Shown: positions 1-64,000 of the stretch, one piece after another
How positions within the stretch are numbered: the stretch's first letter is position 1
Layout: the number at the start of each line of letters is the position of its first letter
NCBI GenBank assembly: GCA_964626845.1
Contig: CAZVGR010000014.1
Coordinates: 12,570-76,569 of the forward strand
Length of the DNA stretch: 64,000 nt
Source: an uncultured Anaerolinea sp.
Lineage (GTDB): Bacteria > Chloroflexota > Anaerolineae > JAAEKA01
Direction of reading: 5' to 3'
Notes under the pieces: generated by a model
What the model saw: only the letters and a program-made list of their open reading frames with translations
Told to the model about the DNA's origin: nothing
The model's database searches: none
Position numbers and translations under genes: made by a program

Positions 1-239
1 TCGATGGTGCCGCAGGATGTCCTTGGATGGGTCGAAGAGGGATTTGATCAGCATGGTGGGTGGTCCGGGGAGGGTTGGTGGGAACTGATGGGCGTTTGGA
101 GGAACTCAAGAAACTCGGATCACGACGGCAAGCTCAACGGCTTTTTGACAATGCCTACATCGGAGTGCGTCAGGAAATCGTAATCATCACATTAATCGTA
201 ACATATTTCGGCTAATCATAACATTCTGGCAGGCTTTGG

Positions 240-905
240 CTAAGCGCAATACCGGCTAGTTCTACCGGAGCCGATCAACTTAGCTTGACCTGTTTCGACC
301 AGCGCATTCAGGTCGCGAAATGCCGTCATATGGCTTACGCCAAAAAGCTCCTGATACTCTCGATTGGTCAGCTCCCGACCCTCGTTCACCATCAACGCCA
401 ACGCCTGCACCTGTCGCTCGTTGAGGCCCAGCGTCCGCAGGTCGGTGACGCCCGCTTCAGGGATCAGATCCAGAATATTGTCGCCCGGACCCGGGAAGGT
501 GACGCGGAAGGTCTGGCCGATCTGCTGGAAGATCGGTTCCGGCAGGCCGTGCGCTCGCATCAGTTGGCGCATGCGCAGGATCCCGGTGTTCCAGCGCTCG
601 ATATAGCGGATGTTGAACAGCAGCTCGGCGATGACGCGGTTGCGCAGCGCGTATTCCTCACCCAGCGTATCCAGGGTCAGCGGCGCAGGCAGCCGTCCGG
701 GGCTCTGCACCTCGATACGATCGGCAAAGATAGAGACGCGCACCTCCACGTCCTCGCGATCGTAGTCGCGATGCGCCACGGCATTGGCAATCGCCTCGCG
801 CACCGCTGCGTAGGGATACTCGGTGATCTCGCGGCGCTCGAAGCCGGTCACCTTGGCCGCCACCCGGGTGTTACGCAGCACGAAGCGCTCGGCCTCGTCG
901 ATCAT
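240..905 (-). CDS. RecG-like putative transcriptional regulator fragment (HATPase_c_4-like + C-terminal HTH); lacks the usual AlbA_2 N-domain
   Basis: ORF 240..1067. Conserved part starts at internal Met (MIDEAERF) at 905; the upstream ORF extension looks non-coding. Motifs typical of 'ATP-dependent DNA helicase RecG C-terminal' regulators. Confidence 0.55.
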   Translation of the reverse strand: MIDEAERFVLRNTRVAAKVTGFERREITEYPYAAVREAIANAVAHRDYDREDVEVRVSIFADRIEVQSPGRLPAPLTLDTLGEEYALRNRVIAELLFNIRYIERWNTGILRMRQLMRAHGLPEPIFQQIGQTFRVTFPGPGDNILDLIPEAGVTDLRTLGLNERQVQALALMVNEGRELTNREYQELFGVSHMTAFRDLNALVETGQAKLIGSGRTSRYCA

Positions 906-1457
906 CTCCGGCAGCGTATTGGGCAAGGAATTGAGTGCGCGCGAACAACGGCGCCAAAAAAGCATCGCTGCCCGGCGCGAAGAAAGCGCTCGGCCACCAG
1001 CCGAACTGCTCCCGTTCGCCCAGGTATCCAACGGTGATGCGCAAGGTTGCCAAGAGACTGAGATCAAGAGTGTCCACGCTGCATTTCCTCAGGACAAAGA
1101 GACCGATCGTTGCACTCCTACCTGGCGCAGCGGTTAAGGCTGGGAGATACGTCGCACGGATGGGGCCGGGAGGCCGCAGCCGGCGCAGGCGATGAGGCAG
1201 ACGATGACACGAGGCCTATCCCTCCGTGATCTGCTCCATCCCGTCTGGGGTGGCACGGCGGCCGCTGCAAGCGTCACGTCTTGTGAAGGGATGCCGTGCA
1301 GCGGGATCGACACGGCAATCATAGCAGAAGATCGTTGTTTGTACAATGATCTGGATCAGGTTTTTGGCGCTTCCTGTCAGAAACTTCGGAACCGGGTTCC
1401 GGAACCAGACTCCGGCGCCGGAACCCGATTCCGCGCGCGCCCACCGCGATACATTGG

Positions 1458-1488
1458 TTTCGCAGCCTGGTTTCCGCGTGGTATAATG
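1458..1488 (+). promoter_or_regulatory. Sigma-70-like promoter TTCGCA-17bp-TGGTATAAT; ATG at 1497, so transcript is leaderless or nearly so
   Basis: Extended -10 'tggtataat' at 1480-1488. -35-like 'ttcgca' lies 17 bp upstream. Start codon 8 nt after the -10; no SD. Confidence 0.4.
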
Positions 1489-1496
1489 CCATTCCC

Positions 1497-2375
1497 ATGT
1501 CTTCCATGTCGATCCTTACCGCCTCCGCCTGGCAGGATTACGCCCTTTTGGACAGCGGTGACGGCCGCAAGCTAGAGCGCTTTGGACCAGTGACCTTGAT
1601 CCGGCCAGAGGCGCAGGCTGTGTGGGCGCCGGCTCTGCCGCGGGCTGACTGGGACTCGGCTCACGCAGTCTTCGATCTGAAGGACGAGTCGGGCGGCCGC
1701 TGGCGCCAACGCCGCGCCGCGCCGCGCCGTTGGGAGATGCACTACGGCGCGCTCCATTTCTGGGCGCAAGCCAGCCAATCGCGCCAGGTAGGCGTCTTCC
1801 CCGAGAACGCAGTTCACTGGGAGTGGACCGCTCTGCAGGTGAGGCGCGCCGCGCGCCCCCTGCGCGTGCTCAACCTCTTTGGCTACACCGGCCTGGCCAC
1901 GCTGGCCGCCGCCGAGGCTGGAGCCAGCGTTACCCATGTGGACGCGTCCAAGAAGGCGGTGGTCTGGGCGCGCGACAACCAGACGCTGTCCGGCTTGCAA
2001 GATCGCCCCATTCGTTGGATCGTCGAAGATGCGTTGACCTATCTGCGCCGCGAGGCGCGGCGCGGCGTGCGCTACGATGGCCTGGTGCTCGACCCGCCAG
2101 CCTTCGGCCGCGGCCCCGGCGGCGAGGTGTGGACCTTTCAACGCCTTTTTGACGAGCTGTGCCAGGCCTGCCGCGCCGTGCTAAGCCCTTCGCCCCGTTT
2201 CGTCGTCGCCACAATTTACACCAAGGGCGTCACAGAGCAATCCCTGCACGCAGCCATCGGCGGCATGGTGGGCGGCCTGTCTGGCCAGAGCGAAATCGGC
2301 AAGATGGCCACTGTGGAACGCAGCGCCGGCCGCGTCCTGCACAACGCCCTGTACGCGCGCTGGCAGGCAGACTGA
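1497..2375 (+). CDS. Class I SAM-dependent (rRNA) methyltransferase, RlmI/RlmK-like
   Basis: 292 aa. Rossmann-type methyltransferase motifs (LNLFGYTGLATLAAA; DPPAFGRG). Confidence 0.7.
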   Translation: MSSMSILTASAWQDYALLDSGDGRKLERFGPVTLIRPEAQAVWAPALPRADWDSAHAVFDLKDESGGRWRQRRAAPRRWEMHYGALHFWAQASQSRQVGVFPENAVHWEWTALQVRRAARPLRVLNLFGYTGLATLAAAEAGASVTHVDASKKAVVWARDNQTLSGLQDRPIRWIVEDALTYLRREARRGVRYDGLVLDPPAFGRGPGGEVWTFQRLFDELCQACRAVLSPSPRFVVATIYTKGVTEQSLHAAIGGMVGGLSGQSEIGKMATVERSAGRVLHNALYARWQAD

Positions 2376-2426
2376 AGTCTTGCTGCGCTCTGAACCAACT
2401 CAACCAACCAACAAATCTCACCTCCT

Positions 2427-3815
2427 ATGCACGTGCAACCTATCCACATTGACCCCGCCGTTCTCCAGGCCGACCCCGAACGACGCCAACGTATCCTGCC
2501 GGTGCTTGAGGCGGCGTTGCACGCCGTCGCGCCCGGGCCCGCCGTTCGCCGCGCGCTGCAGCGCACAGGCAGCCGGCTGGCCGTCGGCGCCGCTGTCCAT
2601 GACTTGAGCCAGTTCGAGCACATCTATCTGCTGGGCATCGGCAAAGCGGCTGTGGCTATGGGCCTGGCAGCGGCGGACACGCTGGGCGAATGGCTGACAG
2701 CCGGCGCGCTGCTGACCAAACACGGCCACGCGGCCGGCGCTGAGGCGCTGCCAGCCAGCGTCGCCGTCTTGGAGGCAGGCCATCCCGTGCCCGACGCGGC
2801 CGGCGTCCAGGCAGCCCAAGGCATCGCCATGTTAATGCAGCAGACCACAGCGCATGACCTGGTGCTGTGCCTGGTCTCTGGCGGCGGCTCGGCCCTGCTG
2901 ACCCTGCCGGCCCGCGGGCTGAATCTGAGCGACCTGCAAGCCACCACCGAGGCGCTGCTGCACTGCGGCGCTGCTATCGACGAGATCAACACGCTGCGCA
3001 AGCACCTGGAACAGCTCAAAGGGGGGCAACTGGCGCGGCTGGCCAGTCCCGCCGCGCTGGAGAGTCTGGTGCTTTCTGACGTGGTCGGCAGCCCGCTCGA
3101 CGTGATTGCCTCTGGCCCGACGATGCCCGACCACTCCACCTGGAACGAGGCGTGGCAGATCGTGCAGCGCTATGCTCTGGAGACAACACTGCCAGACGCT
3201 GTGGTGCAGCGCCTGCGCGCTGGGCTGAGCGGCGATCTGCCCGACACACCCAAGCCAGGCGATCCGGCCTTCGCTCGCAGCCAGACCATCGTCGTGGCCG
3301 ACAATGCCCTGGCTGTGCAGGCTGCTCAGGCCGCGGCCCGCCAGCAGGGCTTCAACCCGCTGACGCTGACAACTTTCATCGAGGGCGAGGCGCGCGAGGT
3401 GGCCAGGATGGCCGTGGCTTTGGGCCGCGAGGTGGTCGCGCATGGCCAGCCTGTTGCACCGCCGGCCTGTCTCCTGTTGGGCGGCGAAACCACTGTTACC
3501 GTGCGCGGCCCAGGCCGCGGTGGGCGCAATCAGGAGCTGGCGCTGGCGGCTGCGCTGGAGCTGGCGCGCGTGCCGGAAGGAGAACGCATGGTCCTCGCCG
3601 CTCTGGCTACTGACGGCGGCGATGGTCCAACCGATGCGGCCGGCGGGCTGGCAGACGCCAGCGCTGTCGCGCGCGGCCATGCCCTGGGCCTGGACGCAGC
3701 CGAGTTCCTGGCCCGCAACGACGCCTACCCTTTTCTGCAGAGCGTTGGCGACCTGCTGCATACCGGTCCCACTCAGACCAACGTTAACGACCTGATCGCC
3801 GTCTTTGTGTTTTGA
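2427..3815 (+). CDS. Glycerate kinase (MOFRL/DUF4147 family)
   Basis: 462 aa. LCLVSGGGSALL and GGETTVTVRG..GRGGRNQE motifs typical of the MOFRL glycerate 2-kinase family. Confidence 0.8.
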   Translation: MHVQPIHIDPAVLQADPERRQRILPVLEAALHAVAPGPAVRRALQRTGSRLAVGAAVHDLSQFEHIYLLGIGKAAVAMGLAAADTLGEWLTAGALLTKHGHAAGAEALPASVAVLEAGHPVPDAAGVQAAQGIAMLMQQTTAHDLVLCLVSGGGSALLTLPARGLNLSDLQATTEALLHCGAAIDEINTLRKHLEQLKGGQLARLASPAALESLVLSDVVGSPLDVIASGPTMPDHSTWNEAWQIVQRYALETTLPDAVVQRLRAGLSGDLPDTPKPGDPAFARSQTIVVADNALAVQAAQAAARQQGFNPLTLTTFIEGEAREVARMAVALGREVVAHGQPVAPPACLLLGGETTVTVRGPGRGGRNQELALAAALELARVPEGERMVLAALATDGGDGPTDAAGGLADASAVARGHALGLDAAEFLARNDAYPFLQSVGDLLHTGPTQTNVNDLIAVFVF

Positions 3816-3824
3816 GCCAGCCCT

Positions 3825-4763
3825 ATGTCCAGTGAAGCCGGATCACCTACTATTGCAGAGCGACTCGAAGCAAGGTTTGCGCAAGCTGACAGCGCCAGCC
3901 GCGGGTGGCTGGGCGTGCTGCGCCGCACAATTGATCGCTTCACCGCAACGCGCGGCCCGCAGGCGGCTGCGGCTCTGTCCTACTACAGCTTGTTCTCTTT
4001 GTTTCCCCTTGCCGTCTTACTGATCACTGCGCTGGGCTTTTTGATTGATCCAGAGGCTGCCCGGCAGTTGACCGGTGTCGTGATACAGCGCATTCTGCCC
4101 GATGCTGAGGGTATCGAGGAGTTTGTGTTCGACGTCCTGGACAGCATCTTCGCCTCTCGCGGCCAGGTGACGCTGATCAGCCTGGTAGCGTTGCTTTGGG
4201 CTGCATCTGGCGTTTTCACCAACCTGACCTTCAACATCGACCTGGCTTGGTCTGAGAATGGCCGGCCGAATCTGTTCACAGCGCGCTTGATAGGCCTGTT
4301 GATGGTGGTGGTGGTCTATGTGGGATTGATCGTTCTCCTGCTGTCGTCAGCCACGCTGGGTATGCTGTCCATGCTGCCAGTGGCTTTGATGCGCTGGTTG
4401 GGCTTCAGCGGCCAGATCGCGCAGGTGTGGAGCGTGCGCTCGATTCCTCTTATCATCTCGGTGATTGTTTTCTTTGGGCTGTATAAGTGGGTGCCCCGCG
4501 TGCAGGTGCCTTGGCGCATTGCCCTGGGCGGCGCGCTGTTTGCTGCCCTGGCGACTCAGGTGCTGAATCTGGGCTTCACCTGGTATCTGAGCAGCGGTCT
4601 GGCGCGTTATGAGCGTCTTTATGGCCCGCTTACCACCATCATCGTCTTGCTATTCTGGTTCTACCTGACGGTCCTGATTATCTTGATCGGCGCACATTTT
4701 TGTGCAGCGATGACGCATCGGCGCAAAATCCGAGCTGAGGCGCGCGTGCTGCCCACGACGTAA
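3825..4763 (+). CDS. YihY/BrkB family membrane protein
   Basis: 312 aa, multi-TM. N-terminal LSYYSLFSLFPL motif typical of YihY/virulence factor BrkB. Confidence 0.8.
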   Translation: MSSEAGSPTIAERLEARFAQADSASRGWLGVLRRTIDRFTATRGPQAAAALSYYSLFSLFPLAVLLITALGFLIDPEAARQLTGVVIQRILPDAEGIEEFVFDVLDSIFASRGQVTLISLVALLWAASGVFTNLTFNIDLAWSENGRPNLFTARLIGLLMVVVVYVGLIVLLLSSATLGMLSMLPVALMRWLGFSGQIAQVWSVRSIPLIISVIVFFGLYKWVPRVQVPWRIALGGALFAALATQVLNLGFTWYLSSGLARYERLYGPLTTIIVLLFWFYLTVLIILIGAHFCAAMTHRRKIRAEARVLPTT

Positions 4764-4809
4764 CGCGCGCCTGTTGAGCTTCCCCCGGACGCTGCCAACC
4801 GCTGATGAC

Positions 4810-5475
4810 CTACTCTGTGACGGTGATCAGCGGCTTGATCTTCTCCAGCGTGGCAGGCCCGATTCCCCTGACCTTAACGATATCTTCAACCGAGGCAAAA
4901 GGGCCATTAGCCGTGCGATAATCGATGATGGCCTGGGCCGTAACTGGCCCGATGGACGGCAATGCCTCTAGCTCCTGGGCGCTGGCCGTATTGATGTTGA
5001 TCAGAGAGGCGTTGCCCAACTCCAGGCCAACGCTGCGCACAGCAACGGCTGGATCAGGGGCGGAGGCTGCAGCCGCAGGCCGGACGGTCGGGGCCACAAA
5101 TTTCTCCCCATCCTGCAAAGGCTGGGCCAGGTTGAGCGCGTTTTGGTCGGCGTTTGACGCCAGCCCACCGGCCGCAGCAATCGCATCGCCCACGCGCGCG
5201 CCGGCTGGCAAGACATAGACACCCGGCCGCTGCACTGCGCCATCTACATCGACCTGAATGGGTGCAGGGGTTGGCGTGGGCGCCGGGGTAGCAGTAGCTG
5301 GCGGCGGCTGAATTGCAAAAGCCACCGGTTGCGGCTGCCGCCAGGCCAGTGCTGCGCCGCCGGCCACAACCAGCCAGACCAACGAGGTCAGCAGCACCGC
5401 CAGCAGGATGGGCCGGCCGCCGGGTTCAGTCACAGATCCTTCAGCTTTGCTCTCCGCTCGTGGTTCTTGTCCCAT
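4810..5475 (-). CDS. comEA: ComEA family DNA-binding protein (SLBB + helix-hairpin-helix)
   Basis: 221 aa. N-terminal TM, Pro/Thr linker, and C-terminal 'NINTASAQELEALPSIGPVTAQAIIDYR...' HhH motif. Confidence 0.8.
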   Translation of the reverse strand: MGQEPRAESKAEGSVTEPGGRPILLAVLLTSLVWLVVAGGAALAWRQPQPVAFAIQPPPATATPAPTPTPAPIQVDVDGAVQRPGVYVLPAGARVGDAIAAAGGLASNADQNALNLAQPLQDGEKFVAPTVRPAAAASAPDPAVAVRSVGLELGNASLININTASAQELEALPSIGPVTAQAIIDYRTANGPFASVEDIVKVRGIGPATLEKIKPLITVTE

Positions 5476-5864
5476 GTTGGCTTTCCCTCCGCTTCCGGGC
5501 TCAGTAGGGCGGTCTCTTGCTGCGCCAGTTGAGTCAGCTCTGCCAGCAGATCAGCCAGTTCATCCTGGCTGGACAGGCGGCCAGCAACCGTTAACACCTG
5601 CTGCTTCTCCTTCAACAGACGCCAGGTTTGGTCGCCGCGAATCAACTCACGCCCATCGGCTGCGCAGATCGCACAGGTAGCTGTGAACCGCCAACGCCCA
5701 CTACGGTCGATCGCCAGACTCCATGCGCCGCGGTTAGGCAGATTGTCCTGGCGCGCTGCCACTTCGCCGGTCAGGTCGCTGGCGTAGGCATCCCAGCCAG
5801 CCTGCAACAACTGCTTACATAGACGAAAAAGGTCCAGCTCGTTGAATGGATCAGGTTGGCTCAT
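5430..5864 (-). CDS. Hypothetical protein
   Basis: ORF 5430..5915. Likely start is the ATG at 5864 preceded by GGGAG. No recognisable family. Confidence 0.4.
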   Translation of the reverse strand: MSQPDPFNELDLFRLCKQLLQAGWDAYASDLTGEVAARQDNLPNRGAWSLAIDRSGRWRFTATCAICAADGRELIRGDQTWRLLKEKQQVLTVAGRLSSQDELADLLAELTQLAQQETALLSPEAEGKPTWDKNHERRAKLKDL

Positions 5865-5951
5865 GAGCATACTCCCTGGGGTTTGGTAGGCGCTCGTTCG
5901 TCCCGATTTGAACAAATGGTAACACGTCCAGATGTAGCTGTCAAGCTTGCG

Positions 5952-7091
5952 CTAGGCACGCCTGCGCGCGCGGCGCCCCTCTGTCTTGCGCTCGCCGCCG
6001 CCGATCTGATAACGGCCAAGCAGCTCGTACCAATCGGTCAGAGGCTGGTCTGGCGGGCCGGGTTGCCAGGCGCGAGCCGCCTCAACCAGGGCATCCAGAC
6101 TGGCGGCGGGCGTGTCCGGCGAGACGCCGCCGCCCACCGAGAGGATCATGCCGCCGCCGGGCGCGCCGCGATCCAGGCAGGCTGTGGCGAACTCGGCCAC
6201 CACCGCGGGCGGCTGGCGCACGGCCACGTGCAGCGGCGGCACGTTGCCCATCAACGCCACCCGATGCCCCATAGCCGCCTTGGCCTGCGCGATATCTACT
6301 TCGTGGGTCCAGTTGAAGACGTCGAAGCCGGCCTCGGCTAGCGCGGGGTAGAGATGCGGGCAGGGCATGTCATTGTGGTAAACCCGCACCAGCCCGTCGA
6401 AGTGGGCAAAAATGCGCTGCAGGCGGGGGGCCACGAACTCCTGGTAATGCTCCAGCGACACCATGCCCACGATGTCGTCCAGCAGCAGGATGCCCTCAGG
6501 GTTGCGCAACAGCTCTAGCTGGGCGTCGAGCCAATCGATCAACGTGGCAGTAATCTTGTCCAGGCAGCGGTGGATCACGTCGGGCTGCTCCACCAGCCCC
6601 ATCATCAAGCTGGTCAGGCCCATGATCCAGCCGGCCGTGACCATCGGCCCGCGCGCGGCCACCATGTGCATGCCCAGCCCCTCGGCCTGCAAACGCGCCT
6701 CGCTGCGTTCGGTCAGGCGCAGCGCCAGCGGCATCAGCCCATCCTCACGCACGTTGGGCAGCGGCGCGGCCGCCCAATGGGCCGCATCTTCGACCACCGG
6801 TTCGATAGAAGGGGGGCGATCGTGGTGCCAGTGCATTCGGCAGCCAAAGGCCGATGGCTCGGTGGCCATGCCGTACTCCACCCAGAAGCCGGGGATCCAG
6901 GCCACATCCGGCCAGCGCTCCAGCAGGCTGCGGTGGATGCCGAACCAGCGCTCAAAGTCCAAAAAATAGTCCAGCGTGTGGACGCCCGCATAGCCTGGCA
7001 GCCACGGGCTGTCGACAATGAAGGCCACCGGCGGCTGGTCGGTCTCTTCCAGCCGCGCCGCCTGCTTGAACCGCTGCCATGCTGTGGTCAT
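5952..7091 (-). CDS. Uroporphyrinogen decarboxylase (URO-D) family protein, paralog 1
   Basis: The ORF extends to 7238, but that part only translates the tandem repeat. Real start is MTTAWQ at 7091 with an AAGGA SD. URO-D-like C-terminal motifs. Confidence 0.7.
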   Translation of the reverse strand: MTTAWQRFKQAARLEETDQPPVAFIVDSPWLPGYAGVHTLDYFLDFERWFGIHRSLLERWPDVAWIPGFWVEYGMATEPSAFGCRMHWHHDRPPSIEPVVEDAAHWAAAPLPNVREDGLMPLALRLTERSEARLQAEGLGMHMVAARGPMVTAGWIMGLTSLMMGLVEQPDVIHRCLDKITATLIDWLDAQLELLRNPEGILLLDDIVGMVSLEHYQEFVAPRLQRIFAHFDGLVRVYHNDMPCPHLYPALAEAGFDVFNWTHEVDIAQAKAAMGHRVALMGNVPPLHVAVRQPPAVVAEFATACLDRGAPGGGMILSVGGGVSPDTPAASLDALVEAARAWQPGPPDQPLTDWYELLGRYQIGGGERKTEGRRARRRA

Positions 7092-7110
7092 GAGGAGTCC
7101 TTTCGGGGAG

Positions 7111-7216
7111 GGGGAGTTGCAAGTTGCAGGTGGCAAGTTGCAGGTGGCAAGTTGCAGGTGGCAAGTTGCAGGTTGCAGGTGGCAAGTTGCAAGTTGCAGG
7201 TGGCAAGTTGCAGGTA
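7111..7216. repeat. Tandem ~14-bp (two heptamer) repeat (GCAAGTTGCAGGTG)n
   Basis: About 7.5 direct units visible in sequence. Confidence 0.9.
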
Positions 7217-7242
7217 GATGCATAAACAGCACAGACAAACGC

Positions 7243-7382
7243 CCTTGTCTACTTGCCTACTTGCCTACTTGCCTACTTGCCTACTTGTCTACTTGTCTAC
7301 TTGCCTACTTGCCTACTTGTCTACTTGCCTACTTGCCTACTTGCCTACTTGCCTACTTGCCTACTTGCCTACTTGCCTACTG
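7243..7382. repeat. Tandem octamer repeat (CTACTTGC/CTACTTGT) x17; reverse complement of the GGCAAGTAG family
   Basis: Direct inspection. Partially complementary to the 7111-7216 array. Confidence 0.9.
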
Positions 7383-7417
7383 ATCTGCCCTCCCAGTGTA
7401 CGCTATGACAATGGCGA

Positions 7418-7446
7418 TTGACAAATCATCTATCGTCCATTATAAT
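7418..7446 (+). promoter_or_regulatory. Consensus sigma-70 promoter TTGACA-17bp-TATAAT upstream of the LacI-family gene
   Basis: 'ttgaca' 7418-7423 and 'tataat' 7441-7446 with exact 17-bp spacing. Confidence 0.55.
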
Positions 7447-7450
7447 CTTT

Positions 7451-7467
7451 GTTAGCGTTAACGAAAC
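7451..7467 (+). promoter_or_regulatory. Candidate operator (palindromic core CGTTAACG) overlapping the predicted transcription start
   Basis: 'gttagcgttaacgaaac' sits immediately downstream of the -10. CG-centred palindrome typical of LacI-family sites. Confidence 0.3.
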
Positions 7468-7499
7468 CCCTCAATGCTGTCGCAATGGAGCGACTCCTC

Positions 7500-8501
7500 A
7501 TGAGTGTTCGCACCACCATGGCTGATGTAGCCCGCGAGAGCGGCGTCTCCCTGATGACCGTCTCACGCGTAATCAACGGCAAGACCGACGTCAGCGAAGA
7601 TACCCGCCAGCGCGTGCTGGAGGTAATCGACCGGCTGAACTACCGGCCCAGCGGCATTGCGCGCAGCCTGGCCACCCGCCGGACGGGTACGCTGGGTCTG
7701 GTGGTGCCTGATATCTCCAATCCCTTTTTTGCCGATGTCGCCCGCGGCGTGGCCGCAGCAGCCTACCGCGAGGACTACACCGTCTTTCTTTGCAGCAGCG
7801 AAGAAGATGGGCAGCGCGAGCTGGACCTGCTCCATTCGTTAGAAGAGAAGCGCATCGATGGCCTGATCCTGTGCAGCTCGCGCCTGGCTGACGACCAGTT
7901 GGCGGCCACGCTGGCCCGCTTTCCCTCGGCGGTGCTGGTCAATCGCAGCTCACGCGATCCCCAGTTCGGAACCGTACTCGCTGACGATGAGGCCGGCGCC
8001 CGCATGTTGATGACGCATCTGCTGCGCAGCGGACGCCGCCAGATCGGTTTCCTGGCCGGACCCCCCATGTCCCACAGCGGTTTGGCCCGCATGCGCGGCT
8101 ACCAGACAGCCCTGACTGTGGCAGACCAGCGCTGTGAAGCTGCGCTGATGGAGCCATGTGCGCCGGTGGTGAAAGGCGGCGTCGAAGCAGCTCTGACGCT
8201 GTTGGCCGCACAGCCCCAGATCGATGCCTTGTTCTGCTACAACGACCTGGTGGCTGTCGGCGCGCTGCAAGCCTGCGCCCGGCTGGGACGGCGCGTGCCT
8301 GACGACGTGGCCGTGACCGGTTTCGATGACGTCCCCCTGGCCGCGCTGGTAACGCCGGCGCTGACCACCTGTCGCGTGCCCCGCCACGAGTTGGGCGTTC
8401 AGGCCACGCAGCGGCTGCTAACGCAGATCGATAGCCGGCCCAACAGATGCTGCGAGACGGTCGTGCCGGTTGCCATGGTTGTCCGGGCCAGCGCACCTTA
8501 G
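7500..8501 (+). CDS. LacI family transcriptional regulator
   Basis: N-terminal HTH (MADVARESGVSLMTVSRVING) and periplasmic-binding-like sugar domain. Start taken at ATG 7500 with a GGAG SD; ORF begins at 7449. Confidence 0.85.
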   Translation: MSVRTTMADVARESGVSLMTVSRVINGKTDVSEDTRQRVLEVIDRLNYRPSGIARSLATRRTGTLGLVVPDISNPFFADVARGVAAAAYREDYTVFLCSSEEDGQRELDLLHSLEEKRIDGLILCSSRLADDQLAATLARFPSAVLVNRSSRDPQFGTVLADDEAGARMLMTHLLRSGRRQIGFLAGPPMSHSGLARMRGYQTALTVADQRCEAALMEPCAPVVKGGVEAALTLLAAQPQIDALFCYNDLVAVGALQACARLGRRVPDDVAVTGFDDVPLAALVTPALTTCRVPRHELGVQATQRLLTQIDSRPNRCCETVVPVAMVVRASAP

Positions 8502-8643
8502 CGCAAGCGATCAAGGAGGAGAAGAAAGGAGGTGCTGTCGCCCATTTGTCTGCTGCCCATCGATCCACGGCGCAACGACGCCCGTGATGCGGACCCTATG
8601 CCGGTTCCCTGTTGCCCCAAAGATGTCGCTTAGGAGGTTCTCT

Positions 8644-10689
8644 ATGTTTCGCTCGCTGCTTGTCCTGCTTCTGTTAGCCTCGCTGTTGGTAGCTGCCTGT
8701 GGCTCCCCGGCCCCGGCCCAACCCGCTCCGACCGAACCTGCCCCCGCCCAGCCTGCCCCGGCTGAGCCTGCCCCCGCTCAACCTGCTCCGGCTGAGCCCG
8801 AGCCTACTCAACCAGCGCCCGCCGAGCCGGTGTCTGCGCCATCCAAATACAACGAAGCGCCCATGTTGGCGGCGCTGGTGGCCAGCGGCGACCTGCCGCC
8901 GGTGGACGAGCGCTTGCCCGAAGAGCCGCTGGTGCATCCAGTCGCCGAGATCGGCAAATACGGCGGCACGCTGCGCCGCGGCTTCACCGGGCCCGGCGAC
9001 CACAACAACTACACGCGCCTGTCCTACGACGCGCTGGTGCGCTTCTCGCCCGACGGCGCCGAGGTCATCCCCCATATCGCCAAGGGGTGGGAGTCCAACG
9101 AAGACTTCTCAGTGTGGCGGGTTTTCCTGCGCGAGGGCATGAAGTGGTCGGACGGCGCGCCCTTCACGGCTGACGACATCCTGTTCTGGTACGAGCACAT
9201 CCTGCTCAACACCGACTTGATGCCCAGCGTGCCTGGCTGGATGATGAACAGCGACGGCACAGTGGCCAGGGTCGAGAAGTTGGATGATTACACCGTCCAA
9301 TGGACTTACGCCCAACCCAACACGGCCTTCCTGCTGGACCTGGCTAACAAAGACGGCGCCGACAGGTCGATCACCAACCTGGCCTTCGTGCCGGCCCATT
9401 ACCTCCAGGACTTCCATCCTGCGTTCACCGAACAGGCTGCGCTGGATGCCGTGGTCAAGGAGCGAGGCTTCGACACCTGGACCGAGCTGTTTGCCGTGGA
9501 GGCCATGCCGCACCTGAGCGGCAAGCGGCCCAGCACGGCAGCTTGGGTGCCGGACAACTCGACGGTGGCCGACCCGGTCTTCCGGCTCAAGCGCAATCCC
9601 TATTACTTCGCCGTGGACCAGGCTGGCAACCAGTTGCCCTACCTGGACGATGTGCGCTACACCTTCTTCGCGGACGTTGCAGCCCTGAACCTGGCTGCAG
9701 TGGGCGGCGAGATCGACATGCAGGGCCGCCACATCCAGATGAGCAACTACCCGGTGCTGGTGGAAAACGCCGAGAAGGGCGGCTACAACGTATTGACCTG
9801 GCCTACGTTCGGCGGTTCGGATGCGGTGCTGATGTTCAACCAGACCTTCAACGCCGACCCTGGCATCGCCGCGCTGTTGCAGAGCAAGGACTTCCGCATC
9901 GCCATGTCGCACTCCATTGACCGCGAGTCGATCAAGGAGCTGGCCTTCCTGGGCATCGGCGAGGCGCGCCAGGGTGTGCCCGCGCCCAACCACCCCTACT
10001 ACCCCGGCGATGAGTACGCCTTCAAGTACACCGAGTACGACACCGCTAAGGCCAACGAAATCCTGGATGGGCTGGGCTTGACCGGCCGCGACGGTGAGGG
10101 TTTCCGCACCCTGCCCGACGGCGGCCGGCTGGATATCGAGATCCAGGTCATCCCCGCCTTTGCCAACTGGCCCGACATTGGCCAGATCATCGTGCAAAAC
10201 TGGGCCGACGTGGGCGTGCGCGCCCACATCGAGACCCGCGAGCGCGCCTTGGGCTTCCAGATGCGCAACACCAACGACCTGATGGTGGAGATCTGGAACG
10301 AGGACACCACCGCCTTCCCCTTCAGCGGCCAGCCTAAGATGGACCCGCGCAGCGATCCGGCCCTAACCCTGGCGCCGCTGGTGCGCCAGTGGTACCTGAG
10401 CGGCGGCGCTGAGGGTGTCGAGCCGACGCCAGAGCTGGCCCGGCTGGTGGAGATCATCGACGAGGCCAAGCTGTCCGGCCGCGAGCGCCAGATCGAGCTG
10501 GCCCAGGAGTTGTTCCGTCTCTGGGCTGACAACATCTGGGAGATCGGCACCGTCGGCCTGACCCCCATGGTGCAGGGTGTGGTCGTGGTCAACCAGGACC
10601 TGCGCAACGTGCCTGAGACGGCCGGCAACGACTGGCCGCTGCGCACGCCCGGCAACACCCGGCCGGAGACGTTCTTCTTCGACCGGTAG
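8644..10689 (+). CDS. ABC transporter substrate-binding lipoprotein, family 5 (Opp/Dpp-like)
   Basis: Start ATG 8644 after AGGAGG. Lipoprotein signal (LLVAAC). PAPAQPAPAEP tandem linker, then SBP_bac_5 domain. Confidence 0.85.
   Translation: MFRSLLVLLLLASLLVAACGSPAPAQPAPTEPAPAQPAPAEPAPAQPAPAEPEPTQPAPAEPVSAPSKYNEAPMLAALVASGDLPPVDERLPEEPLVHPVAEIGKYGGTLRRGFTGPGDHNNYTRLSYDALVRFSPDGAEVIPHIAKGWESNEDFSVWRVFLREGMKWSDGAPFTADDILFWYEHILLNTDLMPSVPGWMMNSDGTVARVEKLDDYTVQWTYAQPNTAFLLDLANKDGADRSITNLAFVPAHYLQDFHPAFTEQAALDAVVKERGFDTWTELFAVEAMPHLSGKRPSTAAWVPDNSTVADPVFRLKRNPYYFAVDQAGNQLPYLDDVRYTFFADVAALNLAAVGGEIDMQGRHIQMSNYPVLVENAEKGGYNVLTWPTFGGSDAVLMFNQTFNADPGIAALLQSKDFRIAMSHSIDRESIKELAFLGIGEARQGVPAPNHPYYPGDEYAFKYTEYDTAKANEILDGLGLTGRDGEGFRTLPDGGRLDIEIQVIPAFANWPDIGQIIVQNWADVGVRAHIETRERALGFQMRNTNDLMVEIWNEDTTAFPFSGQPKMDPRSDPALTLAPLVRQWYLSGGAEGVEPTPELARLVEIIDEAKLSGRERQIELAQELFRLWADNIWEIGTVGLTPMVQGVVVVNQDLRNVPETAGNDWPLRTPGNTRPETFFFDR
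8701..8830 (+). repeat. In-frame tandem DNA repeat encoding the Pro/Ala-rich linker (PAPAQPAPAEP)n of the binding protein
   Basis: ~33-bp period visible in sequence. Confidence 0.7.
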
Positions 10690-11044
10690 ACCATGGCAGA
10701 GGAACTCAGAGGATCTGAGGAAACTCTCGCCGCAACGTGATCAGACATCTGACCCGCTCAGTGTGGCTCGAATATGTCATGCTGAGGCCGCCGAAGCATC
10801 TCCGCCCACAGCGCCGGAGACCCTTCGCCGAGCCTCAGGGTGACAGGACTGAGATGTCATGCTGAGCGGGTCGGACGGCCAAGGTTGTTGACGCACGCAA
10901 CGTCGCTGGCGGCCAACTGCCTTTGACGCACGCAACGCCAGCGAAGCATCCCCACACCTCATGCCGCAAGGGACGCTTCGCTGGCGAGTCGCCGCATGGT
11001 GTGTTGCGTGCCAGACCCGCTCAGCGTGACATCGGACCATCCCC
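10690..11044 (+). other. 356-bp intra-operon spacer dense in direct and inverted sub-repeats (GACCCGCTCAGC, GTCATGCTGAG, GACGCACGCAACG, CCAGCGAAGCATCC)
   Basis: Each motif occurs 2-3 times in both orientations. No ORF. Confidence 0.6.
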
Positions 11045-12031
11045 ATGATCCAACACATCATCAAACGCCTGCTGTTGCTGCCGGTGCTGCTCTTCATCTT
11101 CTCGGTCTTCGCCTTCGTCATCATCCAGGCCCCGCCGGGCGACTTTGTCACCAGCTACATCGCCGAGCTGGCTGCGTCTGGCTCGTCTATGGACCGGGTG
11201 CAGATCGACGCGCTGCGCGAGCAGTATGGCCTGGACCAGCCGGCCTACGTGCAATATAGCAAGTGGATCAGCCGCATCGTGCGCGGCGACCTGGGGGTGT
11301 CGCTGGACTGGCAGCGGCCCATCCGCCAGTTAATTGGCGAGCGGCTGGCGTTGACGGTGATCCTGGGCTTGATGACCTTCTTCTTTAGCTGGGTGCTGGC
11401 CGTGCCCATCGGCATCATCTCCGCGGTCAAGAAGTACTCACTGATCGACTACTTCCTGACCGTCTTCAACTATATCGGCGTCGCCACGCCGAGCTTCATG
11501 GTGGCGCTGATCGCCATGTGGCTGGCCTTCTCCTGGTTCGGCGTCAGCGTCACCGGCCTCTTCTCGCCAGAGTTCGTCGATGCTCCATGGAGCCTGGCGC
11601 GGGTGGCGGACATGCTCAAACACATGTGGCTACCCGTCCTGATCCTGACCCTGGGCGGCACGGCGCGCCTGGCCCGCATCATGCGCGCCAACCTGCTGGA
11701 CGAGCTGAACAAGCCCTACGTCGAAATGGCGCGCGCCAAGGGCATGTCGGAGTGGAAGCTGATCATGAAGTACCCGGTGCGGGTGGCCATCAACCCGCTG
11801 GTCAGCACCATCGGCTGGTTCCTGCCGCTGATCTTCTCCGGCAGCCTGGTGGTGGCCACGGTACTCAACCTGCCCACCATCGGCCCCATGTTCCTGCGCT
11901 CGCTGACCAACCAGGACATGTTCCTGGCCGGCGCCATCGTGCTGATCTACTGTATGCTGGCCATCATCGGCACGCTGATCTCCGACATCCTGCTGGCCTG
12001 GCTGGACCCGCGCATCCGGATGGAGGGCTGA
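11045..12031 (+). CDS. ABC transporter permease (DppB/OppB-like)
   Basis: 328 aa, multi-TM. ABC TM permease signature region. Confidence 0.85.
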   Translation: MIQHIIKRLLLLPVLLFIFSVFAFVIIQAPPGDFVTSYIAELAASGSSMDRVQIDALREQYGLDQPAYVQYSKWISRIVRGDLGVSLDWQRPIRQLIGERLALTVILGLMTFFFSWVLAVPIGIISAVKKYSLIDYFLTVFNYIGVATPSFMVALIAMWLAFSWFGVSVTGLFSPEFVDAPWSLARVADMLKHMWLPVLILTLGGTARLARIMRANLLDELNKPYVEMARAKGMSEWKLIMKYPVRVAINPLVSTIGWFLPLIFSGSLVVATVLNLPTIGPMFLRSLTNQDMFLAGAIVLIYCMLAIIGTLISDILLAWLDPRIRMEG

Positions 12032-12034
12032 CCC

Positions 12035-13309
12035 ATGACTGAACACCCAGAGCCTCAGTCCTCCTTCGGCCGCAGGCTAGTCGACAATCTGCAAGAGGCA
12101 TCCTCGGTCTCCTACCAGCCCATGGTGCGGCAAGACGAGGAAGCCGCGCTGGCGCCGATGGGCGCAACGACCCAGGGCGCCGAGGCATTCTACGTAGCGC
12201 CCAACTGGAAACTGGTCTGGTGGCGCTTCAAAAAGCATCGCCTGGCCATGATCAGCGGCGTGGTCATGATCTTTATCACGATCATTGCGCTGGTCCCCGA
12301 CTTCTTCGCCACCCAGGACCCCAACGCCACCGCCGCCCTGGAGTCGTTCATCCCGGTACAGCGGGTGCATTTCTTCGATGAGCGCCGGCTCAGCCCCTTT
12401 GTCTTCGGCGCAGTCGGTCAGCGCAACCCCAAGTCGCTGCGGGTCGAATGGACGATCGACGAAGAGGTCAAGATACCGGTACAATTCTTCACGCGCGGCT
12501 ATCCCTACAAGATATTGGGCGTGATCTCCACCGACATCCATTTGATTGGCGTCGCGCCCACCGAAGAGCAGGCAGCAATCCGCCAGGCCGCGGCCAGCGG
12601 CGAGCGCATCAGCCAGGGCATCCATCTGCTGGGCACCGACCGCCTGGGACGCGACCAGTGGTCGCGGCTGATGTTCGGCACGCGCGTCTCGCTGTCCATC
12701 GGCCTGTTTGCGGTGGCTGTCAGCACGGTGCTGGGCATCTTTCTGGGCGGCATCTCCGGCTATTTCGGCGGCACGATCGATATGATCGTACAGCGCACCA
12801 TCGAGATCCTGCAGTCGCTGCCGGCCATTCCGATCTGGCTGGCCCTGACGGCCGCGCTGCCCCGCACCTGGTCAGTGGAGCAGACCTACTTCGCTATCAC
12901 TATCATCCTGGCGCTGCTGGGCTGGACGACGCTGGCGCGCGAGATTCGCGGGCGCTTTCTGACGCTACGCGAGGAAGACTTCATCGTGGCAGCCAAACTG
13001 TCGGGCTGCAGCCAGCAGCGCGTCATCTTCCGCCACATGGCGCCCACCATGTCCAGCCACATCATCGCCGCCGTCACCCTGGCCATCCCGGTTATGATCA
13101 TCAACGAGACCTTTCTCAGCTTCCTGGGCCTGGGCCTGCGGCCGCCGGCCATCAGTTGGGGCGTGCTGCTGCAAGAGGCGCAGAACCTGCAATCTATCGC
13201 CCTGGCTCCGTGGCTCTTGTTGCCCGGCCTGGTGGTCATCATCACCGTGCTGGCCCTCAACATCTTGGGCGATGGCCTGCGCGACGCGGCCGACCCGTAT
13301 ACGAGCTGA
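12035..13309 (+). CDS. ABC transporter permease (DppC/OppC-like) with N-terminal extension
   Basis: 424 aa. OppC_N-like extension then permease domain. Confidence 0.85.
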   Translation: MTEHPEPQSSFGRRLVDNLQEASSVSYQPMVRQDEEAALAPMGATTQGAEAFYVAPNWKLVWWRFKKHRLAMISGVVMIFITIIALVPDFFATQDPNATAALESFIPVQRVHFFDERRLSPFVFGAVGQRNPKSLRVEWTIDEEVKIPVQFFTRGYPYKILGVISTDIHLIGVAPTEEQAAIRQAAASGERISQGIHLLGTDRLGRDQWSRLMFGTRVSLSIGLFAVAVSTVLGIFLGGISGYFGGTIDMIVQRTIEILQSLPAIPIWLALTAALPRTWSVEQTYFAITIILALLGWTTLAREIRGRFLTLREEDFIVAAKLSGCSQQRVIFRHMAPTMSSHIIAAVTLAIPVMIINETFLSFLGLGLRPPAISWGVLLQEAQNLQSIALAPWLLLPGLVVIITVLALNILGDGLRDAADPYTS

Positions 13310-13377
13310 TGATTGGGTGACTGGGTGATTGACTGCCACCCTTGCCACCTGCCACCTGCATCCTGCAACCTGCAACC
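13310..13377. repeat. Heptamer tandem repeats (TGGGTGA, then TGCCACC/TGCAACC)
   Basis: Direct inspection. Occupies the junction between the permease and ATPase genes. Confidence 0.8.
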
Positions 13378-14412
13378 ATGAACCAACCTTTGCTTTCGGT
13401 GCGCAACCTAAAGACCTACTTCTTCCTGGACGAAGGCATCGTCAAGGCCGTAGATGGCCTGAGTTTCGACGTCTACCCCGGCCAGGTGGTGGGCATCGTC
13501 GGCGAGAGCGGCTGCGGCAAGAGCGTGGCCATCAAGTCGGTACTGCGCATCGTGCCGCCACCCGGCCGCACGGCCCAAGGGCAGATCCTCTACCGGCCAC
13601 AGAAGCAGGCCAGCTATGAAGGCGTCGGGCCTGAAGGCGCCATCGACCTGGTGCAGTTGAACGAGCGCGGCAAGCAGATGCGGGCGCTGCGCGGGGCCGA
13701 GATCGCCCTCATCCCGCAGGAGCCGATGGCCTCCTTCAGCCCGGTACACACCATCGGCAACCAGCTCATCGAGGCCATCCGCCTGCACCAGCCGGTCGGC
13801 AAGAAGGAGGCCTGGCAGATCGCCGTGGAACGCATGCGCGAGGTGGGGGTGCCCAGCCCCGAACAGCGCATGAACGCCTACTCCTGGGAGCTGAGCGGCG
13901 GGCTGCGCCAGCGGGCCATGATCGCCATGGCGCTGTCGTGCAACCCCAGCCTGCTGATCGCCGACGAGCCGACCACAGCCATCGACGTGACCACCCAGGC
14001 CCAGGTGCTGACCTTGCTCAAAGGCCTACAGGCCGAGCGCCAGATGGCTATCATCTTCATCACCCACGACCTGGGCGTGATCGCGCAAATGGCCGATTGG
14101 GTGGTAGTGATGTACCTGGGGCGGGTGATGGAGCAGGGGCCGGCCGACGACATCTTCCACAGCCCGCAGCATCCCTACACCCGGGCGCTGCTGGAGTCGA
14201 TTCCCACCGTCCATTCAGCCGCGCGCACCTTCCTGCCCACCATTGCGGGCTCGATCCCGCATCCCTTCAACCGGCCGCCTGGCTGCCCTTACTACCCGCG
14301 CTGCGCCGAGTTCATGCCCGGCGTCTGCGACCAGCGCACCCCGGCCGCGCAGCCCATCGGCGAACGCCAATTGGTGAGCTGCTTCCTGCACCACGATGTG
14401 GCGGATGAGTGA
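13378..14412 (+). CDS. ABC transporter ATP-binding protein (DppD/OppD-like)
   Basis: Walker A GESGCGKS, signature LSGGLRQR, Walker B LLIADEPTTAIDV. Start ATG 13378 (MNQPLL). Confidence 0.85.
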   Translation: MNQPLLSVRNLKTYFFLDEGIVKAVDGLSFDVYPGQVVGIVGESGCGKSVAIKSVLRIVPPPGRTAQGQILYRPQKQASYEGVGPEGAIDLVQLNERGKQMRALRGAEIALIPQEPMASFSPVHTIGNQLIEAIRLHQPVGKKEAWQIAVERMREVGVPSPEQRMNAYSWELSGGLRQRAMIAMALSCNPSLLIADEPTTAIDVTTQAQVLTLLKGLQAERQMAIIFITHDLGVIAQMADWVVVMYLGRVMEQGPADDIFHSPQHPYTRALLESIPTVHSAARTFLPTIAGSIPHPFNRPPGCPYYPRCAEFMPGVCDQRTPAAQPIGERQLVSCFLHHDVADE

Positions 14413-14425
14413 GGCGTGAAACGTG

Positions 14426-15547
14426 ATGCGTGAAGAAGACCTGCCGCCCATGACTAACTCCCAGTTCCCTCCAGTTCCTCTGAGTTCCGCCGTTGCTGCC
14501 CAAAACGGCCGCAACCTGCTGCTGGAGGTCAACGATCTCAAGAAGTACTTCCCCATCAAGGAAGGCTTCGTCAAGAAGATCGTCGGCTTCGTGCGCGCCG
14601 TGGACCAGGTCAGCTTTCACATCTACGAGGGCGAAACGCTGGGGCTGGTGGGCGAGAGCGGCTGCGGCAAGACCACCACAGCTCGCTGCATCCTGCGCGC
14701 CATCGATCCCACCTCCGGCCAGATCCGCTTTCGCCTTGGCTCCGGCGAGATGGTCGATGTGGCGGCGCTGTCGGCTGGCCAGATGCGGCCGCTGCGCCGC
14801 GAGATGCAGATGATCTTTCAAGATCCCTACGCCTCGCTCAACCCGCGCATGACCCTGCTGGACATCGTGGGGGAGCCGCTACTGGTGGTAGATGGCATGA
14901 AAAGCCGGCAAGAGCGGCAGGCTCGGGTGGAGGAACTGCTCAAGCTGGTGGGGCTGCGGCCGGAGTACATGCAGCGCTATCCCCACGCCTTCAGCGGCGG
15001 CCAGCGCCAGCGCATCGTCATCGCCCGCGCCCTGGCTCTCAACCCGCGCTTCGTGGTGGCCGACGAGCCGGTCTCGGCCCTGGATGTGTCGGTGCAGGCC
15101 CAGGTGCTGAACCTGCTGCTCAAGCTGCAACAAGAGCTGCACCTGACCTACCTCTTCGTGGCCCACGACCTGAGCGTGGTCAAGCACATCTGCGACCGGG
15201 TGGCGGTGATGTACGTGGGCAAGATCGTGGAGACCGCGCCGACGCGCGAGCTGTTTTTCGCTCCCAAGCATCCCTACACGGCTGCGCTGATGTCGGCCGT
15301 GCCGGTGGCCAACCCGCGCATTCGCGCCCGCATGACCCCGCTGGAAGGGGACGTGCCCAGCCCGGCCAAGCCGCCATCAGGCTGCTATTTCCACCCCCGC
15401 TGCCGCTTCGCCGTCGATGTCTGCAAGAGCGACGCGCCGCCGCTGCACGAGTTCCAGCCGGGCCACTTCGTCGCCTGCCATCGAGCAAGCGAGCTGGAGC
15501 TGATCGGCATCGGCGATGCGCCAATCATCGGGGAGTTACAACCGTGA
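14426..15547 (+). CDS. ABC transporter ATP-binding protein (DppF/OppF-like)
   Basis: Walker [10 protein letters not shown], signature FSGGQRQR, Walker [13 protein letters not shown]. Confidence 0.85.
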
Positions 15548-16551
15548 CCACCATCCGCTGGGGTATCATCGGCTGCGGCGACGTGACCGAGGTCAAAAGC
15601 GGGCCTGGGTTCCAGAAGGCAGACGGCTCGGCGCTGGTGGCCGTGATGCGGCGCAACGCTGCGCTGGCCGAGGACTACGCACGCCGCCACGGCGTGCCCC
15701 GCTGGTACGCCGACGCGCAGTCGCTGATCGACGATCCGCAGGTGGATGCGGTCTACGTGGCCACGCCGCCCTCGACACACAAGCACTACACGCTGCTGGC
15801 CGCCCAGGCGGGCAAGCCGGTCTACGTCGAGAAGCCCATGGCGCTGAACCACGCCGAGTGCCAGGCGATGATCGACGCCTGCCGGGTCGCAGGCGTGCCG
15901 CTGTTCGTGGCCTATTACCGCCGCGCGCTGCCCCGCTTCGTCAAGATCAAGCAACTGTTGGACAGCGGCGCCATCGGCGCGGTACGTTTCGTCACTATCA
16001 CCCTTTACCAGCCGGCGCGGCCTGCTGAGCTGGAGCCGGCCAGCCTGCCCTGGCGCGTCCAGCCGGAGATCGCGGGCGGCGGCCACTTCGTCGACCTGGC
16101 CTCGCACACGCTGGACTTCCTGGACTACGTGCTGGGGCCGGTCCGAGCGGTGCAGGGCTTCGCCGGCAACCAGGCTAATCACTACCCAGCCGAGGATATC
16201 GTCACCGGCAGCTTCGTCTTTCAGTCAGGCGTGCAGGGTGCAGGCGTCTGGTGTTTCAGCGCCTACGACGCCCGCGACTCGGTGGAGATCGTCGGCGAGC
16301 AGGGCAAGATCAGCTTCTCTACCTTCGGCGCCGACGACTCGATGCGCCTGGTCACGCCCGACGGCGAGTGTGAGTTCTTCATCCCTCACCCGCCCCACGT
16401 GCAGCAGCCGCTGATCCAGACCGTGGTCGACGAACTGCTGGGACGCGGCCGCTGCCCCAGCACCGGCGACAGCGCCGCGCGCACAAGCTGGGTGATGGAT
16501 CGGATGCTATCAGTTCGGTTGATCGCCGATGCACAGAACAAGCCGACTTGA
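15544..16551 (+). CDS. Gfo/Idh/MocA family oxidoreductase
   Basis: GTG start overlapping the upstream stop (GTGA). N-terminal Rossmann motif '[11 protein letters not shown]' and EKP motif. Confidence 0.85.
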
Positions 16552-16593
16552 CGAGCGATCATCGAATGCGGAGCTTATCTTCCATGTGAGGTC

Positions 16594-16710
16594 GCCGGGG
16601 GATAAATCCCACCGGCTATAGAACTGCGCCGGATCAATCCGGCTACATCTGCGCACACCTTAGCCCCGTTGACGGGGCGCTGCTGGATAGCCGGTGGGAT
16701 TCATCCCCCG
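16594..16710. mobile_element. MITE-like element with 27-bp terminal inverted repeats (CGCCGGGGGATAAATCCCACCGGCTAT / ATAGCCGGTGGGATTCATCCCCCGGCG) and internal hairpins
   Basis: Arms match at 26 of 27 positions. Core contains hairpins gccgga-tcaa-tccggc and ccccg-ttga-cgggg. Confidence 0.5.
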
Positions 16711-16830
16711 GCGGCTGCCGCTCACGCACAAGGTGCATGTCAGCCGCGATCTACACCAGTATGTACGGATCGCCAATCCACCGGTCAAAGCTAATACCAA
16801 CCGCCCAGTAGCTAAACGTATCCGCGCACC

Positions 16831-17259
16831 ATGAACTACGTCTTTCCCACCACCAACCCACGCCGCTACCGCTTCCCCACCCACGCCAACGACCTGGTGA
16901 TGGACCGCGCCGAGGCGGCCACCAGCGAGGTCTTCATCGTCGAGATGGCGCCGGGCGAGGCGCCGCCGCGCCACCACCACGACGACATGGAGCAGATCTT
17001 CTACGTGCTGGCCGGCCAGGGCCGGCTGGAGATCGGCGACCCCACCGAGAGCGCGACGATCCATCCCGGCGACGTGGTGCGTATCCCCGTCTCCACCTGG
17101 CACACCGTCCACTGCCTGGGCGACGAGCCCTTACGCTACCTGGCCGTGGACTGCTTCATCGCTGGCCGTCCCGCCGCCGAGCCCACCTGGGACGACCACG
17201 TGCGCGTGGTGTGCCAGGAGCAAGGCTGGGACTACGATACCATCAGAAATGGTCAATGA
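16831..17259 (+). CDS. Cupin domain protein
   Basis: 142 aa. Cupin motifs (PPRHHHDDMEQIFYVLAG ... PVSTWHTV). Confidence 0.7.
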   Translation: MNYVFPTTNPRRYRFPTHANDLVMDRAEAATSEVFIVEMAPGEAPPRHHHDDMEQIFYVLAGQGRLEIGDPTESATIHPGDVVRIPVSTWHTVHCLGDEPLRYLAVDCFIAGRPAAEPTWDDHVRVVCQEQGWDYDTIRNGQ

Positions 17260-17345
17260 TCAATGGTCACTTGCCAATTGTCAATACTCAGAGCTTGCCA
17301 GCCATTGACAATTGACCATTGGACATTGAGATTTGGACATTAATC

Positions 17346-18530
17346 ATGCGCATCACCCCCCGCTTCCCCGACCTCCTCGCGATTTACCGCGCCGAGCTGC
17401 TGGAGCGCGTCGTGCCCTTCTGGCTGCGCCACGCCATCGACCGCCAGCACGGCGGCCTGTTGACCTGCATCGCCGACGACGGGGCCGTGCTGAGCACCGA
17501 CAAGTATCTCTGGTCGCAACTGCGCGCCGTCTGGACCTTCTCCGCGCTCTACAACCGCATCGAGCCGCGGCCGGAGTGGCTGGACGTCGCCCGCCACGTC
17601 TACGACTTTGCCAGCCGCTATGGCCGCGACGACGAGGGGCGCTGGGCCTTCGCCGTGGATCAGGACGGCCGCGTGCTGCAAGGCGCGGACAGCATTTTTG
17701 CCGACGGCTTTGCCATCTACGGCCTGACCGAGCTGGCCCGCGCCACCGGCGACCAGGCTGTCATCGACCTGGCGCTGGCGACCTACGCCAACGTGCAGCG
17801 GCGGCTGGCTGCGCCTGGATCCTACGGCATCGGCCCCTTCACCCTGCCTCCTGACGCCAAGGCCCACGCCGTCTCCATGATCTTTGCCCTGGTCTTCGAC
17901 GAGCTGGGCCAGTTGCTGGGCGACCAGGCCATCATCGCGGCCGGCCGCGCCCATGCCGATGAGGTGATGGACGCCTTCCTACGGCCCGACCGGCGCGTGC
18001 TCTACGAGTATGTCCACCTGGATAACACACTGATCGACACCCCGCAGGGCCGCGCAATCGTGCCCGGCCACGCCATCGAGTCCATGTGGTTCATGATTGA
18101 GATCTACCAGCGGGCCGGCCAGCCTGAGCGCGTCTGCCAGGCCGTGGAGGCGATCCGCTGGCACCTGGAGCTGGGCTGGGACGACGAGTACGGCGGCATC
18201 GTCCACGCCCGCGACGCGGCCGGCGGGCAGCCCTGGTGGCGCTTCGCCGACGCCAAGCTGTGGTGGCCGCAGACCGAGGCGCTGACCGCCCTGCTACTGG
18301 CCTGGGAGCACAGCCGCGAGCCGTGGTGCCTGGACTGGTTCGCCCGCGTCCACGACTATGCTTTCCACCACTACCCGGTGCCGCAGCATGGCGAATGGAC
18401 CCAGCGCCTGGACCGCCAGGGCCGCCCCTTCAACGCGACCGTGGCCCTGCCCGTCAAGGACCCGTTCCACCTGCCGCGCGCGCTGATCTACTGTGTTGGC
18501 GCGTTGCAGCGGCTGGCGGGGCAGGCGTAA
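17346..18530 (+). CDS. N-acylglucosamine 2-epimerase (AGE) family protein
   Basis: Start ATG 17346 (MRITPRF). (alpha/alpha)6-barrel AGE-family motifs. Confidence 0.8.
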   Translation: MRITPRFPDLLAIYRAELLERVVPFWLRHAIDRQHGGLLTCIADDGAVLSTDKYLWSQLRAVWTFSALYNRIEPRPEWLDVARHVYDFASRYGRDDEGRWAFAVDQDGRVLQGADSIFADGFAIYGLTELARATGDQAVIDLALATYANVQRRLAAPGSYGIGPFTLPPDAKAHAVSMIFALVFDELGQLLGDQAIIAAGRAHADEVMDAFLRPDRRVLYEYVHLDNTLIDTPQGRAIVPGHAIESMWFMIEIYQRAGQPERVCQAVEAIRWHLELGWDDEYGGIVHARDAAGGQPWWRFADAKLWWPQTEALTALLLAWEHSREPWCLDWFARVHDYAFHHYPVPQHGEWTQRLDRQGRPFNATVALPVKDPFHLPRALIYCVGALQRLAGQA

Positions 18531-18640
18531 TGCGTAATGCGTAACCCGTAACCCGGAAAGGCTCGCCGACGAGATCTCTGGTTACGGATTACGAGTTACG
18601 TGTTACGAGTTACGAGTTACGAGTTACGTGTTACAAGCAA
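18529..18640. repeat. Inverted heptamer arrays (TAATGCG/TAACCCG ... GTTACGA/GTTACGT) flanking hairpin core CGTAACCCGG...GGTTACG
   Basis: Direct inspection. Confidence 0.85.
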
Positions 18641-18663
18641 ACACCCGCCATCGAAAGGCGCCT

Positions 18664-20067
18664 GTGAGCTATCCCAACCTGCTCTTCCTCATCACCGACC
18701 AGCAACAGGCCGCGACCGTGGCGCCGGGCTCGCCTTGCCTGACGTCGAACCTGGACGCGCTGGCGGCGCGCGGGACGCAGTTCAATCGCTGTTATGCGCC
18801 CAACCCGATCTGCTCGCCCAGCCGCGCCAGCCTGTTCACCGGCCTGCTGCCCCACAGCCACGGCATGGTCGATGTGACCCACGCGGTGCCGCCCTACCGG
18901 GCCGAGCTGCAAGCAGGGCTGTCCTTCTGGCCGCAGGCTTTGCAGGCTGCCGGCTATCGCACAGGCTACTTCGGCAAGTGGCATGTGGAACGCACAAACC
19001 GGCTGGAGCGGTTCGGCTTCGACCAGTACGACGTGGCCCGCTACCACCAACTGCATGGGCTGGTGGAACGGCCCGAGCCCATGCAGCCCAGGGGCGTCGT
19101 GCGCCAACCGGGCTACCGCGACTTTCTGCTCTACGGCGTGGTGGACGAGCCGGTCGAGGCGACGCCGGAATGGGCGCTCTACCAGGACGGCGTGCGTTTC
19201 CTGCGCGACGCCGCCAGCCGGCCGGAACAACCGTGGGCGCTGTTCCTGAGCAGCGAGGCGCCGCACGATCCCTACGTGGCGCCGCGCAGCTACTACGAGC
19301 GCTACGATCCGGCCGACCTGCCGCGGCCGACCAGCTTCGGCGATGACCTTGCGGGCCGGCCCGCCCTCTACCGCCGCATACAGCGCGTCTGGCAGGAGCT
19401 GGACTGGGCGCAGGCCGCCGAGGCCACGGCCTGTTACTATGCGCTGTGCTCGCTGCTGGACGATCTGATCGGCGGCCTGCTGGCGGAGCTGGAGGCGCTG
19501 GGACTGGCCGAGAACACGATAGTGGTCTTCACGTCCGACCACGGCGACTACCTGGGCGCGCACGGACTTTTTCTGAAGGGAATACCGGCCTTCGAGGAGG
19601 CCTACCGCGTGCCGCTGATCCTGGCCGGGCGGGGCGTACCGGCCGGCAAGCAGGTGGAGGAGGTCGCCAGCCTGCTGGACCTGGCGCCGACGCTCCTGGA
19701 CCTGCTGCTGCGCCAGCCGTGGGGCGGCCATGGCCGGTCGCTGGCGCCGCTGCTGGCCGGCCAGACGGCTGATTGGCCCGACGAGGCCTACGCCGAGATG
19801 CAGGGCCAGCGCTTCGCCTACCAGCAGCGCATCGTGTGGCGTGAAAACTGGAAGTACGTCTTCAACACCTTCGACGAGGACGAGCTCTACGACCTGGCCG
19901 CGGACCCGCATGAGCTGCGCAACCTGGCCGTTGACCCCGGTCATCGAGACGCGCTGGAGGCCATGGCCCGGCGCATGTGGCGCTGGGTGGCCGACACCGG
20001 CGACGAGAACATGCTCAAGGCGCAGTACGGCATGTTTCGCTTTGCGCCGGTTGGGCCGGAACTGTGA
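18664..20067 (+). CDS. Sulfatase (formylglycine-dependent arylsulfatase family)
   Basis: Signature CSPSRASLFTG (C-x-P-x-R). Start probably GTG 18664 after AAAGG; ORF from 18628. Confidence 0.85.
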   Translation: MSYPNLLFLITDQQQAATVAPGSPCLTSNLDALAARGTQFNRCYAPNPICSPSRASLFTGLLPHSHGMVDVTHAVPPYRAELQAGLSFWPQALQAAGYRTGYFGKWHVERTNRLERFGFDQYDVARYHQLHGLVERPEPMQPRGVVRQPGYRDFLLYGVVDEPVEATPEWALYQDGVRFLRDAASRPEQPWALFLSSEAPHDPYVAPRSYYERYDPADLPRPTSFGDDLAGRPALYRRIQRVWQELDWAQAAEATACYYALCSLLDDLIGGLLAELEALGLAENTIVVFTSDHGDYLGAHGLFLKGIPAFEEAYRVPLILAGRGVPAGKQVEEVASLLDLAPTLLDLLLRQPWGGHGRSLAPLLAGQTADWPDEAYAEMQGQRFAYQQRIVWRENWKYVFNTFDEDELYDLAADPHELRNLAVDPGHRDALEAMARRMWRWVADTGDENMLKAQYGMFRFAPVGPEL

Positions 20068-20077
20068 GGCGTGAAAC

Positions 20078-21250
20078 GTGAAACGTGATGAAGCGGCGCC
20101 GCTGGCGCTGGTCAACGGGCGCATCGTGCTGCCCGACCGGGTGGTGGATGGCCGGGCGCTGTTGGTTGCGGATAGCAAAATTGTGGCTGTGGTCGCGCTG
20201 GACGAGCTGGCCGCGGACACAGCCCGCCTGGACGTGGGCGGCCGGCTCGTCACACCCGGCCTGATCGACATCCACACCCACGGCGCGCTGGGCCACACCT
20301 TCAACGAGCCCACGGCTGAGGCATTCGCGACGATCACGGCCGAGAACCTGCGCCGCGGGGTCACGTCGCTGCTGGCCACCACCGCCACCGCGCCCATCGA
20401 CGACCTGGTGGCCTGCCTGGAGTTCGCCCGCGGCTGGATGGCTGCGCCCCAGGCCGGCAGCCAGGTGCTGGGCGTCCACCTGGAAGGCCCGTACTTCCAT
20501 CCCGCCAAGGCCGGCGCGCAGGACCCGGCTGCGCTGCGCACCCCCGACGACGGCTCGGTGGATCACCTGCTGGCCCACGCGGACGTGGTGCGCATGATGA
20601 GCTACGCGCCGGAGCTGCCGGGCGCGCTGGCGCTGACCGAGCGGCTGGCGAAGCTGGGCATCGTCCCGGCCGCCGGCCACAGCAATGCCCGCGACACGGA
20701 CTTGGAGGCCGCCATGCAAGCCGGTCTGCGCCACATCATCCACGTCTGGAGCGCGCAATCGACCACCGTGTACGAGGGCGCATGGCGCAAACCGGGCCTG
20801 CTGGAGGCGTCGTTGGCCTTCGACGGCCTGACGGTGGAGATGATCGCCGACCACAAGCACCTGCCGCGCACCCTGATGCGGCTGGCCTACAAGGCCATTG
20901 GCCCCGACCGGCTGTGCATCGTCTCCGACGCCACCAGCGGCGCGGGCCTGCCTGAGGGCAGCCGCTTCCGCATGGGCGCGCTGGAGTACGTGGTCGAGGA
21001 CGGCGTGGGCATGATGCTGGACCGCTCCTCCTTTGCCGGCAGCAGCACGCTGCTGAACCAGATGCTGCCCGTGCTCGTCGACGTGGTGGGCATCCCGCTG
21101 GCCGAGGCCGTGCGCATAGCCACCCTCAATCCGGCGCGCGTCATCGGCGCGGATAATCGCAAGGGCAGCCTGGAGCCGGGCAAGGATGCCGACATCGCCA
21201 TCTTCGACGCTGACTTCACCGCCTGGCACGTGCTGGTCGGCGGACGGTAA
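20078..21250 (+). CDS. nagA: N-acetylglucosamine-6-phosphate deacetylase (amidohydrolase)
   Basis: GTG start. Metal-binding HTHG, NagA-like EGPYF and AAGHSNA motifs. Confidence 0.8.
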   Translation: MKRDEAAPLALVNGRIVLPDRVVDGRALLVADSKIVAVVALDELAADTARLDVGGRLVTPGLIDIHTHGALGHTFNEPTAEAFATITAENLRRGVTSLLATTATAPIDDLVACLEFARGWMAAPQAGSQVLGVHLEGPYFHPAKAGAQDPAALRTPDDGSVDHLLAHADVVRMMSYAPELPGALALTERLAKLGIVPAAGHSNARDTDLEAAMQAGLRHIIHVWSAQSTTVYEGAWRKPGLLEASLAFDGLTVEMIADHKHLPRTLMRLAYKAIGPDRLCIVSDATSGAGLPEGSRFRMGALEYVVEDGVGMMLDRSSFAGSSTLLNQMLPVLVDVVGIPLAEAVRIATLNPARVIGADNRKGSLEPGKDADIAIFDADFTAWHVLVGGR

Positions 21251-21310
21251 TCGGTGATCAGTAACCGGTCACCGGTCACGGATTACCGATCACCAAATCT
21301 GGAGCCAACC

Positions 21311-22087
21311 ATGTCATCCCCCATCCACCAAATCACCATCGACCAACTTCCCGTGCGCGTCTATGCCAGCAACGAGGCCATGGGCCAGGCTGCGGCAGTG
21401 GAGGCTGCGGCGGTAATCCAGCGGGCCATCGCCCAGCGCGGCGCAGCCAACGTCATCCTGGCCACGGGCAACTCGCAGCTCACCTTCTTGCGCAGCCTAC
21501 GCGAAAACCAGGATATCGAATGGCGGCATGTGCGCGTTTTCCACATGGACGAGTACGTGGGCCTCGACCCGCAGCACCCTGCCAGCTTTCCGCTCTTCCT
21601 GCGCCGCCATTTCCTGGACTACGTGGACGTGGGCGCGTTCTTCCCCGTGGCCGCGCCGGTCGAGGACACCGAGGCCGCCTGCCGGGCCTACGAGTCGTTG
21701 TTGCGCCATCACCCGGCCGACCTGTGCGCCTGCGGCATCGGCGAGAACGGCCACCTGGCCTTCAACGATCCGCCCTACGCCGACTTCGACGATCCCGTTT
21801 GGGTCAAGGTGGTGCAGTTGGACGAGCGATCGCGGCGCCAGCAGGTAGGCGAGGCCCATTTTACCACCCTGGACGAGGTACCCACCCACGCCGTCACCCT
21901 GACCATCCCCGCGCTGCTGGCCGCCGGGACCGTGCTGTGTATCGTCCCAGAAGCCCGCAAAGCCGAGGCCGTCCAGGCCAGCCTGCGCGGCCCGATTACC
22001 GAGGACTGCCCCGCGTCGATCCTGCGCACGCAGGCCCACGTCCGGCTGTATCTGGATCCGGAGTCGGGTAAATTGGTAAATTGGTAG
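21311..22087 (+). CDS. nagB: Glucosamine-6-phosphate deaminase (NagB/6-phosphogluconolactonase family)
   Basis: Start ATG 21311 (MSSPIHQ). Motifs ILATGNSQ and FHMDEYVGL. Confidence 0.8.
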   Translation: MSSPIHQITIDQLPVRVYASNEAMGQAAAVEAAAVIQRAIAQRGAANVILATGNSQLTFLRSLRENQDIEWRHVRVFHMDEYVGLDPQHPASFPLFLRRHFLDYVDVGAFFPVAAPVEDTEAACRAYESLLRHHPADLCACGIGENGHLAFNDPPYADFDDPVWVKVVQLDERSRRQQVGEAHFTTLDEVPTHAVTLTIPALLAAGTVLCIVPEARKAEAVQASLRGPITEDCPASILRTQAHVRLYLDPESGKLVNW

Positions 22088-22178
22088 ATTGGTAGATTGG
22101 TCATGACTCGCCGCGCGACAACATCACCAATCTACCAATCTACCAATCACCAATCTACCAATCTACCATTCACCAACC
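22075..22178. repeat. Inverted arrays of (TTGGTAAA / TTGGTAGA) and complementary (CAATCTAC / CAATCAC) hepta/octamer repeats
   Basis: Direct inspection. Forms a long imperfect palindrome between nagB and the downstream URO-D gene. Confidence 0.85.
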
Positions 22179-23327
22179 ATGAACCCACGAATCCGCCTCC
22201 TCACCGCCCTTTCCCACCGCGAGCCGGACCGCGTGCCCTTCGACCTGGGCAGCACGCAGGTGACCGGCATCCACGAGGTCGCCTACCGCGCCCTGCGCGC
22301 CGCGCTGGGGCTGCCGGCCGTGGAGCCGGTGCTTTGCGACGCGATCCAGCGCCTGGCCCTGCCTGACGAGGACCTGCTGCAAGCGCTGGGCGTGGACACG
22401 CGCGGCCTCTACCCGCTCAACAGCCACAACCTGCCCTTCGACGAAGCGGACGGCGGCGACTACTGGCTGTATCAAGACGAGTGGGGCATCACGCACCGTC
22501 GGCCCAAGGACGAGGGCCTCTACTACAGCATCTGGCAGGTCCCGCTGCCCCGCGACAACGTGAGCGTGCAGGAGATCGAGCGCTATCCCTGGCCCGACAT
22601 GGGCGCGGTCTGGCGCTTTGCCGGGCTGCGGGAGCAGGCTGAGCGCTGCCGCGCGGCCGGCTATGCCGTGGTGCTCAAGGATGGCTTTGCTGGCATCTTC
22701 GAGTTCGCCCAGCGTATGGTGGGCATGGAGAACCTGCTGGTGATGATGGCGCTACGGCCGGAGGCGGCCGAGGCGCTGTTCGACCAACTGCTGGCGCTGA
22801 AACTGGCCTACTGGCAGACCGCGCTGGCTGAGCTTGGCGACCTGGTGGACGTTGTTACCTACGCCGACGACTACGGCAGCCAGGTGTCGCAGATCATCTC
22901 GCCGCGCATGTTCCGCCGCCTGCTCAAGCCGCGCGTGCAGCAGGTCTTGGCGTTGCAAGCCAGGCTGGCGCCGCACGCTTACCGCTTTTTCCACTCCGAC
23001 GGCAACGTGCGGTCGCTCCTCCCCGACTTCATCGAGATCGGCGTGCAGATCCTCAACCCGATCCACATCCGCGCCACCGGCATGGATCCGGCCGCGCTGA
23101 AGCGTGACTTCGGCCGCGACCTGGCCTTCTGGGGCGGAGGCGTGGACACCCAGGGCGTGCTGCCCACCGGCACGCCGCAGCAGGTCAAGGAAGACGTGCA
23201 GCGCAACGTCGCGGCTTTGGCATCCGGCGGCGGCTACGTCTTCAACACCATCCACAACATCCAGGCCGACGTGCCGGCGGAGAATGTGTTGGCGATGGTG
23301 GAGGCATTGCGAGAGGTATCCCCATGA
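22179..23327 (+). CDS. Uroporphyrinogen decarboxylase (URO-D) family protein, paralog 2
   Basis: 382 aa. URO-D family N- and C-terminal motifs (DRVPFDLGS; FHSDGN; FNTIHNIQADVPAENV). Confidence 0.75.
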   Translation: MNPRIRLLTALSHREPDRVPFDLGSTQVTGIHEVAYRALRAALGLPAVEPVLCDAIQRLALPDEDLLQALGVDTRGLYPLNSHNLPFDEADGGDYWLYQDEWGITHRRPKDEGLYYSIWQVPLPRDNVSVQEIERYPWPDMGAVWRFAGLREQAERCRAAGYAVVLKDGFAGIFEFAQRMVGMENLLVMMALRPEAAEALFDQLLALKLAYWQTALAELGDLVDVVTYADDYGSQVSQIISPRMFRRLLKPRVQQVLALQARLAPHAYRFFHSDGNVRSLLPDFIEIGVQILNPIHIRATGMDPAALKRDFGRDLAFWGGGVDTQGVLPTGTPQQVKEDVQRNVAALASGGGYVFNTIHNIQADVPAENVLAMVEALREVSP

Positions 23328-24325
23328 AAGTTCTCTTTATCGGCGGCACCGGCGTGATCAGCTCGGCCTGCACAGAGTTGGCCGTGCAGCAGCACATCGA
23401 CCTGTATCTGCTCAACCGCGGGCAGAGCACGGCGCGGCCGGCGCCCATCGGCGCAACGGTGCTGCACGGCGACATCCGCGACCCGGCCAGCGTCGAAGCC
23501 GCTCTGCGCGGCCACAGCTTCGACGTGGTGGTGGACTGGATCGCCTTCACGCCCCAGCATGTGCAGACTGACATCGACCTGTTCCGGGGCCGCGTGGGCC
23601 AGGTCATCTTCATCAGCTCGGCCTCGGCCTATCAGACCCCGCCGGCCAGCCTGCCCGTCACCGAGTCGACGCTGCTGGACAACCCTTTCTGGGAGTACTC
23701 GCGCCAGAAGATCGCCTGCGAGGAGCTGCTGGTGCGGGCTTACCGCGACGAAAAGTTTCCCATGACCATCGTGCGCCCCTCGCACACCTACGACGCCACC
23801 AAGATACCGCTGTTGGGCGGCTACACCAGCCTCAAGCGCATGAAAGAGGGCCGGCCGGTGCTGGTCTACGGCGACGGCACATCCTTGTGGACGCTGACCC
23901 ATACGCGCGACTTCGCCACCGGCTTCGTCCCGCTGCTGGGCAACGCCCGCGCCATCGGCGAGGCGGTGCATATCACCTCCGACGAATGGCTGACCTGGAA
24001 CCAGATCTACCAGACCATGGCCGCGGCGCTGGGCGTGGAGGCCAGGCTGGTCCACGTGCCCAGCGAGCTGATCAACGCTTACGACCCGCACCACGGCGAG
24101 GGCCTGCTGGGCGACAAAAGCCACAGCATGATTTTCGACAACAGCAAGATCAAGCGTCTGGCCCCCGGCTTTGCCTGCACCACCCCCTTCGCCTGGGGCG
24201 CCCGCGAGATCGTCGCCTGGCACGAGGCCGACCCGGCCCGGCAGGGGATCGACCCGTACGTGGAGACGTTGATCGAGCGGGTGCTGGCGGCGTATGAGAA
24301 GTGCTGGCCGGGCAGTAATGCGTAA
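23324..24325 (+). CDS. NAD-dependent epimerase/dehydratase (SDR family)
   Basis: ATGA overlap with the upstream stop. Rossmann motif LFIGGTGVISS. Confidence 0.8.
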   Translation: MKVLFIGGTGVISSACTELAVQQHIDLYLLNRGQSTARPAPIGATVLHGDIRDPASVEAALRGHSFDVVVDWIAFTPQHVQTDIDLFRGRVGQVIFISSASAYQTPPASLPVTESTLLDNPFWEYSRQKIACEELLVRAYRDEKFPMTIVRPSHTYDATKIPLLGGYTSLKRMKEGRPVLVYGDGTSLWTLTHTRDFATGFVPLLGNARAIGEAVHITSDEWLTWNQIYQTMAAALGVEARLVHVPSELINAYDPHHGEGLLGDKSHSMIFDNSKIKRLAPGFACTTPFAWGAREIVAWHEADPARQGIDPYVETLIERVLAAYEKCWPGSNA

Positions 24326-24412
24326 CTCGTAACTCGTAACCCGGAATTCGGAGACTCGTGCAGGCCGACTCCGGGTTACGCATTACGAGTTACGGGTTAC
24401 GGGCGCATCCAA
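24307..24412. repeat. Heptamer arrays (TAACTCG/TAACCCG ... TTACGAG/TTACGGG) around hairpin CGTAACCCGGAA...TCCGGGTTACG
   Basis: Same family as 18529-18640 and 63195-63268. Confidence 0.85.
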
Positions 24413-24417
24413 CTCCC

Positions 24418-25476
24418 ATGAACCACCCATTTCTCCCGTTCGAGCTCGTCTTCAACCCCAACTGGTGGTTCCAGACGGCCGGCATCAGCTTCGATGAAAG
24501 TTTCTACCTGGACCCTGCGACGCGCATCCGCAACGACGTGACTATGCGTCGCGTGCTGTGGCAGCGCTACGGCGACCTGGGGCTGGGCGAGGCCGACCCG
24601 CAGCCGCGGCCGGTGATCGGCTCGCTGCACGTGGCCGGCGGCTTCGTCATCCCGGCCCTGCTGGGCGCCGAGATTCGCTTTGCGCCCGACGCCGCGCCCC
24701 AGCCGCTGCCGCGCCGGCTGACGGCTGAACAGATCGACGCGCTGGAGAAGCCTGACTTGCGCTCGCTGTGGCCGATGAACGCGCTGCTGGCCCAGATGGA
24801 CACGCTGGAGGCCGAGTACGGCTATGTGGTCGGCGACCTGAACACCGACGGCCTGCTCAACGCAGCCTACCACTTCTACGGCGAGGACTTGTTCGCCGAC
24901 TTCCACCTGGCCCCGCAGCGGGTGACGCGCCTGTTGTCGCTGATCGGCGAGTTGATCGTGGACGTGGCGCTGGCCGTGCGCAGCCGCACCGGTTCCTGTT
25001 CGATCAGCGTCAACCGCATGGTGGAGCGGGTGGACCCGGCCATTTTCTTCCACGCCAACTGCTCGGTGCAGATGATCTCGCCCAAGAGCTATCGCGCGCT
25101 GCACCTGCCCGTGGAGCAGGCCATGGCCCGCCGCATCCGGCCCTTCGGCATCCACCACTGCGGCAGCAATCTGCATAAAGTTGCAGCCGCCTACGCCGAG
25201 TTGCAGCCGGCGATGGTCGACGTGGGGTGGGGCTCGGACGTGGCCGCGGTGGCGGCGACGCTGCCCGCCACGTTTCTCAACCTGCGCCTCAGTCCGGTGC
25301 GCATGTTGCACAACACGCCGCAGGAGGTCGCTGCCGACGCCGAATATCTGTTGCAGGCCGCCGGCGACCTGACGCGCGCTGGCCTGTGCTGCATCAACAT
25401 GGACTACGGCACGCCCGACGACAACATCTGGGCCGTGGCCGAGGTCGTGGAGCGCTATCGACGCTACGGCGGTTGA
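24418..25476 (+). CDS. URO-D-like family protein (divergent), paralog 3
   Basis: Start ATG 24418 (MNHPFLPF). Weak URO-D-like C-terminal motifs (IHHCGSN; GTPDDNIWAV). Assignment tentative. Confidence 0.5.
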   Translation: MNHPFLPFELVFNPNWWFQTAGISFDESFYLDPATRIRNDVTMRRVLWQRYGDLGLGEADPQPRPVIGSLHVAGGFVIPALLGAEIRFAPDAAPQPLPRRLTAEQIDALEKPDLRSLWPMNALLAQMDTLEAEYGYVVGDLNTDGLLNAAYHFYGEDLFADFHLAPQRVTRLLSLIGELIVDVALAVRSRTGSCSISVNRMVERVDPAIFFHANCSVQMISPKSYRALHLPVEQAMARRIRPFGIHHCGSNLHKVAAAYAELQPAMVDVGWGSDVAAVAATLPATFLNLRLSPVRMLHNTPQEVAADAEYLLQAAGDLTRAGLCCINMDYGTPDDNIWAVAEVVERYRRYGG

Positions 25477-25609
25477 CAGAGACCCGGTGAATAGAATTCA
25501 CCGTCTGACAACACCAAGGCCCCTCAGGGCCTGCCTCCCCAGCGGCTGAGGCCGCTTCGTCCTGTTCAGCCAGGGATTTCCAATCCCTGACGTTTGTACC
25601 GAGCAAACC

Positions 25610-27022
<1,413 letters not shown>

Positions 27023-27039
27023 AGCTTTCCCTCACCCCA

Positions 27040-27125
27040 GCCCTCTCCCAGAGGGAGAGGGAGTCCGGAATCCGGAATCCGGAGTCCGGTCCCCTCTCCC
27101 TCTGGGAGAGGGTTAGGGTGAGGGC
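27040..27125. terminator. Long near-perfect palindrome (~33-bp arms) with a (TCCGGAA)n heptamer loop; candidate terminator after uxaC
   Basis: ccctcaccccagccctctcccagagggagaggg ... ccctctccctctgggagagggttagggtgaggg. Confidence 0.5.
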
Positions 27126-27134
27126 GAACCCACC

Positions 27135-28613
27135 GTGTATCAGAAAGCACCACCCATGACTATCGATAGCTTGACACATCTACCCATTTACCCCGCCTCG
27201 GTCATCCAGGCCGGCGAGACGACTTACTGCCTGCTGCGCGACCAGGGGCAGGGCAAGCATCTGGCCATCGCCGGCACGGCTGCCGGCTTCGAGGGGGAGC
27301 GCGCAGGCGACCTGCTGCTTTGTCCGTTGACGCCAGCCAACGCGGCTGTTCTGCGGGCAGTGTTGCCTCGGCTGCAGCCGCAGCCGCTGGGACTGCAAAC
27401 ATCGGCCGGCTTTGGCGATCGGCTGGGGCTGGCAACGCCCGGCCATGTGCGGGCCATGTGCAAGGCGGCCGGCGTGGCGCCGATCTTTGCGCAGCAGTCG
27501 ATTCGCGAGAACGCCCGCACCGGCCGCACGCCGCAGCAGGTACTGGACGACGCCATGTGGGGCGTGTTTCAGGAGGGCTGGCAGGCTGGCTACGGCGCCG
27601 ACGCCGATCACCTCAAGACCCCGGCCGACGCCGACAGCACCGCCGCGGCCGGCTACACCTTCTTCACCATCGACCCCGGCGAGCACGTGGACGACTCGGC
27701 CCACAGCGCTGCGCCGGCTGAGTTGACGGCCAAAGTAGCCGCGCTGCCCTGGGCCGCGCTGGAGATGCAGCCGGACGATCTGCCCCACCGTTACCTGGGC
27801 CAGGCCTTCGAGCTGGCGCGCGGCCGGCTAATTTTTGACGAACAAAGCCTGCTGCGGGCAGCCGCCAAGTATGGCCGCGCCGTGGCCCACGTGGCCCGCA
27901 TGTACCGCCACCTGGAAGCTGTCATGACCGACCGGGCCTGGGAGCTAGAGGTGTCGGTGGACGAGACCGAGACGCCCACGTCGCATCTGGAGCATCTCTA
28001 CATTGCCCTGGAGTTGAAACGGCTGGGCGTGCGCTGGGTCAGCCTGGCCCCGCGCTACGTGGGTCGTTTCGAGAAGGGCGTAGACTACATTGGCGATCTG
28101 GACGCGCTGCAGGCCGACCTGGCCGGGCACGCGGCTATTGCCGGCGCGTTCGGCCCTTACAAGCTCAGCCTGCACAGCGGCTCCGACAAGTTCAGCGTCT
28201 ACCCGCTGATCGTCGAGGCGACCGGCGGCCTGGTGCATCTCAAGACGGCCGGCACCAGCTACCTGGAGGCGCTGCGGGCCATTGCCCAGGTGGAGCCGGC
28301 CCTGTTGCGCGCAGTCTATGCGCTGGCCTTCGAGCGCTACGGCGAGGACCGCAAGACCTACCACGTGTCGGCCCAGCCTGGCCGCGCGCCGCAGCCTGAC
28401 AGCCTGACCGACGCTGCTCTGCCGGCCGTGCTGGACCAGTTCGACGCGCGCGAGATGCTGCACGTCACCTTCGGCTCGGCGCTGGCCCGCTACGGCGACG
28501 CCATCAAGGCCACCCTGCGCGCCCACGAGGAGGCCCACTATGCCGCCCTGGAGGCGCACTTCGACCGGCATCTGGCGGCGTTTGCAACCCCGGGACGGCA
28601 GCGCATGCCATGA
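27135..28613 (+). CDS. uxaE: Tagaturonate/fructuronate epimerase
   Basis: Motif blocks FGDRLGLATPGHVRA, FAQQSIRENARTGRT, VSVDETETPTS, SLHSGSDKFSVYP and KTAGTSYLEA match the characterised Thermotoga UxaE family, as recalled. Confidence 0.7.
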   Translation: MYQKAPPMTIDSLTHLPIYPASVIQAGETTYCLLRDQGQGKHLAIAGTAAGFEGERAGDLLLCPLTPANAAVLRAVLPRLQPQPLGLQTSAGFGDRLGLATPGHVRAMCKAAGVAPIFAQQSIRENARTGRTPQQVLDDAMWGVFQEGWQAGYGADADHLKTPADADSTAAAGYTFFTIDPGEHVDDSAHSAAPAELTAKVAALPWAALEMQPDDLPHRYLGQAFELARGRLIFDEQSLLRAAAKYGRAVAHVARMYRHLEAVMTDRAWELEVSVDETETPTSHLEHLYIALELKRLGVRWVSLAPRYVGRFEKGVDYIGDLDALQADLAGHAAIAGAFGPYKLSLHSGSDKFSVYPLIVEATGGLVHLKTAGTSYLEALRAIAQVEPALLRAVYALAFERYGEDRKTYHVSAQPGRAPQPDSLTDAALPAVLDQFDAREMLHVTFGSALARYGDAIKATLRAHEEAHYAALEAHFDRHLAAFATPGRQRMP

Positions 28614-28665
28614 TCTGGCTGGCCAGCAGTTTGTGTGACACTGTATACGGGGCTATAATGGCGCC

Positions 28666-28974
28666 ATGCTGGCAGTCATCGATACCAATGACATCTCCCT
28701 CAATCAGTATCTGGTCTATGCATTGACGCGCCAGGTTGCTTCGGATTACACCGTGGTGGCATGGCCGCCTGAAGCAGTCCAGCAGCAAAGGCAGCAATTC
28801 GAAGCCTTGTTGCAGCGCATCCGAGCAGCTTCACCGGAGGAGATCGCAGACGCGATGGCAGAACGGGAGATCGTTCCGCCCGAGCCAGACCTCGACCCCG
28901 ATCTGGTCCAACGCTTGCGTCTGCGCATCAACGAGGCGCGTGCGAGCTATGATCCCGTTAGCAGCGAAGCATGA
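28666..28974 (+). CDS. Hypothetical protein
   Basis: 102 aa in a locally AT-richer block. TATAAT 12 nt upstream of the ATG. Confidence 0.35.
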
Positions 28975-29011
28975 GCGGGGCAACCAACACGTAAACAGAA
29001 AGGATAAACCC

Positions 29012-29206
29012 ATGATCAACACCAAAGCACAGCCCGACCGCCACAGCGAGACCGTCGCCGAAGGCAAGACGGTCGCCTACTGCCGCTGCTGGCAGTCAGG
29101 CAAGTTCCCTTACTGCGACGGCACCCACCGCAAAGTGAACGCCGAGACCGGCGACAGCGTCGGCCCGGTGATCGTCAAAGGCGGCGCGGTCGAAGACGCC
29201 AGCTAG
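29012..29206 (+). CDS. CDGSH-type iron-sulfur domain protein
   Basis: 64 aa. [16 protein letters not shown] motif. AAAGGA SD. Confidence 0.75.
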
Positions 29207-29221
29207 GTATGCAGAGCGCCA

Positions 29222-29255
29222 AAGATGACATGTCTCGGAAGACATGTCATCTTTC
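29222..29255. repeat. Perfect 14-bp-arm palindrome AAAGATGACATGTC-tcggaa-GACATGTCATCTTT (member of the GAGATGACATTTCT family)
   Basis: Direct inspection. Related copies at 47303 and 54355. Confidence 0.8.
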
Positions 29256-29279
29256 ACCCTACACCCCCGGAGGATAATC

Positions 29280-30659
29280 ATGGCCGCTGACACGCTGTTG
29301 ATCCACAACGGCGCCGTCTGCACCTTTGGCGATGCCAACCAGGTGATCGACGACGGCGCGGTGCTGGTCGAGAATGGGCAGATTGCTGCCGTTGGCAGGG
29401 GCGACGAGCTGAAGCGCGCCTATCCGGACGCGCGGCGCGAGGACGCGGGCGGCAAAGTGCTGATGCCCGGCAACATCTGCTCGCACACCCACTTCTACGG
29501 CGCGTTCGCGCGCGGCCTGTACATCCCCGGCCCGGCGCCCAAGGATTTCCCCGAGATCCTGCGCCGGCTGTGGTGGACGCTGGACATGGCGCTGGACGAC
29601 GACGGCGTGCTGTACAGCGCGTTAGTCTGCCTGGTGGACGCGATCCGCAACGGCACGACCACCCTGTTCGACCACCATGCCAGCCCCAACGAGATCGACG
29701 GCAGCCTGGACATCATCGCCGGCGCGGTGGAGGCGGCCGGGCTGCGGGCGGTGTTGTGCTACGAGGTAACCGACCGCAACGGGCCAGAGGGCACGGCGGC
29801 CGGGATTGCTGAGAACGTGCGCTTTATCAAGGGGCAGCGGGCTCGATCAGGAGACCGGCCCGAGCAGGTGATGCTGTCAGGGCTGTTTGGGCTGCACGCA
29901 TCGCTGAGCCTGAGCGACGAGACCCTGGCGCAGTGCGTGGCCGAGGCCGAAGCGTTGGGCGATGTCGGCTTTCATGTCCACGCGGCCGAGGGGCCGGCCG
30001 ATCAGGAGGACAGCCTGGCCAGATACGGTCTGCGCACCATCGACCGCCTGCGCGCCCGGGGCGTGCTCAACCCGCGCAGCATCGTGGCCCACGTGACGGC
30101 CATTGACGGCTGGGAGATGGCCGCGCTGCGCAAGAGCGGCGCCTGGGTGACGCATCAGCCGAGGAGCAACATGAACAACGCGGTGGGGGTGGCCGACGTG
30201 CCGGCCATGCTGCGCGGCGGCATGCCGGTGCTGCTGGGCAACGATGGCTTCTCCAACGACATGTTCACGGAGATGAAGACCGCCTACTTATTACACAAGG
30301 CCTGGCGCAACGACCCGCGCGCCATGCCCGGCAACCAGGTGATCGACATGGCCTACCGCCACAACGCCCGCCTGGCGGCGCAACACTTCCCGCTGCCGCT
30401 GGGCGAGATCAGCGTGGGCGCGGCGGCCGACCTGATCCTGCTGGACTACTACCCCACCACCCCCATGACGGCCGACAACCTGCCCTGGCACATCCTCTTC
30501 GGCGTCAGCGGCAGCCACGTGACGCATACCATGGTCGCCGGCAAATGGCTGATGAAAGAGCGCGCGCTGTTGACCCTGGACGAGGCTGCGATCACCGCGC
30601 AGAGCCGCACAGTGGCCAAGGCAACCTGGGAGCGATTCTGGGAGTTGAGTGGGAAGTAG
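29280..30659 (+). CDS. Amidohydrolase family protein (chlorohydrolase/SsnA/aminodeaminase-like)
   Basis: Start ATG 29280 after GGAGG. Metal-binding HTH and later His motifs. Confidence 0.7.
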   Translation: MAADTLLIHNGAVCTFGDANQVIDDGAVLVENGQIAAVGRGDELKRAYPDARREDAGGKVLMPGNICSHTHFYGAFARGLYIPGPAPKDFPEILRRLWWTLDMALDDDGVLYSALVCLVDAIRNGTTTLFDHHASPNEIDGSLDIIAGAVEAAGLRAVLCYEVTDRNGPEGTAAGIAENVRFIKGQRARSGDRPEQVMLSGLFGLHASLSLSDETLAQCVAEAEALGDVGFHVHAAEGPADQEDSLARYGLRTIDRLRARGVLNPRSIVAHVTAIDGWEMAALRKSGAWVTHQPRSNMNNAVGVADVPAMLRGGMPVLLGNDGFSNDMFTEMKTAYLLHKAWRNDPRAMPGNQVIDMAYRHNARLAAQHFPLPLGEISVGAAADLILLDYYPTTPMTADNLPWHILFGVSGSHVTHTMVAGKWLMKERALLTLDEAAITAQSRTVAKATWERFWELSGK

Positions 30660-30720
30660 GGAAGTAGGCAAGTGGCAAGTGGCAAGTAGGCAAGTGGCAA
30701 GTAGGCAAGTGGCGAGTGGT
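30650..30720. repeat. Tandem GGCAAGT(A/G) hepta/octamer repeat x9
   Basis: Same unit family as the reverse-complement array at 7243-7382. Confidence 0.85.
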
Positions 30721-30811
30721 ATGGAATCACAAGGTGTCCTCGCCGGGTCTGGCTGCGCTGGGCCGGGCGGGGCGCCCTGGAGATCAAAAACGCGGAGAAA
30801 GCAGAACAACA

Positions 30812-31762
30812 GTGCAAACACAAGATGGTTTTGAGCGCGTTAATTTGGGCGCGACTGGCATCCAGGTCAGCCCGCTGGGTATCGGCACGTGGGCCTGGGG
30901 CGACAAGGTTTTCTGGCAGTACGGCCAGGATCACTCTGACGCCGACATCGAAGCGGCCTACCAGACCAGCCTGGCCTATGGCATCAACTTCTTCGACACG
31001 GCCGAGGTCTACGGCCTGGGTCGCTCCGAGCGGCTCTTGGGCCAGTACGCCCGCCAGGCCGGTTGGCCGGTGGTCATTGCCAGCAAGTTCTTCCCCTTCC
31101 CTTGGCGCTTGAGCAAGGTCCAGCAGCAGCGGGCGCTGCGCAAGAGCCTGGAGCGGCTGGGCGTGGACAGCATCGACCTCTACCAGATCCATTGGCCCTT
31201 TCCGCCGCGAAGTATCGACACCTGGATGGATGGGCTGGCCGACGTCGTCGAGGCCGGGCTGGTCAAGGCCGTGGGCGTGTCCAACTACAACGTAGCGCAG
31301 ACCCAGCGCGCCCACACGGCGTTGGCCCGCCGCGGCATCCCCCTGGCGTCCAACCAGGTCGAGTACAGCCTGTGGCAGCGCAAGCCGGAAACCAGTGGTC
31401 TGCTGGAGGTCTGCCGTCAGCTTGACGTGACGTTAATCGCCTACAGCCCGCTGGCGCAGGGGCTGCTGACCGGCAAGTACACGCCGCAGAACCCGCCCCC
31501 CGGCGTGCGCGGCCGGCGCTATGGCCGCGTCCTCGCTAAAGTTCAGCCGCTGGTAGGTCTGCTGCGCGAGCTGGGTGCGGCCCACAGCGGCAAGACCCCT
31601 GCCCAGGTAGCGCTGAACTGGGCCATCTGCAAAGGCGCGGTTCCTATCCCCGGCGCCAAGAACGCGCGCCAGGCCATGGACAACGCCGGTGCGCTGGGCT
31701 GGCGGCTCAGCCCCGACCAGGTGCAGGCTTTAGATCGCGCCAGCGAGCAGGCCAAGGGATAG
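30812..31762 (+). CDS. Aldo/keto reductase
   Basis: AKR motifs (LGIGTWAWG; IDLYQIHWP). Start uncertain: GTG 30812 proposed; ORF opens at 30716 inside the repeat. Confidence 0.7.
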   Translation: MQTQDGFERVNLGATGIQVSPLGIGTWAWGDKVFWQYGQDHSDADIEAAYQTSLAYGINFFDTAEVYGLGRSERLLGQYARQAGWPVVIASKFFPFPWRLSKVQQQRALRKSLERLGVDSIDLYQIHWPFPPRSIDTWMDGLADVVEAGLVKAVGVSNYNVAQTQRAHTALARRGIPLASNQVEYSLWQRKPETSGLLEVCRQLDVTLIAYSPLAQGLLTGKYTPQNPPPGVRGRRYGRVLAKVQPLVGLLRELGAAHSGKTPAQVALNWAICKGAVPIPGAKNARQAMDNAGALGWRLSPDQVQALDRASEQAKG

Positions 31763-31770
31763 CTACGTCC

Positions 31771-32823
31771 ATGCCAACCCCCCGCCCCGGTCCGGTGGTT
31801 TTGTTTGGTTCTGGCGAGACCTCGGCCAACGGCCAAAAAGCCTTCGATTGGGTCTTTCGCAGGCAGGACCAGCCTTTGCGAGTGGCGATTCTGGAGACGC
31901 CGGCCGGCTTCGAGTTGAACTCGCAGCAGGTAGCACAGCGCATCGCCGACTTCCTGCGCCAGCGCTTGCAGAACTACGCGCCGCAGGTGACGTTGGTTCC
32001 GGCCCGCCGCCGCAACACGCCATGGAGCCCGGAAGAGCCAGATGTGGTTGCGCCGCTGCTGCACAGCAACGTGATCTTCCTCGGTCCTGGCAGCCCCAGC
32101 TATGCCGTTCGACAACTGCACGATAGCCTGGCCTGGCACATGCTGCGCAGCCGGCAGCGCTTGGGCGCAGCCGCGGCGCTGGCCAGCGCTGCTACTGTGG
32201 CCGCTGGCGCCTACGCGCTGCCGGTCTACGAGATCTATAAAGTCGGCGAGGACCTGCACTGGAAGCCGGGGCTGGACCTGTTTGCCGACTTCGGTCTGAA
32301 GCTGGCAATCGTGCCGCACTGGAACAACACCGACGGCGGCGCAGAACTGGATACCAGCCGCTGTTTCATGGGGCGGGCGCGCTTTGAGCCGCTGCTGGCT
32401 ATGCTGCCCCCCGACGTGGTCGTTCTGGGCGTGGACGAGCAGACGGCGCTGGCCATGGACCTGGTAAATGGAACCGGCCATGTGTTGGGCGCGGGCAGTG
32501 TAACAGTGCTGGCTGCAGGCGCGAGCCAGGTTTTCAGCCGCGGCGAGAGCCTGCCTTTGGCCGCGCTAGGGCCTTTTTGCCTGCCGGAGGCAGGGTACGG
32601 CATTCCTGCGCCGGTCTGGCAGCAGGCGATGGAAGCAGCGGCAACGAGCCCGCAGGCAGTAGAGCCGCCGCCAGAAATCCTTGAGCTGGCCAGCCGACGC
32701 CAGCAGGCGCGCGAGCGGCGTGATTGGGCTACGGCCGACGCGCTGCGCAGCGAGATCGAAGCGCTAGGCTGGCTCGTACAGGACACGGCGGAGGGGCCGC
32801 GAGTGTCCGGGAAAAATGGTTAA
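31771..32823 (+). CDS. Hypothetical two-domain protein: peptidase S51/cyanophycinase-like (class I glutamine-amidotransferase-like) N-domain + CysRS C-terminal-like motif
   Basis: C-terminal 'RRQQARERRDWATADALRSEIEALGWLVQDT' resembles the cysteinyl-tRNA synthetase C-terminal domain. N-domain assignment weak. Confidence 0.4.
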   Translation: MPTPRPGPVVLFGSGETSANGQKAFDWVFRRQDQPLRVAILETPAGFELNSQQVAQRIADFLRQRLQNYAPQVTLVPARRRNTPWSPEEPDVVAPLLHSNVIFLGPGSPSYAVRQLHDSLAWHMLRSRQRLGAAAALASAATVAAGAYALPVYEIYKVGEDLHWKPGLDLFADFGLKLAIVPHWNNTDGGAELDTSRCFMGRARFEPLLAMLPPDVVVLGVDEQTALAMDLVNGTGHVLGAGSVTVLAAGASQVFSRGESLPLAALGPFCLPEAGYGIPAPVWQQAMEAAATSPQAVEPPPEILELASRRQQARERRDWATADALRSEIEALGWLVQDTAEGPRVSGKNG

Positions 32824-32868
32824 TGGGTGAATTGGTGAATGGTGAATTGTTAACAAGGAGTGTGTGGC

Positions 32869-33363
32869 ATGACGAGAGAGCGCGTTGAGCCTGGACCGGG
32901 GCAAGAGTCGGTCTGGGATTATCCGCGGCCGCCGCGTGTGGAGCGGACTGAGAAACAGGTTCAGGTGGTGTTCAACGGCGTGATGATTGCCGACACGCGG
33001 CGCGCCTGGCGGGTGCTGGAGACCAGCCATCCGCCGGTGTACTATATCCCACCTGAGGATATTCGCGTGGACTGCCTTGTGCCCACCAGGGGCAGTTCGT
33101 TCTGCGAGTGGAAGGGCCAAGCGGGCTACTATGACGTTGCTGTAGGCGGCAAAACCGCAGCCAGCGCAGCCTGGTATTATGCCAAGCCAAGGCCAGCCTT
33201 TGCCGCCATCCAAGATCACGTAGCCTTTTATGCCGGCCTGATGGACGCCTGCACGGTGGATGGCGAGTTGGTGCAGCCTCAGCCAGGCGGATTCTACGGC
33301 GGCTGGATCACCAGCGACATCGTGGGTCCTTTCAAAGGCAAGCCAGGCACGTGGGGCTGGTAG
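32869..33363 (+). CDS. DUF427 domain protein
   Basis: Start ATG 32869 after AAGGAG. 'WDYPRPP...YYIPPED' motifs. Confidence 0.65.
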   Translation: MTRERVEPGPGQESVWDYPRPPRVERTEKQVQVVFNGVMIADTRRAWRVLETSHPPVYYIPPEDIRVDCLVPTRGSSFCEWKGQAGYYDVAVGGKTAASAAWYYAKPRPAFAAIQDHVAFYAGLMDACTVDGELVQPQPGGFYGGWITSDIVGPFKGKPGTWGW

Positions 33364-33480
33364 ACGAAAATTCCAGGTGCCGGGCACTAAGGCTCACGTT
33401 TGCCAAGTCGTCCCCAAGACAAAGCTGCTCCGCCAATCGGCGTCAAGTGCCCGGCACCGTGGCAATCGAAAGCAGAGACT

Positions 33481-34236
33481 ATGAAAAACTATCTTATCGA
33501 CATGGACGGCGTGCTGGTCAGCGGACGCACCATCATTCCTGGCGCTGACCAGTTCATCGCGCGCTTGCAGGCCAGCGGCACGCAGTTCCTGGTGCTGACC
33601 AACAACCCGCTCTACACCCCTGGCGATCTGGCCCACCGCTTCAAACTGATCGGCCTGGACATCCCGGCCGAGCGCATCTTCACCTCGGCCATGGCCACAG
33701 CACGCTTTCTGCGCTCGCAGAAGGCCAACGCCACAGCTTTTGTGATCGGCGAGAGCGGCCTGACCTCGCCGATCCATGAGGTGGGCTACGTCATCACCGA
33801 CATCGAGCCGGACTATGTGGTGCTGGGCGAGACGCACAGCTACAACCTGGAGCAGATCACCAAGGCTATCCGACTGGTAGCGGCTGGCGCGCACTTCATC
33901 GCCACCAACCCCGATCCCTCCGGCCCCAGCGAGGGCGGCATCGTGCCAGCCTGCGGCGCGATGGCTGCGCTGATCGAGCGCGCCACCGGGGTCGCCCCCT
34001 TCTTCGTCGGCAAGCCCAACCCGCTGATGATGCGCATGGCGCTGAACTACCTGGATGTCCACTCCGAGGACACAGTGATGGTGGGCGACCGCATGGACAC
34101 CGACATCATCGGCGGCGTGCAGGCCGGCCTGGAGACGATCCTGGTGCTGACCGGCGTCACGGCCGAGGCCGACGTGCGCCGCTTCCCTTACCAGCCGACG
34201 CGCATCACGCCGTCGGTGGCCGCGATCGAGTTATAG
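33481..34236 (+). CDS. HAD-IIA family hydrolase (NagD-like sugar phosphatase)
   Basis: DMDGVL motif I, LTNN motif [10 protein letters not shown] motif IV. Confidence 0.8.
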
Positions 34237-36162
34237 GGCGTCTACTTCTTTGTTCTCGCCGCCGTTCTCTGCCTCCAACTCCATGATCTTCTGCGCCACC
34301 TGCTCGATAGCCACGCGCTGCTTGCGGTAGAGGTCAGACTCGCTCATGGCCAGCCGGTCGGCAATCTCGCGCACCCGCTTGCCCTGGATGAACTTCAACT
34401 CCAGGATGTTGTAGAGCAGCCACTCAGAGGCGGTCATCTGGCGCTGGCCTTCGGGCCGCAGCCCCTCGATGGCTTGAGCCAGCACCGACCGCAGCCCCTT
34501 GGTGGGACTGCCCTCCTCCTCGGCGGCCCTATTCACCACCTTCAGGCGCAGCAGCGGGCTATCGGTCAGCTTCGGGCCGCCCCAATAGTGGCTGAGCGCG
34601 TCCTTGACCCACTTGGTGAACTCTAACTGATAGACGATGCTGTCGGTCTCGGCTGGCTGCTGCAAGGGAGGCGTGCCGGGATAGGGCACCACACTGCGCC
34701 AGCGCTGCACCCGTTCGATCTGGGGCATGATCTCCATCACGGCCATGAAGACGCCCTGCTGCAAGAGCCGGTCCTCCAGCGCGGTTTCGGCGCGCTGCAC
34801 CAGCTCATCCACCACGTCGTACTCGGCAGGGGACGGGCCTGGTTGGCCGGGCCGGGCGGCCACGCCCAACAGGCCCAGGGCGTTTTCCCGCCCGCTGGTG
34901 CGCAGCGACCACACCCAATAGCCGTTGTATTGCACGCTGTCACCTGCGCTGTGGCTGCGATCGCGGTTGGTAGCCTCTTCCAGGACCTCCTGCCAGCCGG
35001 GATAGCGGCGGAATTCGTTTATCAGGTCGGCCGGGCCACAGGCAGCCTCAACCAACAGTTCCTCTCCCGCCTGAACGGCCACAAAGCCGCCCGGCACGCG
35101 CAGATATTCGCACATAGCCACCAGCACGTTCTCCAGAAACTGGCGCAGGTCGCTGGAGGTCAACAGCCGGCGGTCCAGCTCGCGGATGGCCATCAACTCC
35201 TGCTGGTCGTGGCTGTAGATCATGCGGTCGATGGTGGGCTTGACCAGCTCGATCAGCAGTTGCAGCAACACAATCAACGCCACCACCGTCAGCAATACAA
35301 CCGACTCGCGCGGCAGGCCCAGGATGCTCTCCACCTTGGGGACGGTCAGGATGGCGCCCACCACCAGGATGCCCAGCAGCGGCCCGCGGATCAAAAAGAC
35401 GATCAAGCCCCGCTTGACAACGCGGTCGGGGCTGAGCACGCCGTAGTAGGCCACGCTGTAGGTCATCACGATCAACATAACCGCCACGCCGATGTTGCCG
35501 ATCAGCGTCAGGAGCGAAACAAAGGCTCGCCCCGGATCCACGGTAAAGCCAGCCAACACCAGATAAGGAAAGACCCCCAGGCCAGGAGCGATGAAGGACA
35601 CCACCAGATAGGTCATGCGGCGCCGTGAGGCGGGGGTCAGGCAGCGTTGGCGCACCCGGTAGGTGTTGTACAGGCCATAGCCTGACGCCAGGAAGAAATA
35701 GATGACGAAGACCGGAAAGAAGCGCCCAGGGTCGAGATAGTAGAGGTTGTTCTCGCCGCTGGCCGATTGCACGATCAAATCGGTGAACAGAGCGAGCAGG
35801 GCGATGACGCCGCTGATAATGTAGCTGAACATCACCAGGCGAGTACGCCGCCGCGAGACAGCGTTGGTAGTTTGCAGCAGCGCATCGGACAGATCAAAGT
35901 ATGCGGCTGGCACAAAAGGGATGCCCAGCCACTGCAGGCGCAGCCACAGCTCAGTCTGCTCCGGCGCCACCAGATAGAGCAGCACGTCTCCGGTGTAGAC
36001 CACCATCACGCAGGCCAGCAGAATGGCAAAGGCCCTGCCCACCCGGTTGCGCACATTGTAGGCCACCACATAAGCCAACAGCGAAAAGGCCAGAATGGCA
36101 ACTGTGACTGACAGCAGCAGATTGGCCAGGTCGAGGATGGCTGACCAAGAAGGGAGTACCAT
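34231..36162 (-). CDS. Membrane-bound one-component regulator: N-terminal 7TM module + GAF-like domain + C-terminal sigma-70 region-4/LuxR-like HTH
   Basis: Multi-TM N-half. C-terminal '[33 protein letters not shown]'. Start taken at ATG 36162; ORF extends to 36243. Confidence 0.55.
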
Positions 36163-36166
36163 CTTC

Positions 36167-36703
36167 CTACCGCAACTCACGCCCAAAGAACAGCGCGACA
36201 CTGCCGTTGTTGAAATAGCGGTCGTTGAAGCCGCAAAAGGCAAAGCCGTGCCGCTGGAGGAAACGGACGCCAGGATCGTTCTGGGTCTGCAAGGGGGACA
36301 TCAAACGCCGTAGCTGATGGTCGGCGCTCCATTGTAGCGCTGCACGCAGCAGCATGCTGCCCACCCCCTGGCGTCGATGGCTGCGGTCGACGACTATGTG
36401 CCACAGCCAGCCGGTCTGTAGGTCTGGCTCTGGCCCAAGGTCCACATAGCCGACCACACCATCGCCCATCCAGTCTTCAGCCACCAGGATGCAATAGCCC
36501 CGCTGCCAGTGCATCAGCATGGCATTGTTGGGCGCCGGATAGTCCAAACGCATCTCGCGCGGCAGGGCGGTGGTGCGCAGTTGCGCCGACACCTGCTCGC
36601 GACCTTCGCGCAGGTCAAGCTGCCAGACGCGCCGGGTGTCAAACGAGGAGTCTAGCTGCAAACAGGTTTCAATGTCGTTCGGGGTGGCAAATCGCACGTG
36701 CAT
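36167..36703 (-). CDS. GNAT family N-acetyltransferase
   Basis: 178 aa. Acetyl-CoA binding motif RRQGVGSMLL. Confidence 0.75.
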   Translation of the reverse strand: MHVRFATPNDIETCLQLDSSFDTRRVWQLDLREGREQVSAQLRTTALPREMRLDYPAPNNAMLMHWQRGYCILVAEDWMGDGVVGYVDLGPEPDLQTGWLWHIVVDRSHRRQGVGSMLLRAALQWSADHQLRRLMSPLQTQNDPGVRFLQRHGFAFCGFNDRYFNNGSVALFFGRELR

Positions 36704-36848
36704 GGGCAGATTGTAGCATTGCGCCAGTGAAAAGGCAAAGGATATTTGGGCTTTGCTGCAAGCCGGCCCCTGGACTTCAGCTTTGGCTGCTGGCCTGGCT
36801 GAGCCAACCTGCGGCCGGCAGCCGCTGCGCCTGGTACGCGCGCGCAGA

Positions 36849-37793
36849 TCACGTCGCCCACAACACCAGGCTCAGCACGGGCACGGCCAGCAGCGTCGAA
36901 ATGGCCACAATGCTGCTGGCCAGCGTGCCGTCGGCCCCCATGCGCTCAGCCATGACAAAAGAGACGGCTGCGGTGGGCATGGCCAGGTAGAGCAGGACGA
37001 TCTGCAAGTCCTGGCCGGTCAAGCCCAGCGCCGAAGCCAGGGCCAGGCCAGCCAGCGGCGCAACAGCAACCTTGATCAGCGCTGCGGCTGTGGCTATCAG
37101 CCCCCCGGCGCGTATGTCGCGCAGGTGTAGCGTGGCCCCGATACCCAGCAGCGCCAGCGGCAGCGCCATCTGCCCCAAAGCCGACAGAGTACGCTGCACC
37201 GCAGTAGGCAGCGGCAGCGGCGAGTAGGCATAGATTACCCCTACGACGCAGGCGATAATCAACGGGTTGCTGGCCACGCCGCGCAGCAGCTTGCCGCTTT
37301 GCTGCATCAAGCTGGCCTGGCCGCTGCCAGCAGCGCCCAGCAGCACCAGCACGGCCAGCACATTATACAGGGCAATCATCGGGGTGACAGACAGCAGCGC
37401 CAACGATTGGTAGCCGGCTGAACCAGCGCCGTCGACAGCCTGCATGGCGTAGAGCACCACCGGCAGCCCCACATAGGTCAGGTTGCCCCGGTAGGCGCCC
37501 TGCACAAACGAGGCCAGAGCGGGTCGGGAAAGCCCCAGCCGCCAGCCAGCCAGGTAGCCTGTTGCCACGCATATCCCTGCGACCAGGGTTAAGACGGCCA
37601 CAATGCGAGCCGCCGCGCTGAACTCCGGCTCGGCAACAGCCATCTCGACAAAGAGCAAGGCTGGCAGGCCAAACCAGTAGACCAGCGTGTTGGCCTGCTT
37701 AAAGAAAACGCCGGGCAGAAAGCCGCTGCGCCGCAGAACAAAGCCCAGTGCGATCAGGACGACAATCGGGGTCAGGACGTTGATGACAACCAT
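36849..37793 (-). CDS. AEC (auxin efflux carrier) family transporter
   Basis: 314 aa, ~10 TM. AEC-type N- and C-terminal motifs. Confidence 0.8.
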   Translation of the reverse strand: MVVINVLTPIVVLIALGFVLRRSGFLPGVFFKQANTLVYWFGLPALLFVEMAVAEPEFSAAARIVAVLTLVAGICVATGYLAGWRLGLSRPALASFVQGAYRGNLTYVGLPVVLYAMQAVDGAGSAGYQSLALLSVTPMIALYNVLAVLVLLGAAGSGQASLMQQSGKLLRGVASNPLIIACVVGVIYAYSPLPLPTAVQRTLSALGQMALPLALLGIGATLHLRDIRAGGLIATAAALIKVAVAPLAGLALASALGLTGQDLQIVLLYLAMPTAAVSFVMAERMGADGTLASSIVAISTLLAVPVLSLVLWAT

Positions 37794-37803
37794 GTCGTTT
37801 TAC

Positions 37804-38694
37804 TCAGGTGGCGGGCGGGCGAGAAGGCAGCGAATCCGCTTTGGGCAGAGCCTCAGGGGCATCTTGCTGCACCGTGATGCTTGCCAACTCCAGCCACTGC
37901 TCGTTGCGCTTTTCGATCAGACCATGCCACAGCCGGCCCTGCGGCGTGACGATCATCGCCTGGTTGTCCAGCCAGATGACCAGCCCCAGCGGCCCGCGCG
38001 GCGGGGTGGCGCAGTCCAGGACAAGCGCGCCGTCCACCCAAAAGCGCGCCCGGTGTCGTCCCCATTCGATCACATAGGTGTGCCAATCGACCAGCGGGAC
38101 ATCCACAGACGCCTCGCTGACGCCCACAGCCCGCTGAATGCCAGGCCACAGCCGGGAATAGACCGCGGGCAGGCGCAACAAGGGCACAGCCAGCGGCGCA
38201 GTGGGCGCCAGCAGCAGCGCTGGACCGCGACTGGCATCGATGGTGGCAGCCTTCCAGCCGCAGCCCGGTGTGCCCAGGTCCAGCTTCATATTGGAGGGCG
38301 GCGAGGCATAGAAGAACCAGAGCGCGCGCGGCAGGGCGGGCAGGCGGCGTCCCGGCGTCCACGGATCGTTCCAGAAGCCGAAGCCGGCCGTGCCGCTGAT
38401 GATCGGCCCACTATCGGCGGGATAGACCAAGCCGCAGGGATGCTGCGGACGCGCGCCAGGGTGCGAGAAGCGCGCTCGCACCGTCAAGGTCAACGGCGGC
38501 GACCAGAGCAGGCGCCGTCGCGACAGCCCCTGATAGTCGTCGATCTGGGCGTTGCTGTAGCGCTGCGCCGATGTGGGGCCGTTGACCAGCCGCAGCGCGC
38601 CGTTGTTCAGCGCCAATCGGCCGCTGCCGCATTCGATGCGCTGCCAGCGGCTGGGCAGGCCGGCAGCAAAACCTTCGCTGCTATGCTGTACCAT
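37804..38694 (-). CDS. Hypothetical secreted protein, possibly concanavalin-like / GH16-like fold
   Basis: Start ATG 38694 (MVQHSS). 'WHTYVIEW' resembles a GH16 beta-sandwich motif, but the catalytic ExDxxE motif is absent. Confidence 0.4.
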   Translation of the reverse strand: MVQHSSEGFAAGLPSRWQRIECGSGRLALNNGALRLVNGPTSAQRYSNAQIDDYQGLSRRRLLWSPPLTLTVRARFSHPGARPQHPCGLVYPADSGPIISGTAGFGFWNDPWTPGRRLPALPRALWFFYASPPSNMKLDLGTPGCGWKAATIDASRGPALLLAPTAPLAVPLLRLPAVYSRLWPGIQRAVGVSEASVDVPLVDWHTYVIEWGRHRARFWVDGALVLDCATPPRGPLGLVIWLDNQAMIVTPQGRLWHGLIEKRNEQWLELASITVQQDAPEALPKADSLPSRPPAT

Positions 38695-38852
38695 GAGTGA
38701 GTACGTCGTAAACAAAGTTGTTGAGGTGCCCGGCACTTGACACGAGTTTCTGATCATGTATGAATCGTCGCCAAAGTGCCGGGCGCCGATACGCAGTTAA
38801 TTTGTTTACGGTGTAGTGAGTGGCAGGAATAACCAACAAACAACAGGGGCAC

Positions 38853-38897
38853 AGCCAGCGAGCTTGCCAGCTATGCCCCTGTTTGATCATGCATCCA
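38853..38897 (-). terminator. Rho-independent-like terminator (stem ACAGGGGCA/TGCCCCTGT followed by a T-rich run on the minus strand)
   Basis: Hairpin plus 'tgtttgttggtt' downstream of the 38942 stop. Confidence 0.5.
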
Positions 38898-38941
38898 GTT
38901 GAGGGTCAGAAGACAAGGGATTGGTCATGCGACCGCAGGTA

Positions 38942-39358
38942 TCAGGCGGCAGCAGGCCCCTTGTAGCGGGCGTCGCCAAAGCCCAGGATCAGGTAGCCAA
39001 TTGCACTGAGCAGGAAGAGGAGAATCACGCCCCAAGCCGCGCTCTTGTCAAAAGACTTGGCCAGATCGATGGACACGATCAAGGCGGCGAAGAAGTTGAC
39101 GAACGGGATGAAGAACAGGATCAGCCACCAGCCGGGCCGGCCGATGATCTGCAGCAGCACATAGATGTTGTAAATCGGGATGATGGCTGCCCAGCCAGGC
39201 TTGCCCGCCTTGGTGTACACGCGCCACAGCCCTGCGATAATCAGGATAGCAAAGATCAGACCACAGACGGACGCGAAGCCGCTGGTGAGCAGGGCAAAGA
39301 TTCCGGTATCGTCTTGCTGCAACACAGCCATCGACAAAATAGAAAGCAGATACGACAT
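38942..39358 (-). CDS. Small membrane protein (DUF5684-like)
   Basis: Start ATG 39358 after GGAGGAAA. Motif AGKPGWAAIIPIYNIYVLLQIIGRPGWW. Confidence 0.55.
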   Translation of the reverse strand: MSYLLSILSMAVLQQDDTGIFALLTSGFASVCGLIFAILIIAGLWRVYTKAGKPGWAAIIPIYNIYVLLQIIGRPGWWLILFFIPFVNFFAALIVSIDLAKSFDKSAAWGVILLFLLSAIGYLILGFGDARYKGPAAA

Positions 39359-39658
39359 AGAAATTTCCTCCGTAAGATCAAGAACAAGGGTGGCGCCGTG
39401 CCGCTTTTGGGATGACAGCGGCATCAACGCGCCGATACAACGAAAAAAACTGGATGCAAGACAGCTACAAGTATACTGCAATTCGATTACAATACAACTC
39501 TGGCAAGCCAGCGCACTGCGCCTCGCTGCTCCACAGTTTTCTTGCCCAGGTTACTCGTCAGGCGCCGGGCACTTGCAACCCATGCACCGCTTAAAGAGGA
39601 TCGGCGGACATCCTTGCAGGCGCAGATTCAAGCGCCCGGCGCCTATCGGCGCCTGGGG

Positions 39659-40354
39659 TTACTCGCTCAGGATGATCGGCACACGCCAAGGCGGATCATC
39701 GCGCCACACCACCCGCAGCATCAGTCCGGCTTCGGCTGCGCGCTGCTCCATGCGCGCCAACAGGCTGGCCGACTCAGCGCCAGAAATCTGCTGACTCAGC
39801 CTGCCCAAGGCGGGCCAGTCCACGTTGCAGGTCACGAACAAGCCGGCAATAATCAACCGGCCGCCCGGCCGCAGCACGCGACGAAACTCAGCCAGGCTGG
39901 CAGGGTCGACGATGTACTCGGCCGGGAAGGTGGCGACAACGCTGCCAAAGCTGGCTTGGGCCAGAGGCAACTGCTGGGCGCGGCCTCGCAGACGGGGGGT
40001 ATGAAGGCCGCGGCGGCGCAGCGTGGCGGCGGCCTGGCGCTGCATAGCCGGCGACAGGTCGATGCCCACGGCCGGCCAGCCGCGCTCGGCCATGGCCGCC
40101 AGCAGGTGGCCGGTGCCGAAGCCCACTTCCAGCACTGGCCAGCTTTCGACGTAATCCAGCGCCATGCGCCGCCAGCGGTCCCATCGGCCTGCGCTGACGA
40201 TCCACGCGGCCAGGTCATAGCTCCAGGCGAACTCGTTGTACAGCCGGCGCGTCGCCCAGAGGTAGAGCCGGGCTGGCAGCGGCAAGGGGTGGGCAGCTTG
40301 ATCCATGCGCTCAGTGTATCCCAGCCCATACCGATTGTCCAAAAGCGCCAGCAC
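39659..40354 (-). CDS. Class I SAM-dependent methyltransferase
   Basis: Motif I 'VLEVGFGTG'. GTG start 40354 after an AAAGGG SD. Confidence 0.7.
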   Translation of the reverse strand: MLALLDNRYGLGYTERMDQAAHPLPLPARLYLWATRRLYNEFAWSYDLAAWIVSAGRWDRWRRMALDYVESWPVLEVGFGTGHLLAAMAERGWPAVGIDLSPAMQRQAAATLRRRGLHTPRLRGRAQQLPLAQASFGSVVATFPAEYIVDPASLAEFRRVLRPGGRLIIAGLFVTCNVDWPALGRLSQQISGAESASLLARMEQRAAEAGLMLRVVWRDDPPWRVPIILSE

Positions 40355-40455
40355 GATTGCGCCCTTTCACTGATTGCCAAACCCTCCCCTTTCTGGTACA
40401 ATACCGCCCATCGATTGCCCAGTTCAACTATCGCCATCCCACAGGAGCGGGGCGC

Positions 40456-41997
40456 ATGCTGGCAAAAGTCATCAGTTGTTCAGTTGTCGGACTGGAAGGC
40501 ACGGCTGTTGAGGTGGAGGTGGATATCTATGCCAACTCGCTGCCGTCGATCACGCTGGTAGGGCTGCCCGATGCGGCAGTCAAGGAGTCGACAGAACGGG
40601 TGCGCGCGGCGCTGTTCAACTCGGCGCTGTACTATCCGCGCGGCCGGGTGACGGTCAACCTGGCGCCGGCCGACCTGCGCAAGGTGGGGCCGGTCTACGA
40701 CTTGCCCATCGCGGTCGGGCTGCTGGCGGCCAGCGAGCAGGTGCCGCTGGACCGGCTGGAAAACACGCTGTTCATCGGCGAGCTGAGCCTGGACGGCAGT
40801 CTGCGCCACATCGACGGCGTGCTGCCTATGGCCCACATGGCGCAGCAGCAGGGCATCCAGACCGTCTACCTGCCCGAGGTCGACGCGCCCGAGGCCGCGC
40901 TGATCCGCGGGCTGGAGGTCATCCCCGTGCCCTCCATGTCGGCGCTGGTCTCCCACCTGCGCGACTTCGATCCGATCCCCCCGTTCGAGCACAGCGAGAG
41001 CCTCGCCGAGGTAGAGGATCTGCCCTACACCGTCGATTTTGCCGATATAAAGGGTCAGGAACACATCAAAAGGGCGCTGGAAGTCGCCGCCGCCGGTGGT
41101 CATAATTGTCTGATGACTGGCTCTCCAGGAGCTGGCAAGACGCTGATGGCCCGCTCGCTGCCGTCGATTCTGCCCAAGCTGAGCCTGGACGAGGCGCTGG
41201 ACATCACCCGCATCTACTCGGTGACGGGGCAGTTGCCGCCTGGCACGCCGTTGGTCAACCAACGCCCCTTCCGCTCGCCGCATCACACCATCAGCAACGC
41301 CGGGCTGGTGGGCGGGGGCCGGCTGCCGCGGCCGGGTGAGATCAGCCTGGCCCACCGCGGCGTGCTCTTCCTGGATGAGCTGCCGGAGTTTGGGCCGCAT
41401 AACCTGGAAACCCTGCGCCAGCCGCTGGAGGACAAAGTGGTCACCATCAGCCGCGCGCAGGGATCGCTGAGCTTCCCGGCCAATTTCATGCTGGTCGGGG
41501 CCATGAACCCATGCCCTTGCGGCTGGTACGGCGACACGCAGCACGAATGCACCTGCTCGCCAGCCGTGGTCAGCCGCTACCAGAAGCGCCTCTCTGGACC
41601 GCTGCTGGACCGCATCGACATCCACGTGGAGGTGCCGCGCGTGGACTTCGACAAGCTGAGCGACGCACGCCGCGGCGAGACATCCAAGACGATCCGTGAG
41701 CGGGTTGAGGCGGCCAGGGAGCGGCAGCGGCAGCGTTTTGCCAGCTACGCCGATGGGCACAGCCAGCTACTGACCAACGCTGACATGGGACCGGGGGAGA
41801 TTCGCGAGTTCTGCGCAGTGGACGAGGCCGGCCACAGCCTGTTGCGCGCGGCCATGCGCCAACTGCACATGAGCGCCCGCGCCTATCACCGCACCCTCAA
41901 GCTGGCTCGCACCATCGCCGACCTGATCGGCGCCGAGCGCATCGAGACCGCCCACCTGGCTGAGGCGATTCAGTACCGGCCGCGCTGGCAAGTGTAA
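40456..41997 (+). CDS. comM: YifB/ComM family Mg-chelatase-like AAA+ ATPase
   Basis: Start ATG 40456 after AGGAG. ChlI-like AAA+ motifs (GSPGAGKT; LFLDELPEF). Confidence 0.85.
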   Translation: MLAKVISCSVVGLEGTAVEVEVDIYANSLPSITLVGLPDAAVKESTERVRAALFNSALYYPRGRVTVNLAPADLRKVGPVYDLPIAVGLLAASEQVPLDRLENTLFIGELSLDGSLRHIDGVLPMAHMAQQQGIQTVYLPEVDAPEAALIRGLEVIPVPSMSALVSHLRDFDPIPPFEHSESLAEVEDLPYTVDFADIKGQEHIKRALEVAAAGGHNCLMTGSPGAGKTLMARSLPSILPKLSLDEALDITRIYSVTGQLPPGTPLVNQRPFRSPHHTISNAGLVGGGRLPRPGEISLAHRGVLFLDELPEFGPHNLETLRQPLEDKVVTISRAQGSLSFPANFMLVGAMNPCPCGWYGDTQHECTCSPAVVSRYQKRLSGPLLDRIDIHVEVPRVDFDKLSDARRGETSKTIRERVEAARERQRQRFASYADGHSQLLTNADMGPGEIREFCAVDEAGHSLLRAAMRQLHMSARAYHRTLKLARTIADLIGAERIETAHLAEAIQYRPRWQV

Positions 41998-42023
41998 ACG
42001 GTCTGGCAGCGCCCGAAACCAGC

Positions 42024-42071
42024 GGCGGCCAGGATGCTTGGAGATGAGAATCCAAGCATCCTGGCCGCCGC
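42024..42071. terminator. Perfect 20-bp-stem palindrome (cggcggccaggatgcttgga-gatgagaa-tccaagcatcctggccgccg) between convergent genes
   Basis: Direct inspection. Likely bidirectional terminator. Confidence 0.55.
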
Positions 42072-42086
42072 TCCCTTTGCACAGTT

Positions 42087-45000
42087 TTACTGCACCAGAA
42101 TGGTCGTCTGCTGCGTGTCCAGCGTGCTATCCCCCGAGACGATAAAGGCGATGGTTTGCAGCCCCGCGCTAACAGCCTGCACGCGGGCGGTGACTGCAAC
42201 GACCTCATTGGCCGGTATCACCAGCGACTGAGCGCTCAAATCAACCCGCAGCCCAGCGCTGGTTTGCGCGGCCAGCCGCACAGCTTGCGCCTGCCGGCTG
42301 TAGTTGAAGATCTGCACGCGCACATCGACCTGCTCGCCGACCATCATCTGCCCTGGCACGTTGGACGACAAGAACACAGGCTGGAAAACCACCAACCGCG
42401 CCACAGCGCTGCCCAGCCGGCCGCTGCGATCCACGGCCAGCGCCGTGATGCGCCAGGTTGTGATGGCATCGCCGGTAGGGATCGAGACGCTCAGCCGGCC
42501 GCCTGGGTCGGTGATCGCTTCAGGGTTCCAGTAGAGCGTCTGGGGGAAGCGCTCCCGGATGATGGGCAGCGATTCCACAGGTATCTCAGCGGGCGCAACT
42601 GCCGCCTTGGCGGCAGCAGGAGCGGCCAGAGCGTCGGCGGCTGGCGCTTCGACCGTAGCTGGCGGCTGCGGGGTCGCAGTCGCTGCGGGCTGCGGGGTCG
42701 CAGTCGCTGCGGGCTGCGGGGTGGGCGTAGCTGGCGGCTGCGCCGTTGGCTCCGGCTGCGGCGTCGCAGTGGGTTCAGCGGTCGGCGATGCCGTCGGCTC
42801 TGGCGATGCCGTCGGCTCTGGCGATGCCGTCGGCGTTGCCTCCGGCGTCCAGGTGAACGTGGGGCTGGGCGTCGGGCTGGGCGTTGCCGTGGCGGTTGGG
42901 GTGCCAGCGGCATCTGCGCTCTGCGCGCGCACGGCTGCGTCCACTTCAGCAGGGGTCAGTGTCGGGGTCACGGTCGGCGTGATGGTAATCGTCGCCGTGG
43001 CCGTGATCGTCGCTGTGGGCGTGATCGTCGCCGTCTCAGACAGCACAACCGTGGCCGTAATCGGCGCCTGGGCAGCGAAAACCGAGGTCTCAGCCTCGAC
43101 CGTGCCGCTCATCGAACGCAGAGCGTCTGGCTCGATCGTCGGCGTCGCCAGGTCGGGTTCAGTTGTCGCCGTTGCCTCTGGCGCGACTTCAGCCACAACG
43201 GTGGCCTCAGGTTCGGCAGGCTGAAGCATAAACCCAGACGCTTCCTGCGCGCTGACTGCCTCAGTGGGGCCAGGTTCACCCTGCCCACCAAGTGTTTCTT
43301 CCACCATTGGCTGCGCCTCTGCGGCCAGCTCAGCCGGCGCGGCGGCAGATTCAAAGACGGGCGGCGGGGCAGGAGCAGCAGCCGGCGCGGCCATATCACC
43401 GGCGGCCGGCTGCGCTGCCAACCCCTGGCTCTGGGGAGCTGCCGGCGGCGCGGCGCAGGCCGTCAACAGACCGTTGCCCAGCCCATAGACCATTGGCGCA
43501 GTGACCCGCTGAATCAGCTCTGCGCCGCGGAAATCGACCGTGTTGAGGGCCGCCGTCAGCGGCATAACCAGCAAGGCCAGCAGCAGCATGCCCAGCCCGG
43601 CCCGCTTCTGGCCCTCCATGCGCAAGCCCCAGCCGAAGAGCAGCATAGTCGCCAGCAGCACGCCAAAGCTCAACGCCAGCGCCACCAGCCAGGCCGGCGA
43701 CAGCGTGGCGCCCTGGCCGGCTGCAAAGGCCAACAGCGCCAACAACGCCATATAGGCCAGCAGCAACAGGGCCACGTATTGCAGGCGCTGATCACGCTGC
43801 CGCCAGCCGTAGACCAGAAGGGCGATCAGCAGAGCCAGCCATAGCCCGCCAGCCGCAGCCAGCAGCAGCCAGTCACCCTGGCTCGACAGGTTGTCCAGCA
43901 GCATTTGGGTCAGGGCGATCAGCCCTGCGCCCAGCACCGCCAACACCAGCAGGGTCAGCAACAGACGGCCCAGCGCCCCGCCCAGCACACCGCTGCGCCG
44001 CAGTCCTAGCAGCACAATGGCGGCAGCCAGCAGCGCAGCCAGCACCAGCGCCAGGCTGAGGCCGCGGCTGATCTGGCTGAAGGCCTGCTGGCGGGCAGCG
44101 TTGGACGCGCTGTCGCTGGCCTGATCGATGGACTGGGCCGACAGGCTATACTGCCGGCCAGCATAGTTGGCCCAACTGGCCTGGGCTGTCAATTGCTGCG
44201 CCGCCCGTAGCTGCCTGAGCTCCTCGGCCGCAACATCGTCGCCCTCTGGCAGAGCTATACCGCTGTCTGACAGCTCCTGATCCAGCAAGAAGAAGGCGCG
44301 GGTAAAGCCGGGTTGATAAGCGCGCTGGCCGTAAACTGCCTCGTTGACCACCGCCAGCCCGACAGCCGTCTGCACGCCCTCTCCATCGGCCGTCGTCCTG
44401 ACGCTAAGCTCGGCTTGCTGGCCGGGGCGATACTCTACCCGGTCGGTGGCAAGCTGCACCTGCACGTCTTCGGGCGCATCCACCAAAGCCACGCGGGTGT
44501 CCCGCAGGACGTTGTTCTCGCCCGTAAGCTGGTAGGCGTTCAGCTCCAGCGCGCCGACCAACGCCGGCGTCAGGTCGATAGCCAGCGTCGCCTTGCCGTC
44601 CTGGATCAGCGCCGACTGGGTGAGCAGCGTCTGGCCGCCCTTGATCACGTCCACGTAGACCGCCGGGCCGCTGCCGGTGGCGATGGCCTCCACAGCCAGG
44701 GTGTCGCCCACCTGATACAGCGCGCGATCGGTGCGCAGCAGCAGCGTTTCCTGAGCTTCGTCCAGGGGCAGGACCAGCGAGGTCGAGCCGGTGCGGCCGG
44801 CCGCGTCCGTGGCGGTGACGACGACCGCGCGGTCGCCTTCTGCGCCGGCCCGCGGGGTATAGCGCACCTGGGCCACGCCGAAGTCGTTGGTGTCTTCCGT
44901 GATCAGCGCGCCGGAGCCGATCTGCACCTGGAGCGCTGTGGGGGCCGGCCGGCCGTCAGGATAGCTGGTCAGCACGTAGAGGATGTTCTCGACGCCCGCG

Positions 45001-46379
45001 CGCAGCGTGCCATCCTCCGGCGTCACGTCGATCAGGATCGGCTCGCGCGCCAGGGTCAGCGCCTGCCAGCCAAACTGGGCATCGCCGGTAACGTCGACCA
45101 CGGTGGCCTCCAGCGCCAAATCGATGACGCCGCCAGGGCCAAACGCGTCCTCTGCCAGGTCAGGCAACTGGAACTGGAAGGCGAACAGGCCGTCAGCGTT
45201 GCTCTCCCCCAGCAATTCCTCAGTAAACAGCAACACTTCGCCGGCAGTGGGGTCTTGCTCCAGGCGTATGCCCACCAGGCGCAAGGCGACCTGGCCGCCG
45301 GCCACGGGCTTGCCGAAGAAATAGCTGGCGCTAACCTGGCCGGTCAGCAGGTCGCCAGGCAGGTAGTACGGGGCGTCGGTCTTCACATCGACCAGGAAGG
45401 TGGGCAGCGGCGCCTGGCCCAGGGTCACGCTCAGCTCCGACACCGTATCGCCCAGCGTGGCGCGCAGTTGGTACTGGCCTAACGGGGTGTCGACGGCCAG
45501 GGGCAGGCTGGTGGCGGCGATGCCAAACTCCGACGACATCTGCTGCTGCGACAGGATCTGCCGGCCGGCCGCGTCGAAGACCTCGAAGCGCGTGACCGCG
45601 CCAGAGGCCGGGGTCTCGTCCACCGTGCCCAGGGCCAGCGTGCGCAGATGGATGGTCTCACCCGGCTGGTAAACCGGCTTGTCGCTGCTCAGCAGCAGGC
45701 GGTAAGAGCGCTGCAACAGCACGGGCGCGACGACTTCGTCCTGGCCCAGATCGCTCTGGGTGGACACGATCAACTCGGCGTTGCCCTCCCAGTCGGCCGG
45801 CACGTCGAACTGCACCGGCGCCGAGCCGGTGGCGTCGGTGCGGCCCTGGAAGACGGTGCGGGCCAGGCCGGCCTGGCGCATCTGCACGGCCACGCTGGCA
45901 TCGGCGACTGGTTGGTTATCGGCTGGGTTATTGACCACCACGCGCAGCGCGGCCTGGCTGCCGGGCGCCAGGGTGTCCTGGCCCAGCACCAGGGTCTGCT
46001 GGGCGCTGTTCTGCGCCGGGAGCCGGGTTGCGCTGAGCACCATGCCAAAGAAGAAAACGGCCACCAGCGGGATAGCTGCCTTGCTCAGGGGGCGCAACCC
46101 GGCCAGCAGCGCGGCCCACAGGCCGGCCAGGCTGCTCTCTTTACGGTTGCGTTGAGCCAGCAAAGCGCTGCGCATGCGCGCTTCCGCGGCCGCAGACAGA
46201 TGGACCGAGTTATAGACCACCGGCACAACTGTGCTCAGGCCCACCCGCAGCCGCTGGAGGTCCACCAGCTCAGCCGCGCAGGCCGGGCAGTCAGCGATAT
46301 GCGCCTCGGCGGCCTGCATCTCCGCCGGGCTCAGCTCACCATCCAGGTAAGCCAGCAGGTCTAGTTCGATGTGAGTCAT
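42087..46379 (-). CDS. Giant anti-sigma factor: N-terminal zf-HC2 anti-sigma domain, TM, alpha-2-macroglobulin-like (MG) domains, internal multi-TM block, Thr/Pro/Ala-rich linker, A2M-like C-terminal domain
   Basis: 1430 aa. 'HIADCPACAAEL' zinc-finger anti-sigma motif. Repeated 'Y(Q/R)PGE(T/Q)' MG-domain signatures. Directly downstream of the ECF sigma gene. Confidence 0.7.
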   Translation of the reverse strand: MTHIELDLLAYLDGELSPAEMQAAEAHIADCPACAAELVDLQRLRVGLSTVVPVVYNSVHLSAAAEARMRSALLAQRNRKESSLAGLWAALLAGLRPLSKAAIPLVAVFFFGMVLSATRLPAQNSAQQTLVLGQDTLAPGSQAALRVVVNNPADNQPVADASVAVQMRQAGLARTVFQGRTDATGSAPVQFDVPADWEGNAELIVSTQSDLGQDEVVAPVLLQRSYRLLLSSDKPVYQPGETIHLRTLALGTVDETPASGAVTRFEVFDAAGRQILSQQQMSSEFGIAATSLPLAVDTPLGQYQLRATLGDTVSELSVTLGQAPLPTFLVDVKTDAPYYLPGDLLTGQVSASYFFGKPVAGGQVALRLVGIRLEQDPTAGEVLLFTEELLGESNADGLFAFQFQLPDLAEDAFGPGGVIDLALEATVVDVTGDAQFGWQALTLAREPILIDVTPEDGTLRAGVENILYVLTSYPDGRPAPTALQVQIGSGALITEDTNDFGVAQVRYTPRAGAEGDRAVVVTATDAAGRTGSTSLVLPLDEAQETLLLRTDRALYQVGDTLAVEAIATGSGPAVYVDVIKGGQTLLTQSALIQDGKATLAIDLTPALVGALELNAYQLTGENNVLRDTRVALVDAPEDVQVQLATDRVEYRPGQQAELSVRTTADGEGVQTAVGLAVVNEAVYGQRAYQPGFTRAFFLLDQELSDSGIALPEGDDVAAEELRQLRAAQQLTAQASWANYAGRQYSLSAQSIDQASDSASNAARQQAFSQISRGLSLALVLAALLAAAIVLLGLRRSGVLGGALGRLLLTLLVLAVLGAGLIALTQMLLDNLSSQGDWLLLAAAGGLWLALLIALLVYGWRQRDQRLQYVALLLLAYMALLALLAFAAGQGATLSPAWLVALALSFGVLLATMLLFGWGLRMEGQKRAGLGMLLLALLVMPLTAALNTVDFRGAELIQRVTAPMVYGLGNGLLTACAAPPAAPQSQGLAAQPAAGDMAAPAAAPAPPPVFESAAAPAELAAEAQPMVEETLGGQGEPGPTEAVSAQEASGFMLQPAEPEATVVAEVAPEATATTEPDLATPTIEPDALRSMSGTVEAETSVFAAQAPITATVVLSETATITPTATITATATITITPTVTPTLTPAEVDAAVRAQSADAAGTPTATATPSPTPSPTFTWTPEATPTASPEPTASPEPTASPTAEPTATPQPEPTAQPPATPTPQPAATATPQPAATATPQPPATVEAPAADALAAPAAAKAAVAPAEIPVESLPIIRERFPQTLYWNPEAITDPGGRLSVSIPTGDAITTWRITALAVDRSGRLGSAVARLVVFQPVFLSSNVPGQMMVGEQVDVRVQIFNYSRQAQAVRLAAQTSAGLRVDLSAQSLVIPANEVVAVTARVQAVSAGLQTIAFIVSGDSTLDTQQTTILVQ
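42620..42900 (-). repeat. In-frame tandem DNA repeats (18-bp units, e.g. ggcgatgccgtcggctct x3) encoding the TASPEP/TPTATA linker
   Basis: Direct inspection. Confidence 0.7.
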
Positions 46380-46419
46380 AAATGAATGTATCGCTCGGGC
46401 CGGTCTCCGACCGAGCCCG

Positions 46420-47136
46420 TCAGCGCAGTGTCAGCAAAAGCATCATCATCTGCGCTGCCGAACGACGCCGGCCCAGGTCGGGTGCTTGCGTTGTCAGAAT
46501 CTCCTGTAACTTCTTGTGCGCATTGAAGAGCCGCGACTTGACGGTGCCGATGTTGATCTGCAAGGCGTCTGCGATCTCCTCATACGAAAACTCCTGGCCG
46601 TAGCGCATCAGCACCACTTCACGATGCACGTCGCTCAACTGGTTGACCGCGGCCCACAGGCGGACTTTGTCCTCCTGACGCAGGGCCAGGTCCTCTGGAT
46701 TGCCAGCCACGTGGCCGGTCATCGAGCCGTCAGACGGCTCAGCCTCGGCCGGCATGCGCTCCAGGCGCTCTTCCATCTCGTCCCAGTCGGCCGAGGGCAG
46801 GCGTTTTTTGCGCAGCCGCGTCTTGCAGCGGTTGACCGTCACCCGGTAGACCCAGGTCTCGAAGCGGGCCGCGCCGTCCACGTCATAGCTTCTCAGGCCG
46901 CGCAGCACGTCCATGAAAGTCTCCTGCGTGGCCTCTTCGGCGTCGTCGCTGTTGCGCAACGTCATGTAGGCCACGCGGTACACATAGTCCTTGTAGCGCT
47001 CGAACAGCGCGTCAAAGGCCGCTGGCTGGCCGGCCTGGTGACGCCTGATCAATTCCTCGGTGGACACACCGTAGGTTGGGGTCCTGCTGCGCCCAGCCGG
47101 GACTGCGCTGGCAGGGTTCGCTACATCGGAAGGCAC
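46420..47136 (-). CDS. RNA polymerase ECF-type sigma-70 factor
   Basis: Region 2 (FDALFERYKDYVYRVAYMTL...ETFM) and region 4 (FSYEEIADALQINIGTVKSRL). GTG start with AAGGA SD. Confidence 0.8.
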   Translation of the reverse strand: MPSDVANPASAVPAGRSRTPTYGVSTEELIRRHQAGQPAAFDALFERYKDYVYRVAYMTLRNSDDAEEATQETFMDVLRGLRSYDVDGAARFETWVYRVTVNRCKTRLRKKRLPSADWDEMEERLERMPAEAEPSDGSMTGHVAGNPEDLALRQEDKVRLWAAVNQLSDVHREVVLMRYGQEFSYEEIADALQINIGTVKSRLFNAHKKLQEILTTQAPDLGRRRSAAQMMMLLLTLR

Positions 47137-47302
47137 GTCGTATTCCTTGACGCCTGCGGGTTACATGCAGGGCGAGTGGGATTTGTTCGCAGGAGGAGAC
47201 GGCCTGCGAAGATGGGATGGTTCCCGTTGTTGGCTTGCAGTGTAGCCGGGGAGATAGAAGGAGTCAAACTGCGGGGAATGGGTTTGCCGGGGATGAGAGT
47301 GA

Positions 47303-47338
47303 GAGATGACATTTCTTCCGCAGAAATGTCATCTCTGA
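47303..47338. repeat. Palindrome AGAGATGACATTTCT-tccgcag-AGAAATGTCATCTCT (GAGATGACATTTCT family)
   Basis: Direct inspection. Lies between the dinB-like operon end and the sigma gene. Confidence 0.8.
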
Positions 47339-47356
47339 AGGATGGAGGGCAGGCCC

Positions 47357-47845
47357 TTAACGCTCTAGCTCATCGAAGTACGCCCAACTATCCAGCTCCG
47401 GCGGCTCGATGCCCAGTTGCGTCAGAATGGCCATGACCTGGGCGCGGTGCTCGGTGGCATGGTTGATGGCCTGGGTGAGCAGGATTGTCTTGGGCACGTC
47501 GCGCAGCACGCCGTCCCAGTCGATCTCTACCACGTCGCCGGCCTGCACCTGGGGCGCCCAGTCGACCAGGCCGGCGCCGCTGGCGCGCGTCCATGCGAGC
47601 ATCTCGGCCAGGGTCAGCGGCGGCGCATCGGCGGGATGGCGGTACGGCCGGCCGGTGCTGATGCGGGAGAAATAGGAGCGCTCGGCGCTGACGATATGCT
47701 GCAAGGTGTCGCGGATCGAGCCGAACGTGCCCAGCAGCGTGGCGTCCAGTTGTTCGTCGCTCAGCCCGGCGCACAGCTCGATGAGGCGCTCGTTGGCCCA
47801 CAGGTTGTGACGGAAGAGGGTGGTGAGGGTGTCGGTAGGGTTCAT
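47357..47845 (-). CDS. DinB/YfiT-like (DinB_2) family protein
   Basis: Start ATG 47845 (MNPTDT) after GGAG. The ORF extension to 48346 is spurious. His-rich DinB-fold motifs. Confidence 0.65.
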   Translation of the reverse strand: MNPTDTLTTLFRHNLWANERLIELCAGLSDEQLDATLLGTFGSIRDTLQHIVSAERSYFSRISTGRPYRHPADAPPLTLAEMLAWTRASGAGLVDWAPQVQAGDVVEIDWDGVLRDVPKTILLTQAINHATEHRAQVMAILTQLGIEPPELDSWAYFDELER

Positions 47846-48420
47846 GGGAGCACTCCGTTGGTGGCAGCGAAATCGACTTCCTCGGCCGTGGCGATGCGGT
47901 TGGCGCGGCCAGGGTAGCTTAGCCAGGTCATGGCAACGTTGAGGTCGCGGATGATGCTCTCCGCCTCGATGCGCATGCCGTCGTCGAACTCCATGGCGCC
48001 GGTGGTGTGGGCGTCCTTGAGGAGGGTCAGGTCGTAGCCGCGATCCAGCGCGCCGTAGGCTGTGGCGCGGATGCACCAGTTGGTGGCGGCGCCGGCCAGC
48101 ACCACGTGGGTTGCGCTGAGCCGGGCCAGCTCCTCTTCCAGGGTGGTCTGCTCGAACGAGGAGTTGAAGCGCTTGTGGATCACCGGCTCGTCCGCGGCCG
48201 GCGTGAGTTCCGGCGCCCACTGCCACGCCTCGCTGCCGTACACCAACTCCTCGTCCGAATGCTGCACCCAGATCACGGGCGCGCCACGAAGGCGCGCCCG
48301 CTGGACGGCGCGCGCCACATTCCTGACGATGCGGGGGGCATCCCACGCCTCGCTCACCACGCCGACCTGCACATCGACCACCAGCAGGACTGTCTTGTTG
48401 CCTGCGCGTATTGTTGCCAT
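47842..48420 (-). CDS. Isochorismatase family (cysteine hydrolase) protein
   Basis: Start ATG 48420 (MATIRAG) after GGAG. ATGA overlap with the downstream gene. Confidence 0.7.
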   Translation of the reverse strand: MATIRAGNKTVLLVVDVQVGVVSEAWDAPRIVRNVARAVQRARLRGAPVIWVQHSDEELVYGSEAWQWAPELTPAADEPVIHKRFNSSFEQTTLEEELARLSATHVVLAGAATNWCIRATAYGALDRGYDLTLLKDAHTTGAMEFDDGMRIEAESIIRDLNVAMTWLSYPGRANRIATAEEVDFAATNGVLP

Positions 48421-48510
48421 GCCATTATCTCCAATCGCCGTCAGCCAATGGTACGGCGCGATCATGGGTCTCGGCCCATCTGTCGAAAAGCTGAGTGCGC
48501 TCTGTTTGGT

Positions 48511-48699
48511 TCATAGCTGAGGAGTCTCTTCTTCTGTCTCCTCTGCCAACAATTCTTCGAGCACTTGAATGGCGCCGCTGATGCGCTGCAGGGTGGTTTG
48601 CAGATCGGCCTTTTTGGTCTCCAGATCAGCCAGCATTTTTTGGCCGGCTTCGTATTCGGACTTTAACTCGGCGATACGTCGTTCAAGCTGTGGGCGCAT
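48511..48699 (-). CDS. Small coiled-coil hypothetical protein (62 aa)
   Basis: AAAGGA SD 5 nt upstream. Heptad-like sequence. Confidence 0.4.
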   Translation of the reverse strand: MRPQLERRIAELKSEYEAGQKMLADLETKKADLQTTLQRISGAIQVLEELLAEETEEETPQL

Positions 48700-48720
48700 A
48701 TCAAATCCTTTCTGTATGCC

Positions 48721-49062
48721 TTATGACTGCGGGTCGAACTGGAAGACGCGCAACTCCTGGTCGCAGCGGCAGGCCCTGGCGATGCGCGCGGCCCACGCGA
48801 CCGCCTCCTCGCGCGAGGGCAGTTCGAGCACGGTGAAGCCGCCGTCGAGCGGGGGCGCCCACGGATAGCCGCCCTCGGCGACCGCGCCGTCGGCCGAGAC
48901 GAGCACAGGTGGCACGTCCGCGTCGATGCCGCCGCCGAAGACGTAGACGCCGGCAGCCTTTGCCTCATCGATCACGGCATGTGCGTCACGGCCCACCGCC
49001 TCCCACTCGCCGTCGGGCACGTCCATCGCCGCGCTGGGAAAGGAAATCAGGTACTTGGACAT
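48721..49062 (-). CDS. YciI-like (YCII-related) family protein
   Basis: 113 aa. DGPF-type domain pattern. Confidence 0.6.
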   Translation of the reverse strand: MSKYLISFPSAAMDVPDGEWEAVGRDAHAVIDEAKAAGVYVFGGGIDADVPPVLVSADGAVAEGGYPWAPPLDGGFTVLELPSREEAVAWAARIARACRCDQELRVFQFDPQS

Positions 49063-49117
49063 TGGTGCTCCTTCTGTTGGGGATTATGACCGCGAGTTCG
49101 TCGCCTGCAAGCACTCG

Positions 49118-49651
49118 TTAGCCCGGCCGATTGGACAATTGGTCATCTTCTCTGTGACCCGGACACCCCGCGGTTTGGAGTACCATTGTGACGACTTCCT
49201 GCAAAGCGATGCTGGCGTCAATCTCATGATCTGCAACCTTTCGCAACAAAGGCTCAATCTCGGAGATGTTGCTCAGGACAGCGGCTGCTTCTGCGGGGTC
49301 CTTCCCGTATGGATTCCCCGTTCGCGTGGTCAGCCGGTCGAGGAGTACTTCGGCAGGCGCACTTAGCAGGATCACATGATCGAACTGCGGCAGGAACTCT
49401 CCCATATTCGCTGCACAACCACTCACGAAGAGCCAGTCGGCAGCCTCGTCTGCGAGAAGATCCTGAACCGCGTCCTCCCTCCACACCCAGTCCTTGCCAA
49501 CACGGGATCCCGTCGGATTGCCGGCGATGTCGACCCAGTGCGACCACTCTTCTGAGTCGAGATCCACCGCCATGTACCCGAATTCACCGAGTTTCTGCGT
49601 GATCGATGATTTTCCGGTTCCGGACATGCCGGTCAGTAGAACTCGGATCAT
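49118..49651 (-). CDS. P-loop NTPase (small kinase-like AAA family ATPase)
   Basis: Walker A 'LTGMSGTGKSS'. 177 aa. Lower-GC context. Confidence 0.55.
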   Translation of the reverse strand: MIRVLLTGMSGTGKSSITQKLGEFGYMAVDLDSEEWSHWVDIAGNPTGSRVGKDWVWREDAVQDLLADEAADWLFVSGCAANMGEFLPQFDHVILLSAPAEVLLDRLTTRTGNPYGKDPAEAAAVLSNISEIEPLLRKVADHEIDASIALQEVVTMVLQTAGCPGHREDDQLSNRPG

Positions 49652-49855
49652 GAAGCCCTATCCTCCTTGTGATGTCGGTGCCCAAGCGCCTAAACCGGCT
49701 AACGGATCAAGAGATTCATGTGGTGCGCTGGCAGCCAAGAGACAACTCGATTGGCAAAGCCAGCCACCATCATGTACCGTCGTTCAGGGTGCAGAGCGCC
49801 GGTTCTCTTCCTAACATTAGCCGTCCTGTTCGGTTTACGGCTTCGTTCACCGGTG

Positions 49856-50287
49856 TTATTGGTTGGCGACGATTCCGTAGACGTAGATACCATCTTCAGG
49901 CCCGTTCTTGAACCGGTTAGCAACCCGTTGCACGGGCCACATGACCGCTCCGCTGGCCAAGACAACGGCGATGTTCATTTCGGCTTCTGGATCATTGTCG
50001 TCCCCTTGCCACTTCCCGTTGTAAGCACGAATGATGACCTCGCCAACGTATGAGCCGATTGCGAAGATGCGGGAGCCAAGCTGTTCCGCAAGCAGACCCC
50101 CGGGGATGGCTTGTCCGTTTTGCGCATGTTCATCGAAAAACCGATCGATTTCGCGAAGGCTCTCAATCGAAAAATCGGCGTGGTAGCCGGAACTGGAAAG
50201 CGCCTTGGCGATCCACTCTGCCCCTTTTCGGGCGTCATCGATAACCGCCGGCACTTGTGCATGTCGCTTCCGTAACCAGTCAAACAT
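49856..50287 (-). CDS. Hypothetical protein
   Basis: Start ATG 50287 (MFDWLRK); ORF to 50344. No family recognised. Confidence 0.35.
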   Translation of the reverse strand: MFDWLRKRHAQVPAVIDDARKGAEWIAKALSSSGYHADFSIESLREIDRFFDEHAQNGQAIPGGLLAEQLGSRIFAIGSYVGEVIIRAYNGKWQGDDNDPEAEMNIAVVLASGAVMWPVQRVANRFKNGPEDGIYVYGIVANQ

Positions 50288-50539
50288 GCGGGTACCTCTT
50301 ACCAGCGAACGGAATGAGAAATCTACGGGGCATGCTGTCACCAAGCAGGCGCCTCTTCATGCAAAGCCAGTCATCATTAAAGATCGGCGGTTGTTCAGAA
50401 TGAATACCGCCGCACGAAGGCAAGTGTAACATTGCGGGCCAAAAAGGTCAACAGCAATCCCGCCTGGCAAGCGCACAGGACGAGGTGTGATTTCCCAATC
50501 CGCCCGCCATGGGCAATCAGCCATCAACAAGCGCCGGCC

Positions 50540-51050
50540 TCACGGCTCACCTGACTCTTCTTCTGCCTGCAGCCAGGCCAGTGTCTCGGCCTGGGCTTGC
50601 TCAAACGAGACGACCGGTTGATAACCCAGCGCGCGCGCGGCCTTATCGTGCGAGAAGAAGAAGTCAACGCAGGTGGAAGCGACCACATAGCGCGTGAGCG
50701 TTGGGGTCGACGGGCCGATTCCCCGCCGGGCGGCCGTTTCCATCACGATCGCCAGCCAATAGGCCACACGGTAGGGGATGCGCCTCCTCGCCGGCGGGAA
50801 CCCGAACGCGGCCAGGTAAGGTGTGAAGAAATCGAAGAAGTTCCCTGCCGGGTGGTCGCCAATGAAGTACGCCTGCCCGGCGGCTGGGCCAGCCAGCGCC
50901 TCAGCGGCCAGGATGTGGGCATGCACTACGTTGGCCACGTACACAATTGTCAAAGGCGCGAACGCTCACGCCGCGGTTTTTCAGCTCCGAAGCCAGGGCA
51001 GCGCCAAGAAATCCCGCCCCACCTATGACCAGTGCGTTTTGCATCAAGTT
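50540..51050 (-). pseudogene. Disrupted NAD-dependent epimerase/3-beta-hydroxysteroid dehydrogenase gene (N-terminal Rossmann segment fused out of frame to a C-terminal fragment)
   Basis: Minus-strand 'MQNALVIGGAGFLGAALASELKNRGVSVRAFD' at 51046-50951 is in a different frame from the 137-aa C-terminal ORF 50540..50953. About 150 codons of the central domain are missing. Confidence 0.55.
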
Positions 51051-51051
51051 C

Positions 51052-51396
51052 CTATCGATTACCTTTGGCCCGGTTGTGGGTAGTGCAGAGCATCTGGCAG
51101 TTCCTGGCTGTACTTTCGCCGCCTTTGCTCCATGCCGAGACGTGGTCGGCGTCCATTTCGTTGAACTTGTAGATTCTGCTCTTGTTCGCGGTGTCCCCGA
51201 CCGCGCAGAGCGGGCAGTTGGACTTGCCCTTGCCCTGGGCTGCTTGCGTCTGCTGAGTGTAGGCGACTTGCTTTACCTTGTCATCGAATACCCGAACTGC
51301 CAATAACTTCTTGTTTGCCGACGCGGCGTGCAGGCCTTGGTTCAACGACTTGCTTTCCATGGCGTGATTGGCTTCCTTGGGTTTCTTTGATGGCAT
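51052..51396 (-). CDS. HNH endonuclease
   Basis: Motif 'CPLC...DHV.AWSKGG...NCQMLCTTHNRAKGN'. Confidence 0.75.
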   Translation of the reverse strand: MPSKKPKEANHAMESKSLNQGLHAASANKKLLAVRVFDDKVKQVAYTQQTQAAQGKGKSNCPLCAVGDTANKSRIYKFNEMDADHVSAWSKGGESTARNCQMLCTTHNRAKGNR

Positions 51397-51537
51397 TTCG
51401 GGCTAATGTTCCGCTTCAGCCGCGGCGCGCAGCGCCGTCCACTGCATGCTGTTGTTAGCCGGCCTTCCGAGGCCTGTAGTTGCTTTCCTAGTCTCTCCGG
51501 TCATTTGTTCCCATTTCAGAGCGTTGAGCGCGTAGCG

Positions 51538-52590
51538 TCAGTCAGAAACATCATCGGGCATGTCTTCTTGATCGGCATCGACAAGCTCGTCGGTACGCTC
51601 AATTCGGAGCTTATCGTTGCCAACCTCAAACTCGACGTGCCCCCCGTCGGCCATCCGCACCGTCATCGGCGGCAAAGGGTCGGACGCGTCATTCAGTAGC
51701 GCCGCAAGCGGTTCTCGGACGTATCGTTCCAGAAACACGCTCATCACAGGTCCGGCCTTGGACTCAAGGTGCTGCCAAGCTGAGTCGCCAACGAACGCAT
51801 GCCCGCCCACGTCGTGGAACGCCTTAACCAAATCTGTAAGCTTAGGGTTGGGGGTTGGATCAAGTACAACAAGCACGGGAGTGAACCCCGACCCAACACA
51901 GTCAATTGGGAACTGAAGCTCTTCCCCCCACCGGCCTTGGCCCGATGCTGCGATTGTCACACGAATCTTGAATTCGTAAGCCAACTTCTGCTTCACGCAA
52001 TCGACCTGGCGGCCCTTCCCTCGGTCGCCCTGCCGTTTCACGGGGCTTCTCTTCGCACTTACCGGCGTGCCGCCGATGGCATTTGCGAGAATCGGCTCGA
52101 ACAGGTATCCAGTCTCCTGAGCCGCGCGATTGTCCAAGTCGTAAAGCCACTTGCGCCAGTACAGCATTCCGGCGAGTGCCGGGGATGGCAGGCTACCGAA
52201 CTGAAGCAATCCGCGCGGACCCACCTGGTCGAAGGTTGGGAAGGCTTGTCGCTGCAGGATTTGTTCGTACTTTAGGCGGCTCTTGTGCAGTGTTGCGAGG
52301 CAGGAGAAGTACGTGTCTGAGTCCGGCTTGAGGGAGAACAACTTTGCTGCCAAGTCCTCAAATGGAATCCTCGCCAACGTGAGAGAGGAAACCGGCCAAG
52401 TTTCGAAGAACGGCGGCAGGTCTTGAGGTACCTCGGGGACTTGCGAGATGAGATTAAGGTCTTTGACTACGACGCCGCAGAGATAGGCGCAGACCTCTTC
52501 AGAAAGAGGCACTGCCATCTCGCTGTTGCCAACGTTGCGTGCCTTTTCAATAAGCGTCTTCTGAGATAGTGTGAGTTCGTAGTTTGTCAT
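51538..52590 (-). CDS. Putative type II restriction endonuclease (partner of the adjacent C5-methyltransferase)
   Basis: 350 aa, no family recognised. Start codon overlaps the methyltransferase stop. Low-GC island. Confidence 0.45.
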   Translation of the reverse strand: MTNYELTLSQKTLIEKARNVGNSEMAVPLSEEVCAYLCGVVVKDLNLISQVPEVPQDLPPFFETWPVSSLTLARIPFEDLAAKLFSLKPDSDTYFSCLATLHKSRLKYEQILQRQAFPTFDQVGPRGLLQFGSLPSPALAGMLYWRKWLYDLDNRAAQETGYLFEPILANAIGGTPVSAKRSPVKRQGDRGKGRQVDCVKQKLAYEFKIRVTIAASGQGRWGEELQFPIDCVGSGFTPVLVVLDPTPNPKLTDLVKAFHDVGGHAFVGDSAWQHLESKAGPVMSVFLERYVREPLAALLNDASDPLPPMTVRMADGGHVEFEVGNDKLRIERTDELVDADQEDMPDDVSD

Positions 52591-53843
52591 TAGTCCCGTC
52601 CTACTTGCGCGGTCTCGGTGTCCGCGAACAGCGTGAGCTGTTGGGACCGAATGATGGCGCGGTAGCTGCTCTCGACCGCATCGACGGTCTTCTGAAGCGC
52701 TGGGCTCATGCCGTTTGAGTTCGTGGGCACAAAACTCTTAAGCCCTGCGTCCGATCTCCGATCTGTAATCTCGCGGAAGGCATGTGCAAGATGAGCGGCA
52801 ATTGCATTTGCAAAACGAGGCGGTACGGCATTGCCAATAAGCAGGGCTCGCTGCGCCTGAGTACCAGCAAATTCAAAGTCATCGGGAAACGTCTGGAGTC
52901 GCGCACACTCCCGAAGTGTCAGATTGCGATGTGCAGTCGGATGTACGAACTCGGAAGTGGCCCCGCTGGTGATCGCCTTTGACGGCAGGTCCGGATCTAG
53001 TCGCCGTAGTCCTGAAGGTGCGCCCCCCCTGCGTTCTGTTGGGGTCCCATCCATCACCCTCCTGAAGGCGCGGCGGCGGTAGGTTTCGTGCCAGAGTTCC
53101 TCTGGAATGTCCTTCATGGTCTTGCCGATGCCGAGTGCCTCGAAACGAAGACGGTCCATCTCATTCGGCGGACGAGAGAAATGATCGGTAACGACCGCGC
53201 TTTCTGGATCGCATGCTGCATTTGGAAGGCCATCGAGAGCCTTGGCGACGCTGTCGCACAATGGAAGCTTACCCGCCACGAGATCTGCCCCTGGCGCGCC
53301 TGTGGCGCAGTGGGTCGGCTCCGGAAACCCGGGGTCCCATCCTAAACCTGCAATTGCCAACACCCGTTTGCGATGTTGTGGAACCCCGTAGTTAGCGGCG
53401 TTCACTTTGCGAAGGTGAATGCAGTAGCCAGCACTTACAAGAGGATCGAGCAGATCGGTAACCCAACGGCCTCCCTCACCAGTCAGGAAGCCTTCCACGT
53501 TTTCAAAAACAAACGCTTTTGGGCGATGTCTTGCCACGAGGTGAGCGAAGACCGCCACCAGCGTGTTGCGGGCATCACCAGGCTTCCGCAGGCCTGCTGA
53601 CGAGAACCCCTGACAGGGAGGACCACCGATGATGATGTCGCATGGGGGCAGCACCGTGTCCCAGTTGAGCTTCACATTTTCTACATGGTCCCCGATGTTC
53701 CTCCGGTACGTTTCTACCGCAGGCAAGAACGCATCGGCAGCCCAGACGATACTGAAGCCCTGAGCACGAAATCCTAACCCCAGCCCGCCTGCACCGCAGA
53801 AGAGGTCAGCGACTGTGATTGCTGGCCGCATTTCGAAATCCAA
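52590..53843 (-). CDS. DNA (cytosine-5)-methyltransferase
   Basis: Motifs I FCGAGG, IV GGPPCQGFS, VI ENV, VIII QHRKRV, IX/X RLQTFPDDF and GNAVPP. TTG start after a GGAG SD. Confidence 0.85.
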   Translation of the reverse strand: MDFEMRPAITVADLFCGAGGLGLGFRAQGFSIVWAADAFLPAVETYRRNIGDHVENVKLNWDTVLPPCDIIIGGPPCQGFSSAGLRKPGDARNTLVAVFAHLVARHRPKAFVFENVEGFLTGEGGRWVTDLLDPLVSAGYCIHLRKVNAANYGVPQHRKRVLAIAGLGWDPGFPEPTHCATGAPGADLVAGKLPLCDSVAKALDGLPNAACDPESAVVTDHFSRPPNEMDRLRFEALGIGKTMKDIPEELWHETYRRRAFRRVMDGTPTERRGGAPSGLRRLDPDLPSKAITSGATSEFVHPTAHRNLTLRECARLQTFPDDFEFAGTQAQRALLIGNAVPPRFANAIAAHLAHAFREITDRRSDAGLKSFVPTNSNGMSPALQKTVDAVESSYRAIIRSQQLTLFADTETAQVGRD

Positions 53844-53902
53844 CTTTTACTCCATCACGCTAAGTTAGGCAGAAACGCCATCTCAGTTGAGTTCCGGCTA
53901 CC

Positions 53903-54207
53903 GTAACTGCTCAGCCGGCCGGTCAGAAACCGGGTTTTTCTCGTTGGGCAATGATTTCTGAGTTTGCAAACGCATTGCTCGGGGCTATGATAGCCGCTTC
54001 CGCAGCAAAAACCCGGTTTCTCTAAGGAGCTGTTTAAAAAGCCCGGCAGCGTCGGAATCAGAGGTTGAAACCATCTGGCTGAAAGTACGAAGCGGCCTCA
54101 GCCGCTGGATTCCAGGCCCTGAGGGGCCTTCGTGCTGTCAGCCGGTGGGTTTCCAACCACCGATCCGGGGCTTTTCAAACAGCCTCTAAGCCCAGCCTGA
54201 GCAGTAA
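53903..54207. mobile_element. Left copy of a ~140-bp MITE (TIR TAACTGCTCAG.../...CTGAGCAGTAA), interrupted by a nested MITE
   Basis: Reverse-complement match (1 mismatch) to 60237-60376, split by the 54026-54183 insertion. Confidence 0.7.
54026..54183. mobile_element. Nested 158-bp MITE with ~16-bp TIRs (GCTGTTTAAAAAGCCC / GGGGCTTTTCAAACAGC) and 7-bp target-site duplication CTCTAAG
   Basis: CTCTAAG at 54019-54025 and 54184-54190. The right MITE copy at 60237-60376 has a single uninterrupted CTCTAAG. Confidence 0.7.
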
Positions 54208-54354
54208 CCAGCTACCTAATAATTCGCGGGAATGCCGGCCGTCATATCCCGCTATTGCTCCATCGCCTACCGCTGACGGCCAGTCCATAGTGGCCGCCAT
54301 TGTACCATTTCACCCGTGGGAGGGCAAAAGGGCGCGTTCCGGGCTGCCCAGGGC

Positions 54355-54390
54355 GCGAGAGATGCCATTTCTGCGGAAGAAATGGCATCT
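54355..54390. repeat. Palindrome GAGATGCCATTTCT-gcggaag-AGAAATGGCATCTC (GAGATGACATTTCT family) just downstream of the LTD gene stop
   Basis: Direct inspection. Confidence 0.8.
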
Positions 54391-54410
54391 CTTCGCGTCA
54401 CGCCACCACC

Positions 54411-57400
54411 CTACCGGATTGACAACCACGCATCCCACAGAGTCGCCAGCGCCGGCGGCCGCACGGTCAGCACCGCACCAGTGAGGGGCAGGAAGACGGG
54501 CGCGCGGTTCCAGGCCGTGTCGTCCTGCACGCCGTTGCTGTAGGCTGTCCCGTTGGCGCGGCCGGCCGCGGCAGCCCGGCCGCGCTGCAAGTCGGCCTCG
54601 CGGCGCGGCAGCAGGCGATAGCCGCTCTCGGTCTGGCTGACCACGCCCACCACCGTCCACACCTCGCCGATGTTGACGTAGGGCCGGCGGATGCCGGTCG
54701 CAGGCCGGATGGTGATGCGCGCCTCGCCGCTGCCGTCGTCCAGATAGAGGGTGGTTTCCTTCCAGAAGCCGGTGATGGGGCCGCTGAGCTGCACCAGCCG
54801 GCCCTCGTTGGCCTCGGCCACCTCGCCCGTGCGGATAGGCAGCGGCGCAGGCGGCGCGGCCGGCTGCATGGTCTTGATGTCGTCGATGCGCACCAGGCTG
54901 ATCTGCCGCTCCTCGTAGAAGGTGCCCAGCCGGCCGTTGACTCGCACCCACTGCCCCTCGCTGAGCGGCGGCCACTGGGCCGAACGCAGGAAGACCCGCA
55001 TGCCGCCCGTGGCATCCTGGATGTAGATCTCCTGGTCGTCAAAGACGTTGGGCAGCGCCGTCACCTGGCCCTCCAGCGTCAGCCGCGTGCCGTCGGGCAG
55101 GCTGCGGGCGTGGGCGATGGTCGCCAGGTCGAAGTTGAAGCGGTCGTAGGGCTGTCCACTGCCCGACCCGCCGCCGCTACTGCTTCCACCGCCGCCGCCC
55201 GATCCGCCGCCGCTGTTGGGGTCGGCCGCGTTGGCCTGGCCTGGCGTTTCGATGCAGTCGCGGGACCACTCGCCCACGCCATCGGGCAGTCGGCACCAGG
55301 ATTGGTCATAGCCGGAGAAGACATTGTAGCTCATGCTGTCGGCCAGACTATTGTCCGGGTAGAGCAAGCGCACCTGTTCGCTGCTGGCGTCCAGCGCCAA
55401 GCCGCTCTGAGCGCGGTAGATCACCAGATAGCCCTGGGCCGGCAGCACAAGACCAGAGGGCAGGATGTAGGTCCGGTCTGGCTCATGGCTGGCTGGCTGG
55501 CCATCAGCCAGCTTCCAACCGGCCAGATCGACTGGCTCCTCGCCCAGATTTGTCAACTCGATCCACTCGTCCAGATAGCTTGGGACGCCGTTGCCGTCCC
55601 AGTCCACGTTCTGCGGCGAGGGCAGCACCTCGTTCAGCCGCACGGTGGTGGCCACCGGCGTCGGCGTCAGTTGCGGCGTCGCGGTGGGCGTCGGCGTGGG
55701 CGTGCCGCCGGGCGTGTTGCTGCCGCCGGGCGTGGGCGGGTAGCTGCGCGTCCACTCTGCGCCGCCGTCCACCGTCTTACTGGCGGCCTGATCGTCGCGG
55801 CTGCTGCTGTACTGGGTCTCCTCCACCACCAGGCCATCGGGCCGCAGCAGCCGCACCCAGTCGCCGTCGTTGTTCAGGGCGATGCCGGTCTGGCTGCGGA
55901 AGAAGAGCAGGAAGCCGCGGGCCGGGATGGTCGCGCCGGGCGGCAGGGTGTAGGGCGCTGAGCCGCCGCTCGCCACGTCGTCCAACTGCCAGCCGCTCAG
56001 ATCGACCGCGAAGTCGTTGGCGTTGTATAGCTCGATGTACTCATCGTCCTGGTTGGCTGCGCCGTCGCCGTTCCAATCGGAGGCGGGGTCGGGCATGTAC
56101 TCGTTCAGGCCGACGCCATCAGGATAGACGCCGGGCGTAGCCGTCAGCGTGGCAGTCGGTGTTGGCGTCGGGGTCGCGGCCTGGTTGGACGCGCCGGGCG
56201 AGGGCGGGTAGGCCATCGTCCACTGGTCGCCGCCGTCCACCGTCTTGCTGTAACTGACGTCGGCCGGCGCGGCCGTGTAGCTGTGGTTCTCCACCTCCAC
56301 GCCGTCGGGCCGCAGCAGCCGCACGCTGTCGCCGCCGCTGTTGTTGAGGGCGATGGCCGTGTCCCGGCTCCACAGGGTTAGGAAGCCTTGCGCCTCGATC
56401 ACCGCGCCGGCCGGCAAGGTGTAGGGCGACGACCCACCGCCCGCCACATCGTCCACCTGCCAACCGCTTAAGTCGACGGCGAAGTCGTTGGCGTTGTAGA
56501 GCTCGATGTACTCGTCGTTGGCGTCGCCCACGATGCCATCGCCGTTCCAGTCGGCCTCGGGGTTGGGCATGAACTCGTTGAGCACAATGCCATCAGGGTA
56601 GACCACGGGCGTACCGGTGGGCGTGGCGGTCGGGGTAGGCGTGGCCGTAGGGGTGTTGGCAGCCTGGTTGGACGCGCCGGGCGAGGGTGGGTAGCTCATC
56701 GTCCATTCGTCGCCGCCATCTGTGGTCTTGCTGTAGCTGACGTCGGCCGGCGCGGCTGTGTAGGGGTGGTTCTCCACCTCCACACCGTCGGGCCGCAGCA
56801 GCCGCACGCTGTCGCCGCCGCTGTTGTTGAGGGCGATGTTCGTGTCGCGGCTCCAGAACACCAGGAAACCTTGCGCCTCGATCACCGCGCCAGCCGGCAA
56901 GGTATAGGGGGACGAGCCGCCGCCGGCGACGTCGTCTACCTGCCAGCCGCTCAGGTCGACGGCAAAATCGTTGGCGTTGTAGAGCTCAATGTACTCGTCG
57001 TTGGCGTCGCCCCGGATGCCGTCTTCGTTCCAGTCAGCCTCGGGATTGGGCATGAACTCGTTGAGCACGATGCCTTCGGGATAGTCTACCGGCAGCGGGG
57101 TTGGCGTGGGCGTCGGCGTGCCGGCCGGCTGGTTGGATGCGCCAGGCGAGGGCGGATAGTCCGTCGTCCACTGGTCGCCGCCGTCCACGGTCTTGCTGTA
57201 GCTCACATCGGCCGGCGCGGCCGTGTAGCTGTGGCTCTCCACCTCCACACCGTCGGGGCGCAGCAAGCGCACGCTGTCGCCGCCGCTGTTGTTGAGAGCG
57301 ATGTTTGTGTCCCGGCTCCAGAACACCAGGAAGCCTTGCGCCTCGATCACCGCGCCAGCAGGCAAGGTATAGGGGGACGAGCCGCCGTTGGCGATGTCAT

Positions 57401-60173
57401 CCAACCGCCAGCCGCTCAGGTTGACGGGGAAGTCGTTGGCGTTGTACAGCTCGATGTACTCGTCGTTGGCGTCGCCAATGATGCCATCTTCGTTCCAGTC
57501 GGCCTCCGGGTTGGGCATGAACTCGTTGAGCACGATGCCGTCAGGGTAGACCACGGGCGTGCCGGTGGGCGTGGCCGTCGGGGTAGGCGCGGCCGTGGGA
57601 GTGTTGGCGGGCCGGTTGGGCGCGCCGGGCGAAGGCGGATAACTGCGCGTCCACTGGCTACCGCCGTCCACAGTCTTGCTGTAAGCCTCATCGTCGCGGC
57701 TGCTGGGATATTCGACCTGCTCGACGACTGCCCCATCAGGCCGCAGCAGGCGCACCCAGTCGCCGTCGTTGTTGAGCGCAATGCCGCTCTGGCTGCGAAA
57801 AACCAGCAGAAAGCCGCGCGCCTCAATGATTGTGCCGGTGGGCAGGATGTAAGGCGGGCTGCCGCTGGGCGTGAAGGGCGAGCGAAGCTGGCCAAAGCCA
57901 TCGTCTACGTCGTCCAGGCGCCAGCCGCTGAGATCGACGGCAAAGTCGTTGGCGTTGTACAGCTCGATATATTCGTCGTTCAGATCAGCCGTGCCGTTGC
58001 CGTCCCAATCGGAGGCGGGGTCGGGCATGAATTCGTTGAGGCTGATGCCATCAGGATAGACGCCGGGGGTGGCTGTTGGCGTCGCAGTCGGCGTTGGGGC
58101 CGGTTGGTTGGATGCGCCAGGCGAGGGCGGGTGGGTCATCGTCCACTGGTCGCCGCCATCCTCTGTTTTGCTGTAGGCCACGTCAGCCGGCGCGGCGGTG
58201 TAGCTGTGGCTCTCCACCTCCACGCCGTCGGGCGTCAGCAGACGCGCTGCATCGCCGCCGCTGTTGTTGAGGGCGATGCGCGTGTCCCGGCTCCAGAACA
58301 CCAGGAAGCCCTGCGCTTCGATCACTGTGCCGGCCGGCAGGGTGTAGGGGGACGAGCCGCCGCTGGCGATGTCGTCCAGTTGCCAGCCGCTCAGGTCCAC
58401 AGCGAAGTCGTTGGCGTTGTACAGCTCGATGTACTCGTCGTTAGTGTCCCCCAGGATGCCGTCGTCGTTCCAGTCGGCCTCCGGGTTAGGCATAAACTCG
58501 TTCAGGCTGACGCCTTCCGGGTAGGGCGTAGGCGAGGCGGCGGGCGTCGTTGCAGATGTGGGCGATGGCGTCGCCGTTGGCGTGGGCGTAGGTGTGGCCG
58601 TTGGCGTAATCGTGGGCGTGGCTGTCCAGGCCGGCGGCTGGTTGGATGCGCCAGGCGACGGCGGGTAGGCCATGGTCCATTCTGCGCCGCCGTCCACGGT
58701 CTTACTGTAACTCACGTCAGCCGGCGCAGCCGTGTAGAAGTGGCTTTCGACCTCCACCCCGTCCGGCCGCAGCAGCCGCGCCCAGTCGCCGCCGCTGTTG
58801 TTGAGCGCGATGCCGGTGTCCCGGCTCCACAGCACCAGATGGGACTGCGACTCGATCCAGGCGCCGGCCGGCAGGGTGTAGGGCGCTGATCCGCCGTTAG
58901 CCACGTCGTCCAGCATCCACCCACCGATGTCCACGGCAAAGTCGTTGGCGTTGTAGATCTCGATGTACTCGTCGTTGCCGTCGCCCAGAATGCCGTCGTT
59001 GTTCCAGTCGGCCTCCGGATTGGGCATGAACTCGTTCAGGCTGAGGCCGGTGGGATAGACGGCCGGGGTGGCCGTGTGGGTGGGGGTTGGGGGCGGCGCG
59101 GGTTGGTTGGAAGCGCCCGGCGAGGGCGGGTAGGTCATGGTCCAATCGCTGCCGCCATCCACCGTTTTGCTGTAGGCCACGTCAGCCGGCGCAGCGGTGT
59201 AGCTGTAGCTCTCGACCTCAACACCGTCGGGCCGCAGCAGACGCACCATGTCGCCGCCGCTGTTGTTGAGCGCAATGCGAGTATCCCGGCTCCACAGCGC
59301 CAGGAAGCCATGCGCCTGGATCGTCGTGCCAGCAGGCAAGGTGTAAGGCGACGAGCCGCCGTTGGGTATGTCATCCACGCGCCAGCCGCCCAAATCAACG
59401 GCAAAATCGTTGGGATTATACAGCTCGATGTACTCGTCGTTGGCGTCGCCGAAAATGCCGTCGTCGTTCCAGTCGGCCTCGGGGTTGGGCATGAACTCGT
59501 TGAGGTGGATGACAAGCGGCGCGGGGGTGGGCGAAGGAGTCGCAGTGGGCGTGGGCGTGGCGGTGGCTGGCCCTGGCGGCTGATTGGCGGCGCCTGGCGA
59601 GGGTGGGTAATCAGCCGTCCACTGGTTGCCGCCATCGACTGTTTTGCTGAAGGCCCCATCCGCTTGGGTCTGGGTGTAGCTGAAGCTCTCAACAGGGACA
59701 TCGTCCGGCGTCAACAGGCGCACCGCGCCGCTGCTGTCGTCCAACTCAAGGCCTGTTTGGACACCCCACAGCACCAAATGACGCTGCGCGCGCAGCACTG
59801 TACCAGGAGGCAGCGCATAGGGCGGCAAGCCGCTGCTCTCGCCAGCGTCCAGCTTCCACCCGCTGATGTCCACGTCGAAAGGGTTGGCGTTATAAAGCTC
59901 GATGTATTCGTCGTTGTTGCCGCCCGTCACCCCATCGCCGTTCCAGTCATACACCGGCTGTGGCATTAACTCGTTGAGGACAACGCCGCCAGGATAGCTG
60001 CTCTGAGCAGCCGCAGGCAGCACCCCTGCGCCACGCGCGATCTGTGGGCCGAGAACGAGCAGCAGAACACTGCCGGCTGTCAGCAGGCCGGCGATCCAGG
60101 AACGATACGATGCACGACAAGACGACATGATCCCACCTCCACAAAGCTGTCTGGCAGGCCGATCCCACGACAC
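54411..60173 (-). CDS. Secreted giant protein with ten tandem lamin-tail-domain (LTD) repeats, Thr/Pro linkers, a Gly/Ser-rich linker and a C-terminal OB-fold-like domain
   Basis: 1920 aa. Signal peptide. Ten copies of 'LNEFMPNPEADWN.DG..GD.NDEYIELYNANDFAVDLSGW.LDD...GGSSPYTLPAG' (LTD/PF00932-like), each followed by a PTPTATP linker. ~450-bp near-identical DNA periodicity. Confidence 0.8.
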   Translation of the reverse strand: MSWDRPARQLCGGGIMSSCRASYRSWIAGLLTAGSVLLLVLGPQIARGAGVLPAAAQSSYPGGVVLNELMPQPVYDWNGDGVTGGNNDEYIELYNANPFDVDISGWKLDAGESSGLPPYALPPGTVLRAQRHLVLWGVQTGLELDDSSGAVRLLTPDDVPVESFSYTQTQADGAFSKTVDGGNQWTADYPPSPGAANQPPGPATATPTPTATPSPTPAPLVIHLNEFMPNPEADWNDDGIFGDANDEYIELYNPNDFAVDLGGWRVDDIPNGGSSPYTLPAGTTIQAHGFLALWSRDTRIALNNSGGDMVRLLRPDGVEVESYSYTAAPADVAYSKTVDGGSDWTMTYPPSPGASNQPAPPPTPTHTATPAVYPTGLSLNEFMPNPEADWNNDGILGDGNDEYIEIYNANDFAVDIGGWMLDDVANGGSAPYTLPAGAWIESQSHLVLWSRDTGIALNNSGGDWARLLRPDGVEVESHFYTAAPADVSYSKTVDGGAEWTMAYPPSPGASNQPPAWTATPTITPTATPTPTPTATPSPTSATTPAASPTPYPEGVSLNEFMPNPEADWNDDGILGDTNDEYIELYNANDFAVDLSGWQLDDIASGGSSPYTLPAGTVIEAQGFLVFWSRDTRIALNNSGGDAARLLTPDGVEVESHSYTAAPADVAYSKTEDGGDQWTMTHPPSPGASNQPAPTPTATPTATPGVYPDGISLNEFMPDPASDWDGNGTADLNDEYIELYNANDFAVDLSGWRLDDVDDGFGQLRSPFTPSGSPPYILPTGTIIEARGFLLVFRSQSGIALNNDGDWVRLLRPDGAVVEQVEYPSSRDDEAYSKTVDGGSQWTRSYPPSPGAPNRPANTPTAAPTPTATPTGTPVVYPDGIVLNEFMPNPEADWNEDGIIGDANDEYIELYNANDFPVNLSGWRLDDIANGGSSPYTLPAGAVIEAQGFLVFWSRDTNIALNNSGGDSVRLLRPDGVEVESHSYTAAPADVSYSKTVDGGDQWTTDYPPSPGASNQPAGTPTPTPTPLPVDYPEGIVLNEFMPNPEADWNEDGIRGDANDEYIELYNANDFAVDLSGWQVDDVAGGGSSPYTLPAGAVIEAQGFLVFWSRDTNIALNNSGGDSVRLLRPDGVEVENHPYTAAPADVSYSKTTDGGDEWTMSYPPSPGASNQAANTPTATPTPTATPTGTPVVYPDGIVLNEFMPNPEADWNGDGIVGDANDEYIELYNANDFAVDLSGWQVDDVAGGGSSPYTLPAGAVIEAQGFLTLWSRDTAIALNNSGGDSVRLLRPDGVEVENHSYTAAPADVSYSKTVDGGDQWTMAYPPSPGASNQAATPTPTPTATLTATPGVYPDGVGLNEYMPDPASDWNGDGAANQDDEYIELYNANDFAVDLSGWQLDDVASGGSAPYTLPPGATIPARGFLLFFRSQTGIALNNDGDWVRLLRPDGLVVEETQYSSSRDDQAASKTVDGGAEWTRSYPPTPGGSNTPGGTPTPTPTATPQLTPTPVATTVRLNEVLPSPQNVDWDGNGVPSYLDEWIELTNLGEEPVDLAGWKLADGQPASHEPDRTYILPSGLVLPAQGYLVIYRAQSGLALDASSEQVRLLYPDNSLADSMSYNVFSGYDQSWCRLPDGVGEWSRDCIETPGQANAADPNSGGGSGGGGGSSSGGGSGSGQPYDRFNFDLATIAHARSLPDGTRLTLEGQVTALPNVFDDQEIYIQDATGGMRVFLRSAQWPPLSEGQWVRVNGRLGTFYEERQISLVRIDDIKTMQPAAPPAPLPIRTGEVAEANEGRLVQLSGPITGFWKETTLYLDDGSGEARITIRPATGIRRPYVNIGEVWTVVGVVSQTESGYRLLPRREADLQRGRAAAAGRANGTAYSNGVQDDTAWNRAPVFLPLTGAVLTVRPPALATLWDAWLSIR

Positions 60174-60236
60174 CGCTTCGCATCGGCTGGCCAGCTCGGT
60201 TGTTACGGAACCCCGCCGAGAAACATTCGGCGTTTG

Positions 60237-60376
60237 TTACTGCTCAGGCTGGGCTTAGAGAAACCGGGTTTTTGCTGCGGAAGCGGCTATCATAGCCCCG
60301 AGCAATGCGTTTGCAAGCTCAGAAATCATTGCCCAACGAGAAAAACCCGGTTTCTGACCGGCCGGCTGAGCAGTTA
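60237..60376. mobile_element. Right copy of the ~140-bp MITE in inverted orientation, with 9-bp target-site duplication CGGCGTTTG
   Basis: CGGCGTTTG directly flanks both ends (60228-60236 and 60378-60386). Internal hairpins (gcaatg...cattgc; gctatgatagc). Confidence 0.7.
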
Positions 60377-60439
60377 CCGGCGTTTGTTGTAATGGGGCTG
60401 ACGCCGGCGCTGCTATGGGGCGCCGATTCCAGCCTGAGC

Positions 60440-60485
60440 GGAGAAACAAAAACGGCTGCGGGCCTTCCAGGCCGCCCGCAGCCGT
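60440..60485 (-). terminator. Rho-independent terminator (stem CGGCTGCGGGCGGCC/GGCCCGCAGCCG followed by TTTTTGTTT on the minus strand)
   Basis: GC-rich hairpin plus U-tract immediately after the 60497 stop. Confidence 0.65.
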
Positions 60486-60496
60486 CTCACCAACCT

Positions 60497-61693
60497 CTAT
60501 GCTTGCTTGCCGTCCTTGGGCAGGTCGCCCAGGGCGCTTTCCAGGGAGCCCAGCCAGCGCTGCGCCTCTTGCAGGCGGTGCGCGGCGTAGGTCTCTTGCA
60601 GCCGCCAGAGCTGGCGGATCAGCCCACGCAATGTTTCGATGTCCTTACGCAGCGGCGGGAAGCCCACAGCCAGGTCGCGGTTGACCTTGTCCTGCTCGGC
60701 CCAGCGGTGATCCCACTCCAGGGTCTGCTTCTTCCAGCGCTTCTCGTCCTCGCTCAGGAACGCGTCCAGCTCCTTGCGCTGGCGCTCCTCGGCCAGGCGC
60801 TGCAGCTCGGCCACCTGGTGCTGGTCGCGGCGGATGCTCTCCTCGAAGCCTTGCAAGCTCTGCAAGATGCGCCGGCTGTCGTTGATGTGGGTATCAAAGC
60901 CCTGAACCCGCTTCTGCTGCTCGGCCATCAGATCGCGCTGTTGCTCAAACTCCTGCTGCCAGTTGGCCAGTTGGCGGGTGCGCTCTACGTCTGCCAGCTT
61001 CTGGCTCTCGACAAAGCTGGCCACCTCGTTGCGCATCTGATCGGGCACAGGCTGCACTGCGGCTACGGCCCGTTCCACCCGTTGAATGGCAGCTTCCAAA
61101 GGCGGCACCTTGCCAAACACGGCCTCGCTGCGCTTGAACAACTCCACGGTCTCCTGTTGCAACTGAGCAATCCGCTTGTTGTCCTGGGCGCGCTGCTCCA
61201 TGATAAAGGGCAGGCTGCGGGTACGCTCGTCGATGTCCTTGTTGATGTTGTTGACCTGCTGGCGCACCGCCATCACAATTTCACTCAGCCGTTGGTCTTC
61301 CGCCTTGCGCTGCTGCAGTTCCTCTTCGATGCGGCTGAAGCGCGGCAGCTCCTTGCGTACTTCTGACAGGCCGCGCGCGGCCGCCTCGCGCTCCGCGCCG
61401 CGCAGCCGCTCGCTCTCACGCTGGTCGGCCAGGCGCTGCTCCTCCTGGCGTTGCAGCATCAGTACCAGCTCATTCTTGAGCTGCTGCATGGCATCATCCA
61501 CCTGGCTGAAACGCACCAGTTGGGCCTGGGTGCTGGCCAACTGGCCCTCCAACTCCTGGATGCGCCGGGACTGCTCGACAATTTCAGTCGCCTGGCCCTC
61601 GATGCGCTGTTGCAGCTTGGCGATTTCCCCGCGGCCACGCCGATGTTCTTCGTCCAGCCAGGTAACCATCTGGCTCAGTTGATCTATATCCAT
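60497..61693 (-). CDS. Hypothetical coiled-coil protein
   Basis: 398 aa. Highly charged E/Q/R-rich heptad-like sequence. No family recognised. Confidence 0.5.
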   Translation of the reverse strand: MDIDQLSQMVTWLDEEHRRGRGEIAKLQQRIEGQATEIVEQSRRIQELEGQLASTQAQLVRFSQVDDAMQQLKNELVLMLQRQEEQRLADQRESERLRGAEREAAARGLSEVRKELPRFSRIEEELQQRKAEDQRLSEIVMAVRQQVNNINKDIDERTRSLPFIMEQRAQDNKRIAQLQQETVELFKRSEAVFGKVPPLEAAIQRVERAVAAVQPVPDQMRNEVASFVESQKLADVERTRQLANWQQEFEQQRDLMAEQQKRVQGFDTHINDSRRILQSLQGFEESIRRDQHQVAELQRLAEERQRKELDAFLSEDEKRWKKQTLEWDHRWAEQDKVNRDLAVGFPPLRKDIETLRGLIRQLWRLQETYAAHRLQEAQRWLGSLESALGDLPKDGKQA

Positions 61694-61855
61694 GCCTATC
61701 CTCGTCTGGTAATCTGGGGCGGCATTATAGCATGGCTCGCCGCAACGCGCAATGTGCAGATTCTAGCCCACGCAAAGGCGCAAAGACCGCAAAGCAGAGC
61801 CGATTTCTTGGCGCTCTTAGCGTCTTGGCGTGAGCATGGCGCCGTACTGCTGCGA

Positions 61856-63139
61856 TCAGTTGCTGCGCCGCTCGATGTGCGCGCCCAGGCCGAGCAGCTT
61901 CTTCTCCAACTGCTCATAGCCGCGATCGATCTGGCCGATGTTGCCGATCTCGCTGACCCCTTCGGCGCACAGCGCGGCGATGACCAGCGCCATGCCAGCG
62001 CGAATGTCGGGGCTGACCACGGTGCTGCCGCGCAGCGTGGCCGGCCCGACCACCACGGCGCGATGCGGGTCGCAGAGGATGATCTGCGCGCCCATGGTGA
62101 TCAACTTGTCGGTGAAGAACAGGCGACTCTCGAACATCTTGTCGTGGATCAGCACCGTGCCCTGGGCTTGGGTGGCCGTCACCAGGGCGATGCTCAACAC
62201 GTCGGCCGGGAAGGCCGGCCAGGGCGCGTTGTCGATGGTCGGCACCGCGCCGCCCACGTCGGGCTGAATGGCCAGATGCTGCTCATCCTCTACCACCAGG
62301 GTGTCGCCCTCGTAGTGCATGCGCACCCCCAGGCGCTGGCGAAAGACCATATCGACCATGCGCAGGTGCTCACGGTTGACGCCGCGAATGCGCACCTCGC
62401 CGCGCGTCACCGCGCCGAGGCCGATGTAGCTGCCGATCTCGATGTGGTCGGGGCAGATGGTCCACTGGCCGCCGTGCAGCTTGGGCACGCCCTCGACCAC
62501 CAGGATGTTGCTGCCGATGCCGCTGATCTTGCCGCCCATGCCGTTGATGCACAGGCACAGGTCCTGCACGTGCGGCTCCGACGCTGCGTTGCGGATGATG
62601 GTCGTCCCCTGAGCCAGGGCTGCGGCCATGACGGCGTTCTCGGTGGCGGTGACGCTGGCCTCGTCCAACAGGATATCGGCGCCATGCAGCCGGCTGGCTT
62701 GCAGCGCGAAGCCGCCGTTGTGGCTGGCCTCGGCGCCCATGGCCTCCAGGGCCAGCAGGTGGGTGTCGATGCGCCGCCGGCCGATCTTGTCGCCGCCCGG
62801 CAGGGGCAGATGGATCGAGCCGGCGCGCGCGATCATGGGTCCGATCAGGGTGATCGAGCCGCGGGTACGGCGGAACAGGTCGGGATCGGGGGTGGTGTGG
62901 CGCAAGGTGTGGGCGTGCAGGGTCAGCGTGTGCTGATCCTGCCACGAGGCGGCGACGCCCAGCTCGACCAGCAGCTCGATCTGGGTTTCGATGTCGCCGA
63001 TGCGCGGCACGTTGTGCAGGGTGAGAGGCTCGTCGGTGAGCAAACAGGCTGCCAGCAGCGGCAGAGCGGCGTTCTTGTTGCCGCTGGGGGTCACCTCGCC
63101 GTTGAGGGAATGGCCCCCTTCGATGATAAATTGTTCCAT
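61856..63139 (-). CDS. murA: UDP-N-acetylglucosamine 1-carboxyvinyltransferase
   Basis: 427 aa. Full-length MurA including active-site region '[15 protein letters not shown]'. Confidence 0.9.
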
Positions 63140-63194
63140 GGGGAGATCTCCGGGCTGTGGGTTGTGAGCTTGGTTGGTTGTCGATGGCGATCCG

Positions 63195-63268
63195 AAGTGA
63201 TGCGTAACGAGTACTGCGTAACCCGGAATCGCGCATGGCGTCTCCGATTACGTGTCACTCGTTACGTA
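63195..63268. repeat. GCGTAAC(C/G)... heptamer/hairpin element (GCGTAACCCGGAATCG ... CGATTACG ... CGTTACG)
   Basis: Same family as 18529-18640 and 24307-24412. Confidence 0.75.
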
Positions 63269-64000
63269 TTACACGTCACCTGCCATTCCATGCGGAGCCG
63301 CAACGATAGGTTCACCGGCCGCCACGCCCAGCCGCGCAGCGGCGCTGCCATCGCGCACGGCCACCTCCAGCGTGCCATCGCTGCTGACCAGCGACAGAAG
63401 CTGGCCCGGCGCGGCCTCGGCGTAGGTCAGGCTGGGGCCGACGACTTGCTGGCCGGCGATGCGCACGGTCCAGAACCGGCCGGCCAGCCAATCGCCAGGG
63501 ATGTTGCTGACCAGGTTGCCGAAGCGGTCGACGTGGACGATCTGGCCGCGCAGGCTGCCGCCCAGCTCGCGCTGCGGGGGCTGCACGGTGAAGCGAACAG
63601 GGTCGTCGATGGGCGCGCCCAGGGCCTGGAGCGGGGTTCCCAGCGCCAGATGGGCCGCCACCGGCGCGAAGATGTCGCGGCCGTGGAAGGTGCGGCTGAC
63701 GTGGGGCAGCCAGTAGGCCGGGTTGTCCAGATGGACGCAGGCCGCCGGCTGGCCGGCCGGCAGGGCATAGGTGAACACGCCGTTGTCGGGGCCGACCAGG
63801 GTATAGTTGCTTACCTGCGCCGCCATCGGCCGGCGCGCGCTGCCCACCCCAGGATCGACAATGGCGACGTGAACCGTGCCCGGCGGAAAGTAGGGCAGGG
63901 CTGTGGCCAGCACGTAGGCCGCCTCGCGCACGTTCTGCGGGGCAATCTGGTGGGTGATGTCGACCACCGTGGCCTGCGGCGCGATGCTCAGGAGCACGCC
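63269..64000 (-). CDS. SAM hydroxide adenosyltransferase / SAM-dependent halogenase family (DUF62) protein, 5' end beyond window
   Basis: C-terminal 242 aa with 'VDRFGNLVSNI' motif. ORF open to the window edge. Confidence 0.7.
   Translation of the reverse strand, partial: GVLLSIAPQATVVDITHQIAPQNVREAAYVLATALPYFPPGTVHVAIVDPGVGSARRPMAAQVSNYTLVGPDNGVFTYALPAGQPAACVHLDNPAYWLPHVSRTFHGRDIFAPVAAHLALGTPLQALGAPIDDPVRFTVQPPQRELGGSLRGQIVHVDRFGNLVSNIPGDWLAGRFWTVRIAGQQVVGPSLTYAEAAPGQLLSLVSSDGTLEVAVRDGSAAARLGVAAGEPIVAAPHGMAGDV

Follow-up and report, generated by a model that had tools for sequence, protein, structure and literature searches.

A nested MITE insertion with IS5/IS1031-type ends and a probable 3-bp target duplication in a Chloroflexota genome

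The locus and its gene context

The window analysed here, which is the whole stretch of 64 kb of DNA, contains an intergenic stretch at 53844-54410. It is bounded on one side by a cytosine-methyltransferase gene (PF00145, minus strand, start at 53831) and on the other side by the gene of a 1920-aa protein with ten Lamin-Tail domains (LTD), which spans 54411-60173 on the minus strand and has its stop at 54411. The LTD gene holds internal DNA repeats of about 470 nt that are 77-87% identical. MurA of the window is 86% identical to proteins named as coming from Anaerolineae or Caldilineales MAGs and 92% identical to a protein on a JGI metagenome contig, which places the host bacterium within this group of Chloroflexota. 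A relative (L104, MurA 92% identical) has murA, a 396-aa gene and the LTD gene in synteny with the window at the orthologous locus. The same L104 contig carries at 3879-7505 a gyrB gene with an intein bearing a LAGLIDADG endonuclease domain, according to precomputed Pfam hits.

The restriction-modification pair that follows the LTD gene in L104 is different from that in the window. In the window, the segment downstream of the LTD gene (about 49000-54000) has a G+C content of 0.57 against 0.65 and encodes a Dcm methyltransferase and an ApaLI-like endonuclease, while the same place in L104 (19176-21216) holds an N6/N4 methyltransferase and BglII-like fragments. This has the look of a swapped island of restriction-modification genes, with the MITEs at its border. 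Just past the stop of the LTD gene there is an inverted repeat (54358-54392), perfect over 15 bp and with a loop of 5 nt, which is kept in L104 and is probably the terminator of the LTD gene, although no T-run stands after it. Both MITEs described below are downstream of a promoter-like site at 54327-54299 on the minus strand, which is aimed at the operon of the Dcm methyltransferase and the ApaLI-like endonuclease; if this promoter is used, we infer that the leader would include a hairpin of about -84 kcal/mol.

A 141-bp host repeat in two inverted copies

Two copies of a 141-bp repeat, called the host repeat in the following, lie inverted to each other on either side of the LTD gene. The intact copy is found at 60237-60377 on the minus strand (RNA fold z = -4.6), contains the heptamer CTCTAAG once and represents the empty site. 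The left copy is on the plus strand and is split into a first part at 53903-54025, which ends in the target TAA and is 99% identical to the reverse complement of 60254-60377, and a second part at 54190-54207. The repeat ends in inverted termini of 12 bp, GTAACTGCTCAG, and has a further inverted repeat inside, perfect over 15 bp, and each copy stands between 9-bp direct repeats: CCGGCTACC at 53894-53902 and CCAGCTACC at 54208-54216 (8 of 9 positions matching) for the left copy, and two identical occurrences of CGGCGTTTG, at 60228-60236 and 60378-60386, for the intact one. Judged by these sequence features the host repeat is MITE-like itself, and its 9-bp target site duplication (TSD) points to a family different from that of the nested element.

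At both loci, the short-read contigs assembled independently from the same organism all end after the first 28-31 nt of the host repeat, which is the behaviour of a genuine multi-copy repeat, and they confirm the outer junctions of the host copies. Both copies are absent from L104, where the intergenic DNA is too diverged to serve as the ancestral empty site, and a search of viral contigs gave no match to the host repeat. A composite transposon, made of the inverted copies around the 5.8-kb LTD gene, was considered and rejected, since the 9-bp duplications are separate for the two copies, and L104 has the LTD gene at the same locus without the repeats.

The filled site and the empty site

The left region was aligned to the reverse complement of the right copy (60174-60500), with blastn as a second check. 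From 53903 to 54026 the left sequence agrees with the right copy at 123 of 124 positions, up to ...GGTTTCTCTAAG, and the match picks up again at CTCTAAGCCCAGCC... with 25/25 identical bases over 54184-54208, thus the two host copies are identical at 148 of 149 shared bases around a gap of 164 bp. The heptamer CTCTAAG occurs at 54020-54026 and again at 54184-54190 in the left copy, against the single occurrence in the intact one. The first-pass annotation had described a 158-bp MITE which splits the left copy after CTCTAAG and has this heptamer on both sides. The alignment confirms the split and the two heptamers; as to the length, the flanked insert is present but 157 bp (54027-54183) stand between the heptamers, and the extra bases of the left copy amount to 164. 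The insert has no similarity to the host repeat beyond chance (blastn), and the description of it as the nested insertion of a second, unrelated and non-coding element with terminal inverted repeats (TIRs) holds, the empty site being located within the same window. Moreover, copies of the insert exist elsewhere, and the intact repeat shows no tandem duplication of CTCTAAG.

The insert is an imperfect palindrome over its full length, with an RNA fold of -83 and -84 kcal/mol for the two strands (z = -7.5 and -7.7) and a z of -7.2 when folded as DNA. The sequence TTTCTC-TAA-GCCC is found once in the intact host copy, and when an insertion of GGAG...CCTC that duplicates TAA is placed into it, the observed filled sequence results exactly. 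Since the host copies show a single difference over 149 shared positions and the insert is present in one of the two, an insertion after the duplication of the host repeat is the simpler order of events. The activity at this locus had also been called recent or ongoing, which is supported only in part: a single full copy is visible in 64 kb, its left terminus is off the consensus, the searches gave no transposase, and ongoing activity of the nested element is unproven.

Boundaries, terminal inverted repeats and target duplication

By comparison with the copies L007, L016, L018, L019 and L021, as well as roughly 100 elements that have the same terminus, the nested MITE was delimited to 54026-54186 on the plus strand, a length of 161 bp; it is non-coding and overlapped only by ORFs of at most 41 aa. 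Its TIRs are 19 bp long, match at 16 of 19 positions and start with GAG or GGAG. The left one, GGAGCTGTTTAAAAAGCCC (54026-54044, plus strand), is non-canonical, with three mismatches to the consensus terminus GAGRCTGTTTGAAAAGCC, while the right one, which reads GAGGCTGTTTGAAAAGCCC as reverse complement (54168-54186, minus strand), is canonical and has no mismatch to GAGGCTGTTTGAAAAGCC. The 16-bp TIRs proposed at first do exist as an inverted pair, namely GCTGTTTAAAAAGCCC at 54029-54044 and its partner at 54168-54183 with one mismatch (chance expectation for such a pair, 0.21 matches at up to 3 mismatches), but the true TIRs are longer and the boundaries lie further out.

The two copies of TAA next to the 161-bp element are located at 54023-54025 and 54187-54189; TAA is single in the empty site, and flanks of the form TNA are found throughout the family. 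The other copies all have ...AAACAGCCTC at the right end with TAA, TTA or TCA next to it, irrespective of the flank, and every copy read inward from either side starts with GAG(A/G)CTGTTT. A fuzzy-terminus search which did not require TNA gave TNA before 12/12 ends in the Chloroflexota loci and the window. Among 107 unique ends with this terminus, 105 have T at -3, 103 have A at -1 and 71 have C at -4, and no position beyond C-TNA is conserved; in the 15 ends that come from scans without TNA in the pattern, the corresponding counts are 14, 13 and 10. For two-ended elements, TNA is present at 89 of 94 flanks, where the pattern used for the metagenome loci forced TNA at one flank per locus and left the partner flank free. 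The 3-bp flanks are identical in 30 of 47 two-ended elements, and the 17 others include some spurious or diverged pairings. The copy L007 lies between TAA and TAA, and L016 between TTA and TTA; the flanking 7-mers of L016, ACCTTAA and CTCTTAG, match at only 4 of 7 positions and form no duplication.

Since copies elsewhere keep the same ends, the CTC of the right CTCTAAG and the G of the left one are the element's own, and the 7-bp duplication proposed in the first-pass annotation has to be replaced. The GAG...CTC ends and the TNA flanks hold across the copies, therefore the real duplication, as read from sequence comparison, is the 3-bp TAA at a C|TNA|G target. The junctions imitate a 7-bp duplication because the element ends with ...CTC and starts with G, and the target itself read CTC-TAA-G. 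From the window locus alone, 3 bp and 7 bp are indistinguishable, and the 3-bp reading needs a target with CTC before TAA and G after it, for which we estimate a chance of about 0.05 from the flank frequencies of the 107 ends, a value that can be tolerated in view of what the whole family shows. The C and the G adjoining TAA reflect the preference of the family, and the other two matching bases are a coincidence. A 5-bp duplication of CTNAG was rejected, because the first G of the element is invariant and the base after the right TNA varies (TAA-C in L007). The left terminus of the window copy, GGAGCTGTTTAAAAAGCC, reads GGAG instead of GAG(R), with two of its three consensus mismatches in the first three bases, and owing to these mismatches the window copy may be immobile and no longer a substrate.

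Copies elsewhere and the four-hairpin core

When one genome per species was scanned for the pair of central hairpins of the element, 21 loci were obtained, all of them in Chloroflexota MAGs, including Anaerolineales H71_756, Caldilineales DTUCFX11, Chloroflexota USDE_maxbin.019 and others. At least 7 copies of the nested element are present in H71_756, where L007 and L016 are full-length (170 bp, 94% and 90% identical) and L019 and L010 are near-full-length or partial, these four having 90-94% identity; the H71_756 copies are overall 90-96% identical in blastn with the insert, and L018, L021 and L004 are end fragments of it (L018 and L021 again from H71_756). The window contains one full copy and one copy of the core only.

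This core of the nested MITE (54051-54168, plus strand) was defined by nhmmer, an alignment of 19 copies and RNAalifold. It consists of two invariant central hairpins, whose invariance is fixed by the search pattern, a closing stem, and two outer hairpins whose stems vary with compensatory changes (10 of 29 pairs). Such covariation does not prove a role as RNA, as palindromic DNA repeats show the same. The second core copy in the window (25485-25590, minus strand; nhmmer E = 1e-12, blastn 87% over the central 75 bp at 25499-25573) has no recognisable TIRs. It occupies a spacer of 133 bp that separates a URO-D gene from uxaC, at a distance of 9 nt from the URO-D stop and 20 nt from uxaC, and might be either a MITE that has decayed or a REP-like unit in its own right.

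Most core copies outside H71_756 and the window are likewise without TIRs. Two loci of Caldilineales DTUCFX11 are head-to-tail arrays of the core at contig ends, L012 (1-195) with 2.6 periods of 75 bp at 99% match and L017 (1-285) with 2.7 periods of 105 bp at 96% match; they are BIME-like in organisation and may be real arrays or repeats collapsed at assembly breaks. The core copies are found in short spacers, often 0-20 nt past a stop codon, and this placement may simply come about because, at a G+C content of 65%, TNA is rare except in stop codons and spacers. A search against Rfam gave no family in the window at gathering thresholds and only chance-level matches in 53800-54450 (E >= 1.8, searched to E 10).

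Transposase-encoding elements with the same terminus

A cognate IS with matching ends had been suggested as a further check, and such elements were found on contigs other than the window. A scan of viral contigs with GAGRCTGTTTGAAAAGYC gave the locus L022, and a metagenome scan with TNAGAGRCTGTTTGAAAAGCC gave 68 loci. On the IMG/VR contig of L022, an element of 2784 bp (6408-9191) has the terminus twice in inverted orientation, perfect 18-bp TIRs and a TGA/TGA duplication. It encodes a protein of 260 aa with the Pfam domains DDE_Tnp_1 (PF01609), DUF4096 (PF13340) and DDE_Tnp_1_2, which matches the NCBIfam model NF033580, 'IS5 family transposase', with E = 1e-67 and 228 bits at a cutoff of 110. 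Beside the transposase it carries several ORFs on about 1.7 kb of passenger DNA, which makes the element a small transposon and more than a plain IS.

Among the metagenome loci, elements of 856-910 bp (L032, L035, L046, L067, L070, L075, L081, L082 and L090) encode homologues of the L022 transposase with 41-54% identity in tblastn, and 3-bp TSDs were observed for L032, L035, L067, L070, L082, L090 and others. The 16-18 bp end is common to the nested element and the transposase carriers L022, L032, L035, L067, L070, L082 and L090; none of the carriers in the L022-L090 set is shown to be Chloroflexota. A second class of metagenome loci consists of many MITE families of 108-180 bp, which have only the terminus in common, and the interior of the nested MITE is found in 0 of the 68 loci.

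A homologue 86% identical to the L035 transposase bears the NCBI name 'IS5 family transposase', and the relatives of the L022 and L035 enzymes with this name come from Alphaproteobacteria and Gemmataceae. Homologues of these two transposases led to no autonomous copy in Chloroflexota, the nearest named ones being those of the Alphaproteobacteria and Gemmataceae, and tblastn found no IS5-family transposase in the 64-kb window (best E = 0.46) or in the 21 Chloroflexota loci. The expectation of a cognate IS is therefore borne out by L022 and the 0.86-0.91-kb elements, but not within the window or the 21 Chloroflexota loci.

The ISfinder family table gives 5'-GAG...CTC-3' as the termini of the IS1031 subgroup. 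This subgroup of IS5 prefers 5'-TNA-3' and generates exclusively a 3-bp direct repeat (PMC12016507). The transposase of ISGdi1 is 48% identical to the L022 enzyme; in an annotated plasmid the ends of ISGdi1 read TTA|GAGCCC...GGGCTC|TTA, the terminus being TTA|GAGCCCGATCCGAAAGTT...CTC|TTA. By sequence, the ends of the nested element appear to be of the IS1031 type of the IS5 family, with the matching target signature; judged by the TSD, the termini and the 48% identity to ISGdi1, the partner transposases would belong to the IS1031 subgroup.

Proposed origin and alternative explanations

We consider it highly probable that the insert is a non-autonomous MITE of 161 bp (54026-54186) with 19-bp TIRs of a widespread IS5-family clade of IS1031 type. 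A full-length relative would provide, in trans, a DDE transposase that binds the GAGRCTGTTTGAAAAG termini and excises or copies the element, which would then integrate at C|TNA|G through a 3-nt staggered cut, with TNA duplicated on repair; the target would here have been the TAA inside ...TTTCTCTAAGCCC... of one copy of the unrelated host repeat. We infer mobilisation in trans because the window and the fetched Chloroflexota loci have no matching transposase, and the partner IS would have resided in the source genome or in an ancestor of it. The origin of the MITE is probably that a core module became enclosed by IS ends, or else the TIR-less copies would be decayed MITEs.

There are other ways in which the same junctions might be explained. 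A MITE of 157 bp with 16-bp TIRs (GCTGTTT.../...AAACAGC) and a 7-bp staggered cut that duplicates CTCTAAG would account for the exact duplication of a heptamer that is single in the empty site, and the flanking 7-mers of L007 (CTGTTAG and CTCTTAG) also match at 6 of 7 positions. Yet the CTC that follows ...AAACAGC and the G in front of the left TIR are kept despite unrelated flanks, even on transposase-bearing elements, the L016 flanks agree in their 3-mers and at only four positions of the 7-mers, nothing is conserved beyond C-TNA, and a truncated element together with a target that restores both termini and TNA is less likely than the 3-bp model; such a 7-bp cut is very improbable. The direction of the event might also be reversed, that is, a 305-bp composite is ancestral and slippage between the two CTCTAAG repeats removed the insert from the right copy, or the left locus might be an assembly chimera. 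It is true that the polarity rests on two host copies and that the short-read contigs, which end within the host repeat, do not reach across the nested junction. Nevertheless, the junctions are exactly those predicted by a TNA-duplicating insertion, the outer host junctions are confirmed by the independent contigs, and with a free-standing element of the same boundaries in other genomes a nested insertion happened whichever copy is ancestral; we regard reversal or chimerism as the least probable of the explanations considered.

The structure of the core suggests an explanation of another kind, in which the insert is a REP/BIME/REPIN-like module or a small structured-RNA gene spread by something other than a DDE enzyme (a RAYT/IS200-type enzyme, recombination or template switching), and the TIR-like ends and TAA are incidental. 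The four hairpins with their compensatory changes would fit, as would the occurrence of the core without TIRs in most MAGs, its tandem arrays with periods of 75 bp and 105 bp, and its usual place 0-20 nt past gene ends, like that of REP and BIME. But the window copy and all H71_756 copies with visible ends bear IS5-type termini and TNA flanks, insertion by IS200/RAYT enzymes makes no target duplication whereas one is seen against the empty site, Rfam gave no match, and there is no conserved GTAG or CGTC head, the CGTC of the window copy being missing from the H71_756 copies. As the origin of the insert this is still less probable than the 7-bp cut, though not so improbable as reversal or chimerism. 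The IS5/IS1031-type, TNA-duplicating insertion is accordingly the reading we retain, and it makes the locus a real nested MITE insertion of a well-known kind.

Relation to known systems

The nested element resembles the IS1031 subgroup (ISGdi1, ISLrh) in its 3-bp repeat at TNA and its GAG...CTC termini, and its TIRs are identical to those of the 0.86-0.91-kb IS5-family elements with DDE_Tnp_1/DUF4096 transposases. Unlike an IS1031-type IS it has no transposase, is only 161 bp long and has an interior unrelated to any IS retrieved, and its TIR sequence differs from that of ISGdi1 (GAGCCCGATCCGAAAGTT). BrickBuilt of Porphyromonas gingivalis and ATR of Neisseria are MITE-like elements in which IS5-family TIRs (GAGACC...) surround an unrelated internal repeat which is thereby propagated (PMC4596501). 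They share with the nested element the non-autonomous nature, the intergenic location, the long stem-loops and the trapped repeat (PMC4596501), but differ in TIR sequence, phylum and cargo, which is a 23-nt minisatellite there and a four-hairpin module here; moreover, the TSDs of BrickBuilt are irregular, whereas TNA is consistent in the family of the nested element.

MITE-within-MITE nesting is common among the PIF/Harbinger-Tourist MITEs of eukaryotes, and the maize PIF has a 9-bp target, CWCTTAGWG, which was not used as evidence here. These MITEs and NuwaII make 3-bp duplications as the nested element does; however, they are eukaryotic and belong to another transposase clade, and PIF/Harbinger has in addition a second (Myb-like) protein. 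NuwaII, of the IS5-related PHIS superfamily, uses a C|TNA|G target and shows the ambiguity between 3 bp and 5 bp at empty sites (PMC4482050). For REP, BIME and REPIN sequences, PMC3733652 describes insertion without target duplication and a conserved GTAG or CGTC head. The core is like them in having short GC-rich hairpins, in being modular, sometimes tandem and intergenic near gene ends, and in its structure-preserving substitutions, while the window copy is unlike them in its DDE-type TIRs, its target duplication and the lack of a conserved GTAG/CGTC head.

It is conceivable, though we think it rather unlikely, that the core is an independently maintained element of Anaerolineae and Caldilineales, either a REP/BIME-like DNA module or an uncatalogued RNA motif at gene ends, which was captured and spread by IS5/IS1031-type ends. 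If so, the MITE would be a vehicle that brings a functional structural module to new intergenic sites, and this four-hairpin cargo is the only part of the system with wider potential. The nested insertion leaves the current understanding of transposition unchanged. What the locus provides is a MITE-in-MITE example with an internal control, the filled and the empty site being 6 kb apart, in Chloroflexota, where small mobile repeats are hardly described. It also gives a warning for annotation, that a 3-bp TNA duplication in a target which mimics the element termini can pass for a longer TSD.

The terminus GAGRCTGTTTGAAAAG is common to many unrelated MITE families and to 0.9-kb IS elements across metagenomes. 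On the metagenome contig of L092 two MITEs with this terminus (3685-3842 and 3846-3972) adjoin each other with a TCA in common, and in L069 two copies of a 180-bp MITE (1658-1837 and 2817-2996) lie 1 kb apart.

Follow-up and report, generated by a model that had tools for sequence, protein, structure and literature searches.

The 64-kb window, i.e. the whole stretch of DNA analysed here, contains a gene for a protein that combines ten lamin tail domains (LTDs) with a C-terminus resembling OB folds. The original prediction was an ORF of 1920 aa, and an uninterrupted frame of 1920 codons, starting with GTG, does exist on the minus strand (54411..60173; ORF list and translation). Translation probably begins at the ATG at position 60128, giving 1905 aa, a start that is preferred because the motif GGAGGTG (60140-60134) is located 5 nt upstream of it. 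All aa positions given below follow the numbering of the 1920-codon ORF from GTG. The features of the gene and its product are:

54411..60128, minus strand: gene for the 1905-aa protein (ATG 60128-60126, stop 54413-54411; the mechanical ORF reaches 60173)
60030..60128, minus strand: signal-peptide-like N-terminus MSSCRASYRSWIAGLLTAGSVLLLVLGPQIARG, aa 16 to about 48, read from the sequence
59592..59990, minus strand: LTD module 1, aa 62-194 (Pfam LTD, module alignment), net charge -14
55725..59516, minus strand: LTD modules 2-9 with P/T-rich linkers, aa 220-1483 (Pfam LTD, module alignment); module limits 220-353, 375-508, 553-686, 708-850, 878-1011, 1033-1166, 1194-1327 and 1352-1483
55236..55649, minus strand: LTD module 10, aa 1509-1646
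55155..55235, minus strand: Gly/Ser-rich flexible linker ending in SGGGSGGGGGSSSGGGSGSG, aa 1647-1673, directly after module 10
54588..55154, minus strand: tandem OB-fold domain, aa 1674-1862, comprising two barrels of five strands each (about aa 1697-1768 and 1793-1864)
54414..54587, minus strand: C-terminal tail, aa 1863-1920, predicted to be disordered (pLDDT below 50)
54477..54491, minus strand: LPLTG motif, aa 1895-1899, followed by the 21 residues AVLTVRPPALATLWDAWLSIR

The gene is real and intact and its product is, judged by sequence, a secreted Chloroflexota protein. Read by eye, the N-terminus consists of a basic n-region, a hydrophobic core of 17 residues and an A-R-G/A-G-like c-region; it presumably acts as a signal peptide, and an N-terminus of this kind is also conserved in the homologues L002, P0001 and P0003. 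All residues belong to the signal peptide, an LTD, a linker, the OB pair or the tail, and no EEP domain was detected. In agreement with the prediction that no nuclease domain would be recognisable, scans with Pfam and NCBIfam detected neither a nuclease nor any other catalytic domain in the protein, whose net charge is -165. Long ORFs on the opposite strand within the gene (e.g. 56766-58889, plus strand) were put down to the GC-richness of the gene, which commonly gives rise to such frames.

In the flanks of the gene, the following elements were located:

60254..60377, minus strand: 124-bp element in the 5' intergenic region, with a hairpin and a promoter-like TTGCAA-16-TATGAT (60316-60289) directed into the gene
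53903..54026, plus strand: second, inverted copy of the 124-bp element, 99.2% identical, just downstream of the gene
54358..54392, no strand assigned: perfect hairpin with 15-bp arms, 19-53 nt past the stop codon

The two inverted copies of the 124-bp element flank the entire gene. An invertible promoter switch was considered and rejected: the promoter-like site is identical in the two copies and points inward in each, so that inversion between them would leave expression unchanged. The element is absent from all related loci compared, and Rfam assigned no family to the gene or its flanks, the 124-bp element included. A 94% copy of the downstream hairpin occurs at 47302-47336, on the opposite edge of a variable island; the hairpin may be a terminator or mark an island boundary. 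The neighbouring genes encode an EPSP synthase of the MurA/AroA type, a SAM hydroxide adenosyltransferase, a coiled-coil protein, a restriction-modification system and DinB, and additionally an ECF sigma factor with an anti-sigma/A2M protein. An operon context was rejected, since these neighbours offer no functional link; the upstream gene possesses its own hairpin with a T-run. The gene is a stand-alone unit, and its position is conserved in five related genomes.

Pfam LTD (PF00932) matched the protein in ten separate stretches (E = 3.1e-173, 565.4 bits versus a gathering cut-off of 34.3), and the module anchors are at aa 66, 224, 379, 557, 712, 882, 1037, 1198, 1356 and 1513. The nine inter-module linkers comprise 21-44 aa, 67-89% of which are P, T, S or A; these and the Gly/Ser linker after module 10 had been described correctly. 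Module 1 is a divergent tip module (52-61% identity to modules 2-9 in the module alignment). Modules 2-9 have pairwise identities of 60-93% and belong to two subtypes, A (modules 2, 3, 4, 6, 7 and 8) and B (modules 5 and 9), which are arranged in the order AAABAAAB. Most divergent is module 10 with 34-43% identity to the other modules; it is the sole module with two Cys residues and has 1:1 positional orthologues at 70-77% identity.

Searching the PDB with sequence only was uninformative (YgiW, E = 0.15; lamin B1, E = 0.7). An AF2 model of module 8 reached a pLDDT of 91.7, and ranks 1-16 of the Foldseek comparison with the PDB were all Ig tails of lamin A/C, B1 and B2 (E = 3e-5 to 3e-3). According to this model, the modules are Ig-like beta-sandwiches of the lamin-tail type. 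A Big/Ig or cadherin-like fold of the modules, combined with a catalytic C-terminus, had been named as the competing outcome; profile and structure searches led to LTD, and the C-terminus is not catalytic. Although the fold is that of the eukaryotic nuclear lamin tail, TM-scores are only about 0.5-0.6 and sequence identity is 12-22%. Unlike lamin tails, the bacterial modules are very acidic and extracellular, contain an insertion that resembles a calcium loop, and lack the connection to a coiled-coil rod.

These differences bear on the role of the array, which had been proposed to bind DNA or another polymer. The net charge of each LTD module is between -14 and -20, and an EF-hand/dockerin-like DxNxDG...DE motif, resembling a calcium loop, is present in 10 of 10 modules; across the family, 294 of 538 modules contain Dx[DN]x[DN]G...[DE]. 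Due to this combination, the array resembles a calcium-binding acidic stalk rather than a DNA-binding surface. The assumption of a DNA- or polymer-binding LTD array is thus weakened, and only the tandem OB pair is left as a credible binder of nucleic acid or polymer. The extreme acidity, the calcium-loop-like motifs and the P/T-rich linkers, which are typical of extracellular stalks, are also what one would expect of a purely structural or adhesive envelope part of filamentous Chloroflexota, such as a sheath, an S-layer-like brush or an adhesin. The array itself would then be the functional part, making calcium-dependent contacts between cells or to surfaces and minerals; the OB pair would anchor the protein non-covalently to the cell's own wall polymer, and DNA would not be involved. 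We regard this as possible but less likely than not; further evidence on it is given below.

It had been expected that near-identical repeats with a period of about 450 bp would render the copy number hypervariable. Neither premise agrees with the data: pairwise module identity is 34-93% at the protein and 50-88% at the DNA level, no exact DNA match between modules exceeds 54 bp, and the module spacing of 155-178 aa corresponds to 465-534 bp. TRF detected no more than 5.8 copies (period 483, 73% matches). Furthermore, the window protein and the homologues P0001-3 have ten modules, the four orthologues at about 70% identity all being constant in this number, and within one 90% cluster, full-length members are equal or nearly equal in length (1929/1931 and 1726/1726). 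Hypervariability is thus not supported at this locus. A contingency locus, whose repeat number shifts often within populations by slippage or recombination and so varies the surface, is a quite unlikely interpretation for the same reasons, although several observations point in its direction. Species differ in the number of modules and in the order of subtypes: more distant relatives have 7-9 modules (nine in L002, a short-read MAG; eight and seven in more distant species), and the order is AAABAAAB in some cases and AAABABAB in others (AAAB versus ABAB patterns). Some lineages contain near-identical copies (99% for modules 5/7 and 6/8 of P0001; an exact internal repeat of 863 bp in L005), and MAG contigs frequently break within the gene. 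For the structural interpretation, the constancy of ten modules in four orthologues is a favourable sign, as it suggests selection on length.

The OB-fold-like C-terminus was confirmed and consists in fact of two OB barrels. The pair was modelled with high confidence, and a fold comparison of the model indicated likeness to nucleic-acid-binding OB folds; conserved motifs are IYIQDATGG and LYLDDGSGEA. DNA binding is not evident from the sequence, because the net charge of the pair is -4 and conservation is strongest at Asp and Gly rather than at aromatic or basic positions. Scanned on its own, the OB pair exceeds the Pfam cut-offs: BOF (PF04076) scored 31.1 versus a cut-off of 25.8 for the C-terminal 247 aa alone and 24.3, i.e. 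below the cut-off, in the full-length scan; the NCBIfam YgiW/YdeI models remained under their cut-offs (30.2 versus 35 and 25.6 versus 108). BOF/YgiW-YdeI proteins are periplasmic single-domain proteins of about 110-130 aa, whereas the corresponding domain of the window protein is one of two barrels ending a 1905-aa chain. DUF5689 (PF18942), which spans the entire OB pair in distant relatives, matched the window protein weakly (18.3 bits versus 28.6). Against the OB portion of NCBIfam's ExeM/NucH model, the pair gave E = 1e-4; matches were likewise obtained for 18 of 34 relatives (best E 3e-8).

The C-terminal tail is conserved in P0002, P0003, P0121-123 and P0126. With regard to sortase substrates, the window protein has the LPXTG pentapeptide near the C-terminus and lacks the hydrophobic span after it: in the 21 residues following LPLTG, the maximal Kyte-Doolittle mean over 17 residues is 0.86, which is too low for a membrane span. 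An LPx[TA]G-type motif occurs in 101 of 134 family members (75%), at a median distance of 9 aa from the OB pair; 19 of these 101 have a hydrophobic stretch of at least 1.8, and 48 end at most 12 aa beyond the motif. Another subgroup of the family has a hydrophobic stretch and a basic tail at its end instead, so that family members terminate in either an LPxTG-type motif or a transmembrane anchor. A phmmer search with an SrtA query and a scan for the TLxTC motif, a low-sensitivity test with little bearing on the genome, gave neither an SrtA-like ORF nor a TLxTC motif in the 64-kb window.

A comparison with relatives places the gene as an ordinary member of a large, already annotated family. The homologue search scored 492 matches, and Chloroflexota contain hundreds of homologues, which NCBI names "lamin tail domain-containing protein" (e.g. 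MCB0203342.1, MCB9155320.1). The closest relatives were found in Anaerolineae/Caldilineales MAGs by searching a genome collection with a single OB sequence as query; a sequence identical to the window protein was absent from the collection. The Chloroflexota LTD family (P0001-P0120), to which the window protein belongs, is characterised by a signal peptide, 1-10 LTDs, the tandem OB pair and an LPxTG-type or transmembrane C-terminus; within it, the window protein is at the upper end of LTD number and has the conserved 21-residue tail that forms no membrane span. Mans et al. 2004 had earlier drawn attention to bacterial multi-LTD repeat proteins, according to the citation in PMC6085458. The implied novelty of an LTD scaffold without nuclease was therefore overstated, since LTD plus OB without nuclease is widespread: among 40 sampled tandem-OB representatives, 17 have an LTD and two a nuclease domain. 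In the literature searched, no experimental work on any Chloroflexota member with LTD and OB domains was found.

The known systems closest in architecture are extracellular nucleases. ExeM of Shewanella oneidensis is composed of a signal peptide, an LTD, two OB folds and an EEP domain; deletion of the OB region abolishes its activity, whereas deletion of the LTD merely reduces it (PMC6085458). ExeM/NucH (NF033680, NF033681) and the window protein share the signal peptide, an N-terminal LTD, two OB folds and a C-terminal sorting or anchor signal, and both are extracellular and envelope-associated (predicted for the window protein). The OB match between them is direct but below threshold, and full-length scores of the window protein are far under the model cut-offs (112.2 versus 1300; 14.9-21.4 versus 300). 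It differs from these gammaproteobacterial proteins in having no EEP domain, ten LTDs instead of one, and an LPxTG-type motif in place of GlyGly-CTERM. Nucleases that are anchored to the cell wall and combine a YhcR-type OB fold with LPXTG are known as well (PMC4118848): YhcR of Bacillus subtilis and SWAN of Streptococcus sanguinis are, like the window protein, secreted, with the same general OB type and a C-terminal LPXTG, but they contain SNase/5'-nucleotidase or DNase I-like domains and a canonical hydrophobic anchor and lack an LTD array. JGI labels some relatives by the COG 'YhcR', and some relatives carry this OB pair in fusion with PLD or SNase nucleases.

Since its architecture is that of the N-terminal half of ExeM/NucH, the protein might be a degenerate nuclease that has lost its catalytic domain and any selected function, with an array expanding neutrally. 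The homogenisation within the array would fit, as modules 6-8 are 89-92% identical to one another and 77-82% to any orthologue module. However, an intact full-length ORF has been kept at about 70-80% identity at the same genomic position in several species; one close homologue pair seems split (P0143 + P0144), the others are intact. The OB pair is retained in 6680 cluster representatives (E <= 1e-10), and the C-terminal motif is conserved, too. Conservation of ORF, OB pair and C-terminal motif argues for purifying selection and largely refutes a remnant, which we consider highly improbable.

The structural interpretation draws further support from the relatives, which pair the same modules with SdrD_B, CBM_4_9, VCBS/FG-GAP, PKD, Big_5, SLH and CWB2 domains, typical of adhesins and wall proteins. 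Moreover, the OB pair always adjoins the C-terminal anchor, and a nuclease domain is missing from most OB-pair proteins. On the other hand, where the OB pair co-occurs with SLH, CWB2 or membrane anchors, a wall-binding role would be redundant, and the sequence relatives of the OB pair with a known role are found in nucleases.

Taken together, we see roughly an even chance that the protein is a non-enzymatic surface fibre of filamentous-type Chloroflexota (Anaerolineae/Caldilineae), in which the OB pair binds a polymer and the LTD array serves as spacer. The protein would be exported by Sec, and its C-terminus would keep it on the cell surface, probably through sortase-like processing at LPLTG or, alternatively, through another retention of the tail. 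Tethering at this end would bring the OB pair close to the wall. The ten LTD modules, strongly acidic and probably stiffened by calcium, would then extend away from the cell as a strand with a length in the order of 100 nm, acting as spacer or brush and not as a DNA-binding surface. The OB pair is most likely the ligand-binding part, because it is homologous to the OB region of ExeM/NucH that lies ahead of the catalytic domain and is required for activity; it may bind a polymer, with extracellular DNA as leading candidate. The putative link to DNA comes from a minority of architectures (the two nuclease-bearing representatives among 40) and from a general OB-fold bias. In such a fibre, the protein would correspond to that half of an ExeM/NucH/YhcR nuclease which captures the substrate and is tethered to the surface, minus the enzyme. 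The more specific version, a dedicated, catalytically inert fibre for the capture of eDNA or polyanions, with the OB pair at the wall, a calcium-stiffened LTD brush and an LPxTG motif that mostly lacks a membrane anchor, appears unlikely.

Proteins with LTDs and tandem OB folds are among the largest that are secreted by Anaerolineae and Caldilineae, groups with high abundance in sludge, sediments and hot springs. Should the OB pair bind extracellular DNA, these bacteria would have a non-enzymatic way to hold DNA at the cell surface, with possible benefits for the biofilm matrix, for scavenging phosphorus or for taking up DNA; little is known about the envelope biology of this phylum. An acidic bacterial LTD bearing a calcium-loop-like motif has implications for the ancestral role of the lamin tail before its use by eukaryotes. 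Finally, a conserved LPxTG motif without membrane anchor is a concrete oddity in protein sorting; if the reading as a capture fibre is true, Chloroflexota would possess a sortase-type or other C-terminal processing unlike the Firmicutes/Actinobacteria model.

The open reading frame runs on the minus strand from 60173 to 54411 and comprises 1920 codons if counted from a GTG. Codon 16 is an ATG at 60128, and because GGAGGTG lies 5 nt before it and the resulting N-terminus is of typical secretion type (MSSCRASYRSWIAGLLTAGSVLLLVLGPQIARG), we take this ATG as the preferred, predicted start, giving 1905 aa. Residue numbers follow the 1920-codon frame.

54411-60128, minus strand: gene of the lamin tail domain (LTD) protein
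aa 66, 224, 379, 557, 712, 882, 1037, 1198, 1356 and 1513, minus strand: anchors of modules m1 to m10, from a motif scan

Ten matches to the Lamin Tail Domain were obtained with Pfam (E = 3.1e-173). Module length is 132-143 aa, the nine linkers comprise 21-44 aa each with 67-89% Pro/Thr/Ser/Ala, and a Gly/Ser run directly follows module 10; in outline, the original prediction of ten LTDs, P/T-rich linkers and a Gly/Ser linker was right. It had also seen no nuclease, and indeed neither a nuclease nor another catalytic domain was detected by Pfam and NCBIfam scans, while signal peptide, modules, linkers, C-terminal domain and tail together cover every residue.

Module 8 was modelled with AlphaFold2 from an input including 40 diverse family modules. 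The model is confident (pLDDT 91.7), and its 16 best PDB neighbours are all Ig-fold tails of the eukaryotic lamins A/C, B1 or B2 (E = 3e-5 to 3e-3, TM ~0.5-0.6). Profile search and structure prediction of one module thus agree on the lamin-tail fold; another Ig or a cadherin fold was not found. The OB-fold-like C-terminus was confirmed and can be sharpened to a tandem OB pair: a model of the last 247 residues, built with 34 homologues, contains two OB barrels (model residues 24-95 and 120-191, pLDDT ~97) followed by a disordered tail, and the region scanned alone exceeds the Pfam cut-offs of BOF (31.1 versus 25.8) and tRNA_anti-codon OB (28.5 versus 27). The top Foldseek ranks are two-OB DNA binders (Teb1 AB, Thermus SSB, HIN-200, RPA70 AB) with low TM-scores of 0.23-0.37; therefore, the mutual arrangement of the two barrels is peculiar to this protein. 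The OB region is homologous to that of ExeM/NucH: it aligns to positions 30-112 of the NCBIfam ExeM/NucH nuclease model (E = 1e-4), which 18 of 34 relatives also match (best E 3e-8). The protein does not belong to these nuclease families, however, since it lacks the EEP domain and scores far below their cut-offs.

With the whole protein as query, 492 scored homologues were found. The best ones, P0001, P0002 and P0003 (1929, 1943 and 1920 aa), are ~70% identical over their full length, and we consider it very improbable that the gene is a decaying remnant. Where the source gives a name, it is "lamin tail domain-containing protein"; the hosts are Anaerolineae, Caldilineae, Ardenticatenia or "Chloroflexi" MAGs. 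When genomes were scanned with the OB pair, loci of 56-81% identity came up in MAGs of Anaerolineae and Caldilineales, and weaker matches in Eisenbacteria, Rubrivirga and Bacteroidales. The OB-pair profile matched 15,388 cluster representatives at E <= 1e-3, of which 6,680 reach E <= 1e-10; 2-6 copies are present in many. In a sample of 40 among the best representatives, an LTD was present in 17 proteins and a DUF5689 match in 13; Big_5, SLH, CWB2 and SdrD_B also occurred, and a nuclease domain was found in only two (one PLD-like, one SNase). At distant loci, the pair is fused to a PLD-like domain (L012) or to an LTD (L010). On the basis of this sample and these fusions, an LTD with a tandem OB pair and no enzyme is a common architecture, and the idea that such a nuclease-free scaffold is exceptional had to be dropped. 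In a Rubrivirga sp. MAG (L013, 6894-8912, plus strand), a PAS/histidine kinase carries the same pair as its extracytoplasmic, outward-facing domain; the module can thus serve as a sensor, from which binding of a soluble or polymeric ligand follows. Multi-LTD bacterial proteins were noted by Mans et al., as cited in the ExeM paper (PMC6085458); in the literature searched, we found no experimental work on an LTD plus tandem-OB protein without an enzyme.

The modules had further been described as near-identical repeats of ~450-bp period, which did not hold, and a hypervariable copy number had been expected of them, of which there is no sign at this locus. Pairwise identity is 34-93% for protein and 50-88% for DNA, exact DNA matches between modules reach 54 bp at most, module starts lie 465-534 bp apart, and Tandem Repeats Finder reports only 5.8 copies with 73% matches (period 483). 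Such repeats are poor slippage substrates. P0001, P0002 and P0003 likewise have exactly ten modules, and full-length members of the same 90% clusters are of the same length (1929/1931; 1726/1726). Between this protein and P0001-3, modules 1, 5, 9 and 10 have positional orthologues. For the internal modules of type A (A and B are subtypes among modules 2-9), likeness within one protein exceeds likeness between proteins, m6-m8 of the present protein being 89-92% identical mutually and at most 82% identical to any orthologue module, which indicates gene conversion or turnover within the array. The subtype order is AAABAAAB here, AAABABAB in P0001-3 and AABBBAB in L002 with nine modules; more distant relatives have 8 and 7, module counts from short-read assemblies being uncertain because many MAG contigs end within the gene. 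Near-identical copies exist elsewhere: m5/m7 and m6/m8 of P0001 are 99% identical, and the L005 gene contains an 863-bp exact repeat. The array changes by recombination on a species-level timescale; that it is a contingency locus we regard as improbable. In the cluster of P0001, a close homologue is seemingly split into products of 1318 and 576 aa on one 43.6-kb contig (P0143 and P0144), either by a frameshift/pseudogene or by an assembly error within the repeats. The C-terminal tail of P0001 itself is divergent, frameshift-like and without an LPxTG motif.

The following features surround the gene.

42087-46379, minus strand: 1430-aa anti-sigma/macroglobulin protein
46420-47136, minus strand: ECF sigma factor
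47302-47336: second copy of the 35-bp hairpin (94% identity), at the distal end of the variable island beside sigma/DinB genes
~47300-54400: variable island between LTD and sigma genes, of lower GC (0.57-0.58); compare L017, 15928-17968
51538-52590, minus strand: 350-aa ORF in the island, beside the methylase gene
52590-53843, minus strand: C5 cytosine DNA methylase, in the island
53903-54026, plus strand, and 60254-60377, minus strand: inverted copies of a 124-bp element, 99.2% identical, bracketing the whole LTD gene
54358-54392: perfect 35-bp hairpin with 15-bp arms, just past the LTD stop codon
60497-61693, minus strand: 398-aa coiled-coil protein, directly upstream of the LTD gene

L002, L005, L007, L008 and L017 share the gene order SAM hydroxide adenosyltransferase, EPSP-synthase-fold enzyme, coiled-coil protein, LTD gene. 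The 398-aa protein, syntenic and 75-93% identical in five related genomes, is almost wholly coiled coil with only weak SMC/Rad50 coiled-coil matches, and no Pfam family was found for it. Its pairing with a lamin-tail-domain protein is curious, but a functional link is not indicated, as it has no signal peptide and its gene ends in a terminator-like hairpin plus T-run; because of the latter, the LTD gene is apparently transcribed on its own. On the downstream side, relatives have the ECF sigma factor and the zf-HC2/alpha-2-macroglobulin protein, directly or past a variable stretch; in L001 and L004 the sigma gene follows almost immediately. The 1430-aa protein is an unusual fusion, conserved in L001, L004, L007 and L017: a zf-HC2 anti-sigma motif at its N-terminus is joined to alpha-2-macroglobulin domains of bacterial type (MG2, bait region, A2M). 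The 350-aa ORF is probably the restriction enzyme partner of the methylase; the genome of P0002 carries a different system at this position (N6_N4 methylase and BglII-type endonuclease), and the island looks like an insertion hotspot for restriction-modification systems. The 124-bp element, absent from all related loci compared and without an Rfam match, holds a hairpin pair with 15-nt arms (AGAAACCGGGTTTTT / AAAAACCCGGTTTCT, 67 nt apart) and a promoter-like site TTGCAA-16-TATGAT; it may be a MITE-like mobile element of small size, or its copies may allow the LTD gene to be inverted. The 35-bp hairpins may delimit the island or act as a shared terminator. The neighbouring genes suggest no function for the LTD protein.

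The net charge per module is -14 to -20, with 19-25 Asp+Glu and one or two Lys; the whole protein amounts to -165, and the OB pair is about neutral (-4). All ten modules contain D-W-[ND]-x-[DN]-G-x5-[DN]-[DE] in the stretch separating the first strand (LNEFMP) from the EYIEL strand, spaced as in the calcium loops of EF-hands, dockerins or integrins. This loop, modelled with high confidence in module 8 and present in 294 of 538 family modules, is a putative calcium-binding site, as we infer from the motif. Among the 134 relatives with a complete OB pair, 101 have an LPx[TA]G-type motif (LPVTG in 45) at a distance of 6-40 aa (median 9) downstream of the pair. A hydrophobic stretch and a basic end, i.e. 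a classical sorting signal, come next in 19 of the 101 (e.g. P0006, P0009, P0127), and in 48 the chain terminates no more than 12 residues past the motif. The motif is missing from a further subgroup, whose members have two OB pairs and finish with a hydrophobic segment and a basic tail. Here, LPLTG (aa 1895-1899; 54477-54491) precedes 21 residues (AVLTVRPPALATLWDAWLSIR), which are kept in close relatives and whose maximum hydropathy of 0.86 is too low for a membrane span. The pattern of a sortase-type motif lacking the usual membrane anchor is family-wide (P0001-P0141).

We propose that the protein would be exported and held at the cell surface by its C-terminus. The acidic LTD array, probably stiffened by calcium, would form a long spacer or brush, and the OB pair would be the ligand-binding part; as the anchor end is C-terminal, the pair would sit beside the wall and the divergent module 1 at the tip. 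If extended, ten Ig-like domains and 235 linker residues may span of the order of 100 nm. Our belief in such a ligand-binding surface fibre is evenly divided. In its mode of action, the protein would resemble ExeM/NucH/YhcR-type surface nucleases stripped of their catalytic half. ExeM needs its OB region to degrade DNA but can do without the LTD (PMC6085458); the existence of wall-anchored nucleases with YhcR-type OB folds points in the same direction (PMC4118848). By analogy with ExeM, extracellular nucleic acid would be the most likely ligand, which is the weakest step, because the OB pair is not basic, its best-conserved residues are Asp and Gly (IYIQDATGG, LDDGSG) and most carriers are non-nucleases; within the surface-fibre model, DNA as the ligand is a toss-up. 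The main rival, a purely structural or adhesive envelope fibre, we hold to be possible, if rather unlikely.

The protein falls within the Pfam LTD family and within the group of Chloroflexota proteins annotated as "lamin tail domain-containing protein"; this annotation is correct, the family is uncharacterised and its architecture is common. Worth following up are the LPxTG motif lacking an anchor and the acidic LTD with its calcium-type loop, both of which are family-wide and not peculiar to this window.
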